A stretch of DNA of 64,000 bases from Candidatus Kerfeldbacteria bacterium (GTDB taxonomy: Bacteria > Patescibacteriota > Patescibacteriia > SBBC01 > CAIJZX01). This document shows positions 1 through 64,000 of this stretch, piece by piece (within the stretch, counting starts at the first letter, position 1; the number at the start of each line of letters is the position of its first letter). The position numbers were made by a program, and so were the translations under genes. Where the stretch lies: positions 270,106 to 334,105 of the forward strand of contig CAVSWO010000002.1 of the NCBI GenBank assembly GCA_963731735.1. Reading direction: 5' to 3'. Below the pieces are notes generated by a model that was not told the DNA's origin, made no database searches, and saw only the letters and a program-made list of their open reading frames with translations.

Positions 1-497
1 CCGATTGATTGGGCCACCGACTGAATGCGTTCAGCCGAGACGCACATGTCCGGACTCGGAACAGTCCGGGCGGACGCACCGGGCTGCCAATCAACGATCA
101 CCAGCCGACCGCCGGGTTGGAGCATACGATGGATCTCGGTTAAGACGTCTTTGTATTTCTTGGTTTGACTTAGTAAATTTACAGCTAGCCCAGCGTTCAG
201 GCTATTTTGTCCAACGCCGCGCGCGCCTTCGTACAATTCCAAATTCGTCCAGACCGCTTTATAGTTAGTCAGGCGCTTGGCTTTCAAGGCGCTCATAGCC
301 GCCGAGAGCTGCGCTTTGACGACATCAAACAACAGAACTTGCCCGTCCGGACCAACCGCCTTGGCCATCAGACTCGAAAAAAATGCCGTTCCGTCTGTTC
401 CAAAGTCTCCGACGTGCATGCCGGGACGCAAATTCAGTTGCGCCACAATTTGATCAGCGTCGAGCGGTTGGGATTGGGCGGGTGGCATGGTATCCAT
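1..497 (-). CDS. class I SAM-dependent methyltransferase, 3' truncated by the window edge
   Basis: Reverse-strand ORF from the ATG at 497 translates MDTMPPAQSQPLDADQIVAQLNLRPGMHVGDFGTDGTAF...LLFDVV...PGGRLVIVDW. It has a glycine-rich SAM-binding motif and acidic-loop pattern. It is not in the ORF track because it runs off the edge. Confidence 0.6.
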   Translation of the reverse strand, partial: MDTMPPAQSQPLDADQIVAQLNLRPGMHVGDFGTDGTAFFSSLMAKAVGPDGQVLLFDVVKAQLSAAMSALKAKRLTNYKAVWTNLELYEGARGVGQNSLNAGLAVNLLSQTKKYKDVLTEIHRMLQPGGRLVIVDWQPGASARTVPSPDMCVSAERIQSVAQSI

Positions 498-504
498 AGC
501 AGAT

Positions 505-1143
505 TTATTTCTTACGCCGCGCATTGACTTTTCGCGCGCCGTTCATCGGTTTGAAAGTCACGCGATGAATCGGACTCGGACCATGCTGTGCGAGTAACGC
601 TTCATGACGAGAGGTGCCGTAGCCTTTGTGTAAATGAAATTCATAGAGGGGGTGAACCCGGTGCTCGGTCCGCATCAGGGTATCGCGGACGACTTTAGCC
701 ACAATCGAAGCGGCCGCAATCGATAAAACTTGGGCGTCACCATCAATCACGGCTTTAACGGGTTTTTTGCCGTAGGACAACGGAACCGCATCAACCAGCA
801 CCGCATCGGGACGAATGTGGAGTTTCTTCAAGGCATCCAGCAGGGCTTTTTTGTTGGCCCGCACAATTCCATACTGGTCAATATACTGTGACGGTACGAC
901 GCCAACCGCCCAGGCCACCGCCTGCTTGGTAATCTGGACGAACAACGTTTCCCGCTGCTTGACCGTCAGTTTTTTCGAATCATTGATCAGCCCCGGTGAG
1001 AAATCCGGACCTAAAATTACCGCGCCCGCTACCAAGGGTCCGGCCCAGGCGCCCTTACCGGCTTCATCTAAACCGGCCACGTGCGCATGGCCAGCCGCCC
1101 ACAGCCGTTGTTCTTCTTTACGATGGGGTTTGGTTTTGGGCAT
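505..1143 (-). CDS. rnhB: ribonuclease HII
   Basis: AGLDEAGKGAWAGPLVAGAV catalytic motif (DEAGRG-like) and RNase HII-typical length. The start was taken at MPKTKPH (1143); the ORF extends to 1167. Confidence 0.85.
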   Translation of the reverse strand: MPKTKPHRKEEQRLWAAGHAHVAGLDEAGKGAWAGPLVAGAVILGPDFSPGLINDSKKLTVKQRETLFVQITKQAVAWAVGVVPSQYIDQYGIVRANKKALLDALKKLHIRPDAVLVDAVPLSYGKKPVKAVIDGDAQVLSIAAASIVAKVVRDTLMRTEHRVHPLYEFHLHKGYGTSRHEALLAQHGPSPIHRVTFKPMNGARKVNARRKK

Positions 1144-1564
1144 GTGCGTGTACGTTTCCTCCACCATCAGTATACCCCAACTGCCGCCGGGCGACCATAA
1201 TGCAGGCGCCGTTCGCCATGACTACAAGTCCGAGCTGCTGAGCTTTTTGCCGGATGGCGTCGGATTCCGCCCCGGGTTGAAACCACAGTTTTTTAATGCC
1301 GGCCGCGGCGGCATCCTCGAGAATTTGTAGGCCCACCTCCGGCGGCACGACCACCGACACGACATCCGGTTTCGGTTCAATCGATTGCAAATTCGCCGCG
1401 GCCGGCACGCCATCAAGTTCCTGAAGTTTTGGATTGACCGGCACGACGGTAAATCCCGCTGTCCGTAAATCACGAAACACTTTATGGCCGTACTTATTCG
1501 GATTGGCGGAAGCGCCGACTACCGCAAATCGAAAATTGGGTTGTAGAAAGTCCGTCGGCTCCAT
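1118..1564 (-). CDS. CoA-binding domain protein (YccU/YneT-like)
   Basis: FAVVGASANPNKYGHKVFRDLRTAGFTVVPVNP is a classic CoA_binding fold start. It overlaps the rnhB start. Confidence 0.7.
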   Translation of the reverse strand: MEPTDFLQPNFRFAVVGASANPNKYGHKVFRDLRTAGFTVVPVNPKLQELDGVPAAANLQSIEPKPDVVSVVVPPEVGLQILEDAAAAGIKKLWFQPGAESDAIRQKAQQLGLVVMANGACIMVARRQLGYTDGGGNVHAHAQNQTPS

Positions 1565-1601
1565 AGCAATAGTCTACGCTTATGGACGGCTACAATCAAA
1601 T

Positions 1602-2846
1602 TCAGTTTTTTGCCTGTCCTGAGTCGGTCTGGATCGCCTCGGCTAACCGCTGGAGCGCGACGATGTATGCTCCGGTTCGTAAAGACACTTGGTGCCGCTG
1701 CGCGGCTTGCCAGGTTTCGTCGAAGGCGGTGGTCATGATGGGTTTGAGTTTTTCCCAAACTTGCTGCTCGGTCCAGCGCTGGTTCTTCATATTCTGCTCC
1801 CATTCAAAATAGGATCCCGTCACGCCGCCGGCATTGGCTAAAATATCTGGCACGACATGAATTCCTCGTTCATGCAGAATCGTATCAGCTTCAGGCGTGG
1901 TTGGGCCATTGGCTAATTCAATCACCGCCGCGGCTTTCACGTCCGGGGCGTTGGTTTTGGTCAGCACGTGTTCGAGCGCGGACGGAATCAGCAAATCAAC
2001 CTCCAGCTTTAGGAGTTCATCATTGTGGATACTGGCTGTCCCATCCAATCCGGTTACGCTGCCAGTGGACTGCTTGTGCGCCAGGATCGCGGCGATATCC
2101 AGTCCATCCGGTTGATAAATGCCGCCGCTTGAATCGGACACTGCCACAACCTTGAAGCCATCGGCTTGTAAGATCTTGGCCGCAAAGGCGCCGACATTGC
2201 CAAATCCCTGAATCGCTACGGTTGTTCCACGCGGAACACGATTGAGTTTTGTCAGTAATTCCTGAATTATATAGACGCCGCCCTGGCTGGTTGAGGTTTC
2301 GCGTCCGGCGGAACCACCCTGATCGATCGGTTTGCCGGTAAAGGCCGCCGGCGTCGGTTGGCCCGCCAAACGGGAATATTCGTCAGTCATCCAGGCCATA
2401 ATTTCCGGCGTGGTATAGACATCCGGAGCCGGGACATCAACCGTCGGTCCGAGATTCGGATACATGGCTTGCACCCATCCGCGTGCTAACCGTTCGAGTT
2501 CGGTCTTCGAAAGATCGCGTGGATTCACGGTCACCCCACCCTTACCTCCGCCGTAGGGAATGCCAACCACCGCGGTTTTCATGGTCATCCAAAAAGCCAG
2601 GGCTTTAACCTCATCAATGTTTGTATCCGGATGAAAACGGATCCCGCCTTTATAGGGACCGCGGGCATTATTGTGTTGCACGCGGTAGCCGGTGTACACC
2701 TTGGTTGAACCATCGTCCAACCTGACCGGAATGGAAAGCTCAATCAGTCGCTGGGGCTGCGACAAAATGTCGAGCACACGCGCGTCAAGTTTCATGACCG
2801 CGGCGGCGGCTTGGAATTGGGCTAAAGCGGAAGCAAAGGGTTGCAT
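1602..2846 (-). CDS. gdhA: NAD(P)-specific glutamate dehydrogenase
   Basis: KGGIRFHP and GGGKGG Glu/Leu/Phe/Val dehydrogenase signatures. The start is at MQPFAS (the ATG at 2846), giving about 415 aa. Confidence 0.9.
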   Translation of the reverse strand: MQPFASALAQFQAAAAVMKLDARVLDILSQPQRLIELSIPVRLDDGSTKVYTGYRVQHNNARGPYKGGIRFHPDTNIDEVKALAFWMTMKTAVVGIPYGGGKGGVTVNPRDLSKTELERLARGWVQAMYPNLGPTVDVPAPDVYTTPEIMAWMTDEYSRLAGQPTPAAFTGKPIDQGGSAGRETSTSQGGVYIIQELLTKLNRVPRGTTVAIQGFGNVGAFAAKILQADGFKVVAVSDSSGGIYQPDGLDIAAILAHKQSTGSVTGLDGTASIHNDELLKLEVDLLIPSALEHVLTKTNAPDVKAAAVIELANGPTTPEADTILHERGIHVVPDILANAGGVTGSYFEWEQNMKNQRWTEQQVWEKLKPIMTTAFDETWQAAQRHQVSLRTGAYIVALQRLAEAIQTDSGQAKN

Positions 2847-2850
2847 AGTT

Positions 2851-3834
2851 TTATGAATTTGTAGGTTGTTGATGACGAAAGGGCGTCGTAACGCCCCAGT
2901 CCACCACGCCGCCCCGACCGAGACGGCCCAGTGATTGAAAGTATGTATAGAGTCCAAGTGCGGCCTTGGCGCCTTCGCCGGCCGAGATGACGATTTGCTT
3001 TTGGGCGATTGTGGTCACATCACCAGCCGCGTAAAGGCCGGGAATATTGGTGGCGTTCGTTTGCGGATCGACAATCACCTGACGTCGAGCATCGTGAGCG
3101 GCTAAGTGTTCAGCCAACTTCGAATGCACCACATATCCAATTTCCACGAAAACACCGCTGACATCAATCGAATGCTTGGCGCCTGCTTGTTCATAGGTCA
3201 GGCCCTCGACTGCAGTTTTCCCTTCAACCGATAGCGTCTTGGCTCCCAAAGCGACGGTCACCTTCGCTTCTGCCAATGTCCGTTCAATCAGGACGCGTTC
3301 GCCGCGAAGTTCAGTGTGATGGGTCAGCAACGTAACCTGATTATCAGCGGCTAGTAGGAGGGCCGCGTCCATTGCGCTGTTCCCGCCCCCCACTACAGCC
3401 ACCCGTTGCTGATGAAATTTCGTGGCGTCGCAACTGGCGCAATATGAAACACCCTTGCCAATCAATTGGTCTTCTCCCGGTACATCAAGGTGCCGGTGCG
3501 AAAGTCCATGCGCTAATAAGACGGCTGTGCTTTGATACTCCTGGTTCCGAGCTTGGACCTGAAATCCCTGAGAATTTTTTTCAATGGCGTACACCTCGTC
3601 AATCACGACCCGGGCGCCATCTCGTTCGGCTTGCCGCTGCATATTTTTCATTAACGCCAAGCCGTCGATGTGATCAATCCCTGGATAATTTTCAATTTTT
3701 GCGGTGGTGGCTGCTTGACCGCCGATGTCCTGTGAGATCACTAGCGTCTGTAGGCCGCGCCGGGACGCAAACAACGCCGCCGTTAAACCAGCGGCGCCGC
3801 CGCCGACGATAATCACGTCGGTCGTTTGACTCAT
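2851..3834 (-). CDS. trxB: thioredoxin-disulfide reductase
   Basis: N-terminal FAD motif IIVGGGAAG, redox-active CASC (SYCASCD) and the second dinucleotide motif VVGGGNSA. The start is at MSQTTDV. Confidence 0.9.
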   Translation of the reverse strand: MSQTTDVIIVGGGAAGLTAALFASRRGLQTLVISQDIGGQAATTAKIENYPGIDHIDGLALMKNMQRQAERDGARVVIDEVYAIEKNSQGFQVQARNQEYQSTAVLLAHGLSHRHLDVPGEDQLIGKGVSYCASCDATKFHQQRVAVVGGGNSAMDAALLLAADNQVTLLTHHTELRGERVLIERTLAEAKVTVALGAKTLSVEGKTAVEGLTYEQAGAKHSIDVSGVFVEIGYVVHSKLAEHLAAHDARRQVIVDPQTNATNIPGLYAAGDVTTIAQKQIVISAGEGAKAALGLYTYFQSLGRLGRGGVVDWGVTTPFRHQQPTNS

Positions 3835-4157
3835 CCGGTGTGTTTGGCTAGTTCGGATTGTAGGGCCTGTTTCTGGTGAACACCGATACCCTGCCAAACC
3901 ATTTGTCCGTGCTTAAATATTGCCAGGGTAGGAATTGAAAGAACATTGTACTGCCCGGGGACGGTCGGATTTTCGTCAACTTCCATTTTGACAAATTTAA
4001 CTTTGTCACCCATCTCTTTCGAGAGTTCATCGATTATCGGGCCCTGAATTTTACACGGTGTACACCAGGTAGCCCAAAAATCTACTAACACTGGAACTTG
4101 CTGTTCTTCCAGCACCTCCGACTTGAAATTTTGATCGGTACCGACAATTTCGGCCAT
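3831..4157 (-). CDS. trxA: thioredoxin
   Basis: The WCTPCK active site within a thioredoxin fold, 108 aa. There is a 4-nt overlap with trxB. Confidence 0.9.
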   Translation of the reverse strand: MAEIVGTDQNFKSEVLEEQQVPVLVDFWATWCTPCKIQGPIIDELSKEMGDKVKFVKMEVDENPTVPGQYNVLSIPTLAIFKHGQMVWQGIGVHQKQALQSELAKHTG

Positions 4158-4175
4158 AGACTTTTCTCCTTGTGG

Positions 4176-4427
4176 CTAGGTCGCCTTAGTAAACAAAGAA
4201 GTTAATTTAGCAATGTCATCCGGTGTGACTGTCCGGTTCTTTCGAATGCGTTCAAGCTCACGTTGGAATATTAGCGAAGCAACGTTTTCAATGCCAGCCC
4301 GTATAGCACTGACTTGCGTCAGGACATCGCTGCACGGTCGGCGATCATTCAACATCTGCTCAACGGCTTCAAGTTGTCCAACCAGTCGATGAATTCTTGC
4401 CCCCAGTGTACGGGAAGATTTTCGCAT
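4176..4427 (-). CDS. CsoR/RcnR/FrmR-family (DUF156) transcriptional repressor, single-Cys variant
   Basis: The N-terminal LxxRLxRIxGQLxAVxxML and RRPCSDVLTQVSAIRAG core are typical of CsoR-family four-helix repressors. Only one Cys is present and the C-terminal His/Cys ligands are absent. Confidence 0.75.
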   Translation of the reverse strand: MRKSSRTLGARIHRLVGQLEAVEQMLNDRRPCSDVLTQVSAIRAGIENVASLIFQRELERIRKNRTVTPDDIAKLTSLFTKAT

Positions 4428-4436
4428 ATATGCACA

Positions 4437-4457
4437 ATATACCCCCTGGGGGTTTAT
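4437..4457. promoter_or_regulatory. C5/G5 palindromic operator (ATATACCCCCTGGGGGTTTAT) upstream of the CsoR-like gene
   Basis: A near-perfect inverted repeat with C- and G-tracts lies 10-30 nt upstream of the start codon at 4427. It resembles known CsoR/RcnR-family operators. Confidence 0.55.
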
Positions 4458-4543
4458 GTCAAGTCGATCGTTTTAGTGTCGTTAAATGTTAACTGAAATA
4501 TAACAGCATTGTTCCACGGGGAACAATCAGCCAAAAAAACCCT

Positions 4544-4618
4544 GGTGGACCATAGCGGAGTCGAACCGCTGACCTCTGCAATGCGAATGCAGCGCTCTAC
4601 CAACTGAGCTAATGGCCC
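4544..4618 (-). tRNA. tRNA-Ala (anticodon CGC)
   Basis: Cloverleaf with a G3:U70 Ala identity pair, anticodon loop TTCGCAT and an encoded CCA. Confidence 0.85.
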
Positions 4619-4713
4619 AAGTGTTAGGTTTTCAATGTTCCTCGCGGAACATTTTATATATTATGAATGTTCCACGAGGAACAATCATAAATATCTTTAA
4701 TTTTTCTAAATAT

Positions 4714-4789
4714 TGGTGGACCCTACCGGGATCGAACCGGTCACCTCTTCCATGCCATGGAAGCGCTCTACCAGATGAGCTAAGGGCCC
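4714..4789 (-). tRNA. tRNA-Ala (anticodon GGC)
   Basis: G3:U70, anticodon loop ATGGCAT, TTCGATC T-loop and an encoded CCA. Confidence 0.85.
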
Positions 4790-4801
4790 AAGAATAAAGT
4801 T

Positions 4802-4877
4802 TGGTACCCCCACCAGGATTTGAACCTAGATTTATCCCTTAGGACGGGACCGTTCTAATCCATTGAACTATGGGGGC
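4802..4877 (-). tRNA. tRNA-Arg (anticodon CCT)
   Basis: Acceptor GCCCCCA/TGGGGGT, anticodon loop GTCCTAA, T-loop TTCAAAT and CCA. Confidence 0.7.
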
Positions 4878-4910
4878 AAGTGAGGAACAATGTTCCTTTG
4901 CGTCGTAAAA

Positions 4911-5117
4911 CTATATCAGTTTAAAGAGCCTCGCTCCCAAGTCGCCAAAAAAATTATGATTTAAGTCGTAGAAATACAATCCGACTAATATTCCAGCAAT
5001 TACAAGAGTAAAAGCAAAAACAGTCAGGAGATCCTTTTTGATACCAAAATTTTGTTGTTCCATAAGCTTCATCAGTGTACAGAAAAACCTAAAAAAATCA
5101 ATTATTGTCATTGACAT
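4911..5117 (-). CDS. small hydrophobic hypothetical protein (68 aa)
   Basis: ORF with one predicted TM segment in an AT-rich spacer. There is no homology signal. Confidence 0.3.
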   Translation of the reverse strand: MSMTIIDFFRFFCTLMKLMEQQNFGIKKDLLTVFAFTLVIAGILVGLYFYDLNHNFFGDLGARLFKLI

Positions 5118-5181
5118 TTTCCCTTATTTCTGCTATAATTATTTTAGCGTAAAACAAATAACAACTTTTATATAGGCATGT

Positions 5182-7863
5182 TTGCGTGGCTTACTAACCG
5201 CCGCAAAAAAATTGTTGCATTCAGTCGTTCGCTGGAGCAGCCCTTTCTGGCATCACATCCTACGATGGTCGTCACGATTGGGATTTTTAGTTACCTTAGC
5301 TTTCGCAAAAGCGGGGATTGCAGTTTTGCAATTTGTTCTTGAAACACCCATTTACCTTCGGCATTATCCAACACGCTCTTTTGAAATTCTGGCATTACGT
5401 GATCAGTCGCAAAGTTTTCTTGAATCGTATTCTCTCCATTTACGGAAATACCGTCTTTCAATTTTAGTTACGCTTGGGCTGTTTATTGTATTGATGGGGC
5501 AGCTTTTTGTATTTGGTTACGGTGTCTATCGAGCAGGCAGGCCAACTCAGGTCATTGCCCAAACCAATGTTGTGACACTAACTGATGTCTGGGACAGAAC
5601 TGGAATAAAAAATGAGCCATGGACGTTTGATGGATTTGGATGCGTGTCGGGAACTACGACATTCAGTTGTGAAGCTGATAATACTCGGCTGCTTGCCAGT
5701 TTTTCAAATAACTCAAGTGGTGGAACGGTTTGTCCCGCTACAGATAGTTATCGACGTAGTGGCATGCAATTTTCATTATCTAGCATTCCGAACGCGGCAA
5801 TTATTACAAAGGTTGAATTGCTCGTCACCGTTTTTGATCCCAGTGCAAATTCTATTTCAATTGGACGAAGCACGACTGATAATGGTAGTGGTTTAAGTTG
5901 CGCATCTTTTTATAATGACTTCTTGGCGAACACGTACATAACCACTTCGACTTTTTCAACCGCCGTTGCGAAGACACTAGATTTAGGTGCAACCGCAAAA
6001 ACTGATGTTCAATCTCGTCTCAATACCACAGATGCCATATCAATTTCTTTTGGAAATACGGGGACTGATAGTGTTACGCTTGATTCATTAGAAACCGCAA
6101 ACCCGCCACAGCTTCGCGTCACCTACACATCCGCCCCGTCTGCTCCGTCTGCCCCATCCGTTTCGAGCAGTACCTCACACAGTATTACCTGGAGTTGGAC
6201 AGATAACGCCACCGAAGAAACCCAATATGACCTCCATGACGGCTCGCATCAAGCCGTTTCCGGATGCAGCGCCCTACCGGCGAATTCAATAAGCTGTACA
6301 GAAACCGGACTATCGCCCAATACCAATTATTCTCGTCATGTTCAAGTAACGGATCCGATTGGCACGACCGAAGGGGGCAGCGCGTCCGGATACACGGCCG
6401 CCGCTGATCCGGCGGTAACAAGTGATCGCTCGACCGCGACCTGGTATACGTCGGGGGCTTTCACCTTTTCCAATGCGGCTGCCTGGGGCGCGGGGGGCGT
6501 AGAGTATTATCGCTATGTTTGGAACACATCGTCCACCTTTGCATTTACTGGGAGTGAGTCAACCTGGAGCTCCCTCGATGCAAATTGTCCTGGCGGAACG
6601 TGCGATGTATCCGGCACAAGTTTGCCATTGACCACCAACACGGATAGTCCGAGTTGGTATCTTCACCTCCAGAGTTATAATGGGAATGACCAAGCGGCAA
6701 CTAGCCAATCTTTTGGTCCATATTATTTCGATAGTACCGGTCCAACCGCGCCCAGCAACATCAATGACGGAACGGGCGCTGATATTGACACTACCACAGC
6801 AACGTCACAACTGAGCGCCAACTGGACGGCGGCTAGTGATGTGGGTTCGGGACTTGATCACTATGAATATGCTATCGGCACCAGTGCCGGCGGAACACAG
6901 GTCAGTGCCTTTACCAGTGCCGGAACAAATACCACCGTCACAAAAACCGGATTAACGCTCAACGTCGGAACAACGTATTATTTTTCAGTCCGAACCGTTG
7001 ATACCGCCAGTAATGTCAGTGCCACTCAGAGCAGTGATGGGGTTACCGTTGTGGCTAGTACCGCATCGCCATCCACGCCCGACTCCTCCATAAGTACGCC
7101 GACTATATCCAGTCCGAGTGATGGACAGTCAGTCAATGAACCATACCCAGAGATACGCGGTAGCGGTCCAAGCACCGCTGATATATTTATCGTCGTTGAT
7201 CGAGTGATCAATGTGGTCGTGCGGGCAGATGCGAGTGGAAATTTCAGCGCCCGATTACAATCACCGTTGGTTGAGGGTTCGCACGCCGTGTTTGTTCGAG
7301 CGCGAGTCGGGAGCAACGTCAGTCCCGAGTCGTCACCCATTACCGTCATCCGATCAGGTGGCGGAATTCCGGTCACAATTCGTCATCGATATATTACTGA
7401 CGGTACGAATCCGTCCGTCACCTTTGAGGGTGTGGCTCCCACGAACTCCACGGTCCAGATCCTACTCGATGAAAGTATTTATCAAACATTTTTTGCCGGA
7501 CCTTCGACAACTACTGCCTATGGTTTTTTGAAAACCGTGACCGTGCCCGATAACATTGCCGCCGGACAACACACGCTGAGTTTTATTGCGATTAATGCCA
7601 ACGGAAAAGCCAGTTACGAAACCGGCCAAACGACGTTTACTAAATCCTCGTCGGTGGTGGATGCGCCAGACATCAGCTATAGCAACGCCTCAGAATATGT
7701 TGTGCAATCCGGAGATTCGCTTTGGAGTATTGCTGCAAAATTTTTGGGTGATGGACAAGCTTGGCCGCAAATCCAGCAAGCGAATGAGGCCCAGTATCCC
7801 AGCCTGACAACTCAACCACACCTTATATATCCAGGTTGGGTGCTCCATATACCTTCCGGCTAA
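5182..7863 (+). CDS. large membrane-anchored surface protein with FN3-like repeats and a C-terminal LysM domain
   Basis: N-terminal TM segments, an SAPSAPSAPS linker with S/T-rich FN3-like modules, and a C-terminal LysM (YVVQSGDSLWSIAAKFLGDGQAWPQIQQAN). The true start is uncertain. Confidence 0.7.
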   Translation: MRGLLTAAKKLLHSVVRWSSPFWHHILRWSSRLGFLVTLAFAKAGIAVLQFVLETPIYLRHYPTRSFEILALRDQSQSFLESYSLHLRKYRLSILVTLGLFIVLMGQLFVFGYGVYRAGRPTQVIAQTNVVTLTDVWDRTGIKNEPWTFDGFGCVSGTTTFSCEADNTRLLASFSNNSSGGTVCPATDSYRRSGMQFSLSSIPNAAIITKVELLVTVFDPSANSISIGRSTTDNGSGLSCASFYNDFLANTYITTSTFSTAVAKTLDLGATAKTDVQSRLNTTDAISISFGNTGTDSVTLDSLETANPPQLRVTYTSAPSAPSAPSVSSSTSHSITWSWTDNATEETQYDLHDGSHQAVSGCSALPANSISCTETGLSPNTNYSRHVQVTDPIGTTEGGSASGYTAAADPAVTSDRSTATWYTSGAFTFSNAAAWGAGGVEYYRYVWNTSSTFAFTGSESTWSSLDANCPGGTCDVSGTSLPLTTNTDSPSWYLHLQSYNGNDQAATSQSFGPYYFDSTGPTAPSNINDGTGADIDTTTATSQLSANWTAASDVGSGLDHYEYAIGTSAGGTQVSAFTSAGTNTTVTKTGLTLNVGTTYYFSVRTVDTASNVSATQSSDGVTVVASTASPSTPDSSISTPTISSPSDGQSVNEPYPEIRGSGPSTADIFIVVDRVINVVVRADASGNFSARLQSPLVEGSHAVFVRARVGSNVSPESSPITVIRSGGGIPVTIRHRYITDGTNPSVTFEGVAPTNSTVQILLDESIYQTFFAGPSTTTAYGFLKTVTVPDNIAAGQHTLSFIAINANGKASYETGQTTFTKSSSVVDAPDISYSNASEYVVQSGDSLWSIAAKFLGDGQAWPQIQQANEAQYPSLTTQPHLIYPGWVLHIPSG

Positions 7864-7867
7864 CCGA

Positions 7868-7896
7868 TTGACACCGAGCCACGAGGCGCCTACACT
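7868..7896 (+). promoter_or_regulatory. sigma70-like promoter TTGACA-17-TACACT upstream of the bactofilin gene
   Basis: A consensus -35 and a near-consensus -10 with 17-bp spacing. It is followed by a 7-2-7 palindrome CTGTACTAGAGTACAG (7904-7919), a possible operator. Confidence 0.5.
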
Positions 7897-7943
7897 AGAA
7901 CCGCTGTACTAGAGTACAGTCTTGATTTCTATCATTTTCGTGT

Positions 7944-8336
7944 ATGGCGATTTTTCAGCGCGACGGCGCCGACCAGGGAACAGATAAAGAAACAATTATT
8001 GGACCAACCGTCAAAGTCGACGGGAATTTTGTCGGAGCGGGCAACGTGATGGTTGAGGGTCACGTCTCCGGTAGCCTGAAGACCAGCAAAGATTTACGGA
8101 TCGGCGAGGGCGCCACACTCAAAGCCGATATTGAAGCCGCCAATATTTTTTTGGCGGGTGAAGTCCGCGGTCAAGTCAAGTGCCATGGCCGACTAGAGAT
8201 CGCAGCCACCGGAAAGATTTTTGGCAATGTCGATACCAAGACCATCGCGATCGCGCATGGGGCGGTCATGCATGGGAAAGTTACGATGGCGGCCGAAGGG
8301 CACCCGGCGCCGAAGAAGTCCTCCGAGCCAGAATAA
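7944..8336 (+). CDS. bactofilin (polymer-forming cytoskeletal protein)
   Basis: Beta-helical DUF583 repeat pattern: VDGNFVGAGNVMVEGHVSGSLK...IFLAGEVRGQVKCHGRLEIAATGKIFGNVD. Confidence 0.8.
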   Translation: MAIFQRDGADQGTDKETIIGPTVKVDGNFVGAGNVMVEGHVSGSLKTSKDLRIGEGATLKADIEAANIFLAGEVRGQVKCHGRLEIAATGKIFGNVDTKTIAIAHGAVMHGKVTMAAEGHPAPKKSSEPE

Positions 8337-8341
8337 TTTCG

Positions 8342-9085
8342 ATGTACGCTTACCTGGTTGATAACCTGGGTCAGGATCGGCATCTCCAAGCCGAATTGTT
8401 TAAGGTTGAGGCCCGGTTAGCACAACTCGGTATTCAAGGACGAACGGAAAAGATCACTATCCTGAAAAATTTAGTCGAGTCGGCGCGGGATGCGGTTCGA
8501 CGCGGGGCAACAACCATCGTGGCCATTGGTTCCGATGCCACAGTTATCAAACTCTTACCGGTCGCGATTGAAGAAAATGTCTCGCTCGGGATTATTCCTT
8601 TGACGGCGCCATCATCGCTGGCCGAGTACCTGGGGATTCCGTTCGGCGCCGCTGCTTGCGACGTTTTGGCGCGTCGGATCGTGCGGCGCGTCGACGTTGG
8701 TAAAGCCGATAATCAATATTTTTTACGGGAAGCGCGGGTTGAATCCCGGACCCCGGTTGAATGTGACGGCGCCTACACGATTTCCATTGAAGATCCCCAG
8801 GCGCATATCGTGATTGGCAACCTCGGGCCAAACGATAGTCACGGCCAACCAACGGATGGGCGGCTGGAATTGCTTGTCCAAACCGACGCCGATTCCGGTT
8901 GGCCGTTTCGAAAATCTCAGGGCACCCAAAGCAGCGTCATTCCGATTCGGACGGCTAGCCTCAAAGGCAAGTCGGCTGACACATCCTTACTGCTTGATGG
9001 TGAGGTACTGGTCAAGGGCGCCACCACCATTGAGGTAGCCAAGAAAAAACTCGGTATCATCGTCGGCCGCGATCGGAAATTTTAA
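8342..9085 (+). CDS. DAGK_cat/YegS-like lipid kinase family protein
   Basis: The TTIVAIGSDATV segment takes the place of the GGDGT motif. The fold pattern is that of a diacylglycerol-kinase catalytic domain. The start was taken at MYAYLV after the bactofilin stop. Confidence 0.5.
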   Translation: MYAYLVDNLGQDRHLQAELFKVEARLAQLGIQGRTEKITILKNLVESARDAVRRGATTIVAIGSDATVIKLLPVAIEENVSLGIIPLTAPSSLAEYLGIPFGAAACDVLARRIVRRVDVGKADNQYFLREARVESRTPVECDGAYTISIEDPQAHIVIGNLGPNDSHGQPTDGRLELLVQTDADSGWPFRKSQGTQSSVIPIRTASLKGKSADTSLLLDGEVLVKGATTIEVAKKKLGIIVGRDRKF

Positions 9086-9105
9086 TCTGACAAAATTGGT
9101 CCGGA

Positions 9106-9134
9106 TTGACAATTGGGGTCTGTTTTCGTATACT
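9106..9134 (+). promoter_or_regulatory. sigma70-like promoter TTGACA-17-TATACT for infB
   Basis: A consensus -35 and a -10 with 17-bp spacing. The ATG at 9146 is only 12 nt downstream of the -10, giving a very short leader. Confidence 0.55.
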
Positions 9135-9145
9135 CTCGACGTTCT

Positions 9146-10954
9146 ATGAGTCCCGAAGCTATCAAAATTCCATCCGCACTGAGTGTCCGCGACTTCGCGG
9201 CCAAGCTTGGTATTCCAGTTACGACGGTCACCGCTGAACTGATTCGTAACGGCATCATGAAGTCGTTGAATGAGGAAATTGATTTTGATACGGCACAGAT
9301 TATCGCCGAAGACCTCGGAAAAAATGTGGCGCTGGACGAGCAGGTGGCGGACGAGAGCGGCACGATGTCCGTCAACGATTATTTGAAAGATGACACGGCC
9401 AACGCCACAATTGAACGACCGCCGGTGGTGGTCGTGATGGGTCACGTCGACCACGGGAAAACGTCGCTGCTGGATGCGATTCGCAAGACCAGCGTCACCG
9501 AAGATGAAGCGGGCGGTATTACGCAGCATATCGGCGCCTACCAAGTTACTGAGCAAGATCGACTCATCACCTTCGTTGATACGCCCGGCCATGAAGCCTT
9601 CACGCAAATGCGCGCCCGCGGCGCGAAAATCGCCGACGTGGCGATTTTAGTCGTGGCTGCCGATGACGGCGTCAAGCCTCAAACCAAAGAAGCCTTACAG
9701 ATTATTCACCAGACCGGTATTCCGTACCTGATCGCCATCACCAAGACTGATAAGGATGAGGCCCAACCGGATCGCGTCAAGAAAGAATTGGCGGAAAATC
9801 AGGTTCAGATTGAGGAATTCGGCGGCAAAACGCCGGTGGTTGCCGTTTCCGCGAAAACGCAAGCCGGCATTCATGAATTGCTTGAATCAATTATCCTGTT
9901 GTCTGATATCAACCGGGAAGCCCTGCTGGTGAATCCGGATCGATCCGCCATCGGTACTATTATTGAATCGCACGTCGACCCAAAACAAGGGCCGGTCGCG
10001 TCCGTGCTTGTCCAGTCCGGTACGCTGCATGTCGGTGACGAAGTGATTGTCGGCCAAGTCTACGGAAAAATCCGTTCGCTCAAAACCGATCGCGGGACTT
10101 CGACAAAGTCTGCTCCGCCTTCGATGCCGGTCCAAATTCTTGGGCTCAAGGCCGCGCCGCAAGTTGGTGATGTCCTGCGCGTCTCGGCGGCCGACGTCAA
10201 GGAACTCAAGAAGAAAAGTAAGTCACGCCAAATGAGCCACCACTTACAGTCAGTGGTCGGCCAACGGGCGGTGGCCACGAAGAAAAAAACTACTGATGAC
10301 GGCCAGGAAGAAACGCCGGAAATTAAGAAGCACCTGATAATTCTGAAGACCGATACGGTTGGTTCGGCCGAAGCCATCATTGAATCACTCAAAAAAATTC
10401 AACACCCGGAAGTGTCGGTTGAAATCATGCAGCGCGGTCTTGGGATCGTAACGGAATCCGATGTCCTCCGAGCCGAGGGCGCCAAGGCCACCATTTACGC
10501 CTTCCATGTTCCGATTTCTCCCAAAGCCGATCACTTGGCCCGCAGTAAGAATTTGACCATCAAGCCGTTCACGGTTATCTACGACTTATTGGATGACATT
10601 AAGCAGGCTTTGAACACCTTGTTACCGCCGGTCACAGTCCAAACCGAAATTGGCCGATTGCAGGTCCTGGCCATTTTCCGGAATGAAAATACTTTTCAGG
10701 TGGTGGGCGGTAAGGTTACGAGCGGGGAAATTCGTTTGCAATCCAACGTCCAAATCCTTCGGAAAGGACAACCCGTCAGCACCGGCAGAATTACGCAACT
10801 GCAGCAGAACAAGCAGAACGCGCAAACGGTCAGCCAGGGCAACGAGTGCGGGATGAAAATTGAAGGTGACCCGGTCATCCAGGTTGGCGATGAAGTCGTG
10901 GCCAGCGTCAGTCAAACACACGAACGCACAATAGACGACCCTGTCAGTGAGTGA
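9146..10954 (+). CDS. infB: translation initiation factor IF-2
   Basis: G-domain motifs [17 protein letters not shown] and TKTD, plus IF-2 C-terminal domains. It is compact and lacks a long N-terminal extension. Confidence 0.9.
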
Positions 10955-11297
10955 ACGGCTCGAAAAACTGAACAGTTTGGTCCAACGCGAAGTGGCGGAA
11001 ATTCTCCGACGCGAACTTGAGTTTGATCGCGATACAATGGTAACGGTCGCCCGAGCGGCCGTGGCGACCGACGCCGAAAGCGCCAAGGTCTGGATTTCGG
11101 TCTTGCCCAGCGATGCCGGAGAGGCGGCCCTGGCTAAAATAAACGGACATATCGGCCAGATCCAGAGCCTGCTCAACCGCCGACTGGTAATGAAATTTGT
11201 GCCAAAACTGACTTTTTTCCTCGATCATCAACAAACTAAGGCCGAGCACGTTAGCCAAGTTCTGGATCAACTAACTGACGAAGATCTCGGGAATTAA
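10947..11297 (+). CDS. rbfA: ribosome-binding factor A
   Basis: RbfA KH-like fold sequence (RLEKLNSLVQREVAEIL...MVTVARAAVATDAESAKVWIS). infB-rbfA synteny. Confidence 0.85.
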   Translation: MSERLEKLNSLVQREVAEILRRELEFDRDTMVTVARAAVATDAESAKVWISVLPSDAGEAALAKINGHIGQIQSLLNRRLVMKFVPKLTFFLDHQQTKAEHVSQVLDQLTDEDLGN

Positions 11298-11304
11298 TTG
11301 AGGT

Positions 11305-12126
11305 TTACAGCGGACTCCGAATGCTTTGGAGTTTCGGATTCGTCACTCGTGTGTACCGCTGGGTAGTCCGAATATTGTTATGTCCGAGCAGAACCTGCAC
11401 ATAGCGGATATCCACGCCGTTTTCGAGCAGGTGCGTCGCAAAGCTGTGTCGCAAGCTATGGAACGTGGCCGGTTTTTTGATATCCGCTTTGGCCAAGGCA
11501 TGTTCAAAAACTTTCTGGGCGGTTCGGGTCGTGAGCCTTCCACCCCAATCGCTGTGAAAAATAAAGTCTCCCTTATCTTTGCCGGAGACAAAACGCTTGA
11601 GCGCATCAATAAATTTATCAGGTAAAACACTGATCCGATCTTTTCGCCCTTTCGCCTGTTTCAGATGAATCGTTTTTTCGGCAAAATCCAGGTCTTGGAC
11701 TTTGAGGTTCACGACTTCGCTCACTCGTAATCCCGCGCCGTAGGCCAAGGCCAGGAGTAATTGGTGCTTCTGATTCTTGGTCTCGTCAAGCATTCGTCCA
11801 ATCTCTTCGCGCGATAAAACTATCGGCAGGCGCTGGCCACGCTTGGCGGTCTTTATTTCAAGCCGTGCCTCGTCCCGCACCACCTGGCGATAATAAAACT
11901 TTAGAGCACTTAAGCACAGATTCCGTGTTTGTGCCGACACGCCTTGCTGTTCCAACGACGCTAAAAATCGCCTGATCGTTTCCTCATTGATTGTGTCCGC
12001 ACGATTAGACACAAAAACGAAATACTCTCTTAAGAAGTGTAGGTAGATTTTCACGGTGCGGGGACTGTAGTTGCGTATACGAAGTTCGATCCCAGCCCGC
12101 TCCAATTCTGTTGTAATATTAAACAA
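11305..12126 (-). CDS. integron-integrase-like tyrosine recombinase (short, 273 aa)
   Basis: Catalytic residues are in LRVSE, HSLRHSFATHLL, LLGH and RYTRV. The N-terminal SAM-like domain is IntI-like (YSPRTVKIYLHFLREYFVF...FYYRQVV) and the C-terminal IRSPL is IntI-like. The gene is divergently placed next to the attI and cassette array. It lacks the roughly 35-aa IntI additional domain. Confidence 0.8.
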   Translation of the reverse strand: MFNITTELERAGIELRIRNYSPRTVKIYLHFLREYFVFVSNRADTINEETIRRFLASLEQQGVSAQTRNLCLSALKFYYRQVVRDEARLEIKTAKRGQRLPIVLSREEIGRMLDETKNQKHQLLLALAYGAGLRVSEVVNLKVQDLDFAEKTIHLKQAKGRKDRISVLPDKFIDALKRFVSGKDKGDFIFHSDWGGRLTTRTAQKVFEHALAKADIKKPATFHSLRHSFATHLLENGVDIRYVQVLLGHNNIRTTQRYTRVTNPKLQSIRSPL

Positions 12127-12200
12127 AACGGTGGCCCCTTTCCGCCACCAGCACTGTCTAATCCCAAACTAGCAAAAAGTCTTAAAATGAGCAATACTGG

Positions 12201-12241
12201 GGTTATTATCCGAACCAAGTTCGCATAATAACCAGTTGTAC
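12201..12241 (+). other. attI recombination site: palindrome GGTTATTATCCGAAC-CAA-GTTCGCATAATAACC followed by crossover core GTTGTAC
   Basis: The core GTTGTAC (12235-12241) is the exact complement of the first attC inverse core GTACAAC (12781-12787). It lies 75-115 bp upstream of the intI start. The same 52-bp sequence recurs at 52136-52187. Confidence 0.7.
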
Positions 12242-12334
12242 GAAAATTTGCCTCCCTATGTTGTAAGAAAAGCTAGGTCCGAGAGTATCGCTACTCCCGG
12301 ACCCATGTTATCGGAGATGATTCCTTGGAGCGCC

Positions 12335-12638
12335 CTAGACGAGAAGCTCGCTGGCCTGATCGCGGATCGTGTCCTCGATCTGACCCTTGAACATGCCCGC
12401 CAGCCAGGGGAGCTTGCCCGTGACAGTGACTTCTCGGTCACTCACGGTCAGCTGCCCCGAGACATCGAAGCCCATGGTACTGAAGCTGAACCTGGCACCG
12501 TTGTCATGCCAGCGCCTCCTCGAGGTTGCTGACCTGGTCACCATGGTCACGCTTGACGTTCGTCAGGAGCGTGCGAACTCGCTTGAGCGCTTCGGGCTTG
12601 CCGAGCCGATGAGGAATGGACACGCGAATGTCTGGCAT
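12335..12638 (-). pseudogene. cassette 1: PHA-granule-region/polyhydroxyalkanoic acid system family protein, frameshifted, inverted relative to the array
   Basis: MPDIRVSIPHRLGKPEALKRVRTLLTNVKRDHGDQVSNLEEA then a 1-nt insertion (gcgCtggcat) shifts the frame into WHDNGARFSFSTMGFDVSGQLTV...LPWLAGMFKGQIEDTIRDQASELLV. There is a GGAGG RBS 7 nt upstream. Family recognition is from memory of PF09650-like sequences. Confidence 0.55.
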
Positions 12639-12780
12639 CGCTCTACCTCCGAAAGGAGCAGTCAATTCACCATGAATTGACAAAGCAGGATAGCATAAGG
12701 ATTAGTTCGTGTCAAGAATGTCGGGTAACATGGAGACAACCACGCTTTTCTTTTACATATGCGGCGGTCGGCAAATCATC

Positions 12781-12913
12781 GTACAACAGCGCGTAGGCGG
12801 CTCGGGTTTCTGTGGCCGCCCGAAGGCCATCCCCTAGAAACCGCTCGCCTAAGTTCGCCGGTGATGGTACGATTGTATCACCGACGAACTTCGCCTACGC
12901 GCAATCGTTGTGT
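12781..12913 (+). repeat. attC site a (133 bp; R'' GTACAAC ... R' GTTGTGT)
   Basis: Imperfect palindrome with AAC-AGCGCGTAGGCG ... CGCCTACGCGCAATC-GTT. The central region holds two internal hairpins. Confidence 0.8.
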
Positions 12914-12965
12914 GAAATTTTTCCCGGGGCTACGGTATAGAATGATGCACTAAAGACCACCGTCA

Positions 12966-13922
12966 ATGAATACAATTTTAGACAGCGTTAAAGCGGTTAT
13001 TGTTAAATCAAAACACGTTAGAATAAATAAGGAGAGCCTCAAAGAGTTTTGTTTACAATTCAATGTAAACAAGAGCGTTCACTGGATGAATGGGTCTCCT
13101 TATAATTACTCAAAACTAGATGATCTGAAAAAACTGAATTATCTTTTTGTTTTCAATTCTATCAATTTCTGCTATTGGGGTACTCCAAAATGGACTGTAG
13201 AAAACAAGGGGAACAAATACGATGGTGCCTGGGCAATGATGGCGTCTTTAGGTAAAGCAATAGATGATAACATTCCCATTTTAGATGCGAAGTATCTTTC
13301 TACTTTAAGCGGAGACATTTTATCGAGAATTTTGCAGGGAAATGTTGCAATTCCCTTGTTCAAAGAGCGTCTACAAATACTGCATGAAAATGGAAATATA
13401 CTTGCAGAAAAATATAACGGGCAATTTTCGAAGTTATTACAAAAATCAAATCAAGACGCTTTACATATTTTAGAAATAATTACCACTGAATTCCCATCAT
13501 TTGATGATAGTGCGGAGTATGAAGGCCAAAAAGTGATGTTTCACAAGAGAGCTCAATTATTAATTGCTGATGTCTATAGAGCTTTTAACGGCAATGGATT
13601 CGGTGATATAAAGAACATTAACAATCTTTCTGCATTTGCCGATTACAAAATTCCACAAATCCTTAGAAAGCTAGGAGTTTTAGAATATACACCAGAATTA
13701 TCAGCAAAAATTGATAACAAGGTTCAAATTTCCCAAGGTAGCGATGAAGAGATTGAAATTCGCTCAAACATGATTTGGGCAGTTGAATTGATGAAAGAAG
13801 AATTGAAAACAAAAACTCCAAATATTACATCAATGGAAATTGATTCATATCTTTGGCTGTTAGGGCAAGACAAATCTCCTGATGATAAACCCTATCATTT
13901 AACTGAAACTATCTTTTATTAG
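12966..13922 (+). CDS. cassette 2: DUF2419/queuosine-salvage (Qng1-like) family protein
   Basis: 318 aa and AT-rich. It carries a HKRAQLLIADV motif and overall resembles the Q-salvage family from memory. It is bounded by attC a and attC b. Confidence 0.45.
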   Translation: MNTILDSVKAVIVKSKHVRINKESLKEFCLQFNVNKSVHWMNGSPYNYSKLDDLKKLNYLFVFNSINFCYWGTPKWTVENKGNKYDGAWAMMASLGKAIDDNIPILDAKYLSTLSGDILSRILQGNVAIPLFKERLQILHENGNILAEKYNGQFSKLLQKSNQDALHILEIITTEFPSFDDSAEYEGQKVMFHKRAQLLIADVYRAFNGNGFGDIKNINNLSAFADYKIPQILRKLGVLEYTPELSAKIDNKVQISQGSDEEIEIRSNMIWAVELMKEELKTKTPNITSMEIDSYLWLLGQDKSPDDKPYHLTETIFY

Positions 13923-13941
13923 TGGCCCCGAGAAAAACTAC

Positions 13942-13998
13942 ACACAACAGCGCGTATACGATATGCTTCGCACGATCGTATACGCACAAACGTTAGGC
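13942..13998 (+). repeat. attC site b (minimal, 57 bp; R'' ACACAAC ... R' GTTAGGC)
   Basis: ACACAAC-AGCGCG-TATACGAT-[12-nt loop]-ATCGTATAC-GCACAAAC-GTTAGGC. R'' is the reverse complement of the preceding R' GTTGTGT. Confidence 0.8.
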
Positions 13999-14030
13999 GC
14001 AACTGCCTATTAATTACTAAGGAAAAAACT

Positions 14031-14267
14031 ATGGCTAAACAATACGTTTGTACTAATTGTGGTTATACAGGAGCTCCAAAAAAGATTACCAAGGGAAGCA
14101 TTCTAATCGAGATTATCCTTTGGTTATTTTTGATAGTACCTGGGCTTATCTATTCTATCTGGAGATTAACCACAAAGTACGATGCTTGTCCCAAGTGCAA
14201 GAATCCAACAATGATCCCGGTTGATTCCCCAAAGGGACAAAAGTTAGTCGAGGAACACAAACAATAG
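14031..14267 (+). CDS. cassette 3: small membrane zinc-ribbon protein (CxxC...CxxC, 78 aa)
   Basis: CTNCGY and CPKC pairs flank a TM helix. It lies between attC b and attC c. Confidence 0.5.
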   Translation: MAKQYVCTNCGYTGAPKKITKGSILIEIILWLFLIVPGLIYSIWRLTTKYDACPKCKNPTMIPVDSPKGQKLVEEHKQ

Positions 14268-14276
14268 GCAGCAGCG

Positions 14277-14612
14277 CCTAACAGCGCGTATCTGAAATTA
14301 CCACCATGGAACTAAGTGATTTCATCAAACAGAGTGTTAGGGAAGTTATGAAAGGAATGTCGGAAGCCCAAACTAACACTCATAAGTTTGGGATTAACAA
14401 TGACAACGGAAATGGCATTGAGTTTGATATTGCCGTGACATCCGAGACATCAAAAACTGGTGGCGGCAAGGTATCTATATTAAAAGTAGTCGACATTGAT
14501 GGGAACATTAAGAAATCTGAGTCTCGGATTCATAGAATAAAATTCACACTTATCCCAAGAGGAAAAAGAAACCCAACAAGTTAATAACTTCAGATACGCG
14601 CAAACGTTGTAT
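14277..14612 (+). repeat. attC site c, 336 bp, enclosing a complete ORF (R'' GCCTAAC ... R' GTTGTAT)
   Basis: The L arms GTATCTGAA (14289-14297) and TTCAGATAC (14589-14597) are exact complements. They flank the ORF 14306-14584. R'' GCCTAAC is the reverse complement of attC b R' GTTAGGC. Confidence 0.7.
14306..14584 (+). CDS. hypothetical protein (92 aa) encoded inside the attC c palindrome
   Basis: AT-rich ORF that fills the loop between the paired L arms. The stop TAA abuts the 3' arm. Confidence 0.45.
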   Translation: MELSDFIKQSVREVMKGMSEAQTNTHKFGINNDNGNGIEFDIAVTSETSKTGGGKVSILKVVDIDGNIKKSESRIHRIKFTLIPRGKRNPTS

Positions 14613-14683
14613 GAAATATACTTTTCCTTTCCGCCTGACGGCTATCGCTTTTCCTACATGAGCAAATTTGATTTCGCCTAGAC

Positions 14684-15667
14684 ATGTCCATGCTACCAAA
14701 ATTTATACTATTCGGAACTGGAAATCCTGAAATCGAGGCGTCGATTCAGCCTGTACTTGGCCTTCGAGGATGGTCAAGTCTAAGTTCGAACGAAAAAGAA
14801 ATTGTTCGCCAACAGCTTGAAAATAGTGGTTGGCTTGGTGAATATTCTAGAGAAATTTTTCACACCATAGAACACCTAAATCATAAGTATTTACGGCTAC
14901 TGCCAGGTAAGCATCTTCACGCGATTGCGCCTAAAATTGATTATGGTCGTGGGTTTGGAAGCGGTGATGAATACGAAAGGATAAAAGCTGCTCTGATTGA
15001 TTTCCAACACATATTAGTACAAGAAAGGTCCGAGTCAGTTGTGTACTATATGCTTTCTTATTTTGCGAGTTTACACATTGACAATAATTACTATCAATGG
15101 GCGAAGCAAGCAAAAACCGCGAAAGAAAGGCGAGACAATCTGCAGAAAGCATTTGAAAAATTTGGCAGGCTTGCAAATTGTTTAAATCACATATTTGAAC
15201 AATTCTCAGTGAATGTAACCCTGACGAGAAATGGTCTTGTGCCAAGACAAGACGAAAAGATTACTGAGCTAATTTATGTGCCAACTTTGCAGATTCTTGC
15301 CGATCCCAAATGGGAAAATGTTAGTAAAGATTTAGGGGACATGTTTTCAGCCTATCGGGACGAGAATTACCCTGAAACAATTACTGCTGCCCATAGAGCA
15401 GTGCAACGCTTTTTGCAAATATTAGTTGGTGAAGAGGGTAAAAATGCTAAGGGAGAAGTTGGCAAATTGTTTAGTAAGGCAAAGACGGAAGGACTAATCC
15501 CAGTCAACCGATTTACCGAACCAATTATTTCAACGATCCAGGGGTTCATCGTTTCAGAGCGTTCAACAAAAAGCACAGCGAAACCGACGGTGTCTGATGC
15601 TGGGCCCACGGACGCACTGCTCGTCATGAATGTTGTAATGGTGCTTTTACAACATTGTTTGCAGTAA
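14684..15667 (+). CDS. cassette 5: hypothetical protein (327 aa), possible Abi-like/defence-type protein
   Basis: AT-rich ORF with no firm motif. The C-terminus has a weak resemblance to Abi_C-type abortive infection proteins. Confidence 0.4.
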   Translation: MSMLPKFILFGTGNPEIEASIQPVLGLRGWSSLSSNEKEIVRQQLENSGWLGEYSREIFHTIEHLNHKYLRLLPGKHLHAIAPKIDYGRGFGSGDEYERIKAALIDFQHILVQERSESVVYYMLSYFASLHIDNNYYQWAKQAKTAKERRDNLQKAFEKFGRLANCLNHIFEQFSVNVTLTRNGLVPRQDEKITELIYVPTLQILADPKWENVSKDLGDMFSAYRDENYPETITAAHRAVQRFLQILVGEEGKNAKGEVGKLFSKAKTEGLIPVNRFTEPIISTIQGFIVSERSTKSTAKPTVSDAGPTDALLVMNVVMVLLQHCLQ

Positions 15668-15754
15668 GAATCGCAGTTGATTATCAATATCAAACATCAA
15701 ATTTGCTCATTCAAAAAAGCGTCTGATACAATCAGGAAAGGAAAAGTATAAATC

Positions 15755-16503
15755 ATACAACAGCGGATATGAGACGGAGGAAATCGGGTTTGGTTCTCTC
15801 CAACCAAAACAAAGAACCCCTGTCGCGTTCCGGAGAGGAACTGGGGTTCGTGCGGCGACACGGGGTCGCAATAAGGAGCACGGGTCTCAGTCGCTAGACC
15901 TGCACGGTCTGCAACGTGAGCCGGTGCCGCATGATCACCGCGCGGCGAGAAGGCGGGTCGGTGACACAGAAGATCACCTGGCCGTCTTCCTCGATCACGC
16001 TCTCCAGCTCCATGCCGTTGAGAGGCGCCGGGTAAGACACCCCCGCAGAGATCTGGTAGAGAATGCCAGCCGCCTTCGGCCGCTCGGGGAACGGGAACTT
16101 CCGTTCACCAACTTGCAGGAAGCGGCACTCGAACGTGACCGACCCGGAGTAGTCGGTGACCGACGGGTCATTGATGCCCTTAGGCTTGGTCACGTCGAAG
16201 GTGTGATGCTCTTCCACCACCTTCACGTCGACAGGAAGAGCGGCCCAGTTCTTGAGCGTCTCGATGATCGGGTTCATTTGGTACCTCCCCTGAGTGTGTG
16301 GTCGCGTCAGAAAGCCGTGGTCACACACCAAGAGAAGTACTCCAGTAGAATGAACAACGGAAAAGCATAGCACTGTTACGCCCAAATGTCAATACCAAAA
16401 CCAAACCCGATTTCCTCCGTCCAAATTGCTGCTTCGCCTCGGCGGTGGTAATATTGTACCGCCGGAACGAAGCAGCAACTTCTCATATCCGCAAACGTTG
16501 TCC
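15755..16503 (+). repeat. attC site h, 749 bp, enclosing a reverse-oriented ORF (R'' ATACAAC ... R' GTTGTCC)
   Basis: Arms GGATATGAG/CTCATATCC plus a second perfect 23-bp arm pair ACGGAGGAAATCGGGTTTGGTT / AACCAAACCCGATTTCCTCCGTC flank 15800-16400. R'' is the complement of attC c R' GTTGTAT. Confidence 0.7.
15894..16277 (-). CDS. hypothetical protein (about 127 aa, high GC) inside attC h, opposite orientation
   Basis: ORF starting MNPIIETLKNW with a GGGGAGG RBS 8 nt upstream. There is no recognised domain. Confidence 0.45.
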   Translation of the reverse strand: MNPIIETLKNWAALPVDVKVVEEHHTFDVTKPKGINDPSVTDYSGSVTFECRFLQVGERKFPFPERPKAAGILYQISAGVSYPAPLNGMELESVIEEDGQVIFCVTDPPSRRAVIMRHRLTLQTVQV

Positions 16504-16590
16504 GACATACATTTTTATCCCCTTTCGTTCATTTCCCGCGCGGTTCTTTTGGGAGTATAATTAACTTGTTAACAATAACTAGGATTTTTT

Positions 16591-17352
16591 ATGCATAAAC
16601 GACAAGGTATTATTTGGGCTCCGGTCCTCATCATAATTGCAACGGTTGGGGTTGCTGGAATAGCGACTTACTTTTTAATACGTGCTGGCAATACCAATCC
16701 GTCCGAAAATGGCAACACGAATGTTGCGGTGGTAAATCAGGCGAACAACAACGCTACCGCAAACCTCAACACCAACGACGCTACAAACACGAACCAGGTA
16801 GTGAATAACAATGCCAGCGCGAACACGAATACAACAGTGAATACGAACACGGTGAGCAACACCAATGCCGCAATCGATCCCTATACCGGATGGGAAACAT
16901 TATTGAATGAGCCTTACGACGTGCAGTTCAGGTACCCAAACACCTACTTTGTCTCAAGTAATCATTACGGGGTCACGGACCCAGCCAAAGCCGAAGCGTT
17001 CTTTTTCCGAAAAACATCCACCAACTACAATGGTGTACCGACGCTGGATGTTTCGGCCAACCTTACGTTACCTGCTGGCCAGACCCTCAAACAGCTAGCT
17101 GAATCCATTTATAACAGTAATAAGGATAAAGACTACGTTACAACGGATCTGAGTGAAGTAACGTATGATGGAAATGCTGGTTACGCATTCGGGCTCAAAA
17201 CAGGCTATTCCGATCCGAATGGATATCAAGCACTCGATTCAGTTGGCGGACGAGTCGTAATTCTTCAGCACAACAGCAAAATCTTTCGGTTCTTGCAAAC
17301 AGGCGCTGATGCAACACTTGAAAGCATTCTGAACAGCATAGATTTTCAATAG
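16591..17352 (+). CDS. cassette 7: secreted/membrane-anchored protein with an N/T-rich linker (253 aa)
   Basis: N-terminal TM (IIWAPVLIIIATVGVAGIATYFLI), a low-complexity N/T-rich region, then a globular domain. It is a paralog of 19154-19798. Confidence 0.6.
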   Translation: MHKRQGIIWAPVLIIIATVGVAGIATYFLIRAGNTNPSENGNTNVAVVNQANNNATANLNTNDATNTNQVVNNNASANTNTTVNTNTVSNTNAAIDPYTGWETLLNEPYDVQFRYPNTYFVSSNHYGVTDPAKAEAFFFRKTSTNYNGVPTLDVSANLTLPAGQTLKQLAESIYNSNKDKDYVTTDLSEVTYDGNAGYAFGLKTGYSDPNGYQALDSVGGRVVILQHNSKIFRFLQTGADATLESILNSIDFQ

Positions 17353-17403
17353 CTATTGAGAGCCGCGCGGGAAATTCTCTTTAAGAGATAAAAATGTACG
17401 ATC

Positions 17404-17511
17404 GGACAACAGCGCGCATACGCCATCCTTCTCCCGCTTTGGCGCTACGGCTCCGCCGATATTCTAGCGCCACGCTCATTTCGGACGGCGTATGACGCGC
17501 AAACGTTGTCC
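17404..17511 (+). repeat. attC site d (108 bp; R'' GGACAAC ... R' GTTGTCC)
   Basis: GGACAAC-AGCGCG-CATACGCC ... GGCGTATGACGCGCAAAC-GTTGTCC. R'' complements attC h R'. Confidence 0.8.
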
Positions 17512-17583
17512 GACATATATTTTTTGGAAATTTCCCGCGCGGCTCTTTGGGAGTATAATGGGAGTGTTTAATTATCACGGAAT

Positions 17584-18234
17584 ATGACAACACGCAAACG
17601 ACTGTTTTTGATCACTATCGGTACCATCTTGCTTGTTATTGTCGTTTGGGTAGCGCTTCCGTTCAATTGGGCAATCATGACGACAAGCAAGGTTACCGCA
17701 CCGGCCGGGGGCGATTTTACGCTATCTATGGTGACTCATGCGGATCAGAAAGAGTCGGACTGCATGCGAACAAAAAGCATCCGAATTGCCACTGATTCAG
17801 TGGAGGGTCAAATAATTAAAGTTTACAACACCAATTGGGATGTAATAGTTCAAGACTTGATACTTCCTACATTTGGGTCTCCAATCGAACGAATAACCCA
17901 GGTCAAACAAGAAATGTCGCAGAGAGCCGTCGGGATCATATCATACGACTCTTGGAATTATATTTCATCGATTTGGGACGGAGACACGCCCCAGCGTCTC
18001 GGCGATAGCTGGCTTGAGCCAATTACTGGTTTTACATGTTGGGTTGGCCAAGCGTCAGATCTCGCGTGGCTAAAACTTCCAAGCCGCCTAGACTCGTATT
18101 GGGAAGTATTTCCGTCTACCCCTCCCGGCACATACAAACTAACCGTGACGGATCCTTTTGGAAAACCTCATGCTCTTTCACTCACGGTCACGAAGCCAAT
18201 TTCTGATAATGACTACAAATGGTCAATAAAATAG
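17584..18234 (+). CDS. cassette 8: membrane-anchored hypothetical protein (216 aa)
   Basis: N-terminal TM followed by a globular region. There is no motif. Confidence 0.5.
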   Translation: MTTRKRLFLITIGTILLVIVVWVALPFNWAIMTTSKVTAPAGGDFTLSMVTHADQKESDCMRTKSIRIATDSVEGQIIKVYNTNWDVIVQDLILPTFGSPIERITQVKQEMSQRAVGIISYDSWNYISSIWDGDTPQRLGDSWLEPITGFTCWVGQASDLAWLKLPSRLDSYWEVFPSTPPGTYKLTVTDPFGKPHALSLTVTKPISDNDYKWSIK

Positions 18235-18261
18235 TTGCGCAGGAAGTTTTTTTGAACTACC

Positions 18262-18328
18262 ATATACGGTCGGACAACAGCGCGTATGCGATATACTACG
18301 TACAATCGCATACGCGCAAACGTTGTAC
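18262..18328 (+). repeat. attC site e (minimal, 67 bp; R'' GGACAAC ... R' GTTGTAC)
   Basis: GGACAAC-AGCGCG-TATGCGAT-[12-nt loop]-ATCGCATAC-GCGCAAAC-GTTGTAC. Confidence 0.8.
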
Positions 18329-18345
18329 GAAATGCTTTAACTAAT

Positions 18346-18915
18346 ATGAAAACAACAATTATTGTAATGTACGGTCCGCCTGGTGTTGGCAAGTTTACAA
18401 TTGGCAAACAGCTTTCCAAGAAAACAGGTTTTCGTTTCTTCAATGGACATAGACTTGCCGATGTCGTACATAGTATTTTCGAATTTGGAACGAAAGAATT
18501 TATTGAAACAACAAATTTTCTTTGGCTAAATCTTTTTTCAAAACTAGTAAAAAGCCAACCTCGGGGCCTAATTATTAGTTTTGTCTATGGTGTGCAAACC
18601 CTCGAAGGCAAAAAGGATGATCTGTTTTGCAAAAAATTTATAGCTGTAGCCAAAAGAAACGATGCCAAGATCCACTTCATTAAACTCACCTGTTCTGATG
18701 ACAGGCTCTACAGACGTGTTCAAAATAAGTCAAGAAGAAGATATGGGAAATTGACATCGGCAAGTCTTCTGAAAAAAATCCGAAATAACTACAAGGTTGA
18801 TGAAGAAATTCCTTTTGTTAAAAGTATAGAGATTGATACAACTACTTATACGCCTAAACAAACGGCGGATCGAATTATTGCCAAATTAAACCTTGCCTCT
18901 TTAAAACGTCGTTAA
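18346..18915 (+). CDS. cassette 9: P-loop NTPase / small kinase-like protein
   Basis: Walker A GPPGVGKFT near the N-terminus and an adenylate/zeta-toxin-like kinase size of about 190 aa. The start was taken after the attC e R' site. Confidence 0.55.
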   Translation: MKTTIIVMYGPPGVGKFTIGKQLSKKTGFRFFNGHRLADVVHSIFEFGTKEFIETTNFLWLNLFSKLVKSQPRGLIISFVYGVQTLEGKKDDLFCKKFIAVAKRNDAKIHFIKLTCSDDRLYRRVQNKSRRRYGKLTSASLLKKIRNNYKVDEEIPFVKSIEIDTTTYTPKQTADRIIAKLNLASLKRR

Positions 18916-18922
18916 AGCACTC

Positions 18923-19061
18923 CGTACAACAGCGCGTAACCGACGCGGTTTCTGGCGACCGGCGGAGCCGTTCGCTTCCGAAACCGCTACATTTGCTGGT
19001 GTTGTCCGCTAAAGCGGAGTATTCTAACACCAGCAACGTCGGTTACGCGCAAACGTTGTCC
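18923..19061 (+). repeat. attC site f (139 bp; R'' GTACAAC ... R' GTTGTCC)
   Basis: A conserved frame. The central module CGGTTTCTGG...CGAAACCGCT plus TTGCTGGTGTT...AACACCAGCAA is shared with attC g. Confidence 0.8.
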
Positions 19062-19153
19062 GACATACATATTTATCTTATTGAATTGGTTTCCCGCGCG
19101 GCTCCTTCCAGAGTATAATAAGATTGTTTAAAATACTTAATTAAGTATATTTT

Positions 19154-19798
19154 ATGAAATACCGACAAGGTATCGTTTGGGCACCGGTGCTCATCATTAT
19201 CGGTGCAGTTGTGGTAGCAGGTTTTACAACCTTTTTCTTGATTCAGGCCAACCAATCCGACAATGAAAACGTGAATGTTGCGCTGGCAAATCAGGCGAAT
19301 AGCAATCTCAGCGTTAACACAAATACGAATGTTTCGACTGTCCCAACTGGATGGAAGGTGTTTACAAATGATTATGCAAAGTATTCTTTTCAGTACCCAA
19401 CAACACTTATAATCAGTGATTGCAGTAATAAATTAGGAAGTTACGTATTAGCTCCAGGGGGATCGTGCGAAAATGAAACATTTGGGCCAGGTTTTTCAGT
19501 TTTACTTCATTCAGAGCCAACATACAATGAAGATGAGACATACGAAGAAATTAAAAAGTTAATTACAAATCCGCAAACAAGCTCCGTGCCAATTGATGGT
19601 ATGCTTGGTCGTCGATTGCAAGGTGTTCAAAAAATAGAGGACCCAGTTTTTCCGGACCAAAAAGAGAAATACTCCGACTACGTTTTTGTTCAAGCCAGGG
19701 GCAACTTCTATACCATTGCAAGTGTTTCTTTGACATCGGAACCATTTCGGTATACTGACTTTGAGAATTTCCTTGCGACCTTTAAATTCACGAATTAG
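19154..19798 (+). CDS. cassette 10: secreted protein, paralog of the cassette 7 protein
   Basis: MKYRQGIVWAPVLIIIGAVVVAGFTTFFLIQAN parallels MHKRQGIIWAPVLIIIATVGVAGIATYFLIRAG. It shares the same N-rich linker. Confidence 0.6.
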   Translation: MKYRQGIVWAPVLIIIGAVVVAGFTTFFLIQANQSDNENVNVALANQANSNLSVNTNTNVSTVPTGWKVFTNDYAKYSFQYPTTLIISDCSNKLGSYVLAPGGSCENETFGPGFSVLLHSEPTYNEDETYEEIKKLITNPQTSSVPIDGMLGRRLQGVQKIEDPVFPDQKEKYSDYVFVQARGNFYTIASVSLTSEPFRYTDFENFLATFKFTN

Positions 19799-19905
19799 CT
19801 GTAAAGATAATTATCTAGTTTTTCGAAGATGGATTTACTTCAACTCTCTGTTTAGCTGCGAGTGAAATTCTCTTTTGAAGATAAAATGTACGATCGGACA
19901 ACAGC

Positions 19906-20067
19906 GCGTAGAGGAAATCTTTGGTTTTAGCAAGATTTCTGGTAATATCAATGCATTAGTAGCTCTTTTTGAGCCTATCGGCTTACCGCAAATCGGCTGT
20001 CCGCCCCGTGGTGAGCGAGTGTACCACAGTGCGGCCAGCCGACTTCCTCTACGCGCAAACGTTAGCT
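19906..20067 (+). repeat. attC site i (162 bp; R'' GGACAAC ... R' GTTAGCT)
   Basis: L arms GTAGAGGAA/TTCCTCTAC. The central module is nearly identical to that of attC j. Confidence 0.8.
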
Positions 20068-20183
20068 GACATATTCCTTTTCTTTTCCAGCTAACGCCGG
20101 TGCGGGTAAAAAATCTTTCAAATTTCTCTTTTAAGGTCAACGCTTCTTGCAATAATCTGGTTTATTCAATAACATAATAATAT

Positions 20184-20624
20184 ATGTCAATCGAGCACGG
20201 CGGCCCATCCCCTGAGGAGATGGGGTTAAGTCAAGAGACAACTGAATCAAAACTTCCACCCGAAGCATTGGATGCGATGACAGATTATTGGGAGGAACAA
20301 CAAACAAAGTTTATAGGACAGATGGCCGACGGATCCGGCAGAAATTTTGATGTCGATATATCGCGGACAAATGCCTATTTAGAAAAGATTGACCAGGCAG
20401 ATTATTTTACACCCGCCGAAGTTAAAAAGACCGTCGATGGCAAAGAAGTAACTTCTCCGGAACGTTCAGTATTTGATTTTTTTAAGAAAAAGCTCGCGGG
20501 CTTAGAATACGCCATTGAACAGGGAGATGACCTTAAGACTATTCAGGAATACGAGAAACAGGCAAAGCAGATGAGAATGGCAGTTGAGGCGCTGGAGAAA
20601 ATCCGACCCAAAGACAGTGAGTAG
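20184..20624 (+). CDS. cassette 11a: hypothetical acidic protein (146 aa)
   Basis: ORF with a plausible composition. No motif was recognised. Confidence 0.45.
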   Translation: MSIEHGGPSPEEMGLSQETTESKLPPEALDAMTDYWEEQQTKFIGQMADGSGRNFDVDISRTNAYLEKIDQADYFTPAEVKKTVDGKEVTSPERSVFDFFKKKLAGLEYAIEQGDDLKTIQEYEKQAKQMRMAVEALEKIRPKDSE

Positions 20625-20835
20625 CTTTATAGCAAAATGGCCGCCAGTGATAACTATTGCCTCTTTTGTTGGCTTGCTTATTCTGATGGCTGGCATCTTT
20701 GCTTGGGCAACAGGTACCAATTTGGGGTCGGTCACGAACGCAGTGGTTACATTGCTATCAATTGTTGGTCTCATAGTTCTTTTGGCGCTAACATTTGTTT
20801 CAAAAAACCCTAAAAAGCCAGACCAGAAGCAGTAG
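20617..20835 (+). CDS. cassette 11b: small two-TM membrane protein (start uncertain, GTG/TTG)
   Basis: Two hydrophobic helices (ITIASFVGLLILMAGIFAWA and AVVTLLSIVGLIVLLALTFV) and a lysine-rich tail. It overlaps the stop of 11a. Confidence 0.35.
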   Translation: MSSFIAKWPPVITIASFVGLLILMAGIFAWATGTNLGSVTNAVVTLLSIVGLIVLLALTFVSKNPKKPDQKQ

Positions 20836-20897
20836 AAAAATTCGAAAGTTTTTTACACGCCTTCTCTTAACAGAGAAGAAAAGAAAGGGAATACGAT

Positions 20898-21070
20898 CAG
20901 CTAACAGCGCGTAGAGGAAATATTTAGTTTCAGCAAGATTTCTGATAATATCAATATACTCGAAACTCTTTTGGAGCCTAATGACTTGCCACAAATCGGC
21001 TGTCCGCCCGGTGGTGAGCGAGTGTACCACAGTGCGGTCAGCCGACTTCCTCTACGCGCGAACGTTGTAC
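20898..21070 (+). repeat. attC site j (173 bp; R'' AGCTAAC ... R' GTTGTAC)
   Basis: R'' is the exact complement of attC i R' GTTAGCT. It shares a roughly 120-nt central module with attC i. Confidence 0.8.
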
Positions 21071-21093
21071 GAAATATAGTCATCCCCCCTACT

Positions 21094-21717
21094 TTGACCA
21101 ATTCAACAAAAATAAAGGCAATAGTATTTGATTTTGGCGATGTGATTTGCTTTTGGGATGATCAGATCTGGAGCGATGAGGAGTTGCGATTACGTGGAAT
21201 CAATGGAGAGGAGCTGAGGAACCTGATGTATGAATATATGCGTCATGGTGGCGAGGGAAAATATCATAGCTTCCTTGACTACTATGATACTCATCAGCAC
21301 GGTTCTAACATCGAAAGAAAAGTCATTGCTGGCTTGTACGAGGACCGGGAACAAACAGGTAAACTTGATCCCAAGATGGTCAATCTCATTACAAAACTAA
21401 AGTCTCGATACAAAATTGGGTTGCTTTCAAACTATACCAAAGGACTTGAAGACTTCTTGATAAACCGATTCAAGATTCACCACCTTTTTGACGCTGTAGT
21501 CAGCTCATACACGATTCGGATTAGAAAGCCCGCGATTGATGCGTATCATTATGTCGCAAAAGAATTATCAGAGCAGGTTGAGCATTGTCTTTTCGTCGAT
21601 GATAAGCAAAAAAACGTTGACGTAGCACTTGAGGCAGGCATGGAGGCAATCCTCTTTTCAGGTTTCGATGACCTTGTGAAAGAAATGGAGCAACAATTTG
21701 GTATCAGCATTTCCTAA
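21094..21717 (+). CDS. cassette 12: HAD-superfamily hydrolase
   Basis: Motif I FDFGDV, motif II LSNYTKG, a conserved K in IRKP and motif IV FVDDKQKNVD. There is no ATG after the attC, so a TTG start is assumed. Confidence 0.6.
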   Translation: MTNSTKIKAIVFDFGDVICFWDDQIWSDEELRLRGINGEELRNLMYEYMRHGGEGKYHSFLDYYDTHQHGSNIERKVIAGLYEDREQTGKLDPKMVNLITKLKSRYKIGLLSNYTKGLEDFLINRFKIHHLFDAVVSSYTIRIRKPAIDAYHYVAKELSEQVEHCLFVDDKQKNVDVALEAGMEAILFSGFDDLVKEMEQQFGISIS

Positions 21718-21759
21718 CTACAGCGCTTTCAGGAGGAGTTCGGGGGGATGACTAAACTC

Positions 21760-21902
21760 CGTACAACAGCGCGTAACCGCCGCGGTTTCTGGCGACCTGG
21801 CAAAGCCGCTCGCTTTCGAAACCGCTACATTTGCTGGTGTTTTCCGCTGGCGCGGAGTAGTGATAACACCAGCAACGTCGTATACGCGCAAACGTTAGGT
21901 GA
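21760..21902 (+). repeat. attC site g (143 bp; R'' GTACAAC ... R' GTTAGGT)
   Basis: R'' complements attC j R' GTTGTAC. The central module is homologous to that of attC f. Confidence 0.8.
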
Positions 21903-22017
21903 AATTTTCGAAACGAGATTTTTTTATTCGGAGGTTTTGAATTTGGCACTAAAAAGAGGGGCCCGCGGATACAGTATCCTTGGGCCCCGAATTTCGACTG
22001 ACTCACAGAGATTGCAG

Positions 22018-22329
22018 TTACTTCATGGGGTATTCACGAAGCAGCTGCTGATGAAGGAGATATGCAAGCTGCTGACGCCCCATCGATCCTGATGCTCTGG
22101 GCACTGCGAGGACGGGATGGTTGGAGCCACGTTTCAGCTTTGGATGCTCCAGCCCCCAGTACAACCCCAGAGCCGCGGGCCCCTTGACCTGCTTGATCCA
22201 CTTGTCGAGATGATGCTCGGCAACCCTCCGTGCTACCTCATCCGGTACCACAGGTTCTTCCCAGGTCTCACAGCACCGTTCCACGATGTCGTCGATGAGA
22301 AGCGGTCGAACCTTTTTCTCGTCTATCAT
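22018..22329 (-). CDS. cassette 13: hypothetical protein (103 aa), reverse orientation
   Basis: Only a protein-like ORF between attC g and the terminal attC remnant. Confidence 0.3.
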   Translation of the reverse strand: MIDEKKVRPLLIDDIVERCCETWEEPVVPDEVARRVAEHHLDKWIKQVKGPAALGLYWGLEHPKLKRGSNHPVLAVPRASGSMGRQQLAYLLHQQLLREYPMK

Positions 22330-22480
22330 GGCGACACCTCCCAGAAGTCCGTAGCGAAAAGAATGAACTGGTACAGATCTGTCAGAACAAAGAATAATTA
22401 GTCTATTTTCACAAATCTGTCAAGGGGAGCATGAACAAATTCAAAACCCTTTTACTTATAGGGCTCGTTTCGAAAAAATC

Positions 22481-22500
22481 ACCTAACAGCGCGTATCTGG
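22481..22500 (+). repeat. terminal attC remnant (5' half only: ACCTAAC-AGCGCG-TATCTGG)
   Basis: R'' ACCTAAC is the exact complement of attC g R' GTTAGGT. No matching 3' arm was found before nrnA. Confidence 0.6.
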
Positions 22501-22608
22501 CTCCGGCTTGACGAGTCGGCTAACTTTCGCTAAGCTGAGCGGCTTTATGTCCCGTTAGAGGTACCCGATAAAGACGGCCTCGATTCCTGGCGACATATTC
22601 TGCACTCT

Positions 22609-23640
22609 ATGTTCACCTCTAATGGGATTATGCATCCGTATCATCATCACGCCCTCCAATTCCAGCGTCTGCTCCAGGGTCGTCAGCGCATTCTCGTCAC
22701 GATTACCAAGGATCCCGATGGAGACAGCATCGGTTCGATGTTGGCCATGTGCCATGCCTTGCAGCAACTCGGTAAAACCTGCACTTGTTTTTCACCGGAC
22801 CGGATCCCGGCCATGTTTAGTTACTTGCTGGGTCCCCATCCGGTCATGCGCGAACTGCCGGATCACGTCCACGACTATGATGCCGTTATCATTTTTGATA
22901 CCGGAGATATAAAACGGACGCCGCTGGTGGCGTCGCTGGTCAAGCGTCAGCCGGAAAAAACCCTGGTGATGAATATTGATCACCACCCGACGGTAACCGA
23001 TTGGCAGGGTCAGCCGGCGGTTGATCAGAACATTATCGACACCCAAGCCGGTGCCACGACCGAAATGCTGTTTCATATGTTTGACGCGTTGCGGATCCCG
23101 ATCAATCGCCATGCCGCCACCTGTCTCCTAACCGGTATCCTGACCGACACCGGGCACTTCACCAACCAAGGTACGAGTATACATTCCTTGGAAGTTGCGG
23201 CTCGGTTGATGGCCAAGGGTGCGCAGCACCACGTCATCACTCAAGCCACCATGCGCAACAAAAATCTCGGCACGTTAAAACTTTGGGGCCGCGCCTTGTC
23301 GCGGTTATGGCTAAACCCGCGGACCGGCATTGTGACTACCGCCCTGACCTTAAAAGATTTTTCGGAATGCGGCGTTGACTACAAAGCCGGTACCGGCATC
23401 TCGAATTTTTTGAACGGCCTAGATGAAGGAAAAATGGCGCTGGTCCTGCACGAAGAACCGGGCGGAAAAATTAAGGGCAGTCTGCGGACTACGCATCCCG
23501 ACATGAACGCGGCCGTGTTTGCCGAGCAATTCGGCGGCGGGGGACATCCAAAGGCGGCCGGTTTTGTAGTCCGCGGATCACTGGTTGAAACAAGCCATGG
23601 GTGGATGATTCAGCCTCTAGCCAAATCAGGAAACTCGTGA
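22609..23640 (+). CDS. nrnA: DHH-DHHA1 family nanoRNase/pAp phosphatase (NrnA-like)
   Basis: N-terminal DHH region (ITKDPDGDSIGS, IIFDTGD, NIDHHP), a C-terminal DHHA1 region and the GGGGH motif. Synteny is with rbfA once the integron is subtracted. Confidence 0.75.
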   Translation: MFTSNGIMHPYHHHALQFQRLLQGRQRILVTITKDPDGDSIGSMLAMCHALQQLGKTCTCFSPDRIPAMFSYLLGPHPVMRELPDHVHDYDAVIIFDTGDIKRTPLVASLVKRQPEKTLVMNIDHHPTVTDWQGQPAVDQNIIDTQAGATTEMLFHMFDALRIPINRHAATCLLTGILTDTGHFTNQGTSIHSLEVAARLMAKGAQHHVITQATMRNKNLGTLKLWGRALSRLWLNPRTGIVTTALTLKDFSECGVDYKAGTGISNFLNGLDEGKMALVLHEEPGGKIKGSLRTTHPDMNAAVFAEQFGGGGHPKAAGFVVRGSLVETSHGWMIQPLAKSGNS

Positions 23641-23652
23641 TAGACTCGGCCC

Positions 23653-24255
23653 ATGTCTGACCCACTCAAGAACCAAATGTTGATTCCGACCGTGCTGGAA
23701 AAAACTTCCTACGGCGAACGGGCGTTTGATATTTATTCACGCCTGTTAAAAGAACGGATTATTTTCGTTGGCACGCCGATTGACGACCATGTGGCGAATT
23801 TAATTATTGCCCAGTTGCTCTACCTAGACAGCGAAGATCATCAGAAAGATATCAAACTCTACATTAATACGCCGGGCGGATCGGTGACTGCCGGATTGGC
23901 GATTTACGATACCATGCAATATATCCAGCCCGACATCCAAACAACCTGCGTCGGGATGGCCGCCTCGATGGGCGCTTTACTGCTGGCTGCCGGCGCCAAA
24001 GGTAAACGCTTCGCTTTACCGAACGCTGAAATCATGATTCACCAAGTCATGGGTGGCGCGGAAGGTCAGGCCTCGGATATCAAAATACGAGCCGAACATA
24101 TTTTGAAAATCCGCGACCGGATGAATAAAATTATGGCCAAGCATACCGGCCAGACCCTCAAGACGATTGAGCAGGACACCGAACGCGATTATTTCTTGGA
24201 ACCGGAGGCGGCTAAGAAATACGGATTGATCGACAAGATTATCGAGCGAAAATAA
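23653..24255 (+). CDS. clpP: ATP-dependent Clp protease proteolytic subunit
   Basis: The ClpP catalytic-triad context is [11 protein letters not shown] (Ser) and MIHQVMGG (His). Length is about 200 aa. Confidence 0.9.
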
Positions 24256-24309
24256 GCGCCCGGCGTAGGGGTTGACAGATTTTCTGACAGGAGTACAGTC
24301 GGGAATACA

Positions 24310-24490
24310 TTGTTGTTGCTCATTTTAGTGTTGCGATATTCGGGGGCGGCCTAGCCGTGCCGTATAAGTAAGGCAGGGGATCCGTCTATTTGAGGGTCCC
24401 ACGTGGTTCAGGATAGAACGCAGTCTCGACCGCAACTATCCTGGCTTTCCACACACAAAACGGCATGCATGGAACAGCCGCCCCCGTTAT
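24310..24490 (+). ncRNA. candidate structured small RNA (6S-like): long interrupted closing stem GGGGGCGGC...GCCGCCCCC with internal hairpins
   Basis: TTGACA-16-TACAGT promoter at 24273-24302. The long-range complementarity 24342-24362 with 24462-24485 and the internal hairpin CAGGATAG...CTATCCTG point to a structured RNA. No credible ORF is present. Confidence 0.3.
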
Positions 24491-24657
24491 TCTTTGGTTG
24501 GCAGTCTTCCTGCCCATCGTCTCCCCTTTGATTTCTCCAACCGGGATGGAGGTGTTGCGAACGATTCGTGCCGCAGCTTGAGCTGCATTTTGCGTGTCCA
24601 CCGTTGTATCACAAGCCTCCAACGTCGCCACTGCCTGGCGGCAGGAGAAAAACAATC

Positions 24658-25059
24658 ATGGAAGGTCTTCCCACGGTGCTGTCAGCACCCACAACGGAAC
24701 GGACCGCTCCTCAGCGGTCGAAGTGCGTCTACGATCCGATCAAGATCGACCGGCTCCTGAATCAGCTGGATACCACCACGGGATTCGTCAAGAATCCCAA
24801 CGCCCTGTTTCGTGACGGCCTGACGGCGATGAGTATCGCCTGTCGGAACGATCGACGGCAGATCGTTCGTCCGCGCTTCATGCGTGAGGTCATCTTCCAG
24901 CTGGAATCCATGCTAAACCAATTTCCGGTCAACCGTCGTCGCGAGGAGGGCCGGATCATGCAGGGCTCGCTGGATGGCTACTCCACCGATCCGTGTCTGC
25001 GTGATGACCCGGAACTCCTGGAGTCGTGCCACAAGATGATCGCTTCGTTCCGCAGCTAG
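24658..25059 (+). CDS. hypothetical protein (133 aa)
   Basis: AGGAG RBS 8 nt upstream of the ATG. A terminator follows. Confidence 0.45.
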   Translation: MEGLPTVLSAPTTERTAPQRSKCVYDPIKIDRLLNQLDTTTGFVKNPNALFRDGLTAMSIACRNDRRQIVRPRFMREVIFQLESMLNQFPVNRRREEGRIMQGSLDGYSTDPCLRDDPELLESCHKMIASFRS

Positions 25060-25085
25060 ACCGCTGCCACAACACAAACCCTGAC

Positions 25086-25125
25086 CGGCGCCAAGTGCAA
25101 CATTGCTTGGCGCCTTTTTTCTTAT
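25086..25125 (+). terminator. rho-independent terminator (GGCGCCAAG...CTTGGCGCC followed by TTTTTTCTT)
   Basis: 9-bp GC-rich stem followed by a T-run. Confidence 0.6.
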
Positions 25126-25307
25126 AAAAGCCTCGGGAACTTGCTTGGGAGCATAAAGCGTGCTAGAGTGGGTCCGAATCTATCTCATGATGATGATTAC
25201 CCCGAAACCACAATCTCACGCAAACCTTGTCCGCATGTTTATGACGGATGGATTGGTGGCTGCAGCTTGGTCGGCCGGGGATTTTACCCATTTACCATTA
25301 CTTTCCC

Positions 25308-26837
25308 ATGTCACTGACAGCAATTTGGGCGCTGATCGCCCTGGTCGGTATTCCCGGCGGCATGATCGCCGGTTACTTCCTGCGTCGCGCCTGGGCCGTT
25401 CGTGAGGCTCAATCGTCGGAAGCGCGCGCCCAAGCGATAATCGACGAAGCAAAAAACAAAGAACGTGATGTCCTGCTGAAAGCCAAGGAGCAGGCTTTGC
25501 ATATTGTCGAAGAAGCCAAGCAAGAGGAAAACAAGCGACGATCTGAGCTGACCCATTTGCAGGAGCGTTTGGAAAAACGCGAATCAATGTTTGACCAGAA
25601 GCTGCTGGATCTCGAGCAGAAGCAAAAGGAGGCGGCCGATACATCAAAGGCTTTTGAACAGAAAATGACGGAGGTTCAGAAAATTCGCGATGAACAGGTT
25701 CAAAAACTTGAAAAGGTCGCTCAGCTCTCAATGGATGAAGCTCGCGGAGTGTTGATGGAAAACGCTGAAATTCGCGCCAAGGATGAACTCCTGAACCGAA
25801 TCCGCAAATTGCAAAATACCTCCGAAGAGGAAATCGATAAAGAGGCCAAAAAATTGATTGCCACGGCTATGCAGCGGCTGGCCTCGCCCATGTCATCCGA
25901 ATCCAATACCACGGTGGTTGATCTGCCAAACGAAGAAATGAAGGGGCGGATTATTGGAAAAGAAGGCCGCAATATCAAGGCCCTGGAGAACCTGACCGGC
26001 GTTGAAATCATTATTGACGAAACTCCGGACTCGATCGTCATTTCCGGATTCAATTTGGTTCGACGCCATTTGGCCAAGCGGGTGCTGGAAAAATTAATGT
26101 CCGACGGCCGCATTCACCCGGGTCGAATTGAAGATGTGGTTGAACAGGTTCGGAAAGAAATGGCCTCCGAAATGCGTAAGGCGGGTGAACAGGCCGCCTA
26201 TGAAGCCGGCGTAACCGGACTCGACCCGCGGCTCTTGCAACTGCTCGGCCGCCTGAAGTACCGCACCAGTTACGGTCAAAACCAGTTACATCACTCGGTT
26301 GAAGTCGCCTTACTTTCCGGCCTGCTGGCCGAAGAGCTCGGCGCGAATGTGGCCGTGGCAAAAAAAGGCGCTTTACTGCACGACATCGGTAAGGCGGTTG
26401 ACCATGAAGTCCAGGGCGCGCACACCCAGCTCGGGTATGAGATTATGAAAAAGTACGGCTTACCGGAAGAAGTCGCCTATATCGCGATTGCTCACCACGA
26501 AGATACCGTCAGCACGCTTGAACAAGCCGTGGTTAAAACCGCCGACGCTTTATCTGGCGCTCGTCCGGGCGCCCGGAAAGGCACCTTCGAAAATTACGTC
26601 CAGCGTTTAACTGAACTGGAAGGCATCGCCAAAGCTGAACCGGGTGTTGAGCGCGCCTTCGCGATCCAAGCTGGTCGTGAAGTCCGGGTGATCGTCAAAC
26701 CTGATCAAATTGATGACTATCAGGCCACCAAGCTTGCCCAGAGTATCGCCGAACGGATCGAAAAAGAAATGCAGTATCCGGGTGAGATTAAGGTGATGGT
26801 CATCCGAGAGAAGCGGGTAATTCAATACGCCCGATAA
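25308..26837 (+). CDS. rny: ribonuclease Y
   Basis: N-terminal TM, a coiled-coil region, a KH domain (IIGKEGRNIKALENLTGV) and an HD domain (HSVEVA...LHDIGKA). The start is at MSLTAIW. Confidence 0.9.
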   Translation: MSLTAIWALIALVGIPGGMIAGYFLRRAWAVREAQSSEARAQAIIDEAKNKERDVLLKAKEQALHIVEEAKQEENKRRSELTHLQERLEKRESMFDQKLLDLEQKQKEAADTSKAFEQKMTEVQKIRDEQVQKLEKVAQLSMDEARGVLMENAEIRAKDELLNRIRKLQNTSEEEIDKEAKKLIATAMQRLASPMSSESNTTVVDLPNEEMKGRIIGKEGRNIKALENLTGVEIIIDETPDSIVISGFNLVRRHLAKRVLEKLMSDGRIHPGRIEDVVEQVRKEMASEMRKAGEQAAYEAGVTGLDPRLLQLLGRLKYRTSYGQNQLHHSVEVALLSGLLAEELGANVAVAKKGALLHDIGKAVDHEVQGAHTQLGYEIMKKYGLPEEVAYIAIAHHEDTVSTLEQAVVKTADALSGARPGARKGTFENYVQRLTELEGIAKAEPGVERAFAIQAGREVRVIVKPDQIDDYQATKLAQSIAERIEKEMQYPGEIKVMVIREKRVIQYAR

Positions 26838-26891
26838 GTTGTCGCCCCGCCGGGTTGCGTCTGCAACCCGGCGGGGCCGCTGCTCGCCGTT

Positions 26892-27680
26892 ATGCGAATA
26901 TTATTTCTCGGAGATATTGTCGGGAAGCCCGGCCGACGAGCGATCCAAACCTTGTTGCCGGAGTTACGAACGGCGCTCCGAGTAGACACCGTGATTGCGA
27001 ACGTTGAGAATCTGGCGCACGGCAAAGGCATAACCCGTGTCACCTGGGGCGAGGTCCAGGCGGCCGGCGTTGACATTGGCACTGGCGGCAACCATATTTT
27101 TTCTAAACCCGAAGCGACCGAATTGCTTGATCGGGATCAGGCGCCAATTGTTCGACCGCTGAATTTTCCGAACCCACCAGCCGGACAGGGGCAAAAAACC
27201 TTTCAGGTTGGCCAAAAAAAGCTGTGCGTGATAAACTTGCTGGGCGAACACGGAATGCCCTTTGCACCTGTGGAAGGACCCTTCGCCGTGATGGCGGGTA
27301 AACGGGCGGATTTGGCGCAGCAGGCGGATGCGGTGATTGTCGATCTGCACGCTGAAGTGACCAGTGAAAAAGTCGCGATGGGATGGTATCTCGACGGGCA
27401 CGCCAGCTTGGTAGTCGGCACCCATACGCATGTGGCAACCGCTGACGCTCGAATTCTCCCGAAAGGTACCGGGTATGTGACTGATCTTGGTATGGTCGGT
27501 TTGCGCGATTCTTCGCTCGGCGTTGATAAAGATTTATCAATTCAACGCTTCGTGACCGGGCGTTCGGTACCATTTGAAATTCCGGAGCATGGAATCGTGG
27601 CGCTGAACGGCATACTGGCAGATATTCAACAGGGTCGGACTAGTACCATCGAACGTATTTATCGAGAAACAACTATTTAA
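26892..27680 (+). CDS. ymdB: YmdB-like metallophosphoesterase (2',3'-cyclic nucleotide phosphodiesterase)
   Basis: MRILFLGDIVGKPGR start and TIGR00282-like conservation. The rny-ymdB pairing is conserved. Confidence 0.8.
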   Translation: MRILFLGDIVGKPGRRAIQTLLPELRTALRVDTVIANVENLAHGKGITRVTWGEVQAAGVDIGTGGNHIFSKPEATELLDRDQAPIVRPLNFPNPPAGQGQKTFQVGQKKLCVINLLGEHGMPFAPVEGPFAVMAGKRADLAQQADAVIVDLHAEVTSEKVAMGWYLDGHASLVVGTHTHVATADARILPKGTGYVTDLGMVGLRDSSLGVDKDLSIQRFVTGRSVPFEIPEHGIVALNGILADIQQGRTSTIERIYRETTI

Positions 27681-27685
27681 CGCAT

Positions 27686-28009
27686 ATGAATAAGATTGAA
27701 CTGGCGGAAAAAATGGCGGAGAAACTCGGCGTCACGAAAAAGCAAGCTGAGGATATGCTGAATGTGTTTGAAGAAGTCGTGACTGAAACTTTACAGGCTG
27801 GCGCGGAAGTTACGCTGACCGGTTTCGGCACCTTTATGAGCAAGAAGCGTGAAGCCCGGATGGGCGTCAACCCGCAACGACCAGGTGAAAAAATCCAGAT
27901 CCCGGCCGTCACCATTCCAAAATTTAAAGCCGGTAAATCGCTCAAGGATGCATTAAAAGCCGGGGGGACAACTCCAGCTGCGCCTACGACGCCGCCGACA
28001 AATCTCTAA
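27686..28009 (+). CDS. hup: DNA-binding protein HU with a short A/P/T-rich C-terminal tail
   Basis: HU fold sequence (MNKIELAEKMAEKLGVTKKQAEDMLNVFEEVVTETL...GFGTF...RNPQT-like arm). Confidence 0.85.
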   Translation: MNKIELAEKMAEKLGVTKKQAEDMLNVFEEVVTETLQAGAEVTLTGFGTFMSKKREARMGVNPQRPGEKIQIPAVTIPKFKAGKSLKDALKAGGTTPAAPTTPPTNL

Positions 28010-28219
28010 AGATTGCCTCTCAACGCCGCGCCCTCTGGCAGGGCGCGGCTTGAATATCCAAAACACCTCGTGGTGACCCGCGAAGCTTGTCCGCCATATT
28101 TTGCGTTCGACGCAAAGGGGGGCGGGGACTCGTCAGGCGGCCTGATCCCCGCCTGCCTTAGCGGTGCGGCGGACAGGCGGCTTCGCCGGAAACCTTTCTA
28201 CGTAAGAGGCAGTTGCTCT

Positions 28220-28589
28220 GCCTGGGCAGCGCCGACCTGCCACTGGCAGCTCGGCGAACATTCGGACGGCGTTCCACTTGTCCTCACTTCTGCCCGTCTC
28301 GCTTCGCTCGACCCATTTCGCTAGCGGCCGCTAGCTCAAAACACCTCGTGGTGACCCGCGAAGGACTCGAACCTTCAACCCACTGCTTAAGAGGCAGTTG
28401 CTCTGCCTGGGCAGCGCCGACCTGCCACTGGCAGCTCGGCGAACATTCGGACGGCGTTCCACTTGTCCTCACTTCTGCCCGTCTCGCTTCGCTCGACCCA
28501 TTTCGCTAGCGGCCGCTAGCTCAAAACACCTCGTGGTGACCCGCGAAGGACTCGAACCTTCAACCCACTGCTTAAGAGGCAGTTGCTCT
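28220..28589. repeat. two tandem 185-bp repeat units (plus a degraded third copy at 28060-28219), each containing the 3' two-thirds of tRNA-Lys and a 16-bp perfect palindrome GCTAGCGGCCGCTAGC
   Basis: The sequence 28220-28404 is repeated at 28405-28589. Each unit carries tggtgacccgcgaaggactcgaaccttcaacccactgcttaagaggcagttgctct, which is tRNA-Lys from the CCA end through the D-stem. Confidence 0.75.
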
Positions 28590-28608
28590 ACCATTGAGCT
28601 AGCGGGCC
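28534..28608 (-). tRNA. tRNA-Lys (anticodon CTT)
   Basis: Cloverleaf with anticodon loop CTCTTAA, T-loop TTCGAGT and an encoded CCA. It lies at the end of the tandem repeat. Confidence 0.8.
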
Positions 28609-28631
28609 GCCAGCAAGTGTTTTGAATGATT

Positions 28632-28706
28632 TGGTGCCGCGGGTCAGAATCGAACTGACGACGCCAGCCTCTTCAGGGCTGCGCTCTACCATTGAGCTAC
28701 CGCGGC
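28632..28706 (-). tRNA. tRNA-Phe (anticodon GAA)
   Basis: Acceptor GCCGCGG/CCGCGGC, anticodon loop CTGAAGA, T-loop TTCGATT and CCA. Confidence 0.85.
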
Positions 28707-28756
28707 CTAAGCTTTGGGCTCCGCCAGCGTAGCGGAGTTTGATATTTTTTTCAAGT

Positions 28757-28845
28757 TGGTGGACCCTACCGGGCTCGAACGTCCGGTAGTACGGAAGCCA
28801 TACTATTGCTTCCGTTCTTCGGACCCTCCGCGTTGCCATAAACGA
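28757..28845 (-). other. aberrant tRNA-like element / tRNA pseudogene
   Basis: The 3' end CCCGGTAGGGTCCACCA is identical to that of tRNA-Ala(GGC). The T-arm carries a 3-nt insertion, the putative anticodon loop is 9 nt, and there is no complementary 5' acceptor strand. Confidence 0.4.
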
Positions 28846-28880
28846 AATGCTTGGAAAGAATGGGCGGGATCCCGCTCCGG

Positions 28881-28956
28881 TGGTGGACCGTGCCGGACTC
28901 GAACCGGCCACCTCCGCGTTGCAAACGCGGCGCTCTACCAGATGAGCTAACGGCCC
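28881..28956 (-). tRNA. tRNA-Ala (anticodon TGC)
   Basis: G3:U70, anticodon loop TTTGCAA, T-loop TTCGAGT and CCA. Confidence 0.85.
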
Positions 28957-29029
28957 CCCACCGGGGCATGAAATTACGGCGCTCGGACCTTACCCCGCCG
29001 CGCGGAAATGTGTTACGAGCCGTAACACG

Positions 29030-29275
29030 CTACTGATTTTTGATGAACGATCCGAAAATTGCTCGCAAGATGGCCTGGAGTCCGCCCGTTACCCAGAGCA
29101 ACGCACCAATGATAATCAGCAGGCCAATCAATTTAACAAACAACCGGGTTCCTCCCTCGGTCCCAAGATGCGCTTCCGCCCATTCAATCGGACCAATGAA
29201 ACGATAGATGGCTTCACTTTTAATGACCAGGACGGCTCCCACGGCTATAATGGCGATGATAATGAGGAAATACAT
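29030..29275 (-). CDS. small membrane protein (81 aa, 2 TM)
   Basis: Two strongly hydrophobic helices. There is no RBS, so this may be a leaderless transcript. Confidence 0.35.
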   Translation of the reverse strand: MYFLIIIAIIAVGAVLVIKSEAIYRFIGPIEWAEAHLGTEGGTRLFVKLIGLLIIIGALLWVTGGLQAILRAIFGSFIKNQ

Positions 29276-29365
29276 AGAAATTGTTTGGGCCTTGGTGGGG
29301 ACGAGAGGAGTCGAACCCCTGGCCTTCTCGGTGTAAACGAGACGCTCTCCGTTTGCTTCACTGCT

Positions 29366-29442
29366 TCTTGGTGGGGACGAGAGGAGTCGAACCCCTGGCC
29401 TTCTCGGTGTAAACGAGACGCTCTAACCAACTGAGCTACATC
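29366..29442 (-). tRNA. tRNA-Val (anticodon TAC)
   Basis: Anticodon loop TTTACAC, T-loop TTCGACT and CCA. It is flanked by the inverted repeat TTGCTTCACTGCTTCT / AGAAGCAGTGAAACAA and by partial tRNA copies (a 3' part at 29293-29346 and a 5' part at 29519-29544). Confidence 0.8.
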
Positions 29443-29635
29443 CCCAGAAGCAGTGAAACAATCGGCCGGGGCGCATGAATGCTTATGAAAGCGCCCGTCT
29501 CGTCGCGTCTGACGCGACTCGACCCAACTGAGCTACATCCCCGATAACTGGCCTACTCTACCAAAAATGCGGCCGAAAGACAATGGATGCATTCGTCCGT
29601 GAATGATGGTGCGGACGAGGGGACTGTCGACTGCG

Positions 29636-29917
29636 TCACCTGGTGACTTCGTCGACTAGACCTACCAGACGTTTTTTCGTGAAGGCTCGTCCAGAGCCTG
29701 ACTTGAGATAGTGTTCAAAATTCGCGGCTGATTGCCTGTCAATAAACCCGCCATACCAAACCAAGGTAAGGGGCCGATAGAATTTTGTGACGGGAGAGTG
29801 GCCATCGTTGTGTTCAGAAATTCTTCGGCGAAGATTGCTGGTCAGACCAACATACTGAAAACTTTTCTTTTTCGATTGGAGGATGTAAACAAAAAACATG
29901 GCCATACTGATCGCCAC
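29636..29917 (-). CDS. GIY-YIG nuclease family protein (small, UPF0213-like)
   Basis: FFVYILQSKKKSFQYVGLTSNLRRRISEHN contains the GIY-(10)-YVG motif. Confidence 0.7.
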   Translation of the reverse strand: MAISMAMFFVYILQSKKKSFQYVGLTSNLRRRISEHNDGHSPVTKFYRPLTLVWYGGFIDRQSAANFEHYLKSGSGRAFTKKRLVGLVDEVTR

Positions 29918-29972
29918 CTAGAGATAGCCTAGCAGTTTACATGCCGGAGTCAAGCTTTGCTTGACAAAGGCA

Positions 29973-30060
29973 TGGTGCGGACGAGAGGACTCGAACCTCC
30001 AACCCCTTGCGGGGACTAGCCCCTCAAGCTAGCGCGTATACCAGATTCCGCCACGTCCGC
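29973..30060 (-). tRNA. tRNA-Leu (anticodon GAG), long variable arm
   Basis: 88 nt. Anticodon arm CTAGC-TTGAGGG-GCTAG, variable arm TCCCCGCAAGGGGT and CCA. Confidence 0.8.
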
Positions 30061-30193
30061 AAATATTGCAGCGGCAAGCGTAGCACACTCAATGGAATTT
30101 GCAAGCGCGTGGGCTTGTCTTTTCCTGACAAATACCCTAAAGTCTCGGAGGAGAAATTCGCTCTTCACAAGCTCGTCCTGTCCAGGAGGATGC

Positions 30194-31021
30194 ATGACCA
30201 CGACACAATCTTCGAGGCTCTCTCTGGAGCAGTTGGCTAACCAAGCCGCGACCCAGATCAAGCAGCGAACACGGGTTGATCACCGGGTGGCATTGGTAGC
30301 CGGTTCCGGATGGGGCGCGGCCACCAGCCAACTCGGCGTCACTCACGACGAATGCCCAATGACCGATTTGCCGGGTTTTTCTGCGCCCACGGTTGATGGT
30401 CACGCCGGACTGATCAGTAGCGTCCAGGTTGGCCCCAACCGCGTCCTGGTATTTCGCGGACGACGGCACCGATATGAATTCCCGGTTGATGACTACGTCT
30501 GTATGGATGCGATTGTGCATAGTGTTGTCACCGCGTATAGCGCCGGGTGCCGGGACATCATATTGACCAACGCGGTTGGCGGACTGAACCCAAACTATAC
30601 AATTGGACAGGCCGTCCTGATCGCCGATCAGAATGGGGCAATTACTGCCGCACCATCGCCCTTACGCGGCGGACCGACCGAGAATTTCCTGAACTGTAAC
30701 CAGGTGTACGATCCGGCCTTACTCCAACTCGCTCAGCAAGTCGAACGCTTGGATCGGGGAGTCTACGCGCAAATCCGCGGACCGCAATTCGAAACGCCGC
30801 ATGAAATTCGTTTCTTGCGGCTCAACGGAATCGATTTGATAGGCATGTCAATAATCCAGGAGGCGCTGATGGCCCACCGGCTTGGCATGCGGGTGCTGGG
30901 CATTTCCTTGGTAACCGACCGGCCGGGCGACGATGTTTCCCACCATGAAGTCCAGCGTGTCGTACATCAACGCGCTCCCTATCTGGGAAAACTTCTCCAA
31001 CAAATCGTTGAGCGCATCTAA
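30194..31021 (+). CDS. purine nucleoside phosphorylase / MTA phosphorylase family (PNP_UDP_1)
   Basis: VALVAGSGWG phosphate-binding start and DLIGMSIIQEA...LGISLVTD. AGGAGG RBS before the ATG at 30194. Confidence 0.75.
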   Translation: MTTTQSSRLSLEQLANQAATQIKQRTRVDHRVALVAGSGWGAATSQLGVTHDECPMTDLPGFSAPTVDGHAGLISSVQVGPNRVLVFRGRRHRYEFPVDDYVCMDAIVHSVVTAYSAGCRDIILTNAVGGLNPNYTIGQAVLIADQNGAITAAPSPLRGGPTENFLNCNQVYDPALLQLAQQVERLDRGVYAQIRGPQFETPHEIRFLRLNGIDLIGMSIIQEALMAHRLGMRVLGISLVTDRPGDDVSHHEVQRVVHQRAPYLGKLLQQIVERI

Positions 31022-31073
31022 CTGCCTCAACTAAAACGATTTTCGAGCGTCACGGATACCGTGACGCTTTTTC

Positions 31074-31385
31074 TTACTTCTTTTCCTTCAGCTGCCGGGC
31101 GCGCGGACGGCGGACGTGGTACAGTTTGGCCCGTCGGGTCTTGGCCGTCTTGACCAATTCCAGCTTGGCGATGATTGGTGAATGGATTGGAAAAATACGC
31201 TCAACCGCGATGCCGTCACTGATTTTGCGAACCGTAAAAGTGGCGGTTGGACCGGTGCCGTGTTTGCGCGCCAGCACCAGGCCTTCAAACACCTGGATCC
31301 GTTCTTTTTCACCTTCTTTGACCTTTTGGTGCACCCGGACGGTCTGGCCCGGTTTAATATCTGTGCGTTCGAGAGAGGTTGCCAT
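31074..31385 (-). CDS. rplS: 50S ribosomal protein L19
   Basis: [45 protein letters not shown]19 signature. Confidence 0.9.
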
Positions 31386-31448
31386 AAACAGAAAAATTTG
31401 AGAACCACCAGACTGTACCGGAAAGTCGGTATTTCGTCAAGCCAAGGC

Positions 31449-32378
31449 TTAGGTCACCCGGGTCAGGTATTGTTGGAGATCGTCCGGAAGCGGCGCTTCG
31501 AACCGTAGGCTGCTGCCGTCTAAATCGACAAATCCCAGGAGGGTCGCGTGTAAAAACAATCGCGGAGGCTCAAGTCTGAGTTTTTTTTGCCCGCGGCGGC
31601 GATAGAGTTTATCCCCGAGTAACGGGTGGCTAATAGCTTTGAAGTGGACCCGGATTTGGTGACTCCGGCCGGTCAGAGTTCGAACCCGAACCAAGGTGAA
31701 GTTTTTAATATAACGCTCGACCGTAAATCGGGTGTCGGCTTCTTTGCCTTCTTTACTGTTCGGACGGGCGACCATTAATCCAGATTTATCTTTTTTTCGT
31801 GCGATGGCGAACGCAATCCGACCGCTGGTGTGCGTTATCCGGCCGAGCACCAAGGCGATATATTCTTTGATGATTGTGTGGTCTTGAAATTGTCGTTTGA
31901 GATGATCGAAGGCAGCCTGGGTTTTGGCGATTACCATCACGCCGGAAACGTCGCGATCAAGACGATGAACAATGCCGGGTCGCTGTTCCGGACGGTCACC
32001 AACCGTGGCAATGTTCGAATCATGATCGACCGCCCAGTCGGCCACGGTCCGTTCATGAATTGACGGGCCACCGTGGACTACCCAGCCCGACGGTTTATTG
32101 ATGACGAGTACATTGGTGTTTTCGAAGAGAATGTTCGGCTCGGTCAATGGCGCGTCGCGGACTGTTTCATGATAGGCAACCGTTAGATCACCGAAGCTGA
32201 TCGTGTCACCCGGTTTAACTTTGTGATGCGAGTTGACGGCCTGGCCGTTGACTTGGACCGTCCCGCCTTTGATGTGTTTCTGTAATTGTGAACGGGAAAT
32301 ATCGGTATGCTGAGCCAGAAATACATCAAGTCGCATTGGAGTTTCTTCAGCTGGCACAACAATTGATTGGGGAGACAT
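31449..32378 (-). CDS. RluA-family 23S rRNA pseudouridine synthase (RluD-like) with an S4 domain
   Basis: S4 domain (RLDVFLAQHTDISRSQLQKHIKGGTVQVNGQ) and the catalytic HRLDRDVSGVMVIAKT. The start was taken at MSPQS. Confidence 0.8.
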   Translation of the reverse strand: MSPQSIVVPAEETPMRLDVFLAQHTDISRSQLQKHIKGGTVQVNGQAVNSHHKVKPGDTISFGDLTVAYHETVRDAPLTEPNILFENTNVLVINKPSGWVVHGGPSIHERTVADWAVDHDSNIATVGDRPEQRPGIVHRLDRDVSGVMVIAKTQAAFDHLKRQFQDHTIIKEYIALVLGRITHTSGRIAFAIARKKDKSGLMVARPNSKEGKEADTRFTVERYIKNFTLVRVRTLTGRSHQIRVHFKAISHPLLGDKLYRRRGQKKLRLEPPRLFLHATLLGFVDLDGSSLRFEAPLPDDLQQYLTRVT

Positions 32379-32550
32379 GTGGCCATTGTACCACGGCTTG
32401 GTATGCTTTTGGGCGGGCTGCATTGACTTCGAACCCGGAACATGGTACAGCACACCGTAGAGAGCTTGGCCAGATGCAACCTGTGGTATACTGCAGGTGC
32501 TCAAATAAACCCTCCGAGCGATTTTTCATCATATATTTAGCAAAAGGGAT

Positions 32551-35520
32551 ATGCCTATGTTTATCAAAGCACGAACGGCCTGGCGCCGAAAATCTCTCCG
32601 TCAGCGCACCTGGCGAGCGTTGAATATTCTGGCCATGGCCGCCCTGGTCTTACACTACGGCGCCTTTGTTGCTTTGGCTCCGCAATCTGCGCAAGCCGCG
32701 AGCGGCAGTATCTGGACTACTACAAGTTCCTGCGGGTCGCCGCAAAACGTCAACCAATACAACGTCGGTGAGACGGTTTACATTCATGGAGATGGCTTTC
32801 CTCTGGGAGATTATGATTGGGCCATCACCGGTTTGCCAGGCCAGGCCTCAACTGATCCGAATATTGACGTTGCCTCATCCATCTTGGCGGGTTCAAAATT
32901 TCATGTTGATGCTTCCGGACAGTTTTGTTTTGATGCTTACGAAATTCAAGTTGGCGATTCCGGCGAGTATCAAGTAAAATTCGAAAATGTTAAAGGTGAC
33001 AATCTTCATATAAAGGGTGATTCAAATGACCCCCAGGGCGGCGAAGACCCTCTCTACAATCTGCATGGATACAAGTGGAATGACCTGAACGGGAATGGCC
33101 AGCGAGATTGCCAAATCTTCGACCAGGCCGCGTCAGTAGTGAATGATTCCTGTGAACCGTTGCTCGGCGGCTGGACGATCCAACTCTGGCAGAATGAACA
33201 AAAGGTCGATGAAATGCAAACCTGCTCACTGGCTGATACCCAGGATGAGAAAAACGCTTGCTTTGGTCATGAAGTCGGCTGGTACTGGTTCATGAATTTA
33301 CCGGCCGGCGACTATACGATTTGTGAAGTCCCGCAGGCCGGTTGGACGCAGACCTTCCCGGTCGATCCGAACTGTCATCAGGTATCGCTCCCGAATGATT
33401 TACCGCAAACGGAAAATGCGGTCTTGGCGCCGGAATACAACTTCGGCAACCACCAAGACCAGTGCCGCCCCGGCGCCTCCTGGGCTGAAACCGTCGTGGA
33501 TGCAAGCCAGGGTACGCTGAAGAACGGTAATCCAATCACCGACAGTGCCCGGACTGACCCGAACGCGGCGCTCGGGGCCGCCGATTTTCCGGCAGCGGGC
33601 AGCTTCTTCAGTCTCGGTCAGAATGGCTGGATCACACTGGGCTTCAATCACCCCGTGCTTGATGCGCAAGGCGATGATTTGTCTTTCCACGAAGCGACGA
33701 ACGGGCGCAATGCGTACCCGAATGCGTACCCGCTTGAATCAGCGCTCGTGCAGGTAAGTCAGGACCTGTCAGAATGGAAAGATGTCGGCACGGTAACCAG
33801 CGAACCCGGCGGTGACGGCGTCATGACGCTCGACTTCAGCGGCACCGGGTACCAGTGGATCAAATATGTGCGCCTGTCTGATACCACCAATTACGCCCTC
33901 CATCAGTCGACGGCGGACGGCTACGATCTCGACGCAGTCGATGCCACCTATGAAATGTGCGCCAGTGGTTCAGTTGAGGGCTACAAGTGGCATGATCGGA
34001 ACGGCAACGGGGTTTTGGATAACGGCGAGGAACCGATGGCTGACGTCCGCATTCAAACCCTCCATGGGTTATTCGATGTGACTGATGCCAATGGCTACTA
34101 TCGGATTGACGCGATCCCAGTCGGCACTGAATCCATCATCGAATTTACCCCGGATGGCTGGTTCAACACTAATCATAATAACGTGGCTTTCGACGTCCCG
34201 ATTACGGCCAATCAAACGACTCGCGTCGACTTCGGCAACTACCAAAAATCCTCAATCAGCGGCATGAAGTTCAACGACCTGAATGGAAACAGTCAGAATG
34301 ACGAAGAACCGGGACTGGAAAACTGGACGATCACGCTCTGGAAGTGGAATGACTATCTCGGCCAGTACGCCGAAGAAGCCCAAACCACCACTGATCAAAA
34401 CGGGCAATACACGTTTAGTGATTTAGTGCCGGGTAAGTACCAGGTTTCCGAGGAACAACAAGCTGGCTGGACACAAACCTTTCCGGTTGGCAGCGGTCTG
34501 TACGATGATATTCAGCCGCTGTCTGGCGAGCAGCTGACCGGCTATGACTTTGGCAACTATCAACGGCCACAGATTGTGACCGAAGGTGCGCCGGATCTGA
34601 ACATCACCAAAACCAATGATGCCGAGACCTTCGTGAATCCCGGCGATACCGTTGGCTACACCGTGGCTGTAACAAATACCGGCCTGGCGACCGCCTACGC
34701 GGTCAGTTTAACGGACACCCTGCCGGATGGTTTCAGTTTCGTGAGCGGGTCAGCAAACATCACACCGGATTCAACCGTCGGGCAAACCACTAGCTGGAGC
34801 CTGGGCGACATCGATCCCAACCAAACCGTCACCGTCACTTATAACGCGACCGTGGACGATAACGCAGCCGCCGGAACCTATACCAATACGGCTACGGCCA
34901 GCACCAGTGTTGAACCCCAGGTGCTTGAGGAGTCTGCCCGAGGGTTTGGTGAATTACGCGCCGCCACCGTCGGACCGGTGGCTACGCCCGGCACCCAAAC
35001 CGTCAGCGTTACGGCCAGCTCGGACGTGTCGGTCCATGTCCCGCGAGTCTTGGGAGAACAGGCCAACCCGGAACTCACGCTCACCAAAGTTGTTGACCCA
35101 AGCGTCACCAACCCGGGTAAAACCGTGACCTATAGCGTGGTCGTTGAAAACATCGGACAAGCCGATGCGGTCAATGTCGTTATCATTGACACCCTACCGG
35201 GTGGGCTGACCTATGCCGATACCGGCGACCAGAGTCGGACCTGGACCTACGATGTGCTCGGCGCCGGTGAGTCAAAAATTTTGACCTTCCCCGTTAAAGT
35301 CAGTTCCTCGATCGCGGCCGGCGATTACGTCAACACGGCCAAGCTCACCGCCGACAACAACGATCCGCTAACTGCCAGCGCCAAATTGACCGTCAAAGTT
35401 CCGCAGGTACTCGGCCTGGCTGACACGGGCGTCGGACCACGCGACTACCTAATTTTCAGCTTCGGTCTGCTGAGCCTCATGTCGTGCTTCGTCCTGCTGC
35501 GACGGCAGACTCGCGCGTAA
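32551..35520 (+). CDS. cell-wall-anchored surface protein with SdrD-B/CnaB-like and DUF11 repeats and an LAXTG (sortase E type) sorting signal
   Basis: Signal peptide ending AQAAS. Repeats GYKWNDLNGNGQRD, GYKWHDRNGNGVLDNGEEP and GMKFNDLNGNSQNDEEP. DUF11-like LTDTLPDGFSFVSGS and VIIDTLPGGLTY. C-terminal LADTG followed by a hydrophobic stretch and an RRQTRA tail. Confidence 0.75.
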   Translation: MPMFIKARTAWRRKSLRQRTWRALNILAMAALVLHYGAFVALAPQSAQAASGSIWTTTSSCGSPQNVNQYNVGETVYIHGDGFPLGDYDWAITGLPGQASTDPNIDVASSILAGSKFHVDASGQFCFDAYEIQVGDSGEYQVKFENVKGDNLHIKGDSNDPQGGEDPLYNLHGYKWNDLNGNGQRDCQIFDQAASVVNDSCEPLLGGWTIQLWQNEQKVDEMQTCSLADTQDEKNACFGHEVGWYWFMNLPAGDYTICEVPQAGWTQTFPVDPNCHQVSLPNDLPQTENAVLAPEYNFGNHQDQCRPGASWAETVVDASQGTLKNGNPITDSARTDPNAALGAADFPAAGSFFSLGQNGWITLGFNHPVLDAQGDDLSFHEATNGRNAYPNAYPLESALVQVSQDLSEWKDVGTVTSEPGGDGVMTLDFSGTGYQWIKYVRLSDTTNYALHQSTADGYDLDAVDATYEMCASGSVEGYKWHDRNGNGVLDNGEEPMADVRIQTLHGLFDVTDANGYYRIDAIPVGTESIIEFTPDGWFNTNHNNVAFDVPITANQTTRVDFGNYQKSSISGMKFNDLNGNSQNDEEPGLENWTITLWKWNDYLGQYAEEAQTTTDQNGQYTFSDLVPGKYQVSEEQQAGWTQTFPVGSGLYDDIQPLSGEQLTGYDFGNYQRPQIVTEGAPDLNITKTNDAETFVNPGDTVGYTVAVTNTGLATAYAVSLTDTLPDGFSFVSGSANITPDSTVGQTTSWSLGDIDPNQTVTVTYNATVDDNAAAGTYTNTATASTSVEPQVLEESARGFGELRAATVGPVATPGTQTVSVTASSDVSVHVPRVLGEQANPELTLTKVVDPSVTNPGKTVTYSVVVENIGQADAVNVVIIDTLPGGLTYADTGDQSRTWTYDVLGAGESKILTFPVKVSSSIAAGDYVNTAKLTADNNDPLTASAKLTVKVPQVLGLADTGVGPRDYLIFSFGLLSLMSCFVLLRRQTRA

Positions 35521-35596
35521 GCGCTGCCTCCGAAAGGCTTCGGCAAATAACACCACGCCCCCAGTCGGGGGCGTGGTGTTTGTAAAAAGTCTTGGC

Positions 35597-35672
35597 TGGT
35601 GGGCGACAGAGGAGTCGAACCTCTGACCTTCACAATGTCAATGTGACGCTCTAACCAACTGAGCTAGCCGCC
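35597..35672 (-). tRNA. tRNA-Val (anticodon GAC)
   Basis: Anticodon loop TTGACAT, T-loop TTCGACT and CCA. Confidence 0.85.
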
Positions 35673-35743
35673 CACGCCGGCCCACGATACCACAGCTTTG
35701 TCCGCAGCTCAAGTAGGGGCGCGGCATTGCCGGTACCGGGTTA

Positions 35744-35820
35744 TGGTGGGCGGACATGGATTCGAACCATGGACCGGTCGGATATAAGCCGACTGCTCTA
35801 ACCAACTGAGCTATCCGCCC
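35744..35820 (-). tRNA. tRNA-Ile with unusual anticodon TAT (UAU)
   Basis: Canonical cloverleaf GGGCGGA...TCCGCCCACCA. Anticodon arm GTCGG-CTTATAT-CCGAC gives UAU at positions 34-36. T-loop TTCGAAT. Confidence 0.7.
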
Positions 35821-35877
35821 TAACATGAACAATAAAAACCAAGCGGAGTGTACACCCCCGACTCATCCTTTTCAAGT

Positions 35878-36843
35878 CTAGGCTTCGATCGTCTTGCGAT
35901 CTTCCATGAAGTTGGTCAGGCGCGATGTCCAGGCGCCGATCCGACTGCCCGGCTTGCCCTCCAACAAGCGACGGTAGATGATTGTCCAACAAGCGAAACT
36001 AAAGGCACTCTCAATTGCGTAGACCAGGGCCAGCGAACCAAGGATGATGAAGAGTTCGGTAAACGATCCTGGCGTTGGGATCAATAGGGTCACAATCCCG
36101 GCCACCACGATGGTGGCAGCCAAATTGATGAAGTAGATGATGATCGCCAGTTCAATACTAACCAGCCAGTTTTGGGTAAACATCCGCCAGGCTTTGCGAA
36201 GACTCTCGATAATGTTCTGGCCACCCAGCACGATAAATGCGGTGGCGTATTTTGTTAAGAAGGAAACGATGATCGTGACCGGTAGGCTGACCAGCAGCGC
36301 TCCGATGGTGAAGGTTGTTAGCCACTGCGGTTGCTTATACAAAAAGTAAGCAATGGCCGGTAAGCCCGCCAAGATAACCCACATCCCCCAAATGAAAAGT
36401 TTCGTAATAATGTTCAGTCCAACAATCCGCCAGAAGGTGTCGCCGCCCACGGACAGCCCATCAAATAATCCGGTCGGTTTGCGTTCATCCGACTTGCCAA
36501 CGATCCGAACCAACGCCCCTTGGGAAATAAAGACCAGCCAAAAAACCGCTACCATCGTCAGCAGAATAGCCGCCAGGAAGCCGAGGGCGTAGAGGAAATT
36601 GCCGGTGAAAAAATTCTTGAGTGCCTCAAGGAATTTATCGGCGCCGCCGGCCTGGACCACCTCTCGAAAAGCCGCTAAGTTGTCTTGGAGCCAGCTTGGA
36701 GAGCTGGTATTCCGAAACAAAATATCGGTTTCCCCGCCATAGGCGAATAAACCGGCAAAAAATCCGAGAAACCAAAGGTATTTTTTCCGCCAAACGATGC
36801 TGAGCGCTTGTTGGAGGACTTGGCGGCGATAGAATGAGGCCAT
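35878..36843 (-). CDS. polytopic membrane protein, hypothetical (321 aa)
   Basis: Roughly six hydrophobic segments. No motif. Confidence 0.5.
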   Translation of the reverse strand: MASFYRRQVLQQALSIVWRKKYLWFLGFFAGLFAYGGETDILFRNTSSPSWLQDNLAAFREVVQAGGADKFLEALKNFFTGNFLYALGFLAAILLTMVAVFWLVFISQGALVRIVGKSDERKPTGLFDGLSVGGDTFWRIVGLNIITKLFIWGMWVILAGLPAIAYFLYKQPQWLTTFTIGALLVSLPVTIIVSFLTKYATAFIVLGGQNIIESLRKAWRMFTQNWLVSIELAIIIYFINLAATIVVAGIVTLLIPTPGSFTELFIILGSLALVYAIESAFSFACWTIIYRRLLEGKPGSRIGAWTSRLTNFMEDRKTIEA

Positions 36844-36919
36844 AAATTTGTGTTTTGCTGCTGACAGTATACAAAAAGAACCCGAGAATGTCTATCTCGG
36901 GCGGCGATCCCAGGTACGG

Positions 36920-38770
36920 CTAAGCCTTGGCTGTCGGTTTCGGGCCCAGCAGCTCTTCGAACGCATCACGTTCGATGGTTTCCTTGCTCAGTAGCTCTTC
37001 AGACAGTTTTTCGAGCTCCGCTTTGTGCTCGTGCAGAGTCTTTTCGGCGATTTGGCGGGCGTGGGTCAATAAACGATCCATTTCCTGATCAATTGACTGA
37101 GCAATTTTTTCCGAGTAATCGCGCTGTTCATGAATCTCCCGGCCCAAGAATACCATTTCCTCTCGTTCACCAAACGTCCGCGGTCCAAGTTTACTCATGC
37201 CATAGCGGGTTACGATTTGGCGGGCCAAACGCGTGGCGTTTTGCAGGTCGCTGGAGGCGCCGGTTGAAACTTCATGGAAAATCATGTCTTCAGCTACTTG
37301 TCCGGCCAGCATAACCGCCATGTCGCTCATGAATTCACTCAGCCGCCGGTAGCTGCGATCCTGGGTTGGGGTTTTCAGGGTAAATCCTCCGGCCCGACCG
37401 CGGGCGATAATCGAAACTTTTTGGACCGGATCTGTATCGGGGAGGAAATGCGCCACGATCGCATGGCCGCCTTCGTGGTAAGCGGTAATCCGTTTTTCCT
37501 CATCCGACATCACCTTGCTCTTGCGTTCCGGTCCCAGCAGAACTTTTTCCATGGCATTCACGCAATCTACGAACGTGACCGCGGTCCGACGATCGCGAGC
37601 GGTAATGATCGCCGCCTCATTCAACATATTTTCCAGGTCCGCCCCGGAGAACCCGGCTGTCCGTTCGGCCAGCTGCCGAATATTGACGCTCTGCTCGAGG
37701 GGTTTCTTAACGGCGTGCACTTTCAGGATTGCCTCACGTTCATTGATGTCCGGCAGGTCGATCGTGACGCGGCGGTCAAACCGTCCCGGCCGCAACAGCG
37801 CTGGATCAAGCGTATCGGGGCGGTTGGTGGCGGCAATCACAATCACATGCGTGTCCGTGTCAAAGCCGTCCATTTCAACCAATATCTGGTTAAGGGTCTG
37901 TTCGCGTTCATCGTGGCCCCCGCCAAGTCCGGCACCGCGTTGACGACCGACCGCGTCGATTTCATCGATAAAGACAATGCTGGGCGCGGTTTTCTTGGCA
38001 CGACGGAAGAGGTCGCGCACGCGCGAAGCTCCGACGCCGACGAACATTTCCACGAATTCCGAACCAGAAATATTATAAAAAGGTACATCCGCTTCTCCGG
38101 CCACCGCTTTAGCCAGTAATGTTTTTCCGGTTCCAGGCGGCCCAACCAGTAAAGCGCCCTTGGGAATTCGCGCGCCTAAATCAGTGAAACGTTTCGGGGC
38201 CTTCAAAAATTCCACAATTTCTTGCAGCTCTTCTTTCGCCTCATGCGCGCCAGCCACGTTTTTAAAGGTAACGCGTTTTTTCTTGCTCGGCGTATCCGCT
38301 TCGCGTTGTGAGACTTGTCCAAAACTCATAGCCCGGCTGTTCTGTCCCTGAACTTGGCGGAAGGTCAGCCAAATAAATCCGCCGATAATTAAAATCGGCA
38401 GTAAAATCGGCAGCACCGTATTGAACAGAAACACCGAGCCTGAATTGTCTTTGACCGATCCAGTGACCGCGATCAGCGCTTCCGGCGAAACACCGAGATT
38501 GGTGGCGGCGGTTGTCCAATCAACCGTCGGTTCTTTGCGAGACTCTTGCTTGGTTCCATCTTTGAGCGTCACATTCAATTGGTCGCCGTTAATATCAACG
38601 ACTTTGACTTTCTCGTCCTGAATTTCCTGAACGACTTGTCCGAGCGTCACCACGTCCGGTTTTGATCCGGACAAACTGACCGTGCTCAAAACAAAGCTTA
38701 AGACCACCAGGGAGACCAGGAAGATAATAATATTCTTAAACAGGGGGTTCGTGCGCGGTGATCGAGGCAT
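36920..38770 (-). CDS. ftsH: ATP-dependent zinc metalloprotease FtsH
   Basis: Walker [12 protein letters not shown] and the Zn-binding HEGGHA. The start is at MPRSPRT, directly downstream of the promoter. Confidence 0.9.
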
Positions 38771-38783
38771 AGAGAACAGGCGG

Positions 38784-38812
38784 AGTATAGCGATGAATGG
38801 CCCTTTTGACAA
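38784..38812 (-). promoter_or_regulatory. sigma70-like promoter TTGTCA-17-TATACT for ftsH
   Basis: On the minus strand. The -10 lies 13 nt upstream of the ATG at 38770. Confidence 0.5.
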
Positions 38813-38866
38813 GCCCCGGCGGACCAGTCTACACTATCGGCAACCCATTTCGAAAGGAGGATCGAA

Positions 38867-39553
38867 TTGGACTTTACGCACCTCCCAATTCTGAACTCAG
38901 CCGAGGAAATATCTTCGGTCCTGGGGCTGTGCCTGGACGCGGTGCTCCGAGCCAGAGTTGATCTCCAATTTGAGGATCGGCAGGATACCGCCGAAAATTT
39001 CGCCAATCTGGTTTTGGCGGATGCCCTGGCCACCGGTTTCCATTCGGCCGGTTCGCACCAGAGTGTGGCGCTCGATCCGTCGCGTGAGCGGGATGCTTTG
39101 CTGCATTTCGAACCTCCGCTTGCCCGTTTTCGAACGGGTATCCGGATTGGCACGCGCTGTCTCTTCGTACTGAGTCAGCAGGATCGGCCACCGGCTGGAA
39201 CCTCGGGCCAGTTGTTGGCGCTGGGTAGCAGCGCCTTTCGAGCCGCGGCGGCGAATGTGCCAACCGCGGAAGAAACCTTGGTGCAAACCTACAACCGGCT
39301 CTGCCGATTGTTTCCTGCGTACGTCAGGGTGACAGCGCACGCTGGAATGAATCTCGGATTTCACGACCTGCCGAAACGACTCCTCCAGCCCACTGAACCG
39401 GTGGGCACTATCGACGACTTTCTGGAGGCACTGGCAGCCTATACGCGATCGCTGGACCATCCAGACTGGACCAGACTGCAACAGATAGTTGTCCAGCGCC
39501 GATCCATCGATCCGCACTTCCATTTCGAACTCCCGCCGGAACCTACCCACTAG
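38867..39553 (+). CDS. hypothetical protein (228 aa, TTG start)
   Basis: AAGGAGG RBS 7 nt upstream of the TTG. It was preferred over the antisense ORF 38897-39550. Confidence 0.4.
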   Translation: MDFTHLPILNSAEEISSVLGLCLDAVLRARVDLQFEDRQDTAENFANLVLADALATGFHSAGSHQSVALDPSRERDALLHFEPPLARFRTGIRIGTRCLFVLSQQDRPPAGTSGQLLALGSSAFRAAAANVPTAEETLVQTYNRLCRLFPAYVRVTAHAGMNLGFHDLPKRLLQPTEPVGTIDDFLEALAAYTRSLDHPDWTRLQQIVVQRRSIDPHFHFELPPEPTH

Positions 39554-39615
39554 GCCGGCGGTTTTTCTTGCGTCAACCGTTTTCGAGGGGGGATTTGTGC
39601 GTAAAGGTGTGGATT

Positions 39616-39637
39616 GGTATAATCCCCCCTGGGGGGA
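39616..39637 (+). promoter_or_regulatory. extended -10 (TGGTATAAT) overlapping the perfect C6/G6 palindrome TCCCCCCTGGGGGGA; further C-tract repeats downstream to 39680
   Basis: The perfect 15-bp inverted repeat lies immediately after the -10. It is consistent with a CsoR-family operator. More C4-5 tracts sit in the 80-nt leader. Confidence 0.55.
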
Positions 39638-39702
39638 GTAGGATATCCCCAGGAGTTATCCCCGAATACCCCGACCCCCATTTGTGCATAGCTCAAAAAC
39701 GT

Positions 39703-39978
39703 ATGAAAAACCTCCAAGATTCAAGGAAATCGGCCGGTCATCGGTTGGCCATCGTTGAGGGGCATCTGAAGAAAGTCCGGCGGATGGTGGATGAAGGCGG
39801 ATACTGTATCGAAATTATTCACCAATCCCGAGCCATCCAGCAAGCGCTCAAGAAATTTGACGAACATATTCTTCATCAGCATTTGCGAACCTGCGTCCGC
39901 CGTGATATGCAGGATAGCCGAGGCACAAGCTCAGAAAAAACAATTCAAGAATTAATGGAAATATTTGAACGCCTATGA
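39703..39978 (+). CDS. csoR: CsoR-type Cu(I)-sensing transcriptional repressor (C-H-C ligand set)
   Basis: YCIEIIHQ (Cys) plus HQHLRTCV (His and Cys) gives the CsoR x-C-H-C fingerprint. The start is at MKNLQD. Confidence 0.75.
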   Translation: MKNLQDSRKSAGHRLAIVEGHLKKVRRMVDEGGYCIEIIHQSRAIQQALKKFDEHILHQHLRTCVRRDMQDSRGTSSEKTIQELMEIFERL

Positions 39979-40970
39979 CGATGCGCATTGCCGGAGTCGA
40001 ACTCGAGGCCTGGGAGCAGGAAAAATTGAAGGACGTGTTTAGCGGTGGCATCTACTCCGATCGCCACTTGGCGGAAGCCGGGGACCTGGGTGATCCGGAA
40101 ATTCTGCTGACTTTCATTAATAGTCCGATTGATGCCAAGGCGTTACAGCATTTTCCTTCACTCAAACATATCGCCACCCTATCGACCGGTTATGATCATA
40201 TTGATTTGGCAGCCTGTCGAGAGCGCGGCATCGTCGTCAGCAACGTCCCGAGCTATGGTGAGAACACGGTGGCCGAGCAGGCTTTCGCCTTACTCTTGGC
40301 GCTCACTCGGAAAATTGTTCCGAGTGTCGAGCGGACGCGAGCCGGCAGCTTTCATTTGGATGAATTGCGCGGCACGGATTTGGCCGGCAAAACATTTGGC
40401 GTCATCGGTAGCGGTCGGATCGGGCAGCATGTTATGAAAATTGCCAAGGGGTTCGGGATGCGGGTCTTGGCCTTTGACATTCATCCCCGACCGGAGTTGG
40501 CTGCGCAACTCGATTTCACCTATCTAGAACTTGATGAACTTTTGCGGCAAAGTCAGGTGGTTAGTCTGCACGCACCGGCCACACCGGAAACCCACCACCT
40601 GATCGACGAGCGCCGCCTACGCTTGATGCCGCCGGAGGCCTACCTGATCAACACCGCCCGCGGAACATTAATCGACACCCAGGCCTTGTTACAAGTTTTG
40701 AATGACGGGCACCTGGCCGGAGTCGGCTTGGATGTCTTGGAAGAAGAGTGCTCGATTCGAGAGGAACGGGAATTATTGTCACCGGTCTTTCAAGCCAAGT
40801 GTGATCTCAAAACACTCCTGGCTGATCATGTCTTGCTGGGTCATCCGCGGGTACTGATCACGCCGCACAATGCCTTTAACACGGTTGAGGCGCTCCAGCG
40901 AATTCTCGAGACAACCATCAAAAATGTCCAAGCCTTCCAAGCCGGCCAACCGCAGAACGTGGTAACCTAG
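39975..40970 (+). CDS. D-isomer-specific 2-hydroxyacid dehydrogenase family protein
   Basis: NAD-binding GVIGSGRIGQHV, a catalytic Arg-Glu-His pattern and about 330 aa. Confidence 0.8.
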   Translation: MTMRIAGVELEAWEQEKLKDVFSGGIYSDRHLAEAGDLGDPEILLTFINSPIDAKALQHFPSLKHIATLSTGYDHIDLAACRERGIVVSNVPSYGENTVAEQAFALLLALTRKIVPSVERTRAGSFHLDELRGTDLAGKTFGVIGSGRIGQHVMKIAKGFGMRVLAFDIHPRPELAAQLDFTYLELDELLRQSQVVSLHAPATPETHHLIDERRLRLMPPEAYLINTARGTLIDTQALLQVLNDGHLAGVGLDVLEEECSIREERELLSPVFQAKCDLKTLLADHVLLGHPRVLITPHNAFNTVEALQRILETTIKNVQAFQAGQPQNVVT

Positions 40971-41013
40971 GCATGGAGGTGGATACGCAAACTATGCTAG
41001 GCTACACTCCAGT

Positions 41014-41223
41014 ATGACAACGCCCGCGCCCCAAAACGAAGCTCCGCTGGAATCCGTGACCGATCCGGTCTGCGGACGAGTACTCGAAGCCGCTCACGCC
41101 GCCCAGGTTTATGAGTTGCGCGATCAGCGATATTATTTTGACTCGGCTGAGTGCCTGCAAAAATTCATTGAAGATCCCGAAAAATATATCGAGGTTCCCG
41201 ATCAGGAACCCGATGAAGATTAA
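41014..41223 (+). CDS. YHS-domain (TRASH-like metal-binding) protein
   Basis: DPVCGRVLE...YYFDSAECLQKF matches the YHS domain pattern. Confidence 0.65.
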   Translation: MTTPAPQNEAPLESVTDPVCGRVLEAAHAAQVYELRDQRYYFDSAECLQKFIEDPEKYIEVPDQEPDED

Positions 41224-41237
41224 TTGATACTCGCCCT

Positions 41238-41987
41238 ATGGAAGAACAACCAAACCTGACCAAGCGTGAGCGCAAAGAATTGCGTCGCCAAGAAAAACTG
41301 GCCCAACGCCAGACCGGTGCCCGACAGCAGACGATGAAGCGCGTCTGGACGTGGGGCGGTACGATTCTCGGGCTCGGCTTGCTAATTTGGGGCATGGTCT
41401 ATCTGGCCCAAAGCAATTCGTCAGGTTCAACCACCGCCACCGGAAAACTCGACCCCGTCACCGCCAGTGATCACCTGCGTGATAACGCCGATGCGCCGGT
41501 CGTGATGGTTGAATATGGAGATTATCAGTGTCCGGCTTGCGGGACCTATGAAAAGGTTGTTGAGCAGCTGTCGAGTGATTTTGGCGATCAGTTAGCGGTC
41601 GTTTTCCGTAACTATCCGCTCAAAACAATTCACGCGAATGCCGAGGCGGCCGCTCGAGCGGCCGAGGCGGCTGATAAACAGGGTGCCTTCTGGGCTTACC
41701 ATGACCTGCTCTATGACCGACAAAATGATTGGTCGCAACTCCCGAACACCAAAAGCACGTTCGAGGGCTATGCCCAGGAACTCGGCCTCGATGTTGAACA
41801 GTTCAAATCGGATCTCGATAGCCAGGCGGTCAAGGATAAAATCGCGTCAGATGTTGCCAGCGGCGATCGGGTCAGTCTCTCGGGGACGCCGACATTCTTC
41901 CTGAATGGCGAGGCGATCAAGAACCCGGGTAGCCTCGAGGAATTCAGCGCCTTGATCAAGGCGAAGCTCCCGGCCACGAATTCATGA
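41238..41987 (+). CDS. DsbA-like thiol:disulfide oxidoreductase, membrane-anchored
   Basis: N-terminal TM and a thioredoxin fold with the CPAC active site (YGDYQCPACG). Confidence 0.8.
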   Translation: MEEQPNLTKRERKELRRQEKLAQRQTGARQQTMKRVWTWGGTILGLGLLIWGMVYLAQSNSSGSTTATGKLDPVTASDHLRDNADAPVVMVEYGDYQCPACGTYEKVVEQLSSDFGDQLAVVFRNYPLKTIHANAEAAARAAEAADKQGAFWAYHDLLYDRQNDWSQLPNTKSTFEGYAQELGLDVEQFKSDLDSQAVKDKIASDVASGDRVSLSGTPTFFLNGEAIKNPGSLEEFSALIKAKLPATNS

Positions 41988-42421
41988 GCCGGCTCACCCG
42001 TCTGGCATTACCGTTGCTAGTGCTGGGGGTGATTGGTTTGGCTGACGCAACTTACCTGACGGTCCAACATTACCGGCAGGCGATGGTGCCGTGCTTTGTC
42101 GGCACGGCTTGCGAAACGGTTACCACCAGTTCATATGCCACGCTTGGACCGGTGCCGCTGGCGTTGCTGGGTGCCATCTATTACCTGGTCATTACCCTCG
42201 GCACCGTCGCGACGCTCGAGGCGCGACGCTGGGATTGGTTGCACATGCTTTGGGGACTGACGATCGGGGGTTTTCTGTTTAGCCTCTACTTGCTCTACCT
42301 CCAATCCTTTGTGCTGCACGCCTATTGCATTTACTGCCTCCTTTCGGCCGGCACTTCAATTGGGTTGTTTGGGTACAGCCTTTGGGCGTATACTCACTAT
42401 CGTAAAACATTAGAAATATAA
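41984..42421 (+). CDS. vitamin K epoxide reductase (VKOR) family protein
   Basis: Four-TM protein with loop Cys pairs (C...C) and the active-site CIYC. It is translationally coupled to the DsbA-like gene. Confidence 0.75.
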   Translation: MSRLTRLALPLLVLGVIGLADATYLTVQHYRQAMVPCFVGTACETVTTSSYATLGPVPLALLGAIYYLVITLGTVATLEARRWDWLHMLWGLTIGGFLFSLYLLYLQSFVLHAYCIYCLLSAGTSIGLFGYSLWAYTHYRKTLEI

Positions 42422-42425
42422 ACCT

Positions 42426-42947
42426 ATGGACATCACTTCCAGTACACCCAACGAATCAATGCGCGCCCCGCACCATTGGCCGATTTTTGGCCTGGTTCGG
42501 CTCGGACTCGGCTGGACATTCTTATGGGCCTTCCTCGATAAAACTTGGGGGTTGGGCTTCGCGACTGAAGCCGGAAAGGCTTGGCTGGACGGCGCTTCAC
42601 CCACCACCGGATTTTTGAAGTTCGCAACCAGCGGGCCGTTGTCCGGATTTTACCAGGCGTTGGCCGGTCAGACGTGGGTGGATTGGCTGTATATGCTGGG
42701 CCTCCTGTTGATTGGCTTGGCCTTACTGTTCGGCATGGGACTACGAATCGCCGGATGGTCGGCCGCCCTGATGATGCTGCTATTTTGGAGCGCCGCCTTA
42801 CCGCCGGAAAATAATCCATTCCTGGACGAACATATCATCTACATATTCCTGCTGATCGGCATTGCCGTCCGACCTGCCACTTTTGCCTGGGCCAGTTGGC
42901 ATCCGGGTTGGATGAAAGTCGTCGGCCGACATCGCTGGCTCGAATAG
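42426..42947 (+). CDS. DoxX-family membrane protein
   Basis: DoxX-like four-TM pattern (RLGLGWTFLWAFLDK...). Confidence 0.6.
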   Translation: MDITSSTPNESMRAPHHWPIFGLVRLGLGWTFLWAFLDKTWGLGFATEAGKAWLDGASPTTGFLKFATSGPLSGFYQALAGQTWVDWLYMLGLLLIGLALLFGMGLRIAGWSAALMMLLFWSAALPPENNPFLDEHIIYIFLLIGIAVRPATFAWASWHPGWMKVVGRHRWLE

Positions 42948-42954
42948 TCGAGTC

Positions 42955-43572
42955 ATGTCCGAGACGGTCACGGTCGACCACCATGCATCCCGTCGGCTGC
43001 TGTTGAGTTTTGGGGCGGCACTCGCGGGAGTTGGTATCCACTACGGTGCGTTGATCATGGCCGACCGGTTCGTTGACCATTATCCCCGAGTGCCGGATGT
43101 GCTGATGGACCGGTTACCACGCGTTGATTTCGGCTGGTGGGGTGAAGCCTATTTCTTTCTGCTGATCATCGCGCTGGCAGCCATCTACTTTGGTAAGCAG
43201 CGGCGCGGGCTGAATCGCGCTTTTCTGACCCTGGCAATTTTTTACACGCTCCGGGCTGGATTCTTACTACTGCTCCCGATTGGTGCCCCGGCGGGTGCCG
43301 CCGCGCTGACTGATCGGCTCAATCTTTGGGGATTCGCCGAGCACGCCTACTTTCCCGGCGGCCATGTCGGTATTCTTTTTTTGCTGGCCTTGCAAATTAC
43401 CGATCGAACCTGGAGAAGAGTGCTATTGATCGGCGCGCTGGTGTTTGGGCTTGGGACTATTCTGGCCAAAACGCATTACACCGGGGACTTGCTCGGCGGA
43501 TGGTTATTGGCTTATGCGATCGTGGCTTGGTCGCGGCTCCATCCAGCACAGCTCGAATCTGACGTCGCTTGA
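42955..43572 (+). CDS. PAP2-superfamily membrane phosphatase-like protein
   Basis: PAP2 motifs FPGGHVG (PSGH-like) and KTHYTGD (H...D) within a six-TM frame. Confidence 0.55.
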   Translation: MSETVTVDHHASRRLLLSFGAALAGVGIHYGALIMADRFVDHYPRVPDVLMDRLPRVDFGWWGEAYFFLLIIALAAIYFGKQRRGLNRAFLTLAIFYTLRAGFLLLLPIGAPAGAAALTDRLNLWGFAEHAYFPGGHVGILFLLALQITDRTWRRVLLIGALVFGLGTILAKTHYTGDLLGGWLLAYAIVAWSRLHPAQLESDVA

Positions 43573-43639
43573 GAACGGCCTGCCGGGTTCTCTCGGTGGG
43601 GCTTTTTTAAAAAGCCCCAGCAGAAATGGCTGGGGCGCG

Positions 43640-44239
43640 TTAGGAGAGTTGTTGGAGCAGTCGGTAAACCTGATGTTCATATCGAGCACCGGCCAGCGCT
43701 CGATGTGGCCGCGGTTCCGGCTCCAATCCCAGATACTGGCCGATTTTGGAGAGCGACAAGGTCTGGATTTGACCGCCGAGAAAATTCGCTTTCAGGCGAT
43801 CGCTGGCTACCGACATCAGGCAGTGCCAGTGATAGTCTCCCCGCCAGTCCAGTTCGAACCGGTCGTAGTAGTGATTCAGCCAGTAGAATTCGAACGATAC
43901 GTTGTAGGCCCAGGGTGTACACCCGGTCGTAAAGGCGTTGAATGCCTGCAGCGCGGGGGCGACCTCCATGGCATCGCGCCAAACCGGCCAGGCAAAACCG
44001 TTGTACCGATTGAATGAAAGTTCTTGCTCGGATTTGCCGGCCGGGTTTTCGAGCTTGAGTTTCAATTCGAGCTCGTCCAAGCGGGTGAGCGATCGAGGGT
44101 CTACCTTGATCGCTCCAATCTCACAAATTTCTCCGCCGGTTGTCCAGCTGACACCGGTCGTTTCGACGTCGATGAAGACCATCGGCAATTCCCAAAAACT
44201 GCTGGTACCGATCGATCGTCGGCTACTCATCAGGCCCAT
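43640..44239 (-). CDS. DnaQ-like 3'-5' exonuclease domain protein
   Basis: Exo I motif FIDVETTG and a C-terminal HRALAGARYE (Exo III-like). Confidence 0.65.
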   Translation of the reverse strand: MGLMSSRRSIGTSSFWELPMVFIDVETTGVSWTTGGEICEIGAIKVDPRSLTRLDELELKLKLENPAGKSEQELSFNRYNGFAWPVWRDAMEVAPALQAFNAFTTGCTPWAYNVSFEFYWLNHYYDRFELDWRGDYHWHCLMSVASDRLKANFLGGQIQTLSLSKIGQYLGLEPEPRPHRALAGARYEHQVYRLLQQLS

Positions 44240-44319
44240 GGGAACGCTCCCGGGTTGGTGGAAGGTGCAAACAAAAGTGCCCGCACCTTACGGCCAGGCT
44301 CAACGGATGTCAAGCAGTA

Positions 44320-45543
44320 TTATTCGTACCGCAGCGCCTCGATCGGATCTTTGCGGGCCGCCCGAAAAGCCGGTAGTAGACCGAACAAGAGACCGACCCC
44401 GAGTGAAAAGCTGGTGGCGGTGAGAATTGAATTCCAATTGACAATAATTTCCAGGTCGGCTTTTTGTTTGACGATAATGCTGGCGATCAGCACAATCCCC
44501 ACCCCGATCGCGCCGCCAAGCAGGGAGATGATGGCCGACTCGGTCAGAAATTGGAACAAGATGCTGGCCCGGGTGGCACCCAGGGCTTTGCGTAAACCAA
44601 TTTCTTTGGTGCGTTCAGACACCGCCACCAACATGATATTCATGATCCCGATCCCGCCAACGATCAAAGAGATCGAGGCCAGCCCGACGATGGCGGTTGT
44701 GATCAAGCCTAAAATATTGTCGACGACTTTGAGTAAGTCTTCCTGCGTAAAGACCGTGAAATCTTCGACGCCGTGTTGCTGCTTCAGCAAGCCGGTTACC
44801 CTGTTTACAAAATCCTTGGTATTCACGTCCGGGTCGATTTTCATCACGATCCGGAAAATTTGGGCGTTGTCGTTGCTGGCTTTACCGGTCAGGTAGGGCA
44901 GCAGCGCCATCGAATTAAATTGGTCGCTACCGAAGGGACTGTTCGATTGTGCGTCTTCGACCACGCCAATCACCGAAAATTCATTTTTTCCGATGGTCAT
45001 GGTTTTACCGATGACCGCCGCGGCCGCCTGCCCGGGGAATAATTGGGCAGCTACTTTTTTGCCGAGTACAATGACGTTGTCATGGTTCGTGTTTTCCTCA
45101 GCCGTAAACACACGGCCGGCCGCGATTTTGACGGTCGTCAGGATAGAAAAATAATCAGGTTCCACTCCGACCAGCAACGCGCCATTGGCAATATTGTTGC
45201 CGGCGGCCGCTAACCCCGCTAAGAGCGAAACTGGCGTAATGGTTTGCACTTCCGGTTGTTGCTTGAGTAAACTGAGGTCGTCTTCCGTCAGCGTCGAGGC
45301 TCCGACCGAGGCGCTTGGGTTAAACCCGCCATTGCCGTCTTGAAGCTGCCCCGGCAACACGAAAAGCACATTAGTTCCAAGTTGTGTGACTTGATCAGAG
45401 ACGGACTTTTTAACGCCCTGGCCGAGGCCGATCAGGGCGATGATTTGCGCCACGCCAATAATCACCCCTAGCATGGTCAAAATCGATCGTGTTTTTTTCG
45501 ACCAAATCGATCGCAGGGCGTTGGTAAAGGCGTGACCAATCAT
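44320..45543 (-). CDS. ABC transporter permease (FtsX/MacB-like)
   Basis: N-terminal TM, a large periplasmic domain and a C-terminal FtsX-like four-TM region. Confidence 0.8.
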   Translation of the reverse strand: MIGHAFTNALRSIWSKKTRSILTMLGVIIGVAQIIALIGLGQGVKKSVSDQVTQLGTNVLFVLPGQLQDGNGGFNPSASVGASTLTEDDLSLLKQQPEVQTITPVSLLAGLAAAGNNIANGALLVGVEPDYFSILTTVKIAAGRVFTAEENTNHDNVIVLGKKVAAQLFPGQAAAAVIGKTMTIGKNEFSVIGVVEDAQSNSPFGSDQFNSMALLPYLTGKASNDNAQIFRIVMKIDPDVNTKDFVNRVTGLLKQQHGVEDFTVFTQEDLLKVVDNILGLITTAIVGLASISLIVGGIGIMNIMLVAVSERTKEIGLRKALGATRASILFQFLTESAIISLLGGAIGVGIVLIASIIVKQKADLEIIVNWNSILTATSFSLGVGLLFGLLPAFRAARKDPIEALRYE

Positions 45544-46223
45544 AGCAGTTTTCCGTCTTTCACATGGATGGTCCGGTGCGCCAAGCGCGCCAGCTCTTGA
45601 TTGTGGGTGACCATGACTAACGTTTTTCCCTGCTTGTTCAAATCAGTCAAAATTTGCAAAACCTCATCGCCAGACTTTGAATCAAGATTTCCGGTCGGTT
45701 CGTCAGCCAGGATGACTTTCGGGTCATTCATCAGGGCCCGAGCGATCGCCACCCGTTGACGTTCGCCGCCGGAAAGTTTCGGGACTTGGTGGTGCAGCCG
45801 GTGTTCAAGATGGACTAACTTCAGAAGTTCTTCGGCCCGCTGCTTGGCTTTGGTTTGGTGACGGAGATACGAGGCTGGGAGTGCCACGTTAGCCATCACG
45901 TCCAGATTCGGCAGCAAATTAAAATTCTGAAAAATAAATCCGATAAACTCGCTGCGTAAACGTGCCTGGGTTCGATCGGACATGTTCAACGAGACGGCTT
46001 GCCCATCGAGGGTATAAGTTCCGGTCGTCGGGCGATCAAGCAAACCAACAATATTCATCAGGGTTGATTTACCGCTTCCCGACGGACCCATAACGGCTAC
46101 AAATTCACCCGGCGCTACCGACAAACTGACATCGTCCAAGGCTCGGACGGTGGTTTCACCGAGCTGGAAAGTTTTGCTGACGTGCTGGAGATCAAGCAGA
46201 GACACAGGTTGCGAGTATAGCAA
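45540..46223 (-). CDS. ABC transporter ATP-binding protein (MacB/LolD-like)
   Basis: Walker A GPSGSGKST, signature LSGGERQRVAIARAL and Walker B ILADEPT. Confidence 0.9.
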   Translation of the reverse strand: MLYSQPVSLLDLQHVSKTFQLGETTVRALDDVSLSVAPGEFVAVMGPSGSGKSTLMNIVGLLDRPTTGTYTLDGQAVSLNMSDRTQARLRSEFIGFIFQNFNLLPNLDVMANVALPASYLRHQTKAKQRAEELLKLVHLEHRLHHQVPKLSGGERQRVAIARALMNDPKVILADEPTGNLDSKSGDEVLQILTDLNKQGKTLVMVTHNQELARLAHRTIHVKDGKLL

Positions 46224-46280
46224 AGACGGCCGCGCCCCGCCAGAGGCGGGGCGCGGCTGACCAGCAGATTCGTAAGGTCT

Positions 46281-47504
46281 TTAGGTGCTGGCTTCTTCGG
46301 TTGGCGCTTCAGCTGCAGCGGCTTCGGCTTGCGGTGCTTCATCTAAGCTGACGCCGGCTAAGGCTGGGTCGCTGACGCGTTCACCTTCGGCCGTCGATAA
46401 CCCGCGATCATCTTCCAGGGCTTTGACCGATAAGCCAAGACGGTGTTGGTCCGGTTCAATGGAGATAATTTTGAAATCGCGAACCTCATCAACCTTCAAG
46501 ACTTCGGCTGGATTCTGAATTTGTTTCTTGGACAATTCAGAAATATGGGCCAGTCCGTGAATTTCCTCATCGAGTTCCACGAAGGCGCCGAACGGATTGA
46601 GTTTCAGGACTTTGCCTTTGACGGTTTGGCCGATTTGGTATTTCTCAACCGCCGTTTTCCAGGGATCATCTTTGAGCTGTTTGAGCGACAGGGAGATCTT
46701 GGTGCCTTCGATACCGATAATTTTGGCTTTAACCGTATCGCCAACTTTGACGATATCGCGCGGATTCTCAACCCGCTGCCAGGCTAACTCAGAAATGTGA
46801 ATTAAGCCTTCCAGGTGCTCGCCAAATTCCACGAACGCGCCGAAATCAACCACCCCGGTGACTTGGCCTTCAATCGTGTCGCCAACATTGTAGCCGGCTA
46901 CGATTTGGGCGTGTTCCTTGGCCCAGGCGGCCTTTTCCGAAACAATCAGTTTGCCTTCGGCCTCGTTGACGTCAAGCACTTTGACGCGCAGCGTCTGGTT
47001 GATGAATTTTTGTAGCAGTTCTAAGATCCGTCCCTTATCACCACCCTCAACCCGAGGATAGTGTTCGGGCGTTAATTGCGAGACCGGCAAGAAGCCTTCA
47101 ATCCGGCCAACCATGACCATAATGCCGCCGCGGTTTGCGTCGGTCACCGTGACATCAATCACTTCACCCGAGTTCATTAGGCGAGTCAGCTCATCCCAGG
47201 CCTTCTGGTGTCCGGCCGAACGGAAGGAAAGTTCCATTTGACCTTGCTCATTTTCAAGTTCCAGGACGGTAGCCTGGACCCGATCACCAACTTTTAATTC
47301 AGAATATTCGCCGGATTCGTCGTAGAGTTCACGACCTCGGACAATGCCGGTAGTTAGGCCGTCAATATCAACGTGCGCTTCATTTTTTGAAACGCTTAAA
47401 ATCGTGCCTTGCACAATCTCACCGACCGCCGGTAGCTTCGGTAAAGAGGCGTCGGCTAATAGACGCTCCATTTCATTTATCGGGGTCTGCGTAGCAGTAG
47501 CCAT
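46281..47504 (-). CDS. rpsA: 30S ribosomal protein S1 (four S1 domains)
   Basis: Repeated S1 RNA-binding domains (G.V.G.V..I...G.FV.L). Confidence 0.85.
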   Translation of the reverse strand: MATATQTPINEMERLLADASLPKLPAVGEIVQGTILSVSKNEAHVDIDGLTTGIVRGRELYDESGEYSELKVGDRVQATVLELENEQGQMELSFRSAGHQKAWDELTRLMNSGEVIDVTVTDANRGGIMVMVGRIEGFLPVSQLTPEHYPRVEGGDKGRILELLQKFINQTLRVKVLDVNEAEGKLIVSEKAAWAKEHAQIVAGYNVGDTIEGQVTGVVDFGAFVEFGEHLEGLIHISELAWQRVENPRDIVKVGDTVKAKIIGIEGTKISLSLKQLKDDPWKTAVEKYQIGQTVKGKVLKLNPFGAFVELDEEIHGLAHISELSKKQIQNPAEVLKVDEVRDFKIISIEPDQHRLGLSVKALEDDRGLSTAEGERVSDPALAGVSLDEAPQAEAAAAEAPTEEAST

Positions 47505-47567
47505 ATAATCATTGTTTACCCTTCAAACCATCGAGTTCGAAAGTCCGGGCGACGCCGGGGCGCTCGG

Positions 47568-48470
47568 GTGAAAAACGGCGTTTTCTTCGTCAATCAATAC
47601 GCCGGTCACTCTAGCGGAAAACCGAGATATTTGCAAGTCCCGGCAATTGACGGTATCGGATTGCCCTGCTGTAATAGGGTTATGGGGGCATCGCGATCAA
47701 TTCCCAGTCGACGCATGAGCGTCCGGTCACCGGGCGGCAGCTTGGGGCATTCAAGCTCGCCGGAGCATCGAAGTTTTCATCTGAGCCGGCCTGAGAAGAA
47801 GGCTTTTACGCAATCGGCTTTTGAAAAATATCAGCCGCAAGAATATCAGCAGCATGCCAAGCAACATTCTCCGGCCGACGTCCAAGACGCCGATCGGGAG
47901 TTTTATTTACGGCAAGTGCAGGGCGGTCGAACGCTTGAAACCCGCGAGGACGTAGAAAAATTTGCCCGCGGTTTTCTGAAGGACGCGCACGCCGAAGGTG
48001 CGCGCTTACGCGGTGGTCTGAATACAGAACGTCGGGAGTATGAGCAGGCTAAACAACTGGCCAAAGAATACTTGAAAAAACATACCGACCAGCCCGATCC
48101 CCATAAAGTTCATCACTCAATAATGACCGCCATGCGCGACCGCCTCGGTATTCAACATGGTCCCGCCCCGGCCGCTGAATTCAAACCCGCCTGGCAAGCG
48201 CCCGAACCGCTTGGCCTTGATACATCGCCGGCGACACCCGAACCGACCGGAGGGAGTCCGGCCACCCCAGTATTTAATCCAGCCTCGCAAGCCTTTATCG
48301 GCGGACGCTTAGGTCAGGTCAGCAAACCGGCGGCCCCGGCTTCCACCGCAGTCCCGGCCAATCAACCCCCGCCGGAGCCGCCGTCACCGACCCCGGCCGC
48401 CCCCGCTCCGACGCCAAACAACGACCCGGCCATCCCCGATCCGGATGACGCGCAAGCGCTCCCAATTTAG
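47568..48470 (+). CDS. hypothetical protein with a proline-rich C-terminus (start uncertain)
   Basis: Long ORF. The C-terminus is PEPPSPTPAAPAPTP low-complexity sequence. Confidence 0.35.
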   Translation: MKNGVFFVNQYAGHSSGKPRYLQVPAIDGIGLPCCNRVMGASRSIPSRRMSVRSPGGSLGHSSSPEHRSFHLSRPEKKAFTQSAFEKYQPQEYQQHAKQHSPADVQDADREFYLRQVQGGRTLETREDVEKFARGFLKDAHAEGARLRGGLNTERREYEQAKQLAKEYLKKHTDQPDPHKVHHSIMTAMRDRLGIQHGPAPAAEFKPAWQAPEPLGLDTSPATPEPTGGSPATPVFNPASQAFIGGRLGQVSKPAAPASTAVPANQPPPEPPSPTPAAPAPTPNNDPAIPDPDDAQALPI

Positions 48471-48560
48471 GCCGTTTTTTGCCCGCCGCAGCCATTGCCA
48501 GATAGGCGGTTTTCTGCTAAACTCAGGGCATTCTCGATTGATATCGAACGCAGTCTTCGT

Positions 48561-49169
48561 ATGATTATTTCTTCACTTGGCGATGCCGGAATTCGCCTCC
48601 AAACCAAAGAAGCCGTGGTCGTGATTGACCCCCCGGCCGCCAGCACCGGTCTCAAGGTTAGTCGTTCCAGTGCCGATATCGTCGCCCAAACGCAAGTTGA
48701 GCGACGTGATCTCAGCAACGTCACTTCTCCGGGACTGGTTATCACCACGCCGGGCGAGTACGAATTGAAACAAGTGTTTATTTACGGTTTGGCGCTGGCG
48801 TCTGATCCCGGAAAAATTCATTTCCGGATTGAGGCTGAAGGGTTAAGCCTTGGACACTTGGGCGATCTAACCGGCAACTTGCAAAATGGCGAACTTGAGG
48901 CGCTTGAGGGGGTTGATATATTGTTTGTACCAATCGGCGGAAAAGATACGCTCAGCGCTGAAGCCGCGGCTAAGCTTATTAGCCAAATCGAACCGCGCGT
49001 GGTTGTTCCAATACAATATAAAATAACCGGCCTGAAGATTGCTTATGATGATGTGGCTGGATTTTTGAAGGAAATGGGTTCGAAGGATGTGCAACCGGAA
49101 GCCAAGTGGAAAATCGCGAAAAAAGATTTACCGGCCGAAGAAACCCAAGTAGTTTTATTGTCCGCATGA
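48561..49169 (+). CDS. MBL-fold metallo-hydrolase
   Basis: Beta-lactamase-fold pattern resembling UlaG/Zn-dependent hydrolases. The start was taken at MIISSLGD. Confidence 0.55.
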   Translation: MIISSLGDAGIRLQTKEAVVVIDPPAASTGLKVSRSSADIVAQTQVERRDLSNVTSPGLVITTPGEYELKQVFIYGLALASDPGKIHFRIEAEGLSLGHLGDLTGNLQNGELEALEGVDILFVPIGGKDTLSAEAAAKLISQIEPRVVVPIQYKITGLKIAYDDVAGFLKEMGSKDVQPEAKWKIAKKDLPAEETQVVLLSA

Positions 49170-49588
49170 GTCCGTCCACAGCCAATCGAAAAAGAACTCC
49201 GGGCACACGCGTGCCCGTTCGGGTCGTATCCGGAAAACAGGCCGCCCCGGCCCCATCCGCTCCGCCCGCTCCGGAGGCCACCAAACCGGCAAACACAAAA
49301 CCCGCCCCAACGCCGTCCGGCTCACCACGCAAACCGGTCCAGCAGCTTCCGGTCGAGCACCGCAAGCGGCTGATGTGGGGGATTGTCGCCGGGCTGATGC
49401 TATTCGTGGTCTTTGGTTGGGCCATGAGTCTCGGGCACGTGCTGCGACAGGACGGGAAACAACCCTCCTTGGTGACACAACTGACCGACCTCTTTAAAAC
49501 CTTTCAATTGCCTTCAGCCAAGGCTGAGCCGCGTTCTCCAGAAATCAAACAGCTTGATCAGCAAGTTTTTCCGCAATTTCAACAGTAA
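49166..49588 (+). CDS. hypothetical membrane protein (1 TM, Pro/Ala-rich N-terminus)
   Basis: ATGA overlap with the upstream gene. It has one TM helix and sits immediately upstream of gyrA. Confidence 0.45.
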   Translation: MSPSTANRKRTPGTRVPVRVVSGKQAAPAPSAPPAPEATKPANTKPAPTPSGSPRKPVQQLPVEHRKRLMWGIVAGLMLFVVFGWAMSLGHVLRQDGKQPSLVTQLTDLFKTFQLPSAKAEPRSPEIKQLDQQVFPQFQQ

Positions 49589-49591
49589 CCT

Positions 49592-52060
49592 ATGGCCGAT
49601 AAACAACCCGCTCCGACGAATCCGATTGGAAAAATAGAGGTCCGCCCGATTGTCACCGAGATGCAGGAGTCGTACCTCGATTACGCCATGAGCGTGATCG
49701 TGGCCCGCGCCCTGCCGGATGTTCGCGACGGATTAAAACCGGTCCACCGCCGCATCTTGTACGCCATGTGGGATATTGGTCTGCGGCCGGGATCGAAATA
49801 TCGAAAATCTGCCACCGTGGTCGGTGAAGTGCTCGGGAAATACCATCCGCACGGGGACGTCGCCGTCTATGATTCGATGGTGCGCATGGCCCAAGAGTTC
49901 GCCATGCGGTATCCGCTGGTTGACGGCCAAGGGAACTTTGGTTCGATGGACGGCGACAGTCCGGCGGCCATGCGGTATACCGAGGCGCGACTCGGACGCA
50001 TCGCGGCGGAAATGCTGACGGATATTGAAAAAGACACGGTTGATTTCGTCCCCAACTACGACGGTTCGCACAAAGAACCGCGCGTTTTGCCGGCCAAGTT
50101 GCCGAACTTACTCCTGAACGGGACCGTCGGCATCGCCGTCGGCATGGCCACCAATATCCCTCCGCACAACCTGACCGAGTTGGTTGATGCCGCGACGCAC
50201 TTAATCGATCACCCGAATGCATCGATCGATGATTTAGCGGCGATTGTGACCGGTCCGGATTTTCCGACCGGCGGCGTAATCTATAACCTGCAGGATATCA
50301 AGACCGCCTACGCCACCGGGAAAGGCGCCATCGTGATGCGCGCCAAGACTGAAATCGTTGAGGCTAAGGGCAGCGCCTTCAATATCATTGTGACCGAAAT
50401 TCCGTATCAGGTGAATAAGGCCACCTTACTTGAGCAAATCGCCAATGCGGTCCGCGATAAAAAAATTGACGGCATCAAAGATCTCCGCGATGAGTCGAAT
50501 AAAGAAGGTGTTCGCATCGTAATTGAGCTCAAGAAGGACGCGTATCCGAAGAAAGTTTTGAATCGCCTATTTACGCTGACCCAGCTGCAAGAAACCTTCC
50601 ATGTCAACATGTTGGCGCTGGTGGACGGCATTCAGCCGCGCGTGCTGACGCTGAAAATGGTGCTTGAAGAATATATCAAACACCGTCAGTCAGTGGTTCG
50701 CCGCCGAGCGGAATACGAACTCCGGGGCGCTAAAGACCGCGACCATATTTTGAAGGGCTTGCTGATTGCCTTGGCGCATATTCAGGAAGTTATCCGCACC
50801 ATTCAGAAGTCGAAGGACAAAGATGAGGCCAAGGCCAATTTGATCAAGAAGTTTAAATTAACCGACCCGCAAGCCACGGCGATTCTGGAAATGCGTCTGC
50901 AACAGTTGGCCAACCTGGAGCGTCTCAAAATTGAACAAGAACACAAGGAAAAATTGGCGCTGATCAAGGAGCTTGAAGCTCTGTTGGCTTCACCCAAGAA
51001 AATTTTAGGGGTCATTAAAGACGAACTGGCCGAAATCAAAGCCAAGCACGGCGATGCACGCAAGACCGAAATCGTACCGGGCGCGGTTGGCTCCTTTACG
51101 CAAGAAGATTTAATTCCCAATGAGTCGACGATCGTGGTCATCACCCGCGATGGCTATATTAAACGCGTCGCACCGGATCAATTCAAGAGCCAGGGTCGGG
51201 GCGGCAAAGGCGTGATTGGCTTGACCACGAAAGAAGAAGATATGGTGGCACATTTCTTGGCGACCACCACCCATGCCGACATGTTGTTCTTCACCAACCG
51301 AGGCCGAGTTTTCCAATTGAAGGCGTACGACGTGCCGGTTGCCTCTCGCACCTCCAAGGGTCAGGCGATTGTGAACTTTCTGCAACTGCCGGGGGAAGAG
51401 AAGGTCAACGTGGTACTCTCCAACGCCGACTTAAAATCCTATAAATTCTTGGTGATGGTCACCAAAGCCGGGGTGATTAAAAAAGTCACGACTGATGCAT
51501 TCAAAAATGTTCGTCGAAACGGATTGCTGGCGATCAAGCTCAAGGCCGGTGATTCATTGCGCTGGGTAAAACCTTCCAGTGGCAAAGATGACATTGAACT
51601 GATTAGCTCAAACGGACAGTCGATCCGCTTCAAAGAGTCCGGCATTCGCCCGATGGGTCGCGGCGCCAGCGGCGTCCGCGGAATGCGGCTTAAATCCGGC
51701 GATGAGATTGCCGGCATGGACCTGGTAACTGATGGGAAAGCGGAGGCCAACGAGCAGTTATTGGTCGTGATGGCAAACGGGTTCGGCAAGCGCACCCCGC
51801 TGAAAGAATACAAGGTTCAGGGCCGCGGCGGATCCGGAATTCGGACCGCGAAAATCACTGACAAGACCGGCAAAGCGGTGGCGGGCTTCATCGTCAACGC
51901 CAAGCTTGAACAAAACGATATTATTATCATCTCGAACAAGGGTCAGGTTATTCGGACGCCACTAAAATCCGTTTCGGTGCTTGGTCGCGACACGCAAGGC
52001 GTAAGAATTATGCGGTTTAATAACGTCAATGATAAAGTTGCCTCGGTAGCGTTCGTGTAA
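49592..52060 (+). CDS. gyrA: DNA gyrase subunit A
   Basis: Active-site region [14 protein letters not shown]-like [11 protein letters not shown] and C-terminal beta-pinwheel repeats. 822 aa. Confidence 0.95.
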
Positions 52061-52135
52061 ACGTAACGCGACGAAGCGCCGCTATGGCGTATCCCGGCGG
52101 CAGAAATTCCAGGGCTGGTAAACCCGAGAAATATA

Positions 52136-52187
52136 CGCAATACTGGGGTTATTATCCGAACCAAGTTCGCATAATAACCAGTTGTAC
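52136..52187 (+). other. second copy of the attI sequence (identical about 52 bp, including the palindrome and the GTTGTAC core)
   Basis: Exact repeat of 12191-12242. It is followed by a cassette cluster whose first attC inverse core is GTACAAC. Confidence 0.7.
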
Positions 52188-52244
52188 GAAATTGACTTTT
52201 TCCTTTAAACTGGAAATTAACTACTTAGTATATTCAACAAATCT

Positions 52245-52622
52245 GTGGATCAACTTCCTGTAGTTCAGGCTCAAAATAATAGCTCCAATTGGTTTAAACG
52301 CTGGTGGTGGATTTTCCCTGTATTTTCGGGGCTCGTTTATGGCCTGTGGCTGGTCCTCGCTAAGATGCTCTATTGGAACATTGCCAGAAAGTGGAATTTT
52401 CTCGCAGCTGGTTTGGCAATTTTCGTTGGGCTACTTTCTGTGCTCTTTTGGCGACGCGGCATTACGGGAAAAATTATAACCCTACTGACCATCACAACAA
52501 TTGGTTTTTTCTCGTACATAGTTATTGGAGCCGCCCGACCAGCTATCTATGAAAAAGCTTACACTTTCCATCTCCAGAAGTATTGTCGATTCAAACTTGT
52601 GCCCAAGATAATGATTGTATAG
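52245..52622 (+). CDS. cassette ORF: small membrane protein (125 aa)
   Basis: AT-rich with three hydrophobic helices. Confidence 0.45.
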   Translation: MDQLPVVQAQNNSSNWFKRWWWIFPVFSGLVYGLWLVLAKMLYWNIARKWNFLAAGLAIFVGLLSVLFWRRGITGKIITLLTITTIGFFSYIVIGAARPAIYEKAYTFHLQKYCRFKLVPKIMIV

Positions 52623-53130
52623 AAATATTTCAAGTCCTTCCGCGATAATTGAAAGTATGAAACCGTATGGTGATCCTCGACTTCAAGCTATAACATACAA
52701 TGTGCCGACGTCATCAACGTTTAATGTCAATTACTCCTGGGGCAGCCGGGAGGTAACGCGTTCAGGGTCGGTTCGACGAGTTTGTGTATCAAAAGAGTAC
52801 TACCAAACCAATAAACAAGAATACTACCTCTGGACAGGCATACAAGAGTATGAATCTGCGGCATCGTGTAGTTGCGTCGCTCAGCGATGTGCGAATACCA
52901 AGTATGTGATTGGTGAATACCCAGAAACCCCAACAGAAAATCCTACAGGAACAATTACGAAAACACCGCAGCCCGCCAAAGTAATAGACTCAAAACCCCC
53001 TTCGACACCAATTGGTGACCAAGGCCCAACGATCAACGATGTCCAAGTTAGCTACAATGCTACCCAGGCCACTATTTTATCGGTAACTGTAAGAAGCAGA
53101 CGGCATCGTAAACTACGGATCGAGTACTAA
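52615..53130 (+). CDS. cassette ORF: hypothetical protein (171 aa)
   Basis: AT-rich. It overlaps the upstream ORF by 8 nt, so this is a two-gene cassette. Confidence 0.45.
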   Translation: MYRNISSPSAIIESMKPYGDPRLQAITYNVPTSSTFNVNYSWGSREVTRSGSVRRVCVSKEYYQTNKQEYYLWTGIQEYESAASCSCVAQRCANTKYVIGEYPETPTENPTGTITKTPQPAKVIDSKPPSTPIGDQGPTINDVQVSYNATQATILSVTVRSRRHRKLRIEY

Positions 53131-53305
53131 CTATGGCTCATTTATTAGTAAAAGGAATACACTACTAACCATTCCATTAGCTTTGACGCATATCAAGGAC
53201 AAACGTATCACTACGCGATCCGCAGTTGCCTTCCTCTGACCTCCACAACATGCACCAGCACCGGCGATGGTGTTTTCAGTATCCAATAAAGGAAAAGCGA
53301 GCACC

Positions 53306-53405
53306 GTACAACAGCGCGTATACGCCATCCTTCTCTCGCTTAGGCGGTAATGATATTATACCGCCACGCTCGTTCCGGACGGCGTATGACGCGCGAACGT
53401 TAAGT
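53306..53405 (+). repeat. attC site k (100 bp; R'' GTACAAC ... R' GTTAAGT)
   Basis: GTACAAC-AGCGCG-TATACGCC ... GGCGTATGACGCGCGAAC-GTT. The central module is about 85% identical to attC d in array 1. Confidence 0.75.
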
Positions 53406-53467
53406 GAAATTGAGGATTTGTCCAAAAAATATATAAGGGCAAAAAATTATTTAATAACTAGATAAAC

Positions 53468-54234
53468 ATGAAAGACCATTACGATAGTTTTTATAAGAAA
53501 AGTTCAGAAAAATTTAAAAAATACGAGTTTCATGGACATGGCAAATTGGTTACTGGGGAAAAACCAAATTTTTTTGAGTATCTTAAAAAGTTTGGAAATA
53601 AAAATTTTAAAGTATTAGATTTAGGATGTGGCTCTGGCGAACTAACACTCAAACTTTCTCCGTTTTTTAAGGAAATTGTTGGCATAGACCCTTTTGATGA
53701 TTATATAAAATCGGCAGAAAATTTGAAAAGGACAATCAAAGTTGGAAATGTCATTTTTAAGGTAGCAGATGGAAAAAATTTACCTTTTGAAATACCGGCC
53801 GCCATTTTGATATTGTTTCAGCTCTAGAGGACCGCTTTCTGCCAACATTGATTTTATTAGAGAAAGTTTTCGTGTTTTAAAAAAGGGGGTGATAATTTAT
53901 CCAAGAAACTATTGGCGAAAAGGATAAAATTGAACTCAAAAAAATTTTTGGAAGAGGGCAAAATTATCCCAATAGTGAAAAAAACAAAAATTCGTAATCA
54001 GTAAAAGAATTATTAGCACAATCCGGAATGAAACTCGTTGAATCAAAATATTTTAAATTTTATCAAGCTTATTCATCAATCAACGATGTTGTAGTAATTC
54101 TTGAAAGAGCCCCCATAATTCCAGATTTTGATAAAACAAAAGACAAAGCACATCTTGAAGAAATTGATAGGAAACTTAATGGTAGTGGTATAAAATTAAG
54201 TAGTCACAGATTATTTTGGGTAGCTGAAAAATAA
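53468..54234 (+). pseudogene. class I SAM-dependent methyltransferase cassette gene disrupted by frameshifts
   Basis: The first frame gives VLDLGCGSGELT (motif I). The protein continues in other frames (…FRVLKKGG…, then MKLVESKYF…) across 53828-54234. Confidence 0.5.
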
Positions 54235-54317
54235 TTTTTTGCCCGATTTTAATAATGAAGAACAAATCCTCAAACTCAAGCCACGCTGCGCTCTCACTCC
54301 CTTCGTTCGTTCGGGGC

Positions 54318-54417
54318 GTATAACAAGGGATATACGGTTCAGCCCTCGGCTCGGGCTTCACCCAAATTTTTCTTCCACTTCGTTCCAGAAAAACTTCGTA
54401 TATCCCTAACGTTATCG
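54318..54417 (+). repeat. attC-like site l (100 bp; variant with AAGGGA in place of AGCGCG; R'' GTATAAC ... R' GTTATCG)
   Basis: Arms GGGATATACG/CGTATATCCC in an AAC...GTT frame. Its R'' does not complement the preceding R' GTTAAGT. Confidence 0.55.
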
Positions 54418-54480
54418 AAATGTTGCTATTGACGAATTAGTACCTTCGGTTCTAAGATCGCGTATTCGATCTTTCACAAC

Positions 54481-54809
54481 GAAATATTCTTAGGGGGCGT
54501 ACTAAAAAGGAGGTCATCGATGTTTCGTAGCTTTAAGGCCCTCATGGTAGGTACGTGGACTTGTGCACTTTCTTCTTGAATTTGGGGGTCTGCTGGAGTC
54601 CTGGGCTTAAGTTCCAAGCCAGTCAACACCTCGGCGATTCTCACTGGTACTTGTCTTGTGATCCTCGTCATTGTGGTTGTCATCATTGACTATTTGTAAC
54701 CGCCAGACGACATGGTGTGCAAAATGCAACCCATCAAGACCCCTGACCCCCTTCGTCCTTTTTCCGAGGAGATGGTAACGACATCATTCTCGCCCCCTAA
54801 GAATATTTT
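54481..54809 (+). repeat. cassette content flanked by 19-bp inverted repeats GAAATATTCTTAGGGGGCG / CGCCCCCTAAGAATATTT(T)C, with a strong-RBS 19-aa ORF (MFRSFKALMVGTWTCALSS) inside
   Basis: Near-perfect terminal IRs. AAAGGAGG lies 7 nt before the ATG at 54520. An antisense ORF 54474-54686 overlaps it. Confidence 0.4.
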
Positions 54810-54838
54810 CTCTATAAGAAACGCTGCGCAACACATCT

Positions 54839-54955
54839 GACAACAGCGCGTATACGAAATTGCGCGGGTGTCCGCTTCCCGCCTCCGTTTTACTTCGGCG
54901 GGCAAGCGCGGTAGTATACACCCGCGCAATGCGTATGACGCGCAAACGTTAGACG
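54839..54955 (+). repeat. attC site m (117 bp; R'' TGACAAC ... R' GTTAGAC)
   Basis: ACAAC-AGCGCG-TATACG ... CGTATGACGCGCAAAC-GTTAGAC. Confidence 0.75.
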
Positions 54956-54962
54956 CCATAAT

Positions 54963-55313
54963 ATGAAAAGAACAACTCTAACTTCTGTCATAGTTCTTAC
55001 ACTGATAATTTTGTTTTTGGCCGTTCCAAAACCGTACTCACTCTCAACAAACGTAAAGTCGTGCGATAAGAAAAATTCAGCTGAACAAAATGTAAATTCT
55101 GCACCAACGGATACCAATACATTTTTTAGGGATTATATACCTACACCATCTCTCATTTATGTGGATGAAAGCTCGGGGTGGTGTGCCGGGATAATTTATC
55201 CGACAAATAAGGAAAGAGAGTTAGATGCTTTTAATAACAGTTGCAACATGGTAACAAAAGGTTGGGATTGTTTAGGAATTAAATTTTCTAAAAAAGAATC
55301 AATTGCTTTATAG
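54963..55313 (+). CDS. cassette ORF: secreted hypothetical protein (116 aa)
   Basis: Signal-peptide-like N-terminus and AT-rich composition. It lies between attC m and attC o. Confidence 0.5.
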   Translation: MKRTTLTSVIVLTLIILFLAVPKPYSLSTNVKSCDKKNSAEQNVNSAPTDTNTFFRDYIPTPSLIYVDESSGWCAGIIYPTNKERELDAFNNSCNMVTKGWDCLGIKFSKKESIAL

Positions 55314-55328
55314 CTTACATATTACGAC

Positions 55329-55401
55329 GCCTAACAGCGCGTATACGCCCCGACCTTCGCCAAGGCTACGGCGGGCAGCATATGACGCGCAAACGTTAGA
55401 C
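55329..55401 (+). repeat. attC site o (73 bp; R'' GCCTAAC ... R' GTTAGAC)
   Basis: GCCTAAC-AGCGCG-TATACGCC ... GCATATGACGCGCAAAC-GTTAGAC. Its R'' differs by 1 nt from the complement of attC m R'. Confidence 0.75.
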
Positions 55402-55438
55402 AAAAAACTCCCCCGAGCGCCTAAGCGTTCGGGGGATT
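55402..55438 (-). terminator. rho-independent terminator for the minus-strand gene 55421-55909
   Basis: On the minus strand: CCCCCGAACGCTTAGGCGCTCGGGGGAG followed by TTTTTT. Confidence 0.6.
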
Positions 55439-55909
55439 GGTATCTTCACACTCGGATTCCTTCCAAACCTCTTGGGTTTGGCCGTAGATACCGGGAATCA
55501 CCCAGAGTTGTCCGTCAAAAGCCGTAACAACGCGGGCAATATCGCCAGTCTCCTTGTGGCGAACCCAGCGTTGCCCGGTTGATCCCGAGCGCTTCTTTCG
55601 ACGCGGCATAGCGGTACCTCCGTCCGTGGTCTCAAGACTGAACGGCGACCAAATTGCAATCGCCCGTTTGGTGCGACTTCGGCAAACACGCGTCAATTGA
55701 CGAAACCGACTTCGAAAGCCCAGCGAATCGAGCTCGAGCAAAGCCGAATGCAACATTTCCCAACGAATCGTGATCGGTAACGGTCGATCCTCCCTGATAC
55801 AGGCCTGTTCGTACTGGCTGCGTTGCCAGTAGAGTTCGATCACCAGCAGTAGCCGTTGCGTTTTGGCCACCAAATCTTCAAAGTCGTTGGGAGGTTGCGC
55901 CTGGGTCAT
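55421..55909 (-). CDS. hypothetical protein (162 aa)
   Basis: Only a high-GC ORF with a downstream terminator. Confidence 0.4.
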   Translation of the reverse strand: MTQAQPPNDFEDLVAKTQRLLLVIELYWQRSQYEQACIREDRPLPITIRWEMLHSALLELDSLGFRSRFRQLTRVCRSRTKRAIAIWSPFSLETTDGGTAMPRRKKRSGSTGQRWVRHKETGDIARVVTAFDGQLWVIPGIYGQTQEVWKESECEDTNPPNA

Positions 55910-56012
55910 GGCATACCTCCGAGGGTGGAAAGGGCTTGCCAGAGGGCAGATTCTCGGCTAGACTACGGCCAGATTCGCCCCTTGGCGTTCATTATCCATC
56001 AACCTAGCACTC

Positions 56013-56210
56013 ATGGGACTTCCTGCCAAACGACGTACCAAACAGAGTAAGCGCGAACGAGCCGCCCACTTCGCCTTGAAACCGCAAGGTTTAACCACCT
56101 GCTCACACTGCAAGCGACGTATTCGACCGCACCGGGTCTGCCCGCATTGCGGGTATTATCAGGGCCGGGCCGTCGTCGCCAAGAAAACCAAGACTAAGTC
56201 GGCCGCGTAA
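56013..56210 (+). CDS. rpmF: 50S ribosomal protein L32
   Basis: The N-terminal LPAKRRTKQSKRERAAH and Cys cluster CSHCKRRIRPHRVCPHCGYY. Confidence 0.85.
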   Translation: MGLPAKRRTKQSKRERAAHFALKPQGLTTCSHCKRRIRPHRVCPHCGYYQGRAVVAKKTKTKSAA

Positions 56211-56219
56211 CGCACGACT

Positions 56220-56669
56220 ATGTCCAACCGTCACCTGGCGCGCACCATTGCCATGCAAACACTCTACGAGTGGGATTTTAATGGTCGCAAACCGGTTGAC
56301 GCCGTTGCCCTGCTCAAAGGCAATCAACACGAATTCGCCCCCGATTTTTCCGACGACGGTTTTTCTGAATCGTTGATTCGGGGTGTTTTTGATCACCTCG
56401 ATGAAATCGACGCGATCATTACCAAGTACGCACCGGAATGGCCGCTCGAACAAATTACGATTGTTGATCGCAATATTTTACGGATCGGCGTTTTTGAACT
56501 GAAATTCTCACCGGATGTGCCCCCCAAAGTGGCTATCAACGAAGCGATTGAAGTGGCCAAAGGTTTTGGCGGCGAATCATCCGGAAAATTTGTGAACGGC
56601 GTCTTGGGAGCGATTTATCGAGATCAGCAGGCTCAGGCGCCAACTCCACCGACCACTCCGTCCGCATGA
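56220..56669 (+). CDS. nusB: transcription antitermination factor NusB
   Basis: [17 protein letters not shown] and [12 protein letters not shown] NusB motifs. Confidence 0.85.
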
Positions 56670-57358
56670 GCGCCCTGGAAGAACTTCAATCCGTCCTCGA
56701 ACACACGTTCGCCAATCCCGATTTATTGCGGCAGGCGCTGGTCCATCGTTCCTACATAAATGAGCATCCGGATTTTGCGCTGGGACACAATGAGCGTCTG
56801 GAATATCTCGGCGACGCCGTGCTCGAACTGGTGGTCAGCGACTACCTCTATCATCATTTTCCAAATCCTGAGGGTGATTTAACCAATTGGCGGGCGAGTT
56901 TGGTCAATGCGAAAAGTTTATCCGGGGTGGCCAAAGCCATCGATATGGACCAATGGTTGATGTTGAGTCGGGGTGAGGCCAAAGAAAAAAATTCCAAAGC
57001 CCGACAGAATATTCACGCTAATGCGGTTGAGGCCATCATCGGCGCGCTCTATCTTGATGGCGGCATCAAGCCGGCCGAAACATTCATCGCCAAACATATC
57101 TTGAGCAAGTTGGAGGAAATTTTGGACAAGCAGCTGTATGTTGATCCGAAAAGCAAATTCCAGGAGATGAGTCAGGCCGCCCTGGGCATTACGCCGAGTT
57201 ATAAAGTCTTACGCGAATGGGGGCCTGATCATGATAAGCATTTTTTGATGGGCGTCTACGTGGGTGAGGATGAAGTTGCAACCGGTGAAGGCGCCTCCAA
57301 ACAAGAAGCACAAGTCAGTGCTGCCCTGAATGGGCTGAAGGCCCGGGGCTGGGTTTAA
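56666..57358 (+). CDS. rnc: ribonuclease III
   Basis: RNase III signature [20 protein letters not shown] and a C-terminal dsRBD. Confidence 0.9.
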
Positions 57359-57362
57359 GCAC

Positions 57363-57857
57363 ATGGGCATTGAGCAGCTTTCTACCATCGTCAGCGGTAT
57401 ATTAATCATTGGCGGGTTAATCGCCATTGCCTTGCCGTTTGCGCCTTCGATTCCCAGCATTTGGTTCGGGATTTTTTTGTATGGTATCAGCCGCGGCTTC
57501 ACCGAGGTCGACTCGCAATTCATGGTTATGATTACCGGCATCGCGATTGCCACCTTGGTACTTGATTACACGCTGAGTCGCAGCGGCGTCCAACGGCTGA
57601 CGGCTGGGCCCTGGGGGGTGTTCGGAGCGGTGGTCGGAGGATTGGTCGGCGCGTTGTTTAATCCCATTATGACCTATGTGGTCGGGCCAATTTTGGGCGG
57701 TATCGTTTTTGAAATGCTGCGCGGCCGTGATCGAGTATTCAGTTATCAGTCCGGAAAATACACGATTGTAGCCTTCATGGGCGGAACTATAGTAAAATTA
57801 GTGGCGTCTATTATCATGATTGGCTTGTTCGTCCTTCGACTTCAGGGACGGGTGTAA
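57363..57857 (+). CDS. DUF456-family membrane protein
   Basis: Four-TM glycine-rich pattern. Confidence 0.55.
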   Translation: MGIEQLSTIVSGILIIGGLIAIALPFAPSIPSIWFGIFLYGISRGFTEVDSQFMVMITGIAIATLVLDYTLSRSGVQRLTAGPWGVFGAVVGGLVGALFNPIMTYVVGPILGGIVFEMLRGRDRVFSYQSGKYTIVAFMGGTIVKLVASIIMIGLFVLRLQGRV

Positions 57858-57866
57858 TTCTTCTCT

Positions 57867-60506
57867 ATGTATCTCGCGCGCCTCGCAATTCAAGGGTTTA
57901 AATCGTTCGCCCATAACGCGCAACTTGATTTCCAAGCTGGCATTACGGCCATTGTCGGGCCAAACGGTTCCGGCAAATCAAATGTGGCGGAAGCCATTCG
58001 CTGGGCCCTGGGCGAACAAAGCGCCAAAGCCGTCCGCGCCAAGCGGAGTGATGATGTGATTTTCGCCGGTTCGGATAAAAAATCCCGGCTGGGGGTAGCC
58101 GAAGTCGCCCTGCATTTGAATAATGAGGATCAGCGCGCGCCAGTACCGTACAGCGAATTGGTGCTCACCCGCCGCGTCTATCGAGACGGAGAGGGTGAAT
58201 ACCTGATCAATCATCAACCGTCTCGACTCCAGGATATTCAGCTCCTGCTGGCCCAGGCCAACTTTGGCCAACGCACGTATTCGGTCATCGGCCAGGGCAT
58301 GATCGATTCTTTTTTGCTTTCGAGTCCGCAAGAACGGAAGCATCTATTTGATGAGGCGGCCGGGGTCCGTCAATTCCAGCTCAAGAAGGAGCAGGCGATC
58401 TCAAAGCTCTCACACGCCAAGGAAAACCTGGCACAAGGTGAAGCAGTGATGGCCGAGATTGAACCGCGCCTTCGAAGTTTGACGCGACAAGTCAAACGTC
58501 TCGAACGGCGTGAAGAGGTTGAAAAAGAGCTTCAGGAAAAGCAACGCCTAGCGTTTGGATTACAATGGCAAACGCTTGACCATGAATTGCAAACGCTCCG
58601 TGATCAATTTACCGCCAGCGAAAAGCGTCGCCAAGAAATTGAGCATGAAACCCAAGCCATTCAAACCGAGTTAGAGACGATCGAACGTGAGCGTACGGGC
58701 TCCGAGGTTTTCGCGGAATTGCAGCAACGGTACAATAAAATTTTGGATCAAAAAAATGCCCAGGTGCAGGAACAGTCCGTCATCAAGGGAAAGCTGGAGT
58801 TAGCTATGAATGCGGCCGGTCAAGGCCAGACCGCCTTTCACCACCAACGCCTGCAGGAAATTAAACGCGGCTTGGGTCAGGTGATCGATGAGCTTGAACA
58901 GGTTACCCAAACCGAACACCGGGCCAGTGCCCAACTCCAACGCGAGCAAGAAGCAAAGCACCAATTGGACGAAGCTTTTCAGGGGCTGGAGGCCAAGCTG
59001 GCCGACATCAAGACGCCCCAGCCGGAAGTACTCAAGCGCCTCGGCCAGCGTTTTTCCGAATGGCACGAACGCCTGCAAGAATTACGCGAAGCCTTGGCGA
59101 TTGATCAGCCCGACTTGGAAGACGTCCGGCGGTCGGCCGCGCGCCTGGAAGATGAGGTCGAGGAGCTAGCCGGAGATATTGAACAGTTGCAGCCGGAAGG
59201 TTTGGATGTAGTTGGTTTTCAAAAATCATTGATACAACTCAGCCAGCAACAGCAACAGGCGGTTGAACGCGTGGCGGCCAGTCAGGCCGAACTCCAGCGC
59301 GCCCTTGATCAACGGCAGCGTCTTGAAGCCGACCAACACCGGCAACAAGCCGAGCTGGAAAAACTCGAACAGGAAGCTTCGCTGGATGAATTGGCAAAAA
59401 CAAATCCGGATGAAGCCTATGCGGCCTTAGCCAATCAAGCCAAGGTCATTGAAAAAAATATTTCTGACTTGGACCAGGCACTGGCCGAGGCCCGGAATCA
59501 GATAAATAATTTCAATTCCCAGGAAACGACCAAGAAGGATCGATTGTTTACTCTCCAAAAGTCGTTTCGGGATGCGCAACGCCAGCTCAATCTGGCCACC
59601 AGCAGCGCCAATGATTTACGGGTCGAGTTGGCCAAGGTTGAACAACGGGGCGAGGATTTAAAACGGGAGATTACTCAGGCTATGGGTGCCGAGGGGGTGG
59701 CAATGGTGACCATGGCGGCCAAAGAACAGCTGGCTGGCGATCCGGTCATGCTGGCTGAAGACATCGGGCACCTGCGGCGGCAGTTACAACTGATCGGCGG
59801 CATCGATGATCAAACCACTCACGAATATAAAGAGACGCAGGAGCGCTGGGATTTCTTGAGTAACCAGGCCGATGATTTGCGTCGGGCGATTCAATCGCTT
59901 GAGTCCGCCATCCACGATCTCGAGTCAACGATCAAACAGCGTTTTGATAAAGCCTTCAAAAAAATCAATCAAGAGTTTCACCAGTACTTCCGAACGCTGT
60001 TCAGCGGCGGTAAGGCGGAACTGGTGCTGCTGCAAGAAGTTGTGCAGCCTGAATCGGCTGATCAAGATGATCAGGACGAGGATGATGAAGAAGAACCGGT
60101 GTCCGCCCGCTCAGCTCACGCCGGCGAAAAGGTGATTACCGGAATTGAAATTCGGGCTACCCCGCCCGGGAAAAAGCTCCAAAGCATTGCGATGCTGTCC
60201 GGCGGTGAAAAGGCCTTAACCTCGATTGCGCTCCTGTGCGCAATAATATCCAACAATCCGTCGCCGTTTGTGGTGCTGGATGAGGTCGACGCGGCGTTAG
60301 ACGAGGCCAACAGCCAGCGCTTTGCGGCCATTCTCGAGCACTTGGCCAAGAAAACCCAGTTTATCGTCATCACCCACAACCGAGCCACCATGGAAAAGGC
60401 AAAAATCCTCTACGGCGTAACCATGGGTGATGATGGCGCATCGCAGGTCCTGTCGGTCAAAATGGAAGACGCGGAAGCCATTATCCAGCAGCACGGGAAT
60501 CGGTAG
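57867..60506 (+). CDS. smc: SMC-family chromosome segregation ATPase, short form (879 aa)
   Basis: N-terminal Walker A GPNGSGKSN with the SMC N-terminal head, a long coiled coil, a C-terminal signature LSGGEKALTSIALL and Walker B VLDEVDAALD. No canonical hinge motif was seen. Confidence 0.7.
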   Translation: MYLARLAIQGFKSFAHNAQLDFQAGITAIVGPNGSGKSNVAEAIRWALGEQSAKAVRAKRSDDVIFAGSDKKSRLGVAEVALHLNNEDQRAPVPYSELVLTRRVYRDGEGEYLINHQPSRLQDIQLLLAQANFGQRTYSVIGQGMIDSFLLSSPQERKHLFDEAAGVRQFQLKKEQAISKLSHAKENLAQGEAVMAEIEPRLRSLTRQVKRLERREEVEKELQEKQRLAFGLQWQTLDHELQTLRDQFTASEKRRQEIEHETQAIQTELETIERERTGSEVFAELQQRYNKILDQKNAQVQEQSVIKGKLELAMNAAGQGQTAFHHQRLQEIKRGLGQVIDELEQVTQTEHRASAQLQREQEAKHQLDEAFQGLEAKLADIKTPQPEVLKRLGQRFSEWHERLQELREALAIDQPDLEDVRRSAARLEDEVEELAGDIEQLQPEGLDVVGFQKSLIQLSQQQQQAVERVAASQAELQRALDQRQRLEADQHRQQAELEKLEQEASLDELAKTNPDEAYAALANQAKVIEKNISDLDQALAEARNQINNFNSQETTKKDRLFTLQKSFRDAQRQLNLATSSANDLRVELAKVEQRGEDLKREITQAMGAEGVAMVTMAAKEQLAGDPVMLAEDIGHLRRQLQLIGGIDDQTTHEYKETQERWDFLSNQADDLRRAIQSLESAIHDLESTIKQRFDKAFKKINQEFHQYFRTLFSGGKAELVLLQEVVQPESADQDDQDEDDEEEPVSARSAHAGEKVITGIEIRATPPGKKLQSIAMLSGGEKALTSIALLCAIISNNPSPFVVLDEVDAALDEANSQRFAAILEHLAKKTQFIVITHNRATMEKAKILYGVTMGDDGASQVLSVKMEDAEAIIQQHGNR

Positions 60507-60546
60507 ATCCCTCAGGGTGCCACAACTCTCAGTATTGCGGTTGCGC

Positions 60547-61821
60547 CTATTTTTGATTGCCTGCGACTGGAGCAACCGGCGCAGCCGCATCATTGCCGGT
60601 TTTTCCCGGTATCGGATCGTCGTCTTCCGTCTCACCGGCAGTAACGCGCAAGACTTCTTCAACGCTGGTCACCCCTTTGCGGGCCTTGAGTATGCCATCT
60701 TCGCGCAAGGTGCGCATTTTCAACGTTTGGGTAGCGTAGGTATGAATATCCAGATAGCTGGCTCCGTCGGTAATCATTTCGCGGATTTTTTTATCGGGTA
60801 CGAGGAGCTCAAAAATTCCGGTTCGGCCAAGGTATCCGGTATAGCCGCAAACTTCACAGCCGACTCCTTTCTTGAGACGGACCGTTTCGCTGACCGGAAT
60901 GCCGAGTTGTTGCTTGAGCGGAATTGAGGCTTCATATTCTTCGGCGCAAGTCGTGCACAGAACCCGAATCAAGCGCTGCGCCATGACACCAATCGTAGCC
61001 GAGCCAATCAGCACTCGCTCAACGCCCATATCAACCAGTCGGGTAATGGCGCCAACCGAGTCGTTGGTGTGGAGTGTCGTTAAAACCAAATGCCCGGTTA
61101 AGGCCGCTCGTACGGAGATGCTGGCGGTTTCGGTATCACGGACTTCGCCGAGTAGGATAATGTCCGGGTCTTGGCGCAGTAGTGATCGGAGGCCGGCCGC
61201 AAAGTCTAGTCCTGCGTCTGGATCGACCTGCGTTTGGCGAATGAGGGGAAGTTGGTATTCAATCGGATCTTCCAGGGTCACGATATCCTTATCGGCGGTG
61301 TTGATCGTATTCAGCGTCGCGTACAGGGTGGTCGTTTTTCCGGAACCATTCGGGCCGGTCACAAACATGATGCCGTAGGGTTGATGGATAAGCTGATTAT
61401 ACTGCTCTAAAATATCCGGCTCGAATCCGAGCGAAGGGAGACCAAGCAAAATGTTGGTTTTGTTCAAAATTCGCAAGGTCACGTTCTCGCCGTAGATGGT
61501 CGGGAAAATTGATACTCGAATGTCGAGCTGTTTATTGTCGGTTTCGATTTGGAAACGCCCGTCCTGGGGTTTGCGACGTTCGGCAATGTTGAGATTCGAC
61601 AGGACTTTAATTCGGGCTACCAACGGTTCGTGCAAACTAATCGGGTGAGTTTCCACTTCACGCAATACCCCGTCAATCCGGAATCGAATGCGGATTAAAT
61701 CATTCTCCGGCTCGATATGGATGTCCGAAGCATTATTCAAAACCGCCAAACGAATCAGGTTGGTAACCAGCTTGACGATGATGCCTTCGGAGGACTCTGT
61801 CTGTTCGTTTTTCTTGGCCAT
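60547..61821 (-). CDS. GspE/PilB-family type II secretion / type IV pilus assembly ATPase
   Basis: Walker A GPNGSGKTTTLYA, Asp box, Walker B ILLGEVRD, His box and the tetracysteine motif CTTC...CEVCGYTG. Confidence 0.85.
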   Translation of the reverse strand: MAKKNEQTESSEGIIVKLVTNLIRLAVLNNASDIHIEPENDLIRIRFRIDGVLREVETHPISLHEPLVARIKVLSNLNIAERRKPQDGRFQIETDNKQLDIRVSIFPTIYGENVTLRILNKTNILLGLPSLGFEPDILEQYNQLIHQPYGIMFVTGPNGSGKTTTLYATLNTINTADKDIVTLEDPIEYQLPLIRQTQVDPDAGLDFAAGLRSLLRQDPDIILLGEVRDTETASISVRAALTGHLVLTTLHTNDSVGAITRLVDMGVERVLIGSATIGVMAQRLIRVLCTTCAEEYEASIPLKQQLGIPVSETVRLKKGVGCEVCGYTGYLGRTGIFELLVPDKKIREMITDGASYLDIHTYATQTLKMRTLREDGILKARKGVTSVEEVLRVTAGETEDDDPIPGKTGNDAAAPVAPVAGNQK

Positions 61822-61962
61822 GTTTGCCGCTTCAGTATACCAGGTTTGCTGGCGGCTCACCACTCTATTTTTCACCTCAGGGTAGCAGTCAGGCCGAGGT
61901 CCGGATATTTGACACGGTCACCTGTCCGTGGTACCGTGGCCGAGCTAATATATTTCACGCTT

Positions 61963-62364
61963 ATGGTTGTTATTCGTCTCGCTCGCTTCGGCAAGAAAAG
62001 CCATCCGACCTTCCGGGTCATTGTTTCCGATAAACAGAAAGACACGAAAGGAACCTATCTGGAACAGCTCGGAACCTATAATCCACACACCCAGCCAGCC
62101 GCTTTGGATCTGAAGGAAGATCGCGTCAAGTACTGGTTGTCCGTTGGTGCTCAGCCATCCGATACCGTTCATAACTTGCTGGTAGAAAAAGGCTTGATCC
62201 AGGCTGACAAGCGCGTGATTGTTAAAGCGAAACCGGCGGCACCTGCCGAAGGTGAGGCCGCGCCAGCGTCAGAAACCCCGACGCCGGCCGAGCCAAAAGC
62301 TGAAACTTCCGCGCCGGAAGCGTCGCCGGAAAAGGCGGCCGTTGAATCCGAGAAATCGGCTTAA
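61963..62364 (+). CDS. rpsP: 30S ribosomal protein S16 with an A/P/E-rich C-terminal extension
   Basis: MVVIRLARFGKKSHPTFRVIVSDKQKDTKGTYLEQLGTYNP is the S16 signature. Confidence 0.9.
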   Translation: MVVIRLARFGKKSHPTFRVIVSDKQKDTKGTYLEQLGTYNPHTQPAALDLKEDRVKYWLSVGAQPSDTVHNLLVEKGLIQADKRVIVKAKPAAPAEGEAAPASETPTPAEPKAETSAPEASPEKAAVESEKSA

Positions 62365-62532
62365 CCTCAATTCCACTCCAACCCGCCGAGCCTGGCTTCG
62401 GCGGGTTGCTTGTTGGGCGGAAAACTAGAGTTGACACCGCTAATAGCAATGCTATGCTAGCGGCGTACCGCAATTGATCGACTTCCCTTGTCGAGTTGTC
62501 CGATCGAGCGGGATCATTCACAAAGAAACGTT

Positions 62533-62871
62533 ATGGAGAACGATCAAGCATTTGTTGAATACGTTGTGAAAGCCATGGTCGATCGGCCGGAAGACGTCTC
62601 AACGGACCGAACGGTTGACGAAATGGGCGTGCTGATCACCCTCAAGGTGAATCCGCAAGACCTCGGCCAAATCATCGGCCGCCAAGGCCAAACGGCCAAA
62701 GCGCTCCGGACCTTGCTCCGCGTTGTCGGTGCCAAGCACCACGCGCGAGTCAACCTCAAGATTTACGAACCGGAAGGGTATCGTAAGCACGGTGGAGATC
62801 GACCGATGGAACAGCCCCAGGCAGAAGCCCCGGCTGAAAACATTCCGGACGCCGACGAGCTGAAGATCTAA
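62533..62871 (+). CDS. KH-domain RNA-binding protein (KhpA-like, UPF0109)
   Basis: GQIIGRQGQTAKALRTLL is the KH GXXG core. It sits between rpsP and trmD. Confidence 0.75.
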   Translation: MENDQAFVEYVVKAMVDRPEDVSTDRTVDEMGVLITLKVNPQDLGQIIGRQGQTAKALRTLLRVVGAKHHARVNLKIYEPEGYRKHGGDRPMEQPQAEAPAENIPDADELKI

Positions 62872-62996
62872 ACTCGAATTCAAATCCATTAACCATGTCA
62901 TTCGCGAATGACATGGTTTTTGGTATACTGCTGGCATGCGTTTCGACTTCTCCGGCGAAGCCGGATCCGGCTTCGCCGGGCTTACACTGATATACA

Positions 62997-63644
62997 ATGG
63001 TGCGTTTTGATTTCTTAACAATATTTCCAGAAATATTTACCTCGTATCTCAACGAGAGTATTTTGCGGCGAGCGCAAAAAAAGAAAAAAGTGTCTTTTTA
63101 TTTCCATGACCTCCGAGATTTTACCACTGACAAACATCGCACCGTTGATGACCGAACATATGGCGGCGGGGTGGGTATGCTTATGAAGGTAGAACCAATC
63201 TTTACAGCGCTAAAAGCGCTTCCAAAAAATAAACGGCGCCGGGTGCTGTTAATGTCGGCCAAGGGGAAGACCTTTACGCAGGCAGATGCCAAACGACTCT
63301 CGAAATATACACAGATGGTAATTGTTTGTCCGCGCTACGAAGGGGTTGACGAACGGGTATTGAACTATGTCGATGAAGAGGTTTCGATTGGGAACTACGT
63401 GCTGACCGGCGGGGAATTGCCAGCCATGGTGGTGGCCGATGCGATTACCCGATTACTCCCGGGCGTCCTGGGAAAAGACGAATCGTCGGTGGATGAATCG
63501 CATACACAAGCTGGGGTAGTTGAGTATCCGCAATATACGCGGCCGGAAGTCTTCAAGCACAAGCGTGTCCCGAAAGATTTGCTTAGTGGTAACCATAAAA
63601 ACATCGCCACCTGGCGAAAAAGAATGAAACGTTATCGATCATGA
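62997..63644 (+). CDS. trmD: tRNA (guanine37-N1)-methyltransferase
   Basis: MVRFDFLTIFPEIF start, the SPOUT knot region VLTGGELPAMVVADAITRLLPGVLG and about 215 aa. Confidence 0.9.
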   Translation: MVRFDFLTIFPEIFTSYLNESILRRAQKKKKVSFYFHDLRDFTTDKHRTVDDRTYGGGVGMLMKVEPIFTALKALPKNKRRRVLLMSAKGKTFTQADAKRLSKYTQMVIVCPRYEGVDERVLNYVDEEVSIGNYVLTGGELPAMVVADAITRLLPGVLGKDESSVDESHTQAGVVEYPQYTRPEVFKHKRVPKDLLSGNHKNIATWRKRMKRYRS

Positions 63645-64000
63645 ATACAGAAATTGAAGCTAAATGGCTCGACATTGATTCAAAAAAATTTCGTGAAAAA
63701 TTAAACGAAGTTGGCGCCACTCTTGTCCATGCAGAAGTTTTAATGCGAAGAAAGAACTTTGATTATCCGGATAAGAGGCTAATGAAAGTTGGTGGGTGGA
63801 TACGTGTTCGAGATGAAGGTGATAAAATAACACTAAGCTATAAACAGCTTAATGACCGTTCTTTGCATGGCACTCAAGAGGTTGAAGTGACCGTTGATAA
63901 TTTCAATCGTACTTGCGAGCTACTCACTGATATAGGACTTGAGGCCTATACCTATCAGGAAACGAAGCGAGAGTCTTGGGAGTTGAGCGGCGCGGATATT
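63641..64000 (+). CDS. CYTH-domain (triphosphate tunnel metalloenzyme) protein, 3' truncated by the window edge
   Basis: EIEAKWL N-terminal motif (EXEXK) with an ATGA overlap with trmD. It runs off the window. Confidence 0.5.
   Translation, partial: MNTEIEAKWLDIDSKKFREKLNEVGATLVHAEVLMRRKNFDYPDKRLMKVGGWIRVRDEGDKITLSYKQLNDRSLHGTQEVEVTVDNFNRTCELLTDIGLEAYTYQETKRESWELSGADI

Follow-up and report, generated by a model that had tools for sequence, protein, structure and literature searches.

A putative single-cysteine CsoR-family repressor heads a thioredoxin and glutamate dehydrogenase gene unit in a Kerfeldbacteria-like bacterium

A predicted 83-aa repressor of the CsoR/RcnR family is encoded by the first gene of a conserved trxA-(trxB)-gdh unit in the 64,000-nucleotide stretch of DNA analysed here (the window), where the operon region, from gdh through the csoR-like gene and its operator, occupies 1602-4460 on the minus strand. 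We are inclined to read this protein as an autoregulated repressor of the trx-gdh operon, carrying at Cys32 a thiol-stress switch that would be reset by thioredoxin. Autorepression of the operon is a well-supported prediction, and the repressor probably controls the thioredoxin genes of a Kerfeldbacteria-like ultrasmall bacterium. To our knowledge, almost nothing has been learned of how Patescibacteria regulate their genes or deal with oxidative stress, and this is among the very few regulator, operator and target sets in the group that can be read from sequence.

The protein matches PF02583 (Trns_repr_metal; CsoR/RcnR, DUF156) over residues 7-77 with E=1e-14 and 55.1 bits, the curated cut-off being 22.8 bits. 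An AlphaFold2 model of the single chain has a mean pLDDT of 91 and consists of helices 8-27, 32-64 and 69-82. Each of the 18 best fold matches in the PDB is a CsoR/RcnR-family protein (InrS, FrmR, CstR and CsoR; TM 0.6-0.71), and InrS is the best PDB match both by sequence and by fold. The DNA-binding residues R11, R14, Q18 and R43 are retained, as is the RxxK/R...GQ signature.

That a few residues (W-X-Y-Z) can set signal specificity is a textbook lesson from the CsoR-family sensors. These positions were set by gapless HMMER alignments to the solved structures of InrS, S. pneumoniae CstR, Geobacillus CsoR and CsoRGz. Cys32, the only cysteine of the protein and part of RRPCSDVL, aligns with the X cysteine, Glu57 with the Y His/Asn and Ile61 with the Z Cys, while W falls ahead of Met1. 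The first-pass annotation had described a CsoR-family (DUF156) protein with an X-position Cys but without Y and Z ligands. The family and the X cysteine are borne out, and the alignments revealed no conventional ligand at Y or Z. There is indeed no His at Y and no Cys at Z, but Y is not empty, being occupied by an invariant Glu. Among 89 subfamily members, X is invariably Cys and Y invariably Glu, and Z is Ile, Leu, Met or Arg and never Cys or His (0/89). Judged by sequence, this C-E-x pattern fits no characterised W-X-Y-Z class, be it Cu, Ni/Co, formaldehyde or persulfide, as had been claimed for the Cu(I)-CsoR, Ni-RcnR, FrmR and CstR types. The N-terminus reads MRKSSRT, with S5-R6-T7 invariant in the subfamily, and R30 and D/E34 flank Cys32 in a manner resembling the R28-D32 pair at the attacking Cys30 of CstR. 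Literature searches on single-Cys CsoR proteins, or on CsoR/FrmR in Patescibacteria, returned nothing relevant, and the C-E-x repressor design is uncharacterised in the literature searched.

The subfamily comprises about 89 non-redundant sequences sharing 40-75% identity. Its members score between 1e-37 and 1e-22 against the profile, followed by a break to 4e-12, indicating a discrete clade. The published CsoR sequence-similarity network includes uncharacterised clusters, 6-9, and the clade might be one of them. The clade was seen only with a profile query: a word-indexed search with the single sequence returned 3 relatives, and a full HMMER representative search returned mostly generic C-H-C family members. 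The few members with organism names at NCBI, on which the taxonomy of the clade rests, belong to Candidatus Kerfeldbacteria (Patescibacteria). A contig scan with the single protein gave only two loci, both from Omnitrophota (L001 and L002; 24% identity), which were set aside; they do not carry the clade motif.

The gene order on the minus strand is csoR-like, trxA, trxB, gdh, CoA_binding_2 and RNase HII. The repressor gene (4176..4427) is followed by trxA (3831..4157), encoding a 108-aa thioredoxin with the active site WCTPC (PF00085, E=6e-28), across an 18-nt gap that holds an AAGGAG Shine-Dalgarno site. The start of trxB (2851..3834) overlaps the trxA stop (ATGA). By Pfam, trxB encodes a low-molecular-weight thioredoxin reductase of 327 aa with a CASC redox centre, and the best PDB matches of the product are thioredoxin reductases (E about 2e-54). 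After a further 4-nt gap comes gdh (1602..2846), which encodes a 414-aa protein of the Glu/Leu/Phe/Val dehydrogenase family (PF00208 and PF02812). The ATGA overlap and the 4-nt gap indicate co-translation in the window. On the upstream side, a terminator-like hairpin (4508..4527, minus strand) behind a tRNA-Ala parts the tRNA cluster from the repressor promoter.

The remaining two genes are less closely tied to this core. A 37-nt gap separates gdh from the gene for a 148-aa CoA-binding protein (1118..1564, minus strand; PF13380, E=9e-34), and it contains a promoter-like TTGATT-17-TAGACT element 6 nt 5' of the CoA-binding ATG. The end of this gene is overlapped by rnhB (505..1167, minus strand; PF01351). 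In related loci the CoA-binding gene is variably spaced or missing, and in L003, L017-L019 and L021 rnhB is found farther downstream, at distances that vary. Because of the promoter-like site and the separate spacing in relatives, it is doubtful that the two genes belong to the regulated transcript. The CoA-binding gene probably has its own promoter-like site despite being co-directional, and rnhB is probably kept in synteny yet outside the regulated core. Thus, of the tight six-gene run in the first-pass annotation, the csoR-like, trxA, trxB and gdh core stands, with the csoR-like gene first as proposed, and the last two genes are in doubt.

This core recurs outside the window. The gene next to the repressor gene is trxA in every related locus with enough DNA, trxB is present after trxA in most loci, and gdh lies behind trxA or trxB in all nine loci whose gene table reaches past these genes. 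The upstream neighbours of the repressor gene differ between loci. The synteny is known from one Kerfeldbacteria-like lineage, and shared ancestry may be a partial cause of its conservation.

The repressor promoter carries a 21-bp palindrome (4437..4457; ATATACCCCCTGGGGGTTTAT on the plus strand, ATAAACCCCC-A-GGGGGTATAT on the minus strand). A promoter scan placed a minus-strand -35 hexamer TTGACA at 4457..4462 and a -10 hexamer TATTGT at 4434..4439, the latter overlapping the right arm of the operator, so that the spacer of this TTGACA-17-TATTGT promoter (4462..4434) is taken up by the palindrome. Since the repressor ATG is 6 nt past the -10 hexamer, the mRNA should be leaderless. The 64-kb window holds a single copy of the exact core ACCCCCNGGGGGT, which turned up in 0/100 shuffles. 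The window has two other near-matches to the palindrome, at 33029 and 39624, with 2 mismatches each; chance alone would account for them, and neither was accepted as an operator.

An ATATAC-N9(G/C tract)-GTATAT element is present at the promoter, one operator per locus, in the window and all 21 related loci; the left arm in the window has one mismatch to this family consensus (ATAAAC vs ATATAC). In each of the 22 loci the predicted operator overlaps a sigma-70-type promoter, in one of three arrangements, and a TTGACA-like -35 is kept. The spacing from -10 to start codon is exactly 6 nt in 13 of the 22. We conclude that the predicted operator is genuine and conserved and of the type usual for the CsoR family, in agreement with the initial description of this promoter.

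In the mechanism that we propose, the reduced repressor would bind its single operator, presumably as a tetramer. As the operator lies in the -35/-10 spacer of the repressor's own promoter, bound protein would block RNA polymerase and keep low the leaderless transcript for repressor, thioredoxin, thioredoxin reductase and glutamate dehydrogenase. The sensing site would be cut down to one reactive Cys32, the "attacking" X cysteine, facing the invariant Glu57 of the partner subunit, a geometry taken over from homologous structures. Thiol-reactive stress would convert Cys32 to a sulfenate, mixed disulfide or persulfide, lowering the affinity for DNA and de-repressing the operon; the candidates are stress from peroxide or disulfide, persulfidation, and S-thiolation by a low-molecular-weight thiol. 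Induced TrxA and TrxB would then re-reduce Cys32 and close a negative feedback loop. GDH may be the source of NAD(P)H for TrxA and TrxB; this electron supply is uncertain because TrxB is without the HRR NADPH-binding motif. The likeliest signal is a reversible modification of Cys32, by oxidation, S-thiolation or persulfidation, that the co-encoded thioredoxin would undo. Family dimers are antiparallel, with the X cysteines at opposite dimer ends, and on this geometry an intra-tetramer Cys32-Cys32' disulfide was rejected.

We put forward only tentatively that Cys32-Glu57', possibly aided by Ser5-Arg6-Thr7, forms a true one-Cys redox switch that is directly oxidised or S-thiolated and is re-reduced by its own thioredoxin. 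Together with TrxB and a GDH that generates NAD(P)H, the switch would make up a redox homeostat that is self-contained and leaderless. We know of no one-Cys oxidation switch demonstrated in the CsoR fold. If true, this would give the family its first sensing mode based on the oxidation of a thiol rather than on persulfide or aldehyde, and the homeostat could be one of few stress regulons in Kerfeldbacteria-like ultrasmall bacteria.

Among known systems, CstR (S. aureus, E. faecalis, S. pneumoniae; PDB 7MQ1) shares with the clade repressor its fold and family, a reactive N-terminal X cysteine between an Arg at -2 and an acidic residue at +2, the lack of metal ligands at W or Y, and autoregulation, predicted for the clade, on a G/C-tract palindrome; in both, the signal (proposed for the clade) is thiol chemistry and not metal. 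One-Cys chemistry is not new to the family: CstR uses its N-terminal Cys as nucleophile, FrmR functions with an attacking Cys alone, and the resolving Cys is missing from some cluster-10 CstRs (PMC8643695). The loss of that Cys in cluster 10 and the CstR-like R30/D34 surroundings of Cys32 would suit a one-Cys sensor of persulfide (reactive sulfur species), in essence a CstR minus its resolving Cys, in which Cys32 is persulfidated in sulfidic habitats and the thioredoxin system serves as depersulfidase. The nearest non-clade relatives include x-C-E-C dithiol proteins sharing the FQRE motif (P0013 and others), and S. aureus thioredoxin-like proteins are described in PMC6196236 as reducing protein persulfides. 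We nevertheless regard such a sensor as unlikely. Only the X half of the x-C-x-C dithiol pair of CstR is present in the clade, and because there is a single Cys per site, Cys32 has no bridging partner and an inter-subunit di-, tri-, tetra- or polysulfide bridge of the CstR type is impossible. The wedge Asn of CstR is replaced by the invariant Glu at Y. The targets are trxA, trxB and gdh rather than sulfide-detoxification genes; a gene for a sulfurtransferase, persulfide dioxygenase, SQR or TauE stands beside the regulator in 0/22 loci, and no CstR-type target, sulfite exporter included, was found downstream in the loci examined. The clade, by its few named members, is confined to Patescibacteria-like genomes, a further difference from CstR. 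A persulfide sensor would be a special case of the thiol-stress switch, with a specific signal.

Thioredoxin genes are often housekeeping, and the repressor might set their basal level only. A signal-independent autoregulator that buffers a housekeeping trx-gdh operon, with Cys32 and Glu57 kept for structure, would agree with the functions of the operon, with the very small genomes and few regulators of these organisms (a 0.82-Mb contig carries an identical GDH) and with the lack of a second ligand or second Cys. What makes it improbable in our assessment is that Cys32 and Glu57 occupy exactly the positions with which the family senses and do not vary among 89 sequences that share 40-75% identity, whereas Z drifts freely. 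Moreover, the fold does not need a Cys, because Cys-less family members are known (P0032 and P0040).

That the protein senses a metal or an aldehyde through an unconventional site is very improbable. Cys32, Glu57 and N-terminal residues would in that case hold a metal, or Cys32 would form an FrmR-like methylene bridge with the N-terminal amine and formaldehyde. Outside the sulfur sensors, every characterised member of the family responds to Cu, Ni/Co or formaldehyde, and a Glu (E64) helps bind metal in Salmonella FrmR (PMC5016687). FrmR (E. coli, Salmonella; PDB 5LBM and 5LCY) is also the only characterised family member with a sole attacking X cysteine, as in the clade, and some operators related to that of the window (TACT-C7-AGTA) resemble the RcnR/FrmR "type 1" site. 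The clade differs from FrmR, however, in being without the N-terminal Pro2, a His at Y and an frmA neighbour. Because 4 to 14 residues precede the SRT motif across the clade, no fixed N-terminal amine is available, which precludes a conserved methylene bridge from Cys to Pro. Cu(I)-CsoR, RcnR and InrS share the Pfam family, three-helix protomer and operator grammar with the clade repressor, but none of their ligand sets (C-H-C, H-C-H-H and H-C-H-C) is intact in it. The clade has C-E-(non-C/H) in 89/89 members in place of the x-C-H-C of Cu(I)-CsoR and is without the Tyr that precedes the Cys of Cu sensors; with W ahead of Met1, there is no His at W, Y or Z for an RcnR- or InrS-type site. His13 was considered as a ligand and rejected, as it lies mid-helix alpha1, far from the site by helix register in the AlphaFold2 model. 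Metal-homeostasis neighbours are also missing from the clade loci. Efflux pump, metallochaperone and formaldehyde dehydrogenase genes occur in no locus examined, and copA/copZ were found neither in the window operon nor in 11 annotated related loci.

For the thiol-stress switch, functional parallels lie in unrelated folds, and the resemblance is one of circuit logic only. In Streptomyces, the zinc-binding anti-sigma factor RsrA controls trxBA (RsrA/SigR-trxBA) and is returned to its reduced form by thioredoxin, a feedback of the kind that we propose for the clade repressor. The fixed C-E-x signature together with fixed thioredoxin targets offers a natural experiment on a partnerless attacking cysteine, and the prediction is cheap to test, involving an 83-aa protein, a 21-bp operator and an adjoining Trx/TrxR pair. 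The one-Cys OhrR of B. subtilis, of the MarR fold, is inactivated by sulfenylation or S-thiolation of its single Cys, and two-Cys relatives of it exist. These are paralleled in the clade by a sporadic second Cys at position 59 or 66.

Six genes of the window form one tight minus-strand run: the csoR-like repressor gene (4176-4427; 83 aa, PF02583, E=1e-14), trxA (thioredoxin, 3831-4157), trxB (low-molecular-weight thioredoxin reductase, from its true start ATG at 3834 to 2851), gdh (Glu/Leu/Phe/Val-family dehydrogenase, ATG at 2846, end at 1602), a CoA_binding_2 protein gene (1118-1564) and rnhB (RNase HII, 505-1167). The repressor-trxA junction is 18 nt long and carries an AAGGAG Shine-Dalgarno site, trxA and trxB overlap by ATGA, trxB and gdh are 4 nt apart, and the CoA-binding gene lies 37 nt beyond gdh and overlaps rnhB. 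In related loci the CoA-binding gene and rnhB are found farther downstream, at variable distances. Together with a promoter-like TTGATT-17-TAGACT in the gdh/CoA-binding gap (1565-1601), this limits the predicted regulated core to repressor-trxA-(trxB)-gdh. The co-directional run from csoR-like gene to rnhB described in the first-pass annotation holds as a gene arrangement, but its last two genes probably fall outside the regulated core.

A terminator-like hairpin (4508-4527, minus strand) parts three upstream tRNA genes from the repressor gene, which therefore has its own promoter; a promoter scan placed TTGACA-17-TATTGT at 4462..4434 on the minus strand. The -35/-10 spacer is occupied by a 21-bp palindrome, ATAAACCCCC-A-GGGGGTATAT (4457 to 4437), whose ends take in the final base of the -35 and the initial three bases of the -10. 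Its exact core, ACCCCCNGGGGGT, has one copy in the 64 kb and none in 100 shuffles. The repressor ATG (4427) comes just 6 nt after the -10 hexamer. Because a start 7 nt 3' of the -10 is the A of the ATG, the transcript is predicted from this spacing to be leaderless; no Shine-Dalgarno site fits upstream of this ATG, unlike that of trxA. Two other window matches to the palindrome, each with two mismatches, are no more than expected by chance. The TTGATT-17-TAGACT site also ends 6 nt 5' of the CoA_binding_2 ATG, the same distance as at the repressor gene. This points to another transcript without a leader, and starts of this kind may be common in this Kerfeldbacteria genome.

The window was compared with 21 recovered related loci. 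All 22 have a TTGACA-like -35, a 16-18-nt spacer and a -10-like hexamer, with a single copy of ATATAC-N9-GTATAT around a G/C-rich centre, which bears out the earlier reading of the palindrome as a putative operator of CsoR-family type. The copy lies inside the spacer (as in the window), overlaps the -10 and abuts the ATG (the 'LNEEL' subclade), or sits just 5' of the -35 (locus L022). The -10 is exactly 6 nt from the start codon in 13 of the 22, and neither the 2-10-kb loci nor the 64-kb window contain a second operator. The outer ATATAC/GTATAT arms are constant while the centre varies between CCCCC-N-GGGGG, CCCCCC-A-GGGG and, in L007, L010, L011 and L019, TCCCCCCCA or TGGGGGGGA; these last centres resemble the published 'type 1' site of RcnR and FrmR, TACT-G6-N-AGTA.

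Wherever a locus extends far enough, the gene directly 3' of the repressor is a thioredoxin gene. In most loci trxB follows (L017, L018 and L022 lack it between trxA and gdh), and gdh is present in 9/9 loci whose gene table extends past trxA/trxB. Upstream neighbours vary and include tRNAs, a hydrolase, a spermine-synthase-like gene and a giant fn3 protein. All compared loci belong to one lineage with extended synteny, in which genes for bactofilin, DAGK and LysM/fn3 proteins are repeatedly found close by, and shared ancestry may contribute to the kept gene order. In the window, genes for a large LysM/fn3-like surface protein, a bactofilin and a diacylglycerol-kinase-like protein adjoin the operon (5182-9085); the latter two recur in L017, L020 and L022, the large protein only in L020, a pattern that demonstrates long-range synteny inside the lineage.

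Residue positions were taken from gapless HMMER alignments to InrS (5FMN), S. pneumoniae CstR (7MQ1), Geobacillus CsoR (4M1P) and CsoRGz (6AHX). The sole cysteine, Cys32 within RRPCSDVL, aligns with the X cysteine of all four structures and Ile61 with the Z cysteine; Glu57 falls at Y, which metal sensors fill with His and CstR with the Asn55 'wedge'. A counterpart of the W position in RcnR, InrS and FrmR would lie before Met1. An AlphaFold2 model built from 63 relatives (mean pLDDT 91) has three helices (8-27, 32-64 and 69-82), and every one of its top 18 PDB matches belongs to the CsoR/RcnR family. Alignments, model and matches agree that the CsoR fold and X cysteine are kept and that conventional ligands are missing at Y and Z, so the initial observation was correct.

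Searching with the single sequence gave only three relatives, and a profile query gave about 95 proteins with E between 1e-37 and 1e-22, after which E rises abruptly to 4e-12. The few clade members with source-given names are Candidatus Kerfeldbacteria, as are the closest named relatives of the window GDH; a protein with 100% identity to this GDH is encoded on an 822,872-bp contig. X-Y-Z is Cys-Glu-(Leu/Met/Ile/Thr/Arg...) in 89/89 clade sequences, none with Cys or His at Z; a second Cys is sporadic, at position 59 (three sequences) or 66 (five). Invariant residues are S5, R6, T7, A10, G17, Q18, M25, R30, C32, L36, Q38, A41, G45 and E57, and the clade-specific N-terminal SRT motif is preceded by 4 to 14 residues. 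The closest non-clade relatives are ordinary C-H-C proteins and a few C-E-C proteins (e.g., P0013) that have the FQRE motif in common with the clade, a picture suggesting that the clade derived from a dithiol sensor that lost its resolving Cys.

For several relatives the database gene calls (P0154, P0168, P0213, P0215, P0225, P0232 and P0235) begin too far 5' and translate the operator into peptides such as IYPQGVY, LYPPGVY or IYPLGVY; these extensions are mis-annotation. A spurious window ORF, 4314-4496(+), carries the same operator-derived peptide. Conversely, deposited call P0003 (76 aa; L003) starts 7 codons late, the full 83-aa frame (2066-2317) opening with MRRASRT at 2066, 6 nt past the -10 hexamer.

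That the protein is an autorepressor whose putative operator occludes its own promoter, and so controls trxA-trxB-gdh, is well supported. One rival reading is an autoregulator that responds to no signal; against it stand Glu57, invariant at the wedge position, and the invariant Cys32. An unconventional metal or aldehyde site is a further alternative; none of the ligand sets by which CsoR, RcnR and InrS bind metal is intact, neither Pro2, the partner in FrmR, nor the Z Cys, the partner in CstR, is present, and no metal, aldehyde or sulfide-detoxification genes lie near the repressor in the window or the annotated related loci. What remains is an attacking cysteine and an invariant Glu. Cys32 is flanked by Arg30 and Asp34, matching R28 and D32 around the attacking C30 of CstR (PMC8643695), a likeness that would also suit a one-Cys CstR derivative sensing persulfide specifically, for which the same lack of sulfide-detoxification neighbours has to be weighed. 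The most parsimonious interpretation is a thiol switch with Cys32 as its one cysteine, its signal inferred: this residue would become a sulfenate, mixed disulfide or persulfide and be reset by the co-induced thioredoxin. Such a circuit would resemble in logic one-Cys OhrR and the RsrA-thioredoxin loop. GDH might also supply NAD(P)H to TrxB, which is speculative because window TrxB (2851-3834) has THH, in the region of VTLLTHHTELRGERV, where the NADPH-dependent M. tuberculosis and E. coli enzymes carry HRR, the motif for NADPH 2'-phosphate binding. Relatives have TH[HN] or NKN there, and window TrxB may use NADH or another donor. The thioredoxin active site (3831-4157) reads WC-T-PC in the window and WC[G/T/Y/H/A]PC in L004-L023, versus fixed WCGPC; the variable residue could tune redox potential.

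The published CsoR-family network covers copper, nickel/cobalt, formaldehyde and persulfide clusters and states that clusters 6-9 are uncharacterised (PMC8643695). Since the resolving Cys is poorly conserved in cluster-10 CstRs and FrmR has a sole Cys (PMC8643695), one-Cys chemistry in this fold has precedent. Within its limits, our literature search found no paper on the C-E-x clade, a CsoR-family regulator of trxA/trxB or a CsoR-family protein in Patescibacteria. The case is clean and highly testable; its surprise to specialists is modest unless a one-Cys, thioredoxin-reset mechanism is demonstrated.

A 16-nt inverted repeat, TGTTCCNCGNGGAACA, has four copies in the window against 0.01 expected by chance. 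Three (4510-4525, 4636-4651 and 4668-4683) lie around the tRNA-Ala/tRNA-Ala/tRNA-Arg cluster, one of them scored as a terminator-like hairpin, and the fourth (2223-2238) falls within the coding part of gdh and is read there as VPRGT. They could be hairpins for tRNA processing or termination, or else members of a small repeat family.

Follow-up and report, generated by a model that had tools for sequence, protein, structure and literature searches.

Does the run of small genes between rbfA and nrnA in this genome form an integron and, if so, what kind of integrase serves it? The window, by which we mean the whole 64-kb stretch of DNA that was analysed, comes from a Patescibacteria (Kerfeldbacteria-like) host of the candidate phyla radiation, and an initial annotation had described the locus as a chromosomal integron with an IntI-like integrase. 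In the current view, it was the acquisition of the I2 helix that enabled integron integrases to recombine attC sites folded from single strands. This helix has been reported necessary for cassette capture and single-strand recombination by IntI, and has been described as present in no other protein (PMC7790495). Here, we conclude that the DNA carries a chromosomal integron-like gene-cassette platform whose integrase comes from a Xer-like clade without the IntI-specific I2 domain, a reading to which we give a probability of about 0.7.

Overview of the locus

The array lies in the chromosome where it had been placed, between rbfA, which is convergent with the recombinase gene, and an nrnA-like gene. 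Its anatomy is that of an integron, again as described: a divergent tyrosine recombinase (gene on the minus strand, sites on the plus strand), an adjoining double-stranded attI, and a one-directional array of structured sites carrying the scar of circular cassettes. The features around the array are as follows:

9113-10954: IF-2 gene, upstream of rbfA
10947..11297, plus strand: rbfA, left chromosomal flank (TIGR00082, 57.7 bits against a cutoff of 51.15)
11305..12126, minus strand: tyrosine recombinase, putative cassette integrase, 273 aa, Xer-like, without the IntI-specific I2 insertion
12129..12150, minus strand: GC-rich hairpin in the recombinase 5' leader, flagged terminator-like
12186..12246, plus strand: attI, comprising a distal motif, an inverted repeat (12201-12215/12219-12233) and a dif-like core
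22609..23640, plus strand: nrnA-like DHH phosphoesterase, right chromosomal flank (NF053633, 5.4e-23, under its cutoff)

Most cassettes are AT-rich, as had been noted, with a GC content of 0.35-0.47 against 0.52-0.55 in the flanks; this does not extend to cassette 1 (0.558), the gene inside giant site 4 and the last cassette, which are the three reverse-oriented units. The small, mostly single-ORF, low-GC ORFan cassettes count in favour of an integron-like platform. They resemble those of known integrons (IntI/attI/attC systems, sedentary chromosomal integrons and CALINs), as do the promoters carried by reverse-oriented cassettes and the presence of a second, integrase-less cluster in the same genome. 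The 64-kb window encodes no IntI-type integrase and no paralogue of the recombinase, and an Rfam scan of it matched only tRNAs (Rfam contains no attC family).

Cassettes and the junction scar

The array consists of ten complete palindromic sites and one orphan half-site, all on the plus strand. Eight of the complete sites are ordinary (57-172 bp) and two are giant (337 and 749 bp), so that the initial count of at least 12 palindromes of 57-173 bp plus two giant ones was too high. A half attC does close the array, as had been proposed; its 3' half was found nowhere within the 64-kb window. The cassettes, together with a second cluster about 31 kb from the array, are:

12236..12907, plus strand: cassette 1, GC 0.558; two ORFs on the reverse strand, 12504-12683 and 12335-12550 (PHA_gran_rgn), served by a TTGACA promoter of their own; attC 12781-12913
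12908..13992, plus strand: cassette 2, queuosine-salvage protein 12966-13922 (PF10343, 1.8e-86); 57-bp attC 13942-13998 (covariance model match 2.4e-12, a rough E-value)
13993..14606, plus strand: cassette 3, 78-aa zinc-ribbon membrane ORF 14031-14267; giant attC 14276-14612 with a 13-bp perfect L stem and a loop that holds a Trypco2 ORF, 14306-14584 (PF19631) (R2 match, rough E 0.0016)
14607..16497, plus strand: cassette 4, 327-aa ORF 14684-15667; giant attC 15755-16503 with stems of 12 bp and 23 bp (15773-15795 with 16399-16421) enclosing a GC-rich reverse-strand 128-aa gene (15894-16280) with its own promoter
16498..17505, plus strand: cassette 5, 253-aa ORF for an N-rich membrane or secreted protein, paralogous to cassette 8; attC 17404-17511
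17506..18322, plus strand: cassette 6, 216-aa ORF; 57-bp attC 18272-18328
18323..19055, plus strand: cassette 7, AAA_18 kinase-like ORF 18286/18347-18915; attC 18924-19061
19056..20061, plus strand: cassette 8, 214-aa ORF 19154-19798; attC 19896-20067
20062..21064, plus strand: cassette 9, ORFs of 146 aa and 58 aa, with a 5' leader common to cassettes of other genomes; attC 20899-21070
21065..21894, plus strand: cassette 10, HAD hydrolase; attC 21761-21900
21895..22500, plus strand: last unit, reverse-strand 103-aa ORF 22018-22329 with its own TTGACA promoter, closing with the orphan left half-site ACCTAAC AGCGCGTATCTGG at 22481
53306..55401, plus strand: second cluster, same site family, recombinase-less; sites 53306-53405, 54838-54954 and 55329-55401, an extra site of another subtype (54318-54417) and a frameshifted methyltransferase cassette; junction rule mostly broken

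The cassette-boundary scar of integrons is present throughout the array. At all 11 junctions, the 7-nt left core R'' reads exactly as the reverse complement of the right core R' before it, just as first reported, and none of 200,000 permutations reached 11; R'' is the reverse complement of the R' of its own site in only one case out of ten. As in integrons, then, the R'' core is the cassette's own and the R' core belongs to the next cassette. The same rule holds for five of six junctions in the related locus L064, and also in L014, L019, L054 and L046.

Complementarity at the cassette ends extends well past the cores, over about 20 nt. Each cassette 5' end is complementary to the region ahead of its own R'' at 14-24 of 26 nt (mean 19.3), against 11.0 +/- 2.4 of 26 for wrong pairings; the ends of cassette 10 (21064-21089 and 21742-21767), for example, are 88% complementary over 26 nt. 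Relatives L014, L019, L064, L054 and L055 show likewise complementary cassette ends. Circular cassettes would therefore carry a fully paired site.

The recombinase and its attI site

The recombinase combines Phage_int_SAM_4 (PF13495) with Phage_integrase (PF00589, 1.1e-46), has intact catalytic residue motifs and ends in SIRSPL, in agreement with the SAM-like N-terminal domain and C-terminal IRSPL noted earlier. It passes the XerA-type model NF040815 (226.4, cutoff 220), as a simple Xer-type recombinase does. The I2 insertion of about 50 residues is absent from it: in the alignment, VchIntIA residues 194-245 have no counterpart and query residue 191 joins 202, and residues 181-199 form no helix in the AF2 model. 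Because I2 is reported necessary in IntI (PMC7790495), the part of this I2-less recombinase in cassette capture stays putative. Hairpins similar to the one in its 5' leader precede the recombinase start codon in the close relatives L083, L001, L004, L014 and L015.

The palindromic attI ending in GTTGTAC is as originally described, with arms at 12201-12215 and 12219-12233 and GTTGTAC after the palindrome, at 12235. Its core, at 12218-12246, has the form of a dif site, two inverted arms around a centre of 6-8 bp: AGTTCGCATAA (12218-12228), TAACCAG (12229-12235) and TTGTACGAAAA (12236-12246). Of the 11 positions in the left arm, 10 agree with the XerC arm of Erwinia dif, GGTTCGCATAA (PMC2731167), and in close relatives the two arms are identical. 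Judging from the sequence, crossover would fall at G12235|T12236, 109 bp from the recombinase gene. Three observations on related loci count for an integron-like platform: the attI motif is kept upstream of most homologous recombinases, different first cassettes follow one and the same attI among relatives, and six related contigs stop within 0-2 nt of the attI GTT, often exactly there.

The closest competitor, which we consider improbable, holds that the recombinase is a housekeeping single-recombinase Xer (XerA, XerS or XerH like) with dif adjoining its gene, and that the cassettes are IMEX-like hitch-hikers that integrate at dif via a dif-mimicking hairpin, as CTX phage does, the array being a by-product. 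Gene-linked modules of this kind exist (xerS/difSL, xerH/difH and some xerA/dif; PMC2731167, PMC5357621), and the locus shares with them a simple recombinase of ~270 aa that passes the XerA-type model, a site beside the gene, and inverted arms of which the left is nearly that of dif. The Xer-related, candidate-phyla-specific 'Cand' subgroup of simple tyrosine recombinases is moreover thought to substitute for Xer (Smyshlyaev et al. 2021, PMC8138268); our protein, a putative member, and its homologues are also Xer-related and from Patescibacteria. A housekeeping role would also suit the size and conservation of the family (more than 7,900 homologues) and the five loci that have no site among the 32 whose upstream sequence spans 2 kb or more.

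Xer/dif modules are, however, found at the terminus, and here a plus-to-minus GC-skew switch at the module was seen in none of 22 related loci (20-kb neighbourhoods), nor was a terminus-type switch seen across the window; 15 of the 22, including all strongly skewed ones, have the same skew sign on either side. The chromosomal context of the platform differs even between the closest relatives. Unlike in Xer/dif modules, it is the cassette that brings the right arm, which varies; the centre is 7 bp, and most genomes have an array of cassettes attached to the module. With sites in 27 of the 32 loci, uniform orientation and cassettes of 0.6-1.9 kb devoid of replication or transfer genes, the pattern is integron-like rather than one of occasional IMEX capture, and the second site cluster 31 kb away also argues against a housekeeping Xer. 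The 'Cand' study proposed only a possible Xer replacement, whereas the clade described here is linked to cassette arrays.

Architecture of the recombination sites

In their basic form the sites are attC-like: imperfect palindromes with an AAC inverse core and a GTT core, in which structure is conserved over sequence. Covariation across 54 sites supports the stems, with 92% of cells paired against 76% after shuffling and 24-40% after sliding, and compensatory changes occur in 11 of 12 L-stem pairs. The bottom-strand fold is the more stable in 11 of 12 sites. Folded sites rebuild an attI-like two-arm core with a conserved 3-nt bulge, and the basal stem reaches about 20 nt past the core with a conserved 2x2 mismatch. 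Two features count against the reading as an integron-like platform: within an array, the R box pairs through AAC/GTT alone, and the 337- and 749-bp sites would require very long single-stranded stretches for folding.

Could the locus simply be a canonical integron, with an IntI-family integrase acting on ordinary attC sites? The anatomy and the junction scar would fit, as would Phage_int_SAM_4 and the C-terminal ..SPL shared with VchIntIA, which is the closest solved structure (2a3v, the best Foldseek match of the recombinase model). The IntI model TIGR02249 reaches 219 bits in spite of the absent segment. This score is nevertheless under the cutoff of 265 and split into two stretches, PRK15417 gives 150 against 435, and Foldseek takes 312-315 columns to align the 273 residues with 2a3v. 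Homologues measure 266-304 aa among the matches listed. A tyrosine recombinase (PF00589) adjoins the sites as in integrons, and the IntI-specific domain near patch III is missing; with the XerA-type model passed, the IntI-like identity first assigned to the recombinase does not hold, and the lack of the insertion that defines IntI already contradicts a canonical integron.

The sites, too, depart from canonical attC. That type is ~57-141 bp long and bears the cores RYYYAAC and GTTRRRY; at its centre ~5-6 nt on either side stay unpaired as a spacer, and an extrahelical G and an extrahelical T lie some 6 bp from each other (PMC7439510). As a set, these details are absent from the array. Only two of ten R' cores fit the GTTRRRY consensus that had been proposed for them, and in place of the canonical spacer the top strand shows a 1x4-nt loop and the bottom strand a clean 3-nt TT(T/C) bulge. 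Bottom-strand folding, the check that had been suggested for extrahelical bases, showed no G and T pair of such bases in the folded sites, a single extra base occurring in one subfamily. Taken with the recombinase, this leaves the canonical reading very unlikely.

Distribution in related genomes

A covariance model built from the window sites alone gave 48 matches in 945 kb of related Patescibacteria loci at E < 0.05, a rough value since our models were self-built and trained on these sites. A second-round model gave 77 matches in 37 loci, and all 77 fall on the upstream side of the homologous recombinase gene and in antisense orientation to it, a portion that makes up 14.5% of the search space. 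A reading of the palindromes as intergenic repeats of REP or terminator type, unrelated to recombination and beside a recombinase by chance, is hardly credible: they are GC-rich stem-loops behind ORFs, some flagged terminator-like, but most have no T-tract behind them, the window matches are not dispersed and fall in two clusters on one strand, and such repeats offer no account of the junction scar or the 20-nt cassette-end complementarity.

The label 'sedentary, lineage-specific' given to the integron proved half right, as both the attC type and the recombinase clade are found across Patescibacteria, with the platform at varying chromosomal places. In one relative, the proposed platform stockpiles restriction-modification and other defence genes. 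We found no paper describing such a cassette system.

Proposed mechanism

We propose that the recombinase of this integron-like platform, rather than another, is the actor, and that it binds 9-nt arms of the form TTC-NNN-YAA, a motif suggested by a position matrix of 60 sites. At attI, it would meet an ordinary double-stranded dif-like core made of the left arm, the 7-bp centre and a right arm provided by the first cassette. The cassette-end site would fold from one strand only, probably the bottom one, restoring a two-arm core in the order R arm, centre and L arm, followed by a variable stem-loop; in the centre, a G.T pair would close the conserved TT(T/C) bulge. Exchange of one strand at AA|C (G|TT on the top strand, the crossover point of integrons) and resolution of the product by subsequent replication may then let cassettes pile up at attI in a single orientation.

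This scheme has parallels in IMEX (CTX phage, with XerCD and a folded single-stranded attP), where a hairpin also remakes a dif-like two-arm site with an imperfect centre, one-strand exchange followed by replication has been proposed, and elements build up in tandem. The units here are, in contrast, gene cassettes and not phages or islands, and one recombinase with a single, uniformly oriented site family takes the place of XerC and XerD.

Significance

In no fewer than 37 related genomes, a Xer-like recombinase devoid of I2 is systematically accompanied by attached arrays that bear all the sequence hallmarks of integron activity. These systems differ from known integrons in the missing I2, which binds the extrahelical bases, in the dif-like 9-nt arms, and in the long basal stems. 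Whole genes sit in the hairpin loop of some sites, and the host genome, at ~0.8 Mb, is of a size class reported to be without integrons (PMC4889954). Tentatively, and at somewhat less than even odds, we suggest an undescribed integron lineage, widespread in Patescibacteria, whose integrase never gained I2 or lost it and whose attI and folded attC are still dif-like. If so, folded single-stranded cassette capture needs no I2, and the lineage would be a living intermediate in, or an independent parallel to, the transition from Xer/dif to integrons, with genes nested in recombination hairpins and ~20-bp basal stems as extra features.

If the link between recombinase and arrays is functional, natural proteins and sites would allow a direct test of whether integrons arose from Xer/dif. 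Programs that insist on the IntI-specific domain would miss the integrase and call the arrays CALINs at best. Given the dif-like arms, hairpin recombination of this kind may be simple and defined by sequence, and such a system might serve as a tool. Ultra-small, host-dependent bacteria, thought to be without integrons, would then own a cassette system.

Array layout and junction scar

The element begins with a tyrosine recombinase gene and its attI, the site beside the recombinase, and continues as an array of cassettes, each ending in a palindromic site comparable to attC. Because the genes on either side are core genes, the element is chromosomal. One of them, IF-2, is matched at 100% identity on an 822,872-bp contig, and its relatives with a name, at 65% identity, belong to Candidatus Kerfeldbacteria.

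Main features of the array
10947-11297, rbfA, left flank, with IF-2 upstream of it
11305-12126, minus strand, tyrosine recombinase of 273 aa, tail to tail with rbfA
12218-12246, attI core: left arm AGTTCGCATAA (12218-12228), TAACCAG, right arm TTGTACGAAAA (12236-12246)
12715-12687, 16392-16364 and 22423-22394, minus strand, promoters of reverse-oriented units, each with a TTGACA -35 box
14276-14612, giant site of 337 bp with a Trypco2 ORF inside
15755-16503, giant site of 749 bp with a reverse-strand gene inside
22609-23640, nrnA-like gene, right flank, after the array

Scanning for the left ends (NNNNAAC-AGCGCG) and right ends (CGCGCAAAC-GTTNNNN) of the sites gave ten complete palindromes, all on the plus strand, eight of them ordinary sites of 57-172 bp each. 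An eleventh, orphan left half-site lies at 22481, and a search across the window found no right half for it. The layout described in the initial annotation, an array between rbfA and nrnA, stands, with fewer sites than were claimed. Its junction rule holds throughout: at 11 of 11 junctions, including the attI GTTGTAC at 12235, the left 7-nt core is the reverse complement of the preceding right core. The left core matches the right core of its own site in only 1 of 10 cases, and none of 200,000 permutations reached 11.

The scar at the cassette ends is larger than this 7-nt match. Counted from GTT, the 5' end of a cassette is complementary to the stretch before its own AAC at 14-24 of 26 nt (mean 19.3), compared with 11.0 +/- 2.4 matches for all wrong pairings, and the complementarity is interrupted by a conserved two-base mismatch at positions 10-11. 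Cassettes elsewhere, in other genomes, show this pattern too. Once excised as a circle, a cassette would thus have a hairpin whose basal stem measures about 20 bp. End complementarity of this length is explained neither by a REP-like repeat nor by purely double-stranded recombination.

Cassette contents

Most cassettes are AT-rich, as the initial annotation had it, with a GC content of 0.35-0.47 against 0.52-0.55 in the flanks. The exceptions are three reverse-oriented units of host-like GC (0.51-0.56), which have perfect, properly spaced TTGACA -35 boxes. In this they resemble the toxin-antitoxin cassettes of large chromosomal integrons, which are likewise reverse-oriented and self-expressed; the three units matched no toxin-antitoxin family, the sole hit being PHA_gran_rgn. 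Annotated products of the array include a queuosine-salvage protein, a small zinc-ribbon membrane protein, a Trypco2 protein, N-rich membrane or secreted paralogues, a P-loop kinase-like protein, a HAD hydrolase and several ORFans. Family matches are almost nil and no homologues of the cassette ORFs occur in the related loci (those with an L number, such as L083, which carry a homologous recombinase), so protein comparison gave no sign of cassette exchange between genomes.

In L083 (1-9842 of a 979,532-bp contig, recombinase at 70% identity), the array encodes DUF3850, two D12 methyltransferases, RE_AlwI, SduA_C, T5orf172, an EcoRI-type methylase and GmrSD/HNH. Judged by these families, it is an apparent stockpile of defence genes, restriction-modification included.

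A cassette leader of about 85 nt, GTTAGCTGACATATTCCTTTTCTTTTCC-(GGGCTAnCGCCC hairpin)-..AAAAATCTTTCAAATTTCT, lies at 20061-20150 of the window. The same leader is found just after attI or attC in L004, L014, L018, L021, L029, L037 and L074; these are distant genomes in which it is often in the first cassette past attI, and the ORFs that follow it are unrelated. The extended basal stem takes up part of the leader, and the remainder may be a promoter or small RNA. Very short cassettes of 104 nt, apparently without an ORF, recur between 187-bp sites in L064 (897-1960) and look like tandem duplications of one cassette.

Linkage of the sites to the recombinase

No curated family covers the array sites, as an Rfam scan of the window at gathering thresholds returned only tRNAs. 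A generic, loosely spaced scan for AAC-stem-GTT gave too much noise on AT-rich loci, and covariance models were used instead. The first model, trained solely on 11 ordinary sites of the window, was run against 80 loci with homologous recombinases (945 kb, 44-71% identity) and gave 48 matches at E < 0.05, all upstream of the recombinase start and on the opposite strand. A second-round model gave 77 matches in 37 loci, all within the upstream and antisense 14.5% of the search space, and at least one site is present in 27 of the 32 loci having at least 2 kb of upstream sequence. The linkage of site and recombinase is family-wide.

Stem pairing is seen in 92% of cells across 54 aligned sites, compared with 76% after shuffling and 24-40% after sliding the partner, the alignment having been fitted to the model, which somewhat favours structure in the 92% figure. 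Compensatory changes occur in 11 of 12 L-stem pairs of the same sites. The junction rule is also kept at many adjacent site pairs elsewhere, for example at 5 of 6 in L064.

The empty-site comparison of the rbfA-nrnA interval is suggestive. Among the related loci, the two genes occur together only in L069 (1113-3168), where they are adjacent and the recombinase and array lie just past nrnA; at 51% identity this relative is too distant for an empty-site control. Since the element of the window is found between rbfA and nrnA, the difference suggests that the platform was rearranged locally.

Structure of attI and of the folded sites

Ahead of most homologous genes come TTCG[CT]ATAATATACAA, about 30 nt, and then TTCGCATAA-[AT]AAC[CG]AG|TT[AG]NNNGAAAT. 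In close relatives, the left arm of attI is GGTTCGCATAA, identical to the XerC arm of Erwinia dif, the full sequence of which is GGTTCGCATAA TGTATA TTATGTTAAAT (PMC2731167). The attI is conserved and dif-like. In 24 of 82 related contigs, the contig end lies under 300 bp upstream of the recombinase gene, and in six it lies within 0-2 nt of the attI GTT. Such breaks are the behaviour of an assembly graph for a population with differing first cassettes, and in a metagenome scan with an attI 20-mer, different first cassettes were seen after the same attI.

A position matrix of 60 sites gave the consensus ACATC-NNN-YAA|C-A-GCG-nn-TAT-n-CG for the 5' arm and, in reverse complement, AT(T/G)TC-NNN-YAA|C-GTTT-GCG-nn-TA-nnn-GA for the 3' arm, so that both R arms and both L arms fit the attI arm pattern TTC-NNN-YAA. 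The arms are spaced by about 6-7 nt on one strand and by three nucleotides more on the other. Folded with DNA parameters, 11 of 12 sites are more stable as the bottom strand, whose helix is continuous and carries a clean TT(T/C) bulge that a G.T pair closes; the top strand folds with a 1x4 internal loop. Canonical attC sites (PMC7439510) share the AAC/GTT triplets, the crossover position and a variable terminal structure, but differ in their RYYYAAC/GTTRRRY consensus, unpaired central spacer and size range. They also have two extrahelical bases, for which the initial annotation had advised looking in the bottom-strand fold; no such pair is present in the folds here.

Hairpins of 337-749 bp in which a whole gene sits between the L'' and L' arms occur at 14276-14612 and 15755-16503 of the window, and also in L044 (1088-1795) and L083 (9098-9564 and 2933-3326). 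In one of them, the gene is GC-rich, lies on the reverse strand and has a promoter of its own.

The recombinase compared with IntI and Xer

The recombinase passes an XerA-type NCBIfam model (226 bits, cutoff 220) and fails the integron integrase models TIGR02249 (219 bits in two separate stretches, cutoff 265) and PRK15417 (150, cutoff 435). Its closest solved structure is VchIntIA, the integron integrase of 2a3v (Foldseek E 2.5e-16), ahead of archaeal XerA, and the two share a C-terminal ..SPL. Residues 16-191 align to 14-193 of that chain and residues 202-273 to 246-317, leaving about 10 residues in place of about 52 of IntI. These correspond to the IntI-specific insertion near patch III, which IntegronFinder uses to define IntI (PMC4889954) and which includes the I2 helix, described as necessary for cassette capture (PMC7790495). 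The AlphaFold model (pLDDT 82.7) has no helix between residues 181 and 199. With the models failed and the insertion absent, the recombinase does not qualify as an IntI.

All 120 homologues among the matches listed are 266-304 aa long, and those that are named are from Patescibacteria. Some homologues, at about 52-62% identity, bear the labels Margulisbacteria and Candidatus Hydromicrobium (L048, L057; P0102), and the clade may extend beyond Patescibacteria; no site was detected in L048. Many third-party-annotated bins titled 'uncultured Gammaproteobacteria' or 'Pseudomonadales' (L001, L004, L010, L013, L014 and others) carry a Patescibacteria-type recombinase and array, and their taxonomic labels look wrong.

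A GC-rich hairpin (12129-12150, minus strand) lies directly upstream of the recombinase start codon, with comparable hairpins in L083, L001, L004, L014 and L015. It may regulate expression of the integrase.

Second cluster and other features of the window

Second cluster
53306-55401, four sites with no adjoining recombinase, three of the main family and one of another subtype
53468-53827 and 54028-54234, frameshifted methyltransferase cassette
54318-54417, site of the other subtype, ATAAC-AAGGGATATACG...CGTATATCCCTAAC-GTTAT

The cluster lies just upstream of 56013-56210, ribosomal protein L32 by eye. With the junction rule broken at 2 of 3 junctions, it resembles a decaying CALIN, a cluster of attC sites without an integrase. 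Eleven tRNA genes, all on the minus strand, form three clusters (4546-4877, 28360-30060 and 35600-35820), and the block containing the first (4001-6000) has a low GC of 0.43.

Proposed mechanism and alternatives

Most likely, we infer, a duplex attI recombines with a folded cassette site. The recombinase would bind 9-nt arms; attI would act as a duplex, and the cassette site as a folded single strand that imitates a dif-like core whose centre is bulged. A single strand would be swapped at AA|C and replication would finish the event, as one-strand exchange is likewise completed by replication in integrons and in the integration of CTX phage by XerCD. The bulge would replace the extrahelical bases and I2 of IntI systems in strand choice and in blocking the second exchange. 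The expected circular-cassette junction would read ..CGCAAACG|TTNNNN of the same cassette.

A serious rival is a housekeeping Xer with a gene-linked dif that cassettes exploit. Gene-linked Xer/dif modules exist for XerS, XerH and some XerA, and recombinases of candidate phyla have been proposed as Xer substitutes (PMC8138268), but a GC-skew switch from + to -, as a terminus should show, is seen in none of the 22 loci with sequence on both sides. All strongly skewed loci hold one sign, there is no switch in the window, the chromosomal context varies even among relatives at 70-73% identity, and arrays are the norm. The recombinase may nevertheless have a dual role, as a housekeeping Xer and in cassette work. 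A canonical IntI integron is contradicted by the domain test, and REP or terminator repeats by the distribution of the sites and the scar.

The literature searched, of which our coverage is incomplete, contained no account of an integron in CPR, Patescibacteria or Saccharibacteria, and none of an integron integrase without I2. The element of this Candidatus Kerfeldbacteria bacterium is, as far as its sequence indicates, integron-like in its working, yet its recombinase lacks the insertion that defines an integron integrase and its sites lack the canonical attC structure.

What the first reader, a model, noticed from the sequence alone, without database searches (positions are those of the whole stretch)
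11305..12126. The integron integrase lacks the IntI-specific additional domain
The recombinase is 273 aa and has all catalytic residues (R, K, HxxR, H, Y) and IntI-like termini. Between box I (LAYGAGLRVSEV...DRISVLP) and box II (HSLRHSFATHLL) it has only about 45 residues, with an XerD-like pattern (DFIFHSDWGGRLTTRTAQKVFEHA). The roughly 80-residue segment found in canonical IntI contains the I2 alpha-helix that contacts extrahelical attC bases. Yet the adjacent array shows textbook attC insertion scars. Either this lineage recognises folded attC sites without the hallmark domain, or the enzyme is a Xer-like recombinase co-opted for a cassette system.
Basis: partly seen in the sequence, partly recalled or inferred. 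Interest (0 to 1): 0.7.

Follow-up and report, generated by a model that had tools for sequence, protein, structure and literature searches.

The report
Integron-like cassette platform with domain-less integrase
A candidate-phylum bacterium carries what looks like a working gene-cassette capture system (an integron) whose recombinase naturally lacks the protein segment thought to be indispensable for integron recombination, and related genomes show the same arrangement.

Summary
ORF 11305-12126 (-) encodes a 273-aa tyrosine recombinase with every catalytic residue. Between DRISVLP and HSLRH it has 53 residues; IntI1 and a Vibrio IntIA have 95-96. The missing 42-43 residues are the IntI additional domain with the I2 helix. 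This is not a frameshift: thousands of homologues have the same length, and no reading frame encodes the segment.

Next to the gene lies a real cassette array of 11 cassettes (12235-22560). Each cassette starts with the exact reverse complement of its own R'' box. Its attC-like hairpins lack the canonical extrahelical bases and carry a conserved 3-nt bulge on the opposite arm.

An identical 55-nt attI block heads a second array at 52137, with no integrase beside it.

About 15 of 18 related Patescibacteria loci with enough flank show the same integrase, conserved attI and same-geometry attC sites. Several contigs break exactly at the cassette junction.

The protein passes NCBI's XerA model, fails the integron-integrase model, and is structurally closest to VchIntIA.

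Best reading: an integron-like system run by an I2-less, Xer/IntI-intermediate recombinase. I found no prior description. Catalysis and single-strand use are inferred, not shown.

The parts
11305..12126 (-). 273-aa tyrosine recombinase that lacks the IntI additional domain (I2 helix); C-terminus ..IRSPL as in IntI
12127..12234 (.). attI_1 region between the recombinase start codon and the first cassette. Bottom-strand layout: ..ACAAC | TGGTTA | TTATGCGAAC, then an inverted arm, then AGTATTGC. This layout is conserved upstream of homologous genes in other genomes.
12191..12245 (+). 55-nt block identical to 52137-52191: the attI core plus the first 11 nt of the first cassette
12203..12231 (.). 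Perfect-geometry palindrome TTATTATCCGAAC-CAA-GTTCGCATAATAA. Its right arm doubles as the L box of attI and matches the XerC arm of E. coli dif at 10 of 12 positions, a similarity that is not statistically significant on its own.
12182..12209 (+). Weak sigma-70-like promoter match pointing into the array (possible Pc); a consensus match only
12235..22560 (+). Cassette array 1: 11 cassettes; GC 0.44 against 0.52-0.54 in the flanks; crossover at G|TT 12235
12781..12913 (+). attC 1 (133 nt hairpin)
   Evidence: z -7.4
13942..13998 (+). attC 2 (57 nt)
   Evidence: z -3.3
14276..14612 (+). attC 3 (337 nt); its loop holds ORF 14306-14584
   Evidence: (I23)
15755..16503 (+). attC 4 (749 nt); its loop holds - strand ORF 15894-16385 and a 23-nt perfect inner stem
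   Evidence: (I3)
17404..17511 (+). attC 5 (108 nt)
   Evidence: z -7.3
18272..18328 (+). attC 6 (57 nt)
   Evidence: z -5.3
18924..19061 (+). attC 7 (138 nt)
   Evidence: z -9.8
19896..20067 (+). attC 8 (172 nt)
20899..21070 (+). attC 9 (172 nt; 85% identical to attC 8)
   Evidence: (D3)
21761..21900 (+). attC 10 (140 nt)
   Evidence: z -5.2
22481..22560 (+). Degenerate terminal attC: R''-L'' intact, L'-R' decayed. This is the end of the array, before the DHH/DHHA1 gene.
52137..52180 (+). attI_2: identical copy of the attI core, 77 nt after the gyrA stop codon, with no recombinase gene beside it
52181..55401 (+). Cassette array 2 (GC 0.41). attC sites at 53306-53405, 54318-54417, 54838-54954 and 55329-55401. 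The first cassette obeys the boundary rule; later ones do so only partly.

Best explanation
This is a chromosomal, integron-like gene-cassette platform in a Patescibacteria genome. By GyrA the genome is related to Kerfeldbacteria.

Layout: a 273-aa tyrosine recombinase without the I2/additional domain is transcribed away from a conserved double-stranded attI site. Single-gene cassettes are inserted one after another at the G|TT of that site. Each cassette ends in an attC-like imperfect palindrome. The same enzyme probably also serves a second attI and array 40 kb away, acting in trans.

Proposed mechanism (inferred):
- Two monomers bind attI, at the R box (..AAC/GTT..) and at the L arm TTATGCGAAC, which are separated by a 6-nt central region. 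An inverted arm and an AGTATTGC motif may act as accessory sites.
- Two monomers bind the folded single strand of attC, at an R stem and an L stem separated by a central region that is 3 nt longer on the R'-L' arm.
- One strand is exchanged at the AAC/central-region border.
- The bulged, asymmetric central region, not extrahelical bases read by I2, sets strand choice and blocks the second exchange. The junction is then resolved by replication. This resembles how XerCD integrates the folded CTX-phi single strand.

Shown: the anatomy, the absence of the domain, the cassette boundaries, the hairpins, and the association across genomes.
Inferred: that this enzyme is the catalyst, that the substrate is single-stranded, which strand is used, and that only one strand is exchanged.
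For: Domain absent but catalytic core intact.

Cassette anatomy:
- 14 sites share N4AAC-GTTT-GCGCGT...ACGCGC-T-GTTN4.
- All ten tested hairpins fold better than shuffles, z -2.3 to -9.8.
- Distal stems are site-specific: cognate complementarity averages 3.6 against -1.5 for non-cognate pairs.
- 11 of 11 cassettes begin with the reverse complement of their own R'' box. Non-cognate pairs match in about 11% of cases (hand count from the sequences).
- Cassettes have low GC and mostly encode proteins of unknown function.

Family-level link:
- The attI sequence (..AAC|TCGTTATTATGCGAAC..) is conserved 90-150 nt upstream of homologues.
- Same-geometry attC sites lie on the expected strand: 47 hits against 5 on the opposite strand, while symmetric or canonical geometries sit at background.
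- The boundary rule holds exactly in L086, L089, L092, L093 and L005.
- Contigs L001, L011 and L017 begin within 8 nt of the junction.

Other points:
- Two identical attI cores occur in one window with a single recombinase gene.
- VchIntIA is the best structural match, followed by XerA.
- Published work shows that an attC stripped of its extrahelical bases still recombines, and that its unpaired spacer alone can impose strand choice (PMC2727003).
- XerCD, which has no I2, integrates folded CTX-phi DNA (PMC7790495).
Against: - There is no biochemical or population evidence of activity.
- Only 64 kb of a roughly 823-kb contig could be examined, so a canonical IntI elsewhere is not excluded for this genome.
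- The prevailing model holds that I2 is essential for integron recombination (PMC7790495; Messier and Roy 2001, as cited in PMC9668308).
- The protein passes NCBI's XerA equivalog cut-off and has diverged only slightly faster than GyrA in the same relatives. That fits a housekeeping role.
- Two close relatives (L088, L091) have the palindrome but no AAC cassette junction.
- My attC scanner imposes the geometry it reports for relatives. Only the window sites were found independently of geometry.
Confidence: 0.7

Rival explanations
1. The recombinase is primarily the lineage's housekeeping Xer, the 'Cand' subgroup of simple tyrosine recombinases. The palindrome beside its gene is a dif-like site, and the cassettes are IMEX-like elements that exploit it. 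Cassette handling would then be a side activity, not the enzyme's function.
For: - It passes NF040815 recomb_XerA_Arch, 226 bits against a cut-off of 220.
- PMC8138268 assigns candidate-phyla Xer-related recombinases a presumed Xer role.
- Its divergence is close to GyrA's in the same relatives: 73, 67, 70 and 65% against 80, 82, 79 and 76%.
- The attI L arm matches the XerC arm of E. coli dif at 10 of 12 positions.
- L088 and L091 carry the palindrome with no cassette junction.
- Single-recombinase Xer systems such as XerS keep dif beside the gene (own knowledge).
Against: - Two identical copies of the site lie 40 kb apart in direct orientation, each heading an array. A dif site should be unique, and two competent duplex sites would delete the interval between them.
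- The gene's neighbourhood is not conserved among close relatives.
- Some genomes in the wider family carry 2-3 copies: L038, L059 and L070.
- The dif-arm similarity is not significant on its own: 10 matches in the window against 5.7 expected.
Confidence: 0.2
2. The arrays are serviced by a canonical, I2-bearing IntI encoded elsewhere in the genome. The short recombinase is an unrelated neighbour.
For: Only 64 kb of a roughly 823-kb contig could be seen. Arrays without a neighbouring integrase (CALINs) are common in canonical systems (PMC9024848).
Against: - The same divergent gene-attI-array arrangement recurs in about 15 of 18 related loci with adequate flank.
- No additional-domain sequence occurs in any of about 90 loci of up to 20 kb.
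- The attC sites lack the extrahelical bases on the R''-L'' arm that a canonical IntI reads.
- None of the integron surveys I read or searched reported integrons in this phylum.
Confidence: 0.05
3. The sites recombine as ordinary duplex DNA, or as cruciforms, by two sequential strand exchanges. This would be a tandem array of integrated elements rather than a single-strand integron-type reaction.
For: The enzyme has no I2. The attI resembles a classical arm, 6-nt central region, arm core site.
Against: - Every site is a long, site-specific imperfect palindrome whose length varies from 57 to 749 nt. A duplex reaction would not need that.
- R'' co-varies with the cassette's own start, as expected if R'' pairs with R' in the excised, folded cassette.
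- The central region is 3 nt shorter on one arm, so the two 'half-sites' of the duplex are not equivalent.
Confidence: 0.1
4. It is a decayed integron: an IntI that lost its domain and is inactive, beside a fossil array.
For: The terminal attC is degenerate, and array 2 obeys the boundary rule only partly.
Against: - Thousands of homologues keep the same length.
- All catalytic residues are invariant in the 25 aligned.
- The nearest 150 representative relatives all lack the canonical domain. Absence is therefore the family state, not a recent loss.
- The boundary rule holds perfectly in array 1.
- Contigs break at the junction.
Confidence: 0.03

Closest known systems
Canonical integrons (IntI1, VchIntIA with attI and attC cassette arrays)
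   Same: - The integrase is divergent from attI, and an array of mostly single-ORF cassettes follows.
- The core sites are RYYYAAC / GTTRRRY with the crossover at G|TT.
- Each cassette starts with the complement of its own R'' box.
- The attC sites are hairpins of variable length.
- A G follows the AAC of R'.
- There is also an array with no adjacent integrase gene in the same genome.
- The C-terminus carries ..SPL.
- VchIntIA is the best structural match.
   Different: - The 42-43-residue additional domain with the I2 helix is missing. VchIntIA W157 aligns with a Lys here.
- TIGR02249 scores below its cut-off.
- The attC sites have no extrahelical bases on the R''-L'' arm. They carry a 3-nt bulge in the spacer on the R'-L' arm instead.
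- The attI contains a palindrome and an arm resembling dif.
- The second, integrase-less array has its own attI.
Archaeal XerA / NCBIfam NF040815 and the 'Cand' subgroup of simple tyrosine recombinases (PMC8138268)
   Same: Same length and architecture with no insertion. It passes the NF040815 cut-off. XerA structures are the second-best sequence and fold matches.
   Different: - It is bacterial, not archaeal.
- In an NJ tree it groups with IntI and other I2-less proteins apart from XerA, with 76-82% support.
- It sits next to cassette arrays.
- Its presumed target site occurs twice in 64 kb.
- No cassette association has been reported for either group in the papers I could search.
CTX-phi and other IMEX elements integrated by XerCD
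   Same: A recombinase without I2 acts on a folded single-stranded hairpin. The hairpin's central region is bulged, so only one strand exchange occurs and replication finishes the job (PMC7790495; details from own knowledge).
   Different: Here the elements are promoter-less single-gene cassettes stacked in arrays at a dedicated site next to the recombinase gene. They are not phages at the chromosomal dif. The parallel is mechanistic inference only.

Membership tests
Integron integrase (IntI; TIGR02249 / IntegronFinder intI_Cterm definition) | Tyrosine-recombinase catalytic core (R-K-H-R-H-Y) | tested here: met
   R134, K159, H223, R226, H249 and Y258 are invariant in 25 homologues. Pfam PF00589 E = 1e-46.
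Integron integrase (IntI; TIGR02249 / IntegronFinder intI_Cterm definition) | IntI-specific additional domain around patch III, containing the I2 helix | tested here: not met
   42-43 residues are absent. tblastn with the domain alone gives no hit. The AF2 model has no helix at that position.
Integron integrase (IntI; TIGR02249 / IntegronFinder intI_Cterm definition) | Score at or above the curated family cut-off | tested here: not met
   TIGR02249 scores 219 against a cut-off of 265. NF011946 scores 150 against 435. The intI_Cterm HMM itself was not available.
Integron integrase (IntI; TIGR02249 / IntegronFinder intI_Cterm definition) | Catalyses attI x attC and attC x attC recombination | not testable with these tools
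   Only genomic association is available.
Integron (the system) | attI next to the integrase gene, followed by cassettes that each end in an attC | tested here: met
   The boundary rule holds for 11 of 11 cassettes.
Canonical attC site | R''/R' inverted core sites RYYYAAC...GTTRRRY and an L''/L' imperfect inverted repeat that folds into a hairpin | tested here: met
Canonical attC site | Extrahelical bases on the R''-L'' arm (conserved G in L'' and a T 6-8 nt further on; PMC2727003) | tested here: not met
   In every fold where the R and L stems pair, the R''-L'' arm is fully paired through both. The extra bases (a 3-nt bulge, plus 1 nt in five sites) lie on the R'-L' arm.
Canonical attC site | Unpaired central spacer between the R and L boxes | tested here: inconclusive
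   A conserved asymmetric bulge (GTTT opposite T) occupies this place, but the rest of the spacer (GC/GC) pairs.
XerA-type recombinase (NF040815 equivalog) | Score at or above the curated cut-off | tested here: met
   226.4 against 220.
XerA-type recombinase (NF040815 equivalog) | Resolves chromosome dimers at a single dif site | not testable with these tools
   Indirect evidence against: the candidate site occurs twice, 40 kb apart, and each copy heads an array.
Bacterial XerC / XerD | Score at or above the curated cut-offs of TIGR02224 / TIGR02225 | tested here: not met
   189 against 335, and 188 against 330.

The most novel reading that the evidence does not exclude
I2-less, IntI-like recombinases run hairpin-bounded cassette arrays across many lineages that integron surveys report as integron-poor or do not list at all: Patescibacteria, and probably also Bacillota, Bacteroidota and Spirochaetota. 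If so, single-strand attC recombination does not require I2 and may predate it. Canonical integrons would then be one derived branch of a much larger and older class of cassette platforms, and current IntegronFinder-type definitions miss most of it.
Probability: 0.35. Interest if true: 0.9.

Novelty: new variant of a known kind. Interest (0 to 1): 0.8.

Why it matters
The accepted account is that integron integrases became able to recombine folded single-stranded attC sites by acquiring the I2 helix. I2 docks the extrahelical bases and prevents a lethal second strand exchange (PMC7790495).

Here protein and DNA have changed together: there is no I2 and there are no extrahelical bases, yet cassette boundaries are precise and the arrangement recurs across genomes. 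That makes the origin of integrons directly testable. One can ask whether this enzyme recombines hairpins, and whether the asymmetric spacer bulge alone supplies strand choice.

There are two practical consequences:
- Surveys that require the additional domain would score such systems as orphan attC clusters or miss them. This is my inference from how IntegronFinder defines an integrase.
- Candidate-phyla bacteria with tiny genomes may own a dedicated gene-capture device. In relatives it is loaded with restriction-modification and other defence-type genes.

Tried and rejected
- Frameshift or misalignment hiding the domain: rejected. The ORF is continuous, homologues share the length, and tblastn with the domain segments finds nothing.
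- A second recombinase in the window: none.
- Rfam: only tRNAs; nothing covers the attC-like sites.
- The window's exact attC motif in 80 related loci: almost no hits, because the L-box sequence is lineage-specific. I replaced it with a geometry-based scanner. The first version wrongly demanded R''/R' complementarity within one site and lost most true sites. The revised version recovers all window sites, with 2-5 background hits per 64 kb shuffled.
- Plasmid tblastn at E <= 1e-20: only rhizobial and Acinetobacter short recombinases, no IntI1. IntI1 and a Vibrio IntIA were fetched through a VchIntIA fragment instead.
- Resolving 'loss or never had it' with an NJ tree: the internal branches have under 10% support, so the question stays open.
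- P0144, a 324-aa relative with an insertion at the same position: the insert lacks the IntI motif (LP.AL..KYP), so it is not a canonical domain.
- Similarity of the attI arm to E. coli dif: real (10 of 12 positions) but not significant alone.
- Exact look-ups of the integrase and GyrA to recover the source record and scan the rest of the genome: not on record.
- Literature searches for integrons in Patescibacteria or the Candidate Phyla Radiation, and for I2-less integron integrases: nothing relevant.

Full report
THE GENE

ORF 11305-12126 (-) encodes 273 aa from a TTG start. Pfam finds the phage-integrase catalytic domain (E = 1e-46) and the SAM-like N-terminal domain. R134, K159, H223, R226, H249 and Y258 are invariant in an alignment with 24 homologues.

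NCBIfam ranks it as follows:
- NF040815 'recomb_XerA_Arch', product name 'site-specific tyrosine recombinase/integron integrase': 226 bits, cut-off 220. It passes.
- TIGR02249 integron integrase: 219 bits, cut-off 265. It fails, and the match is split in two stretches.
- XerC and XerD: 189 and 188 bits, far below their cut-offs.

Against solved structures by sequence, Pyrococcus XerA (156 bits) and VchIntIA (154 bits) are equal best, and E. coli XerD scores only 90 bits. The VchIntIA match is broken between its residues 193 and 246.

IS THE DOMAIN REALLY MISSING?

Yes, by several independent tests.
- I aligned the protein with IntI1 and a Vibrio IntIA (fetched), E. coli XerC and XerD and P. 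abyssi XerA. The two IntIs carry insertions of about 29 and 11 residues (..[21 protein letters not shown].. and ..THSTDPRSGVV..). At that place the window protein aligns without gaps to all three Xer proteins.
- The spacing from DRISVLP to HSLRH is 53 residues, against 95 in IntI1 and 96 in IntIA.
- tblastn with only the additional-domain segments hits nothing in the window or in about 90 related loci.
- An AlphaFold model (pLDDT 83.5) shows only a short beta-hairpin at residues 181-199.
- Its best PDB fold match is VchIntIA (E = 3e-17; 315 alignment columns for 273 residues), followed by XerA.
- VchIntIA W157 aligns with a Lys in the window protein.
- tblastn finds no second tyrosine recombinase in the 64 kb.

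THE ARRAY

From 12235 to about 22560, on the + strand, there are ten complete sites and one degenerate site. On the top strand they read N4-AAC-A-GCGCGTA...TACGCGC-AAAC-GTT-N4.
- All ten sites tested fold as single strands far better than shuffled controls, z -2.3 to -9.8.
- The distal stems are site-specific.
- The first seven bases of every one of the 11 cassettes are the exact reverse complement of that cassette's own R'' box. The R' that follows each site belongs to the next cassette. Non-cognate pairs match in only about 11% of cases by my count. This is the classical signature of G|TT cassette insertion.
- Cassettes have lower GC (0.44 against 0.52-0.54) and mostly hold one ORF. These include a queuosine-salvage protein, a small AAA kinase-like protein, a HAD hydrolase and several unknowns.
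- infB and rbfA lie on one side; a DHH-family gene and a further ORF lie on the other. The array is therefore chromosomal.

HOW THE SITES DIFFER FROM CANONICAL attC

By definition, extrahelical bases lie on the R''-L'' arm, and the first one directs strand choice (PMC2727003).

Here the R''-L'' arm is fully paired. The R'-L' arm is 3 nt longer in the spacer (bottom strand AAC-GTTT-stem against stem-T-GTT). In five sites it carries one further bulged base.

A G directly after the AAC of R' is conserved, as in canonical sites.

So the DNA lacks the marks that I2 reads, and the protein lacks I2.

A SECOND attI

The 29-nt palindrome in attI, TTATTATCCGAAC-CAA-GTTCGCATAATAA, occurs twice in the window. 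None is expected by chance. A 55-nt block (12191-12245) is identical at 52137-52191.

The second copy lies 77 nt after gyrA. It heads a second low-GC array with four attC sites. The first cassette of that array obeys the boundary rule; later ones do so only partly.

No recombinase gene lies beside this second attI. In relative L091, gyrA abuts the recombinase gene.

RELATIVES

- Homologues number in the thousands. The best 120 are 266-304 aa long and 60-73% identical to the window protein. Those that carry a source name come almost entirely from Patescibacteria MAGs.
- GyrA places the window near Kerfeldbacteria, and a 100% identical GyrA lies on an 822,872-bp contig.
- The best 150 of 2,775 representatives at 50% clustering with E < 1e-30 almost all match as one stretch. 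Two representatives with an internal insertion that I inspected do not have the IntI domain.
- A scan of one genome per species returned the capped maximum of 600 pattern matches, of which 597 encode a relative.
- Wherever sequence upstream of a Patescibacteria homologue is available, a conserved attI lies 90-150 nt before the start codon. On the bottom strand it reads ..AAC | T(C/A)N5 | TAT(G/A)CGAA, often followed by an inverted arm.
- A scanner for the window's attC geometry has a background of 2-5 hits per 64 kb shuffled. It finds sites on the expected strand upstream of the gene in L004, L005, L010, L012, L013, L018, L021, L024, L046, L086, L087, L089, L090, L092 and L093.
- Across 18 regions it gives 47 hits on the expected strand against 5 on the opposite strand. 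Symmetric or canonical spacer geometries stay at background.
- The boundary rule links attI to the first attC exactly in L086, L089 (two steps), L092 (two steps), L093 and L005. It holds with one mismatch in L087 and L090.
- Contigs L001, L011 and L017 start within 8 nt of the junction. That is what assemblers do when the first cassette varies within a population.
- Genes in the relatives' arrays include restriction-modification pairs, HEPN_AbiU2, Fic, SduA_C and a NACHT protein.
- L088 and L091 have the palindrome but no AAC junction. L008 has the junction but no detected attC.

EVOLUTIONARY POSITION

In an NJ tree of 41 sequences over 270 columns:
- IntI1 and IntIA pair with 100% support.
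- They fall among the I2-less proteins.
- That whole group separates from archaeal XerA with 76-82% support and from XerC/D with 100% support.
- The branching inside the group has under 10% support.

Whether the family never had I2 or lost it is therefore unresolved. The size and breadth of the I2-less family make primitive absence the simpler reading.

MECHANISM AND RIVALS

Published work establishes three points:
- attC sites stripped of extrahelical bases still recombine, and the unpaired spacer alone can impose strand choice (PMC2727003).
- XerCD, which has no I2, integrates folded CTX-phi DNA by a single strand exchange (PMC7790495).
- A 2021 classification of tyrosine recombinases has a 'Cand' subgroup, presumed to replace Xer in candidate phyla. 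It also notes that the integron insertion is 'not fully conserved' in its integron-like subgroup (PMC8138268).

I therefore propose that the recombinase binds duplex attI and the folded attC strand and exchanges one strand at the AAC border. The asymmetric bulged central region does the job attributed to I2 and the extrahelical bases.

The main rival is a housekeeping Xer whose dif-like site is parasitised.
- For it: the protein passes the XerA model, its conservation is close to GyrA's, and its attI arm resembles dif (not significant alone).
- Against it: the site is duplicated within 40 kb, synteny is absent, and some genomes in the wider family carry several copies.

A dual role remains possible.

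NOVELTY

Eight full-text searches found no report of integrons in Patescibacteria or of integron-like arrays run by I2-less recombinases. The archaeal-integron paper stresses that its IntIs do have the domain. IntegronFinder 2.0 does not mention this phylum in its text.

I rate this a new variant of a known kind. The anatomy is established with high confidence. The enzymology is inferred.

Noticed in passing
window 14276-14612 and 15755-16503: Two attC sites are very long (337 and 749 nt) because a whole ORF sits inside the hairpin loop: 14306-14584 on the + strand (92 aa) and 15894-16385 on the - strand (163 aa). The second site also has a 23-nt perfect inner stem (15773-15795 / 16399-16421). 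These could be genes nested in an attC, or cassettes inserted into an attC loop.
   Followed up: partly
window 52137-55401: A second cassette array has its own identical 55-nt attI block, directly after gyrA, and no integrase gene. In relative L091 the integrase lies between attI and gyrA. Either the integrase was lost here or the attI module was duplicated.
   Followed up: partly
L039 9671-20804 (Desulfitobacterium sp. Sab5, NZ_CP172056.1) and L055 9707-20810 (Flavobacterium difficile): Relatives of 371-385 aa have an N-terminal extension and also lack the additional domain. Downstream of them, on the same strand, lie arrays of 7-13 hairpin sites with the same ..TAAC-GTYY-stem...stem-T-GTTA.. 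design. In L039 the boundary rule holds for 2 of 6 steps by my hand count. These may be integron-like systems in phyla where integrons are rarely reported.
   Followed up: partly
L088 and L091, upstream of the recombinase gene: Two close relatives have the attI palindrome preceded by CATATATC instead of a ..AAC cassette junction. This may be an empty or ancestral state of the site. L091 still has one attC-like hairpin 2 kb further upstream.
   Followed up: no
P0144 (324 aa; identity 54% over the matched stretches): A family member carries an unrelated insertion of about 35 aa at the position where IntI has its additional domain. This loop seems prone to insertions.
   Followed up: partly
window 16591-17352 and 19154-19798; attC 19896-20067 and 20899-21070: Two cassettes encode paralogous proteins with an N-terminal membrane anchor and Asn-rich linkers. 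Two attC sites are 85% identical, and attC 17404-17511 closely resembles attC 53306-53405 in the other array. Cassettes or their sites have been duplicated or exchanged between the arrays.
   Followed up: no
window 12235-12907: The first cassette has high GC and only small ORFs. The likeliest are on the - strand (12335-12550, 12504-12683), and a good promoter match faces them (12715-12687). This resembles the reverse-oriented, self-expressed cassettes such as toxin-antitoxin pairs in chromosomal integrons.
   Followed up: no
L024 (Gracilibacteria): Translated with table 11, the recombinase gene contains 11 in-frame stop codons. That is consistent with the UGA recoding known for this lineage. 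An attC array with the same geometry lies upstream of the gene.
   Followed up: no
window 28349-28422: A weak, shortened second tRNA-Lys(CTT) lies next to a full copy in a tRNA cluster. It scores 33.8 bits and matches model positions 10-63 only. It may be a decayed duplicate.
   Followed up: no
L038, L059, L070: Some genomes outside Patescibacteria carry two or three copies of I2-less relatives within 10 kb of each other: an Undinarchaeales archaeon, a Clostridia MAG and Sphingomonas populi.
   Followed up: no
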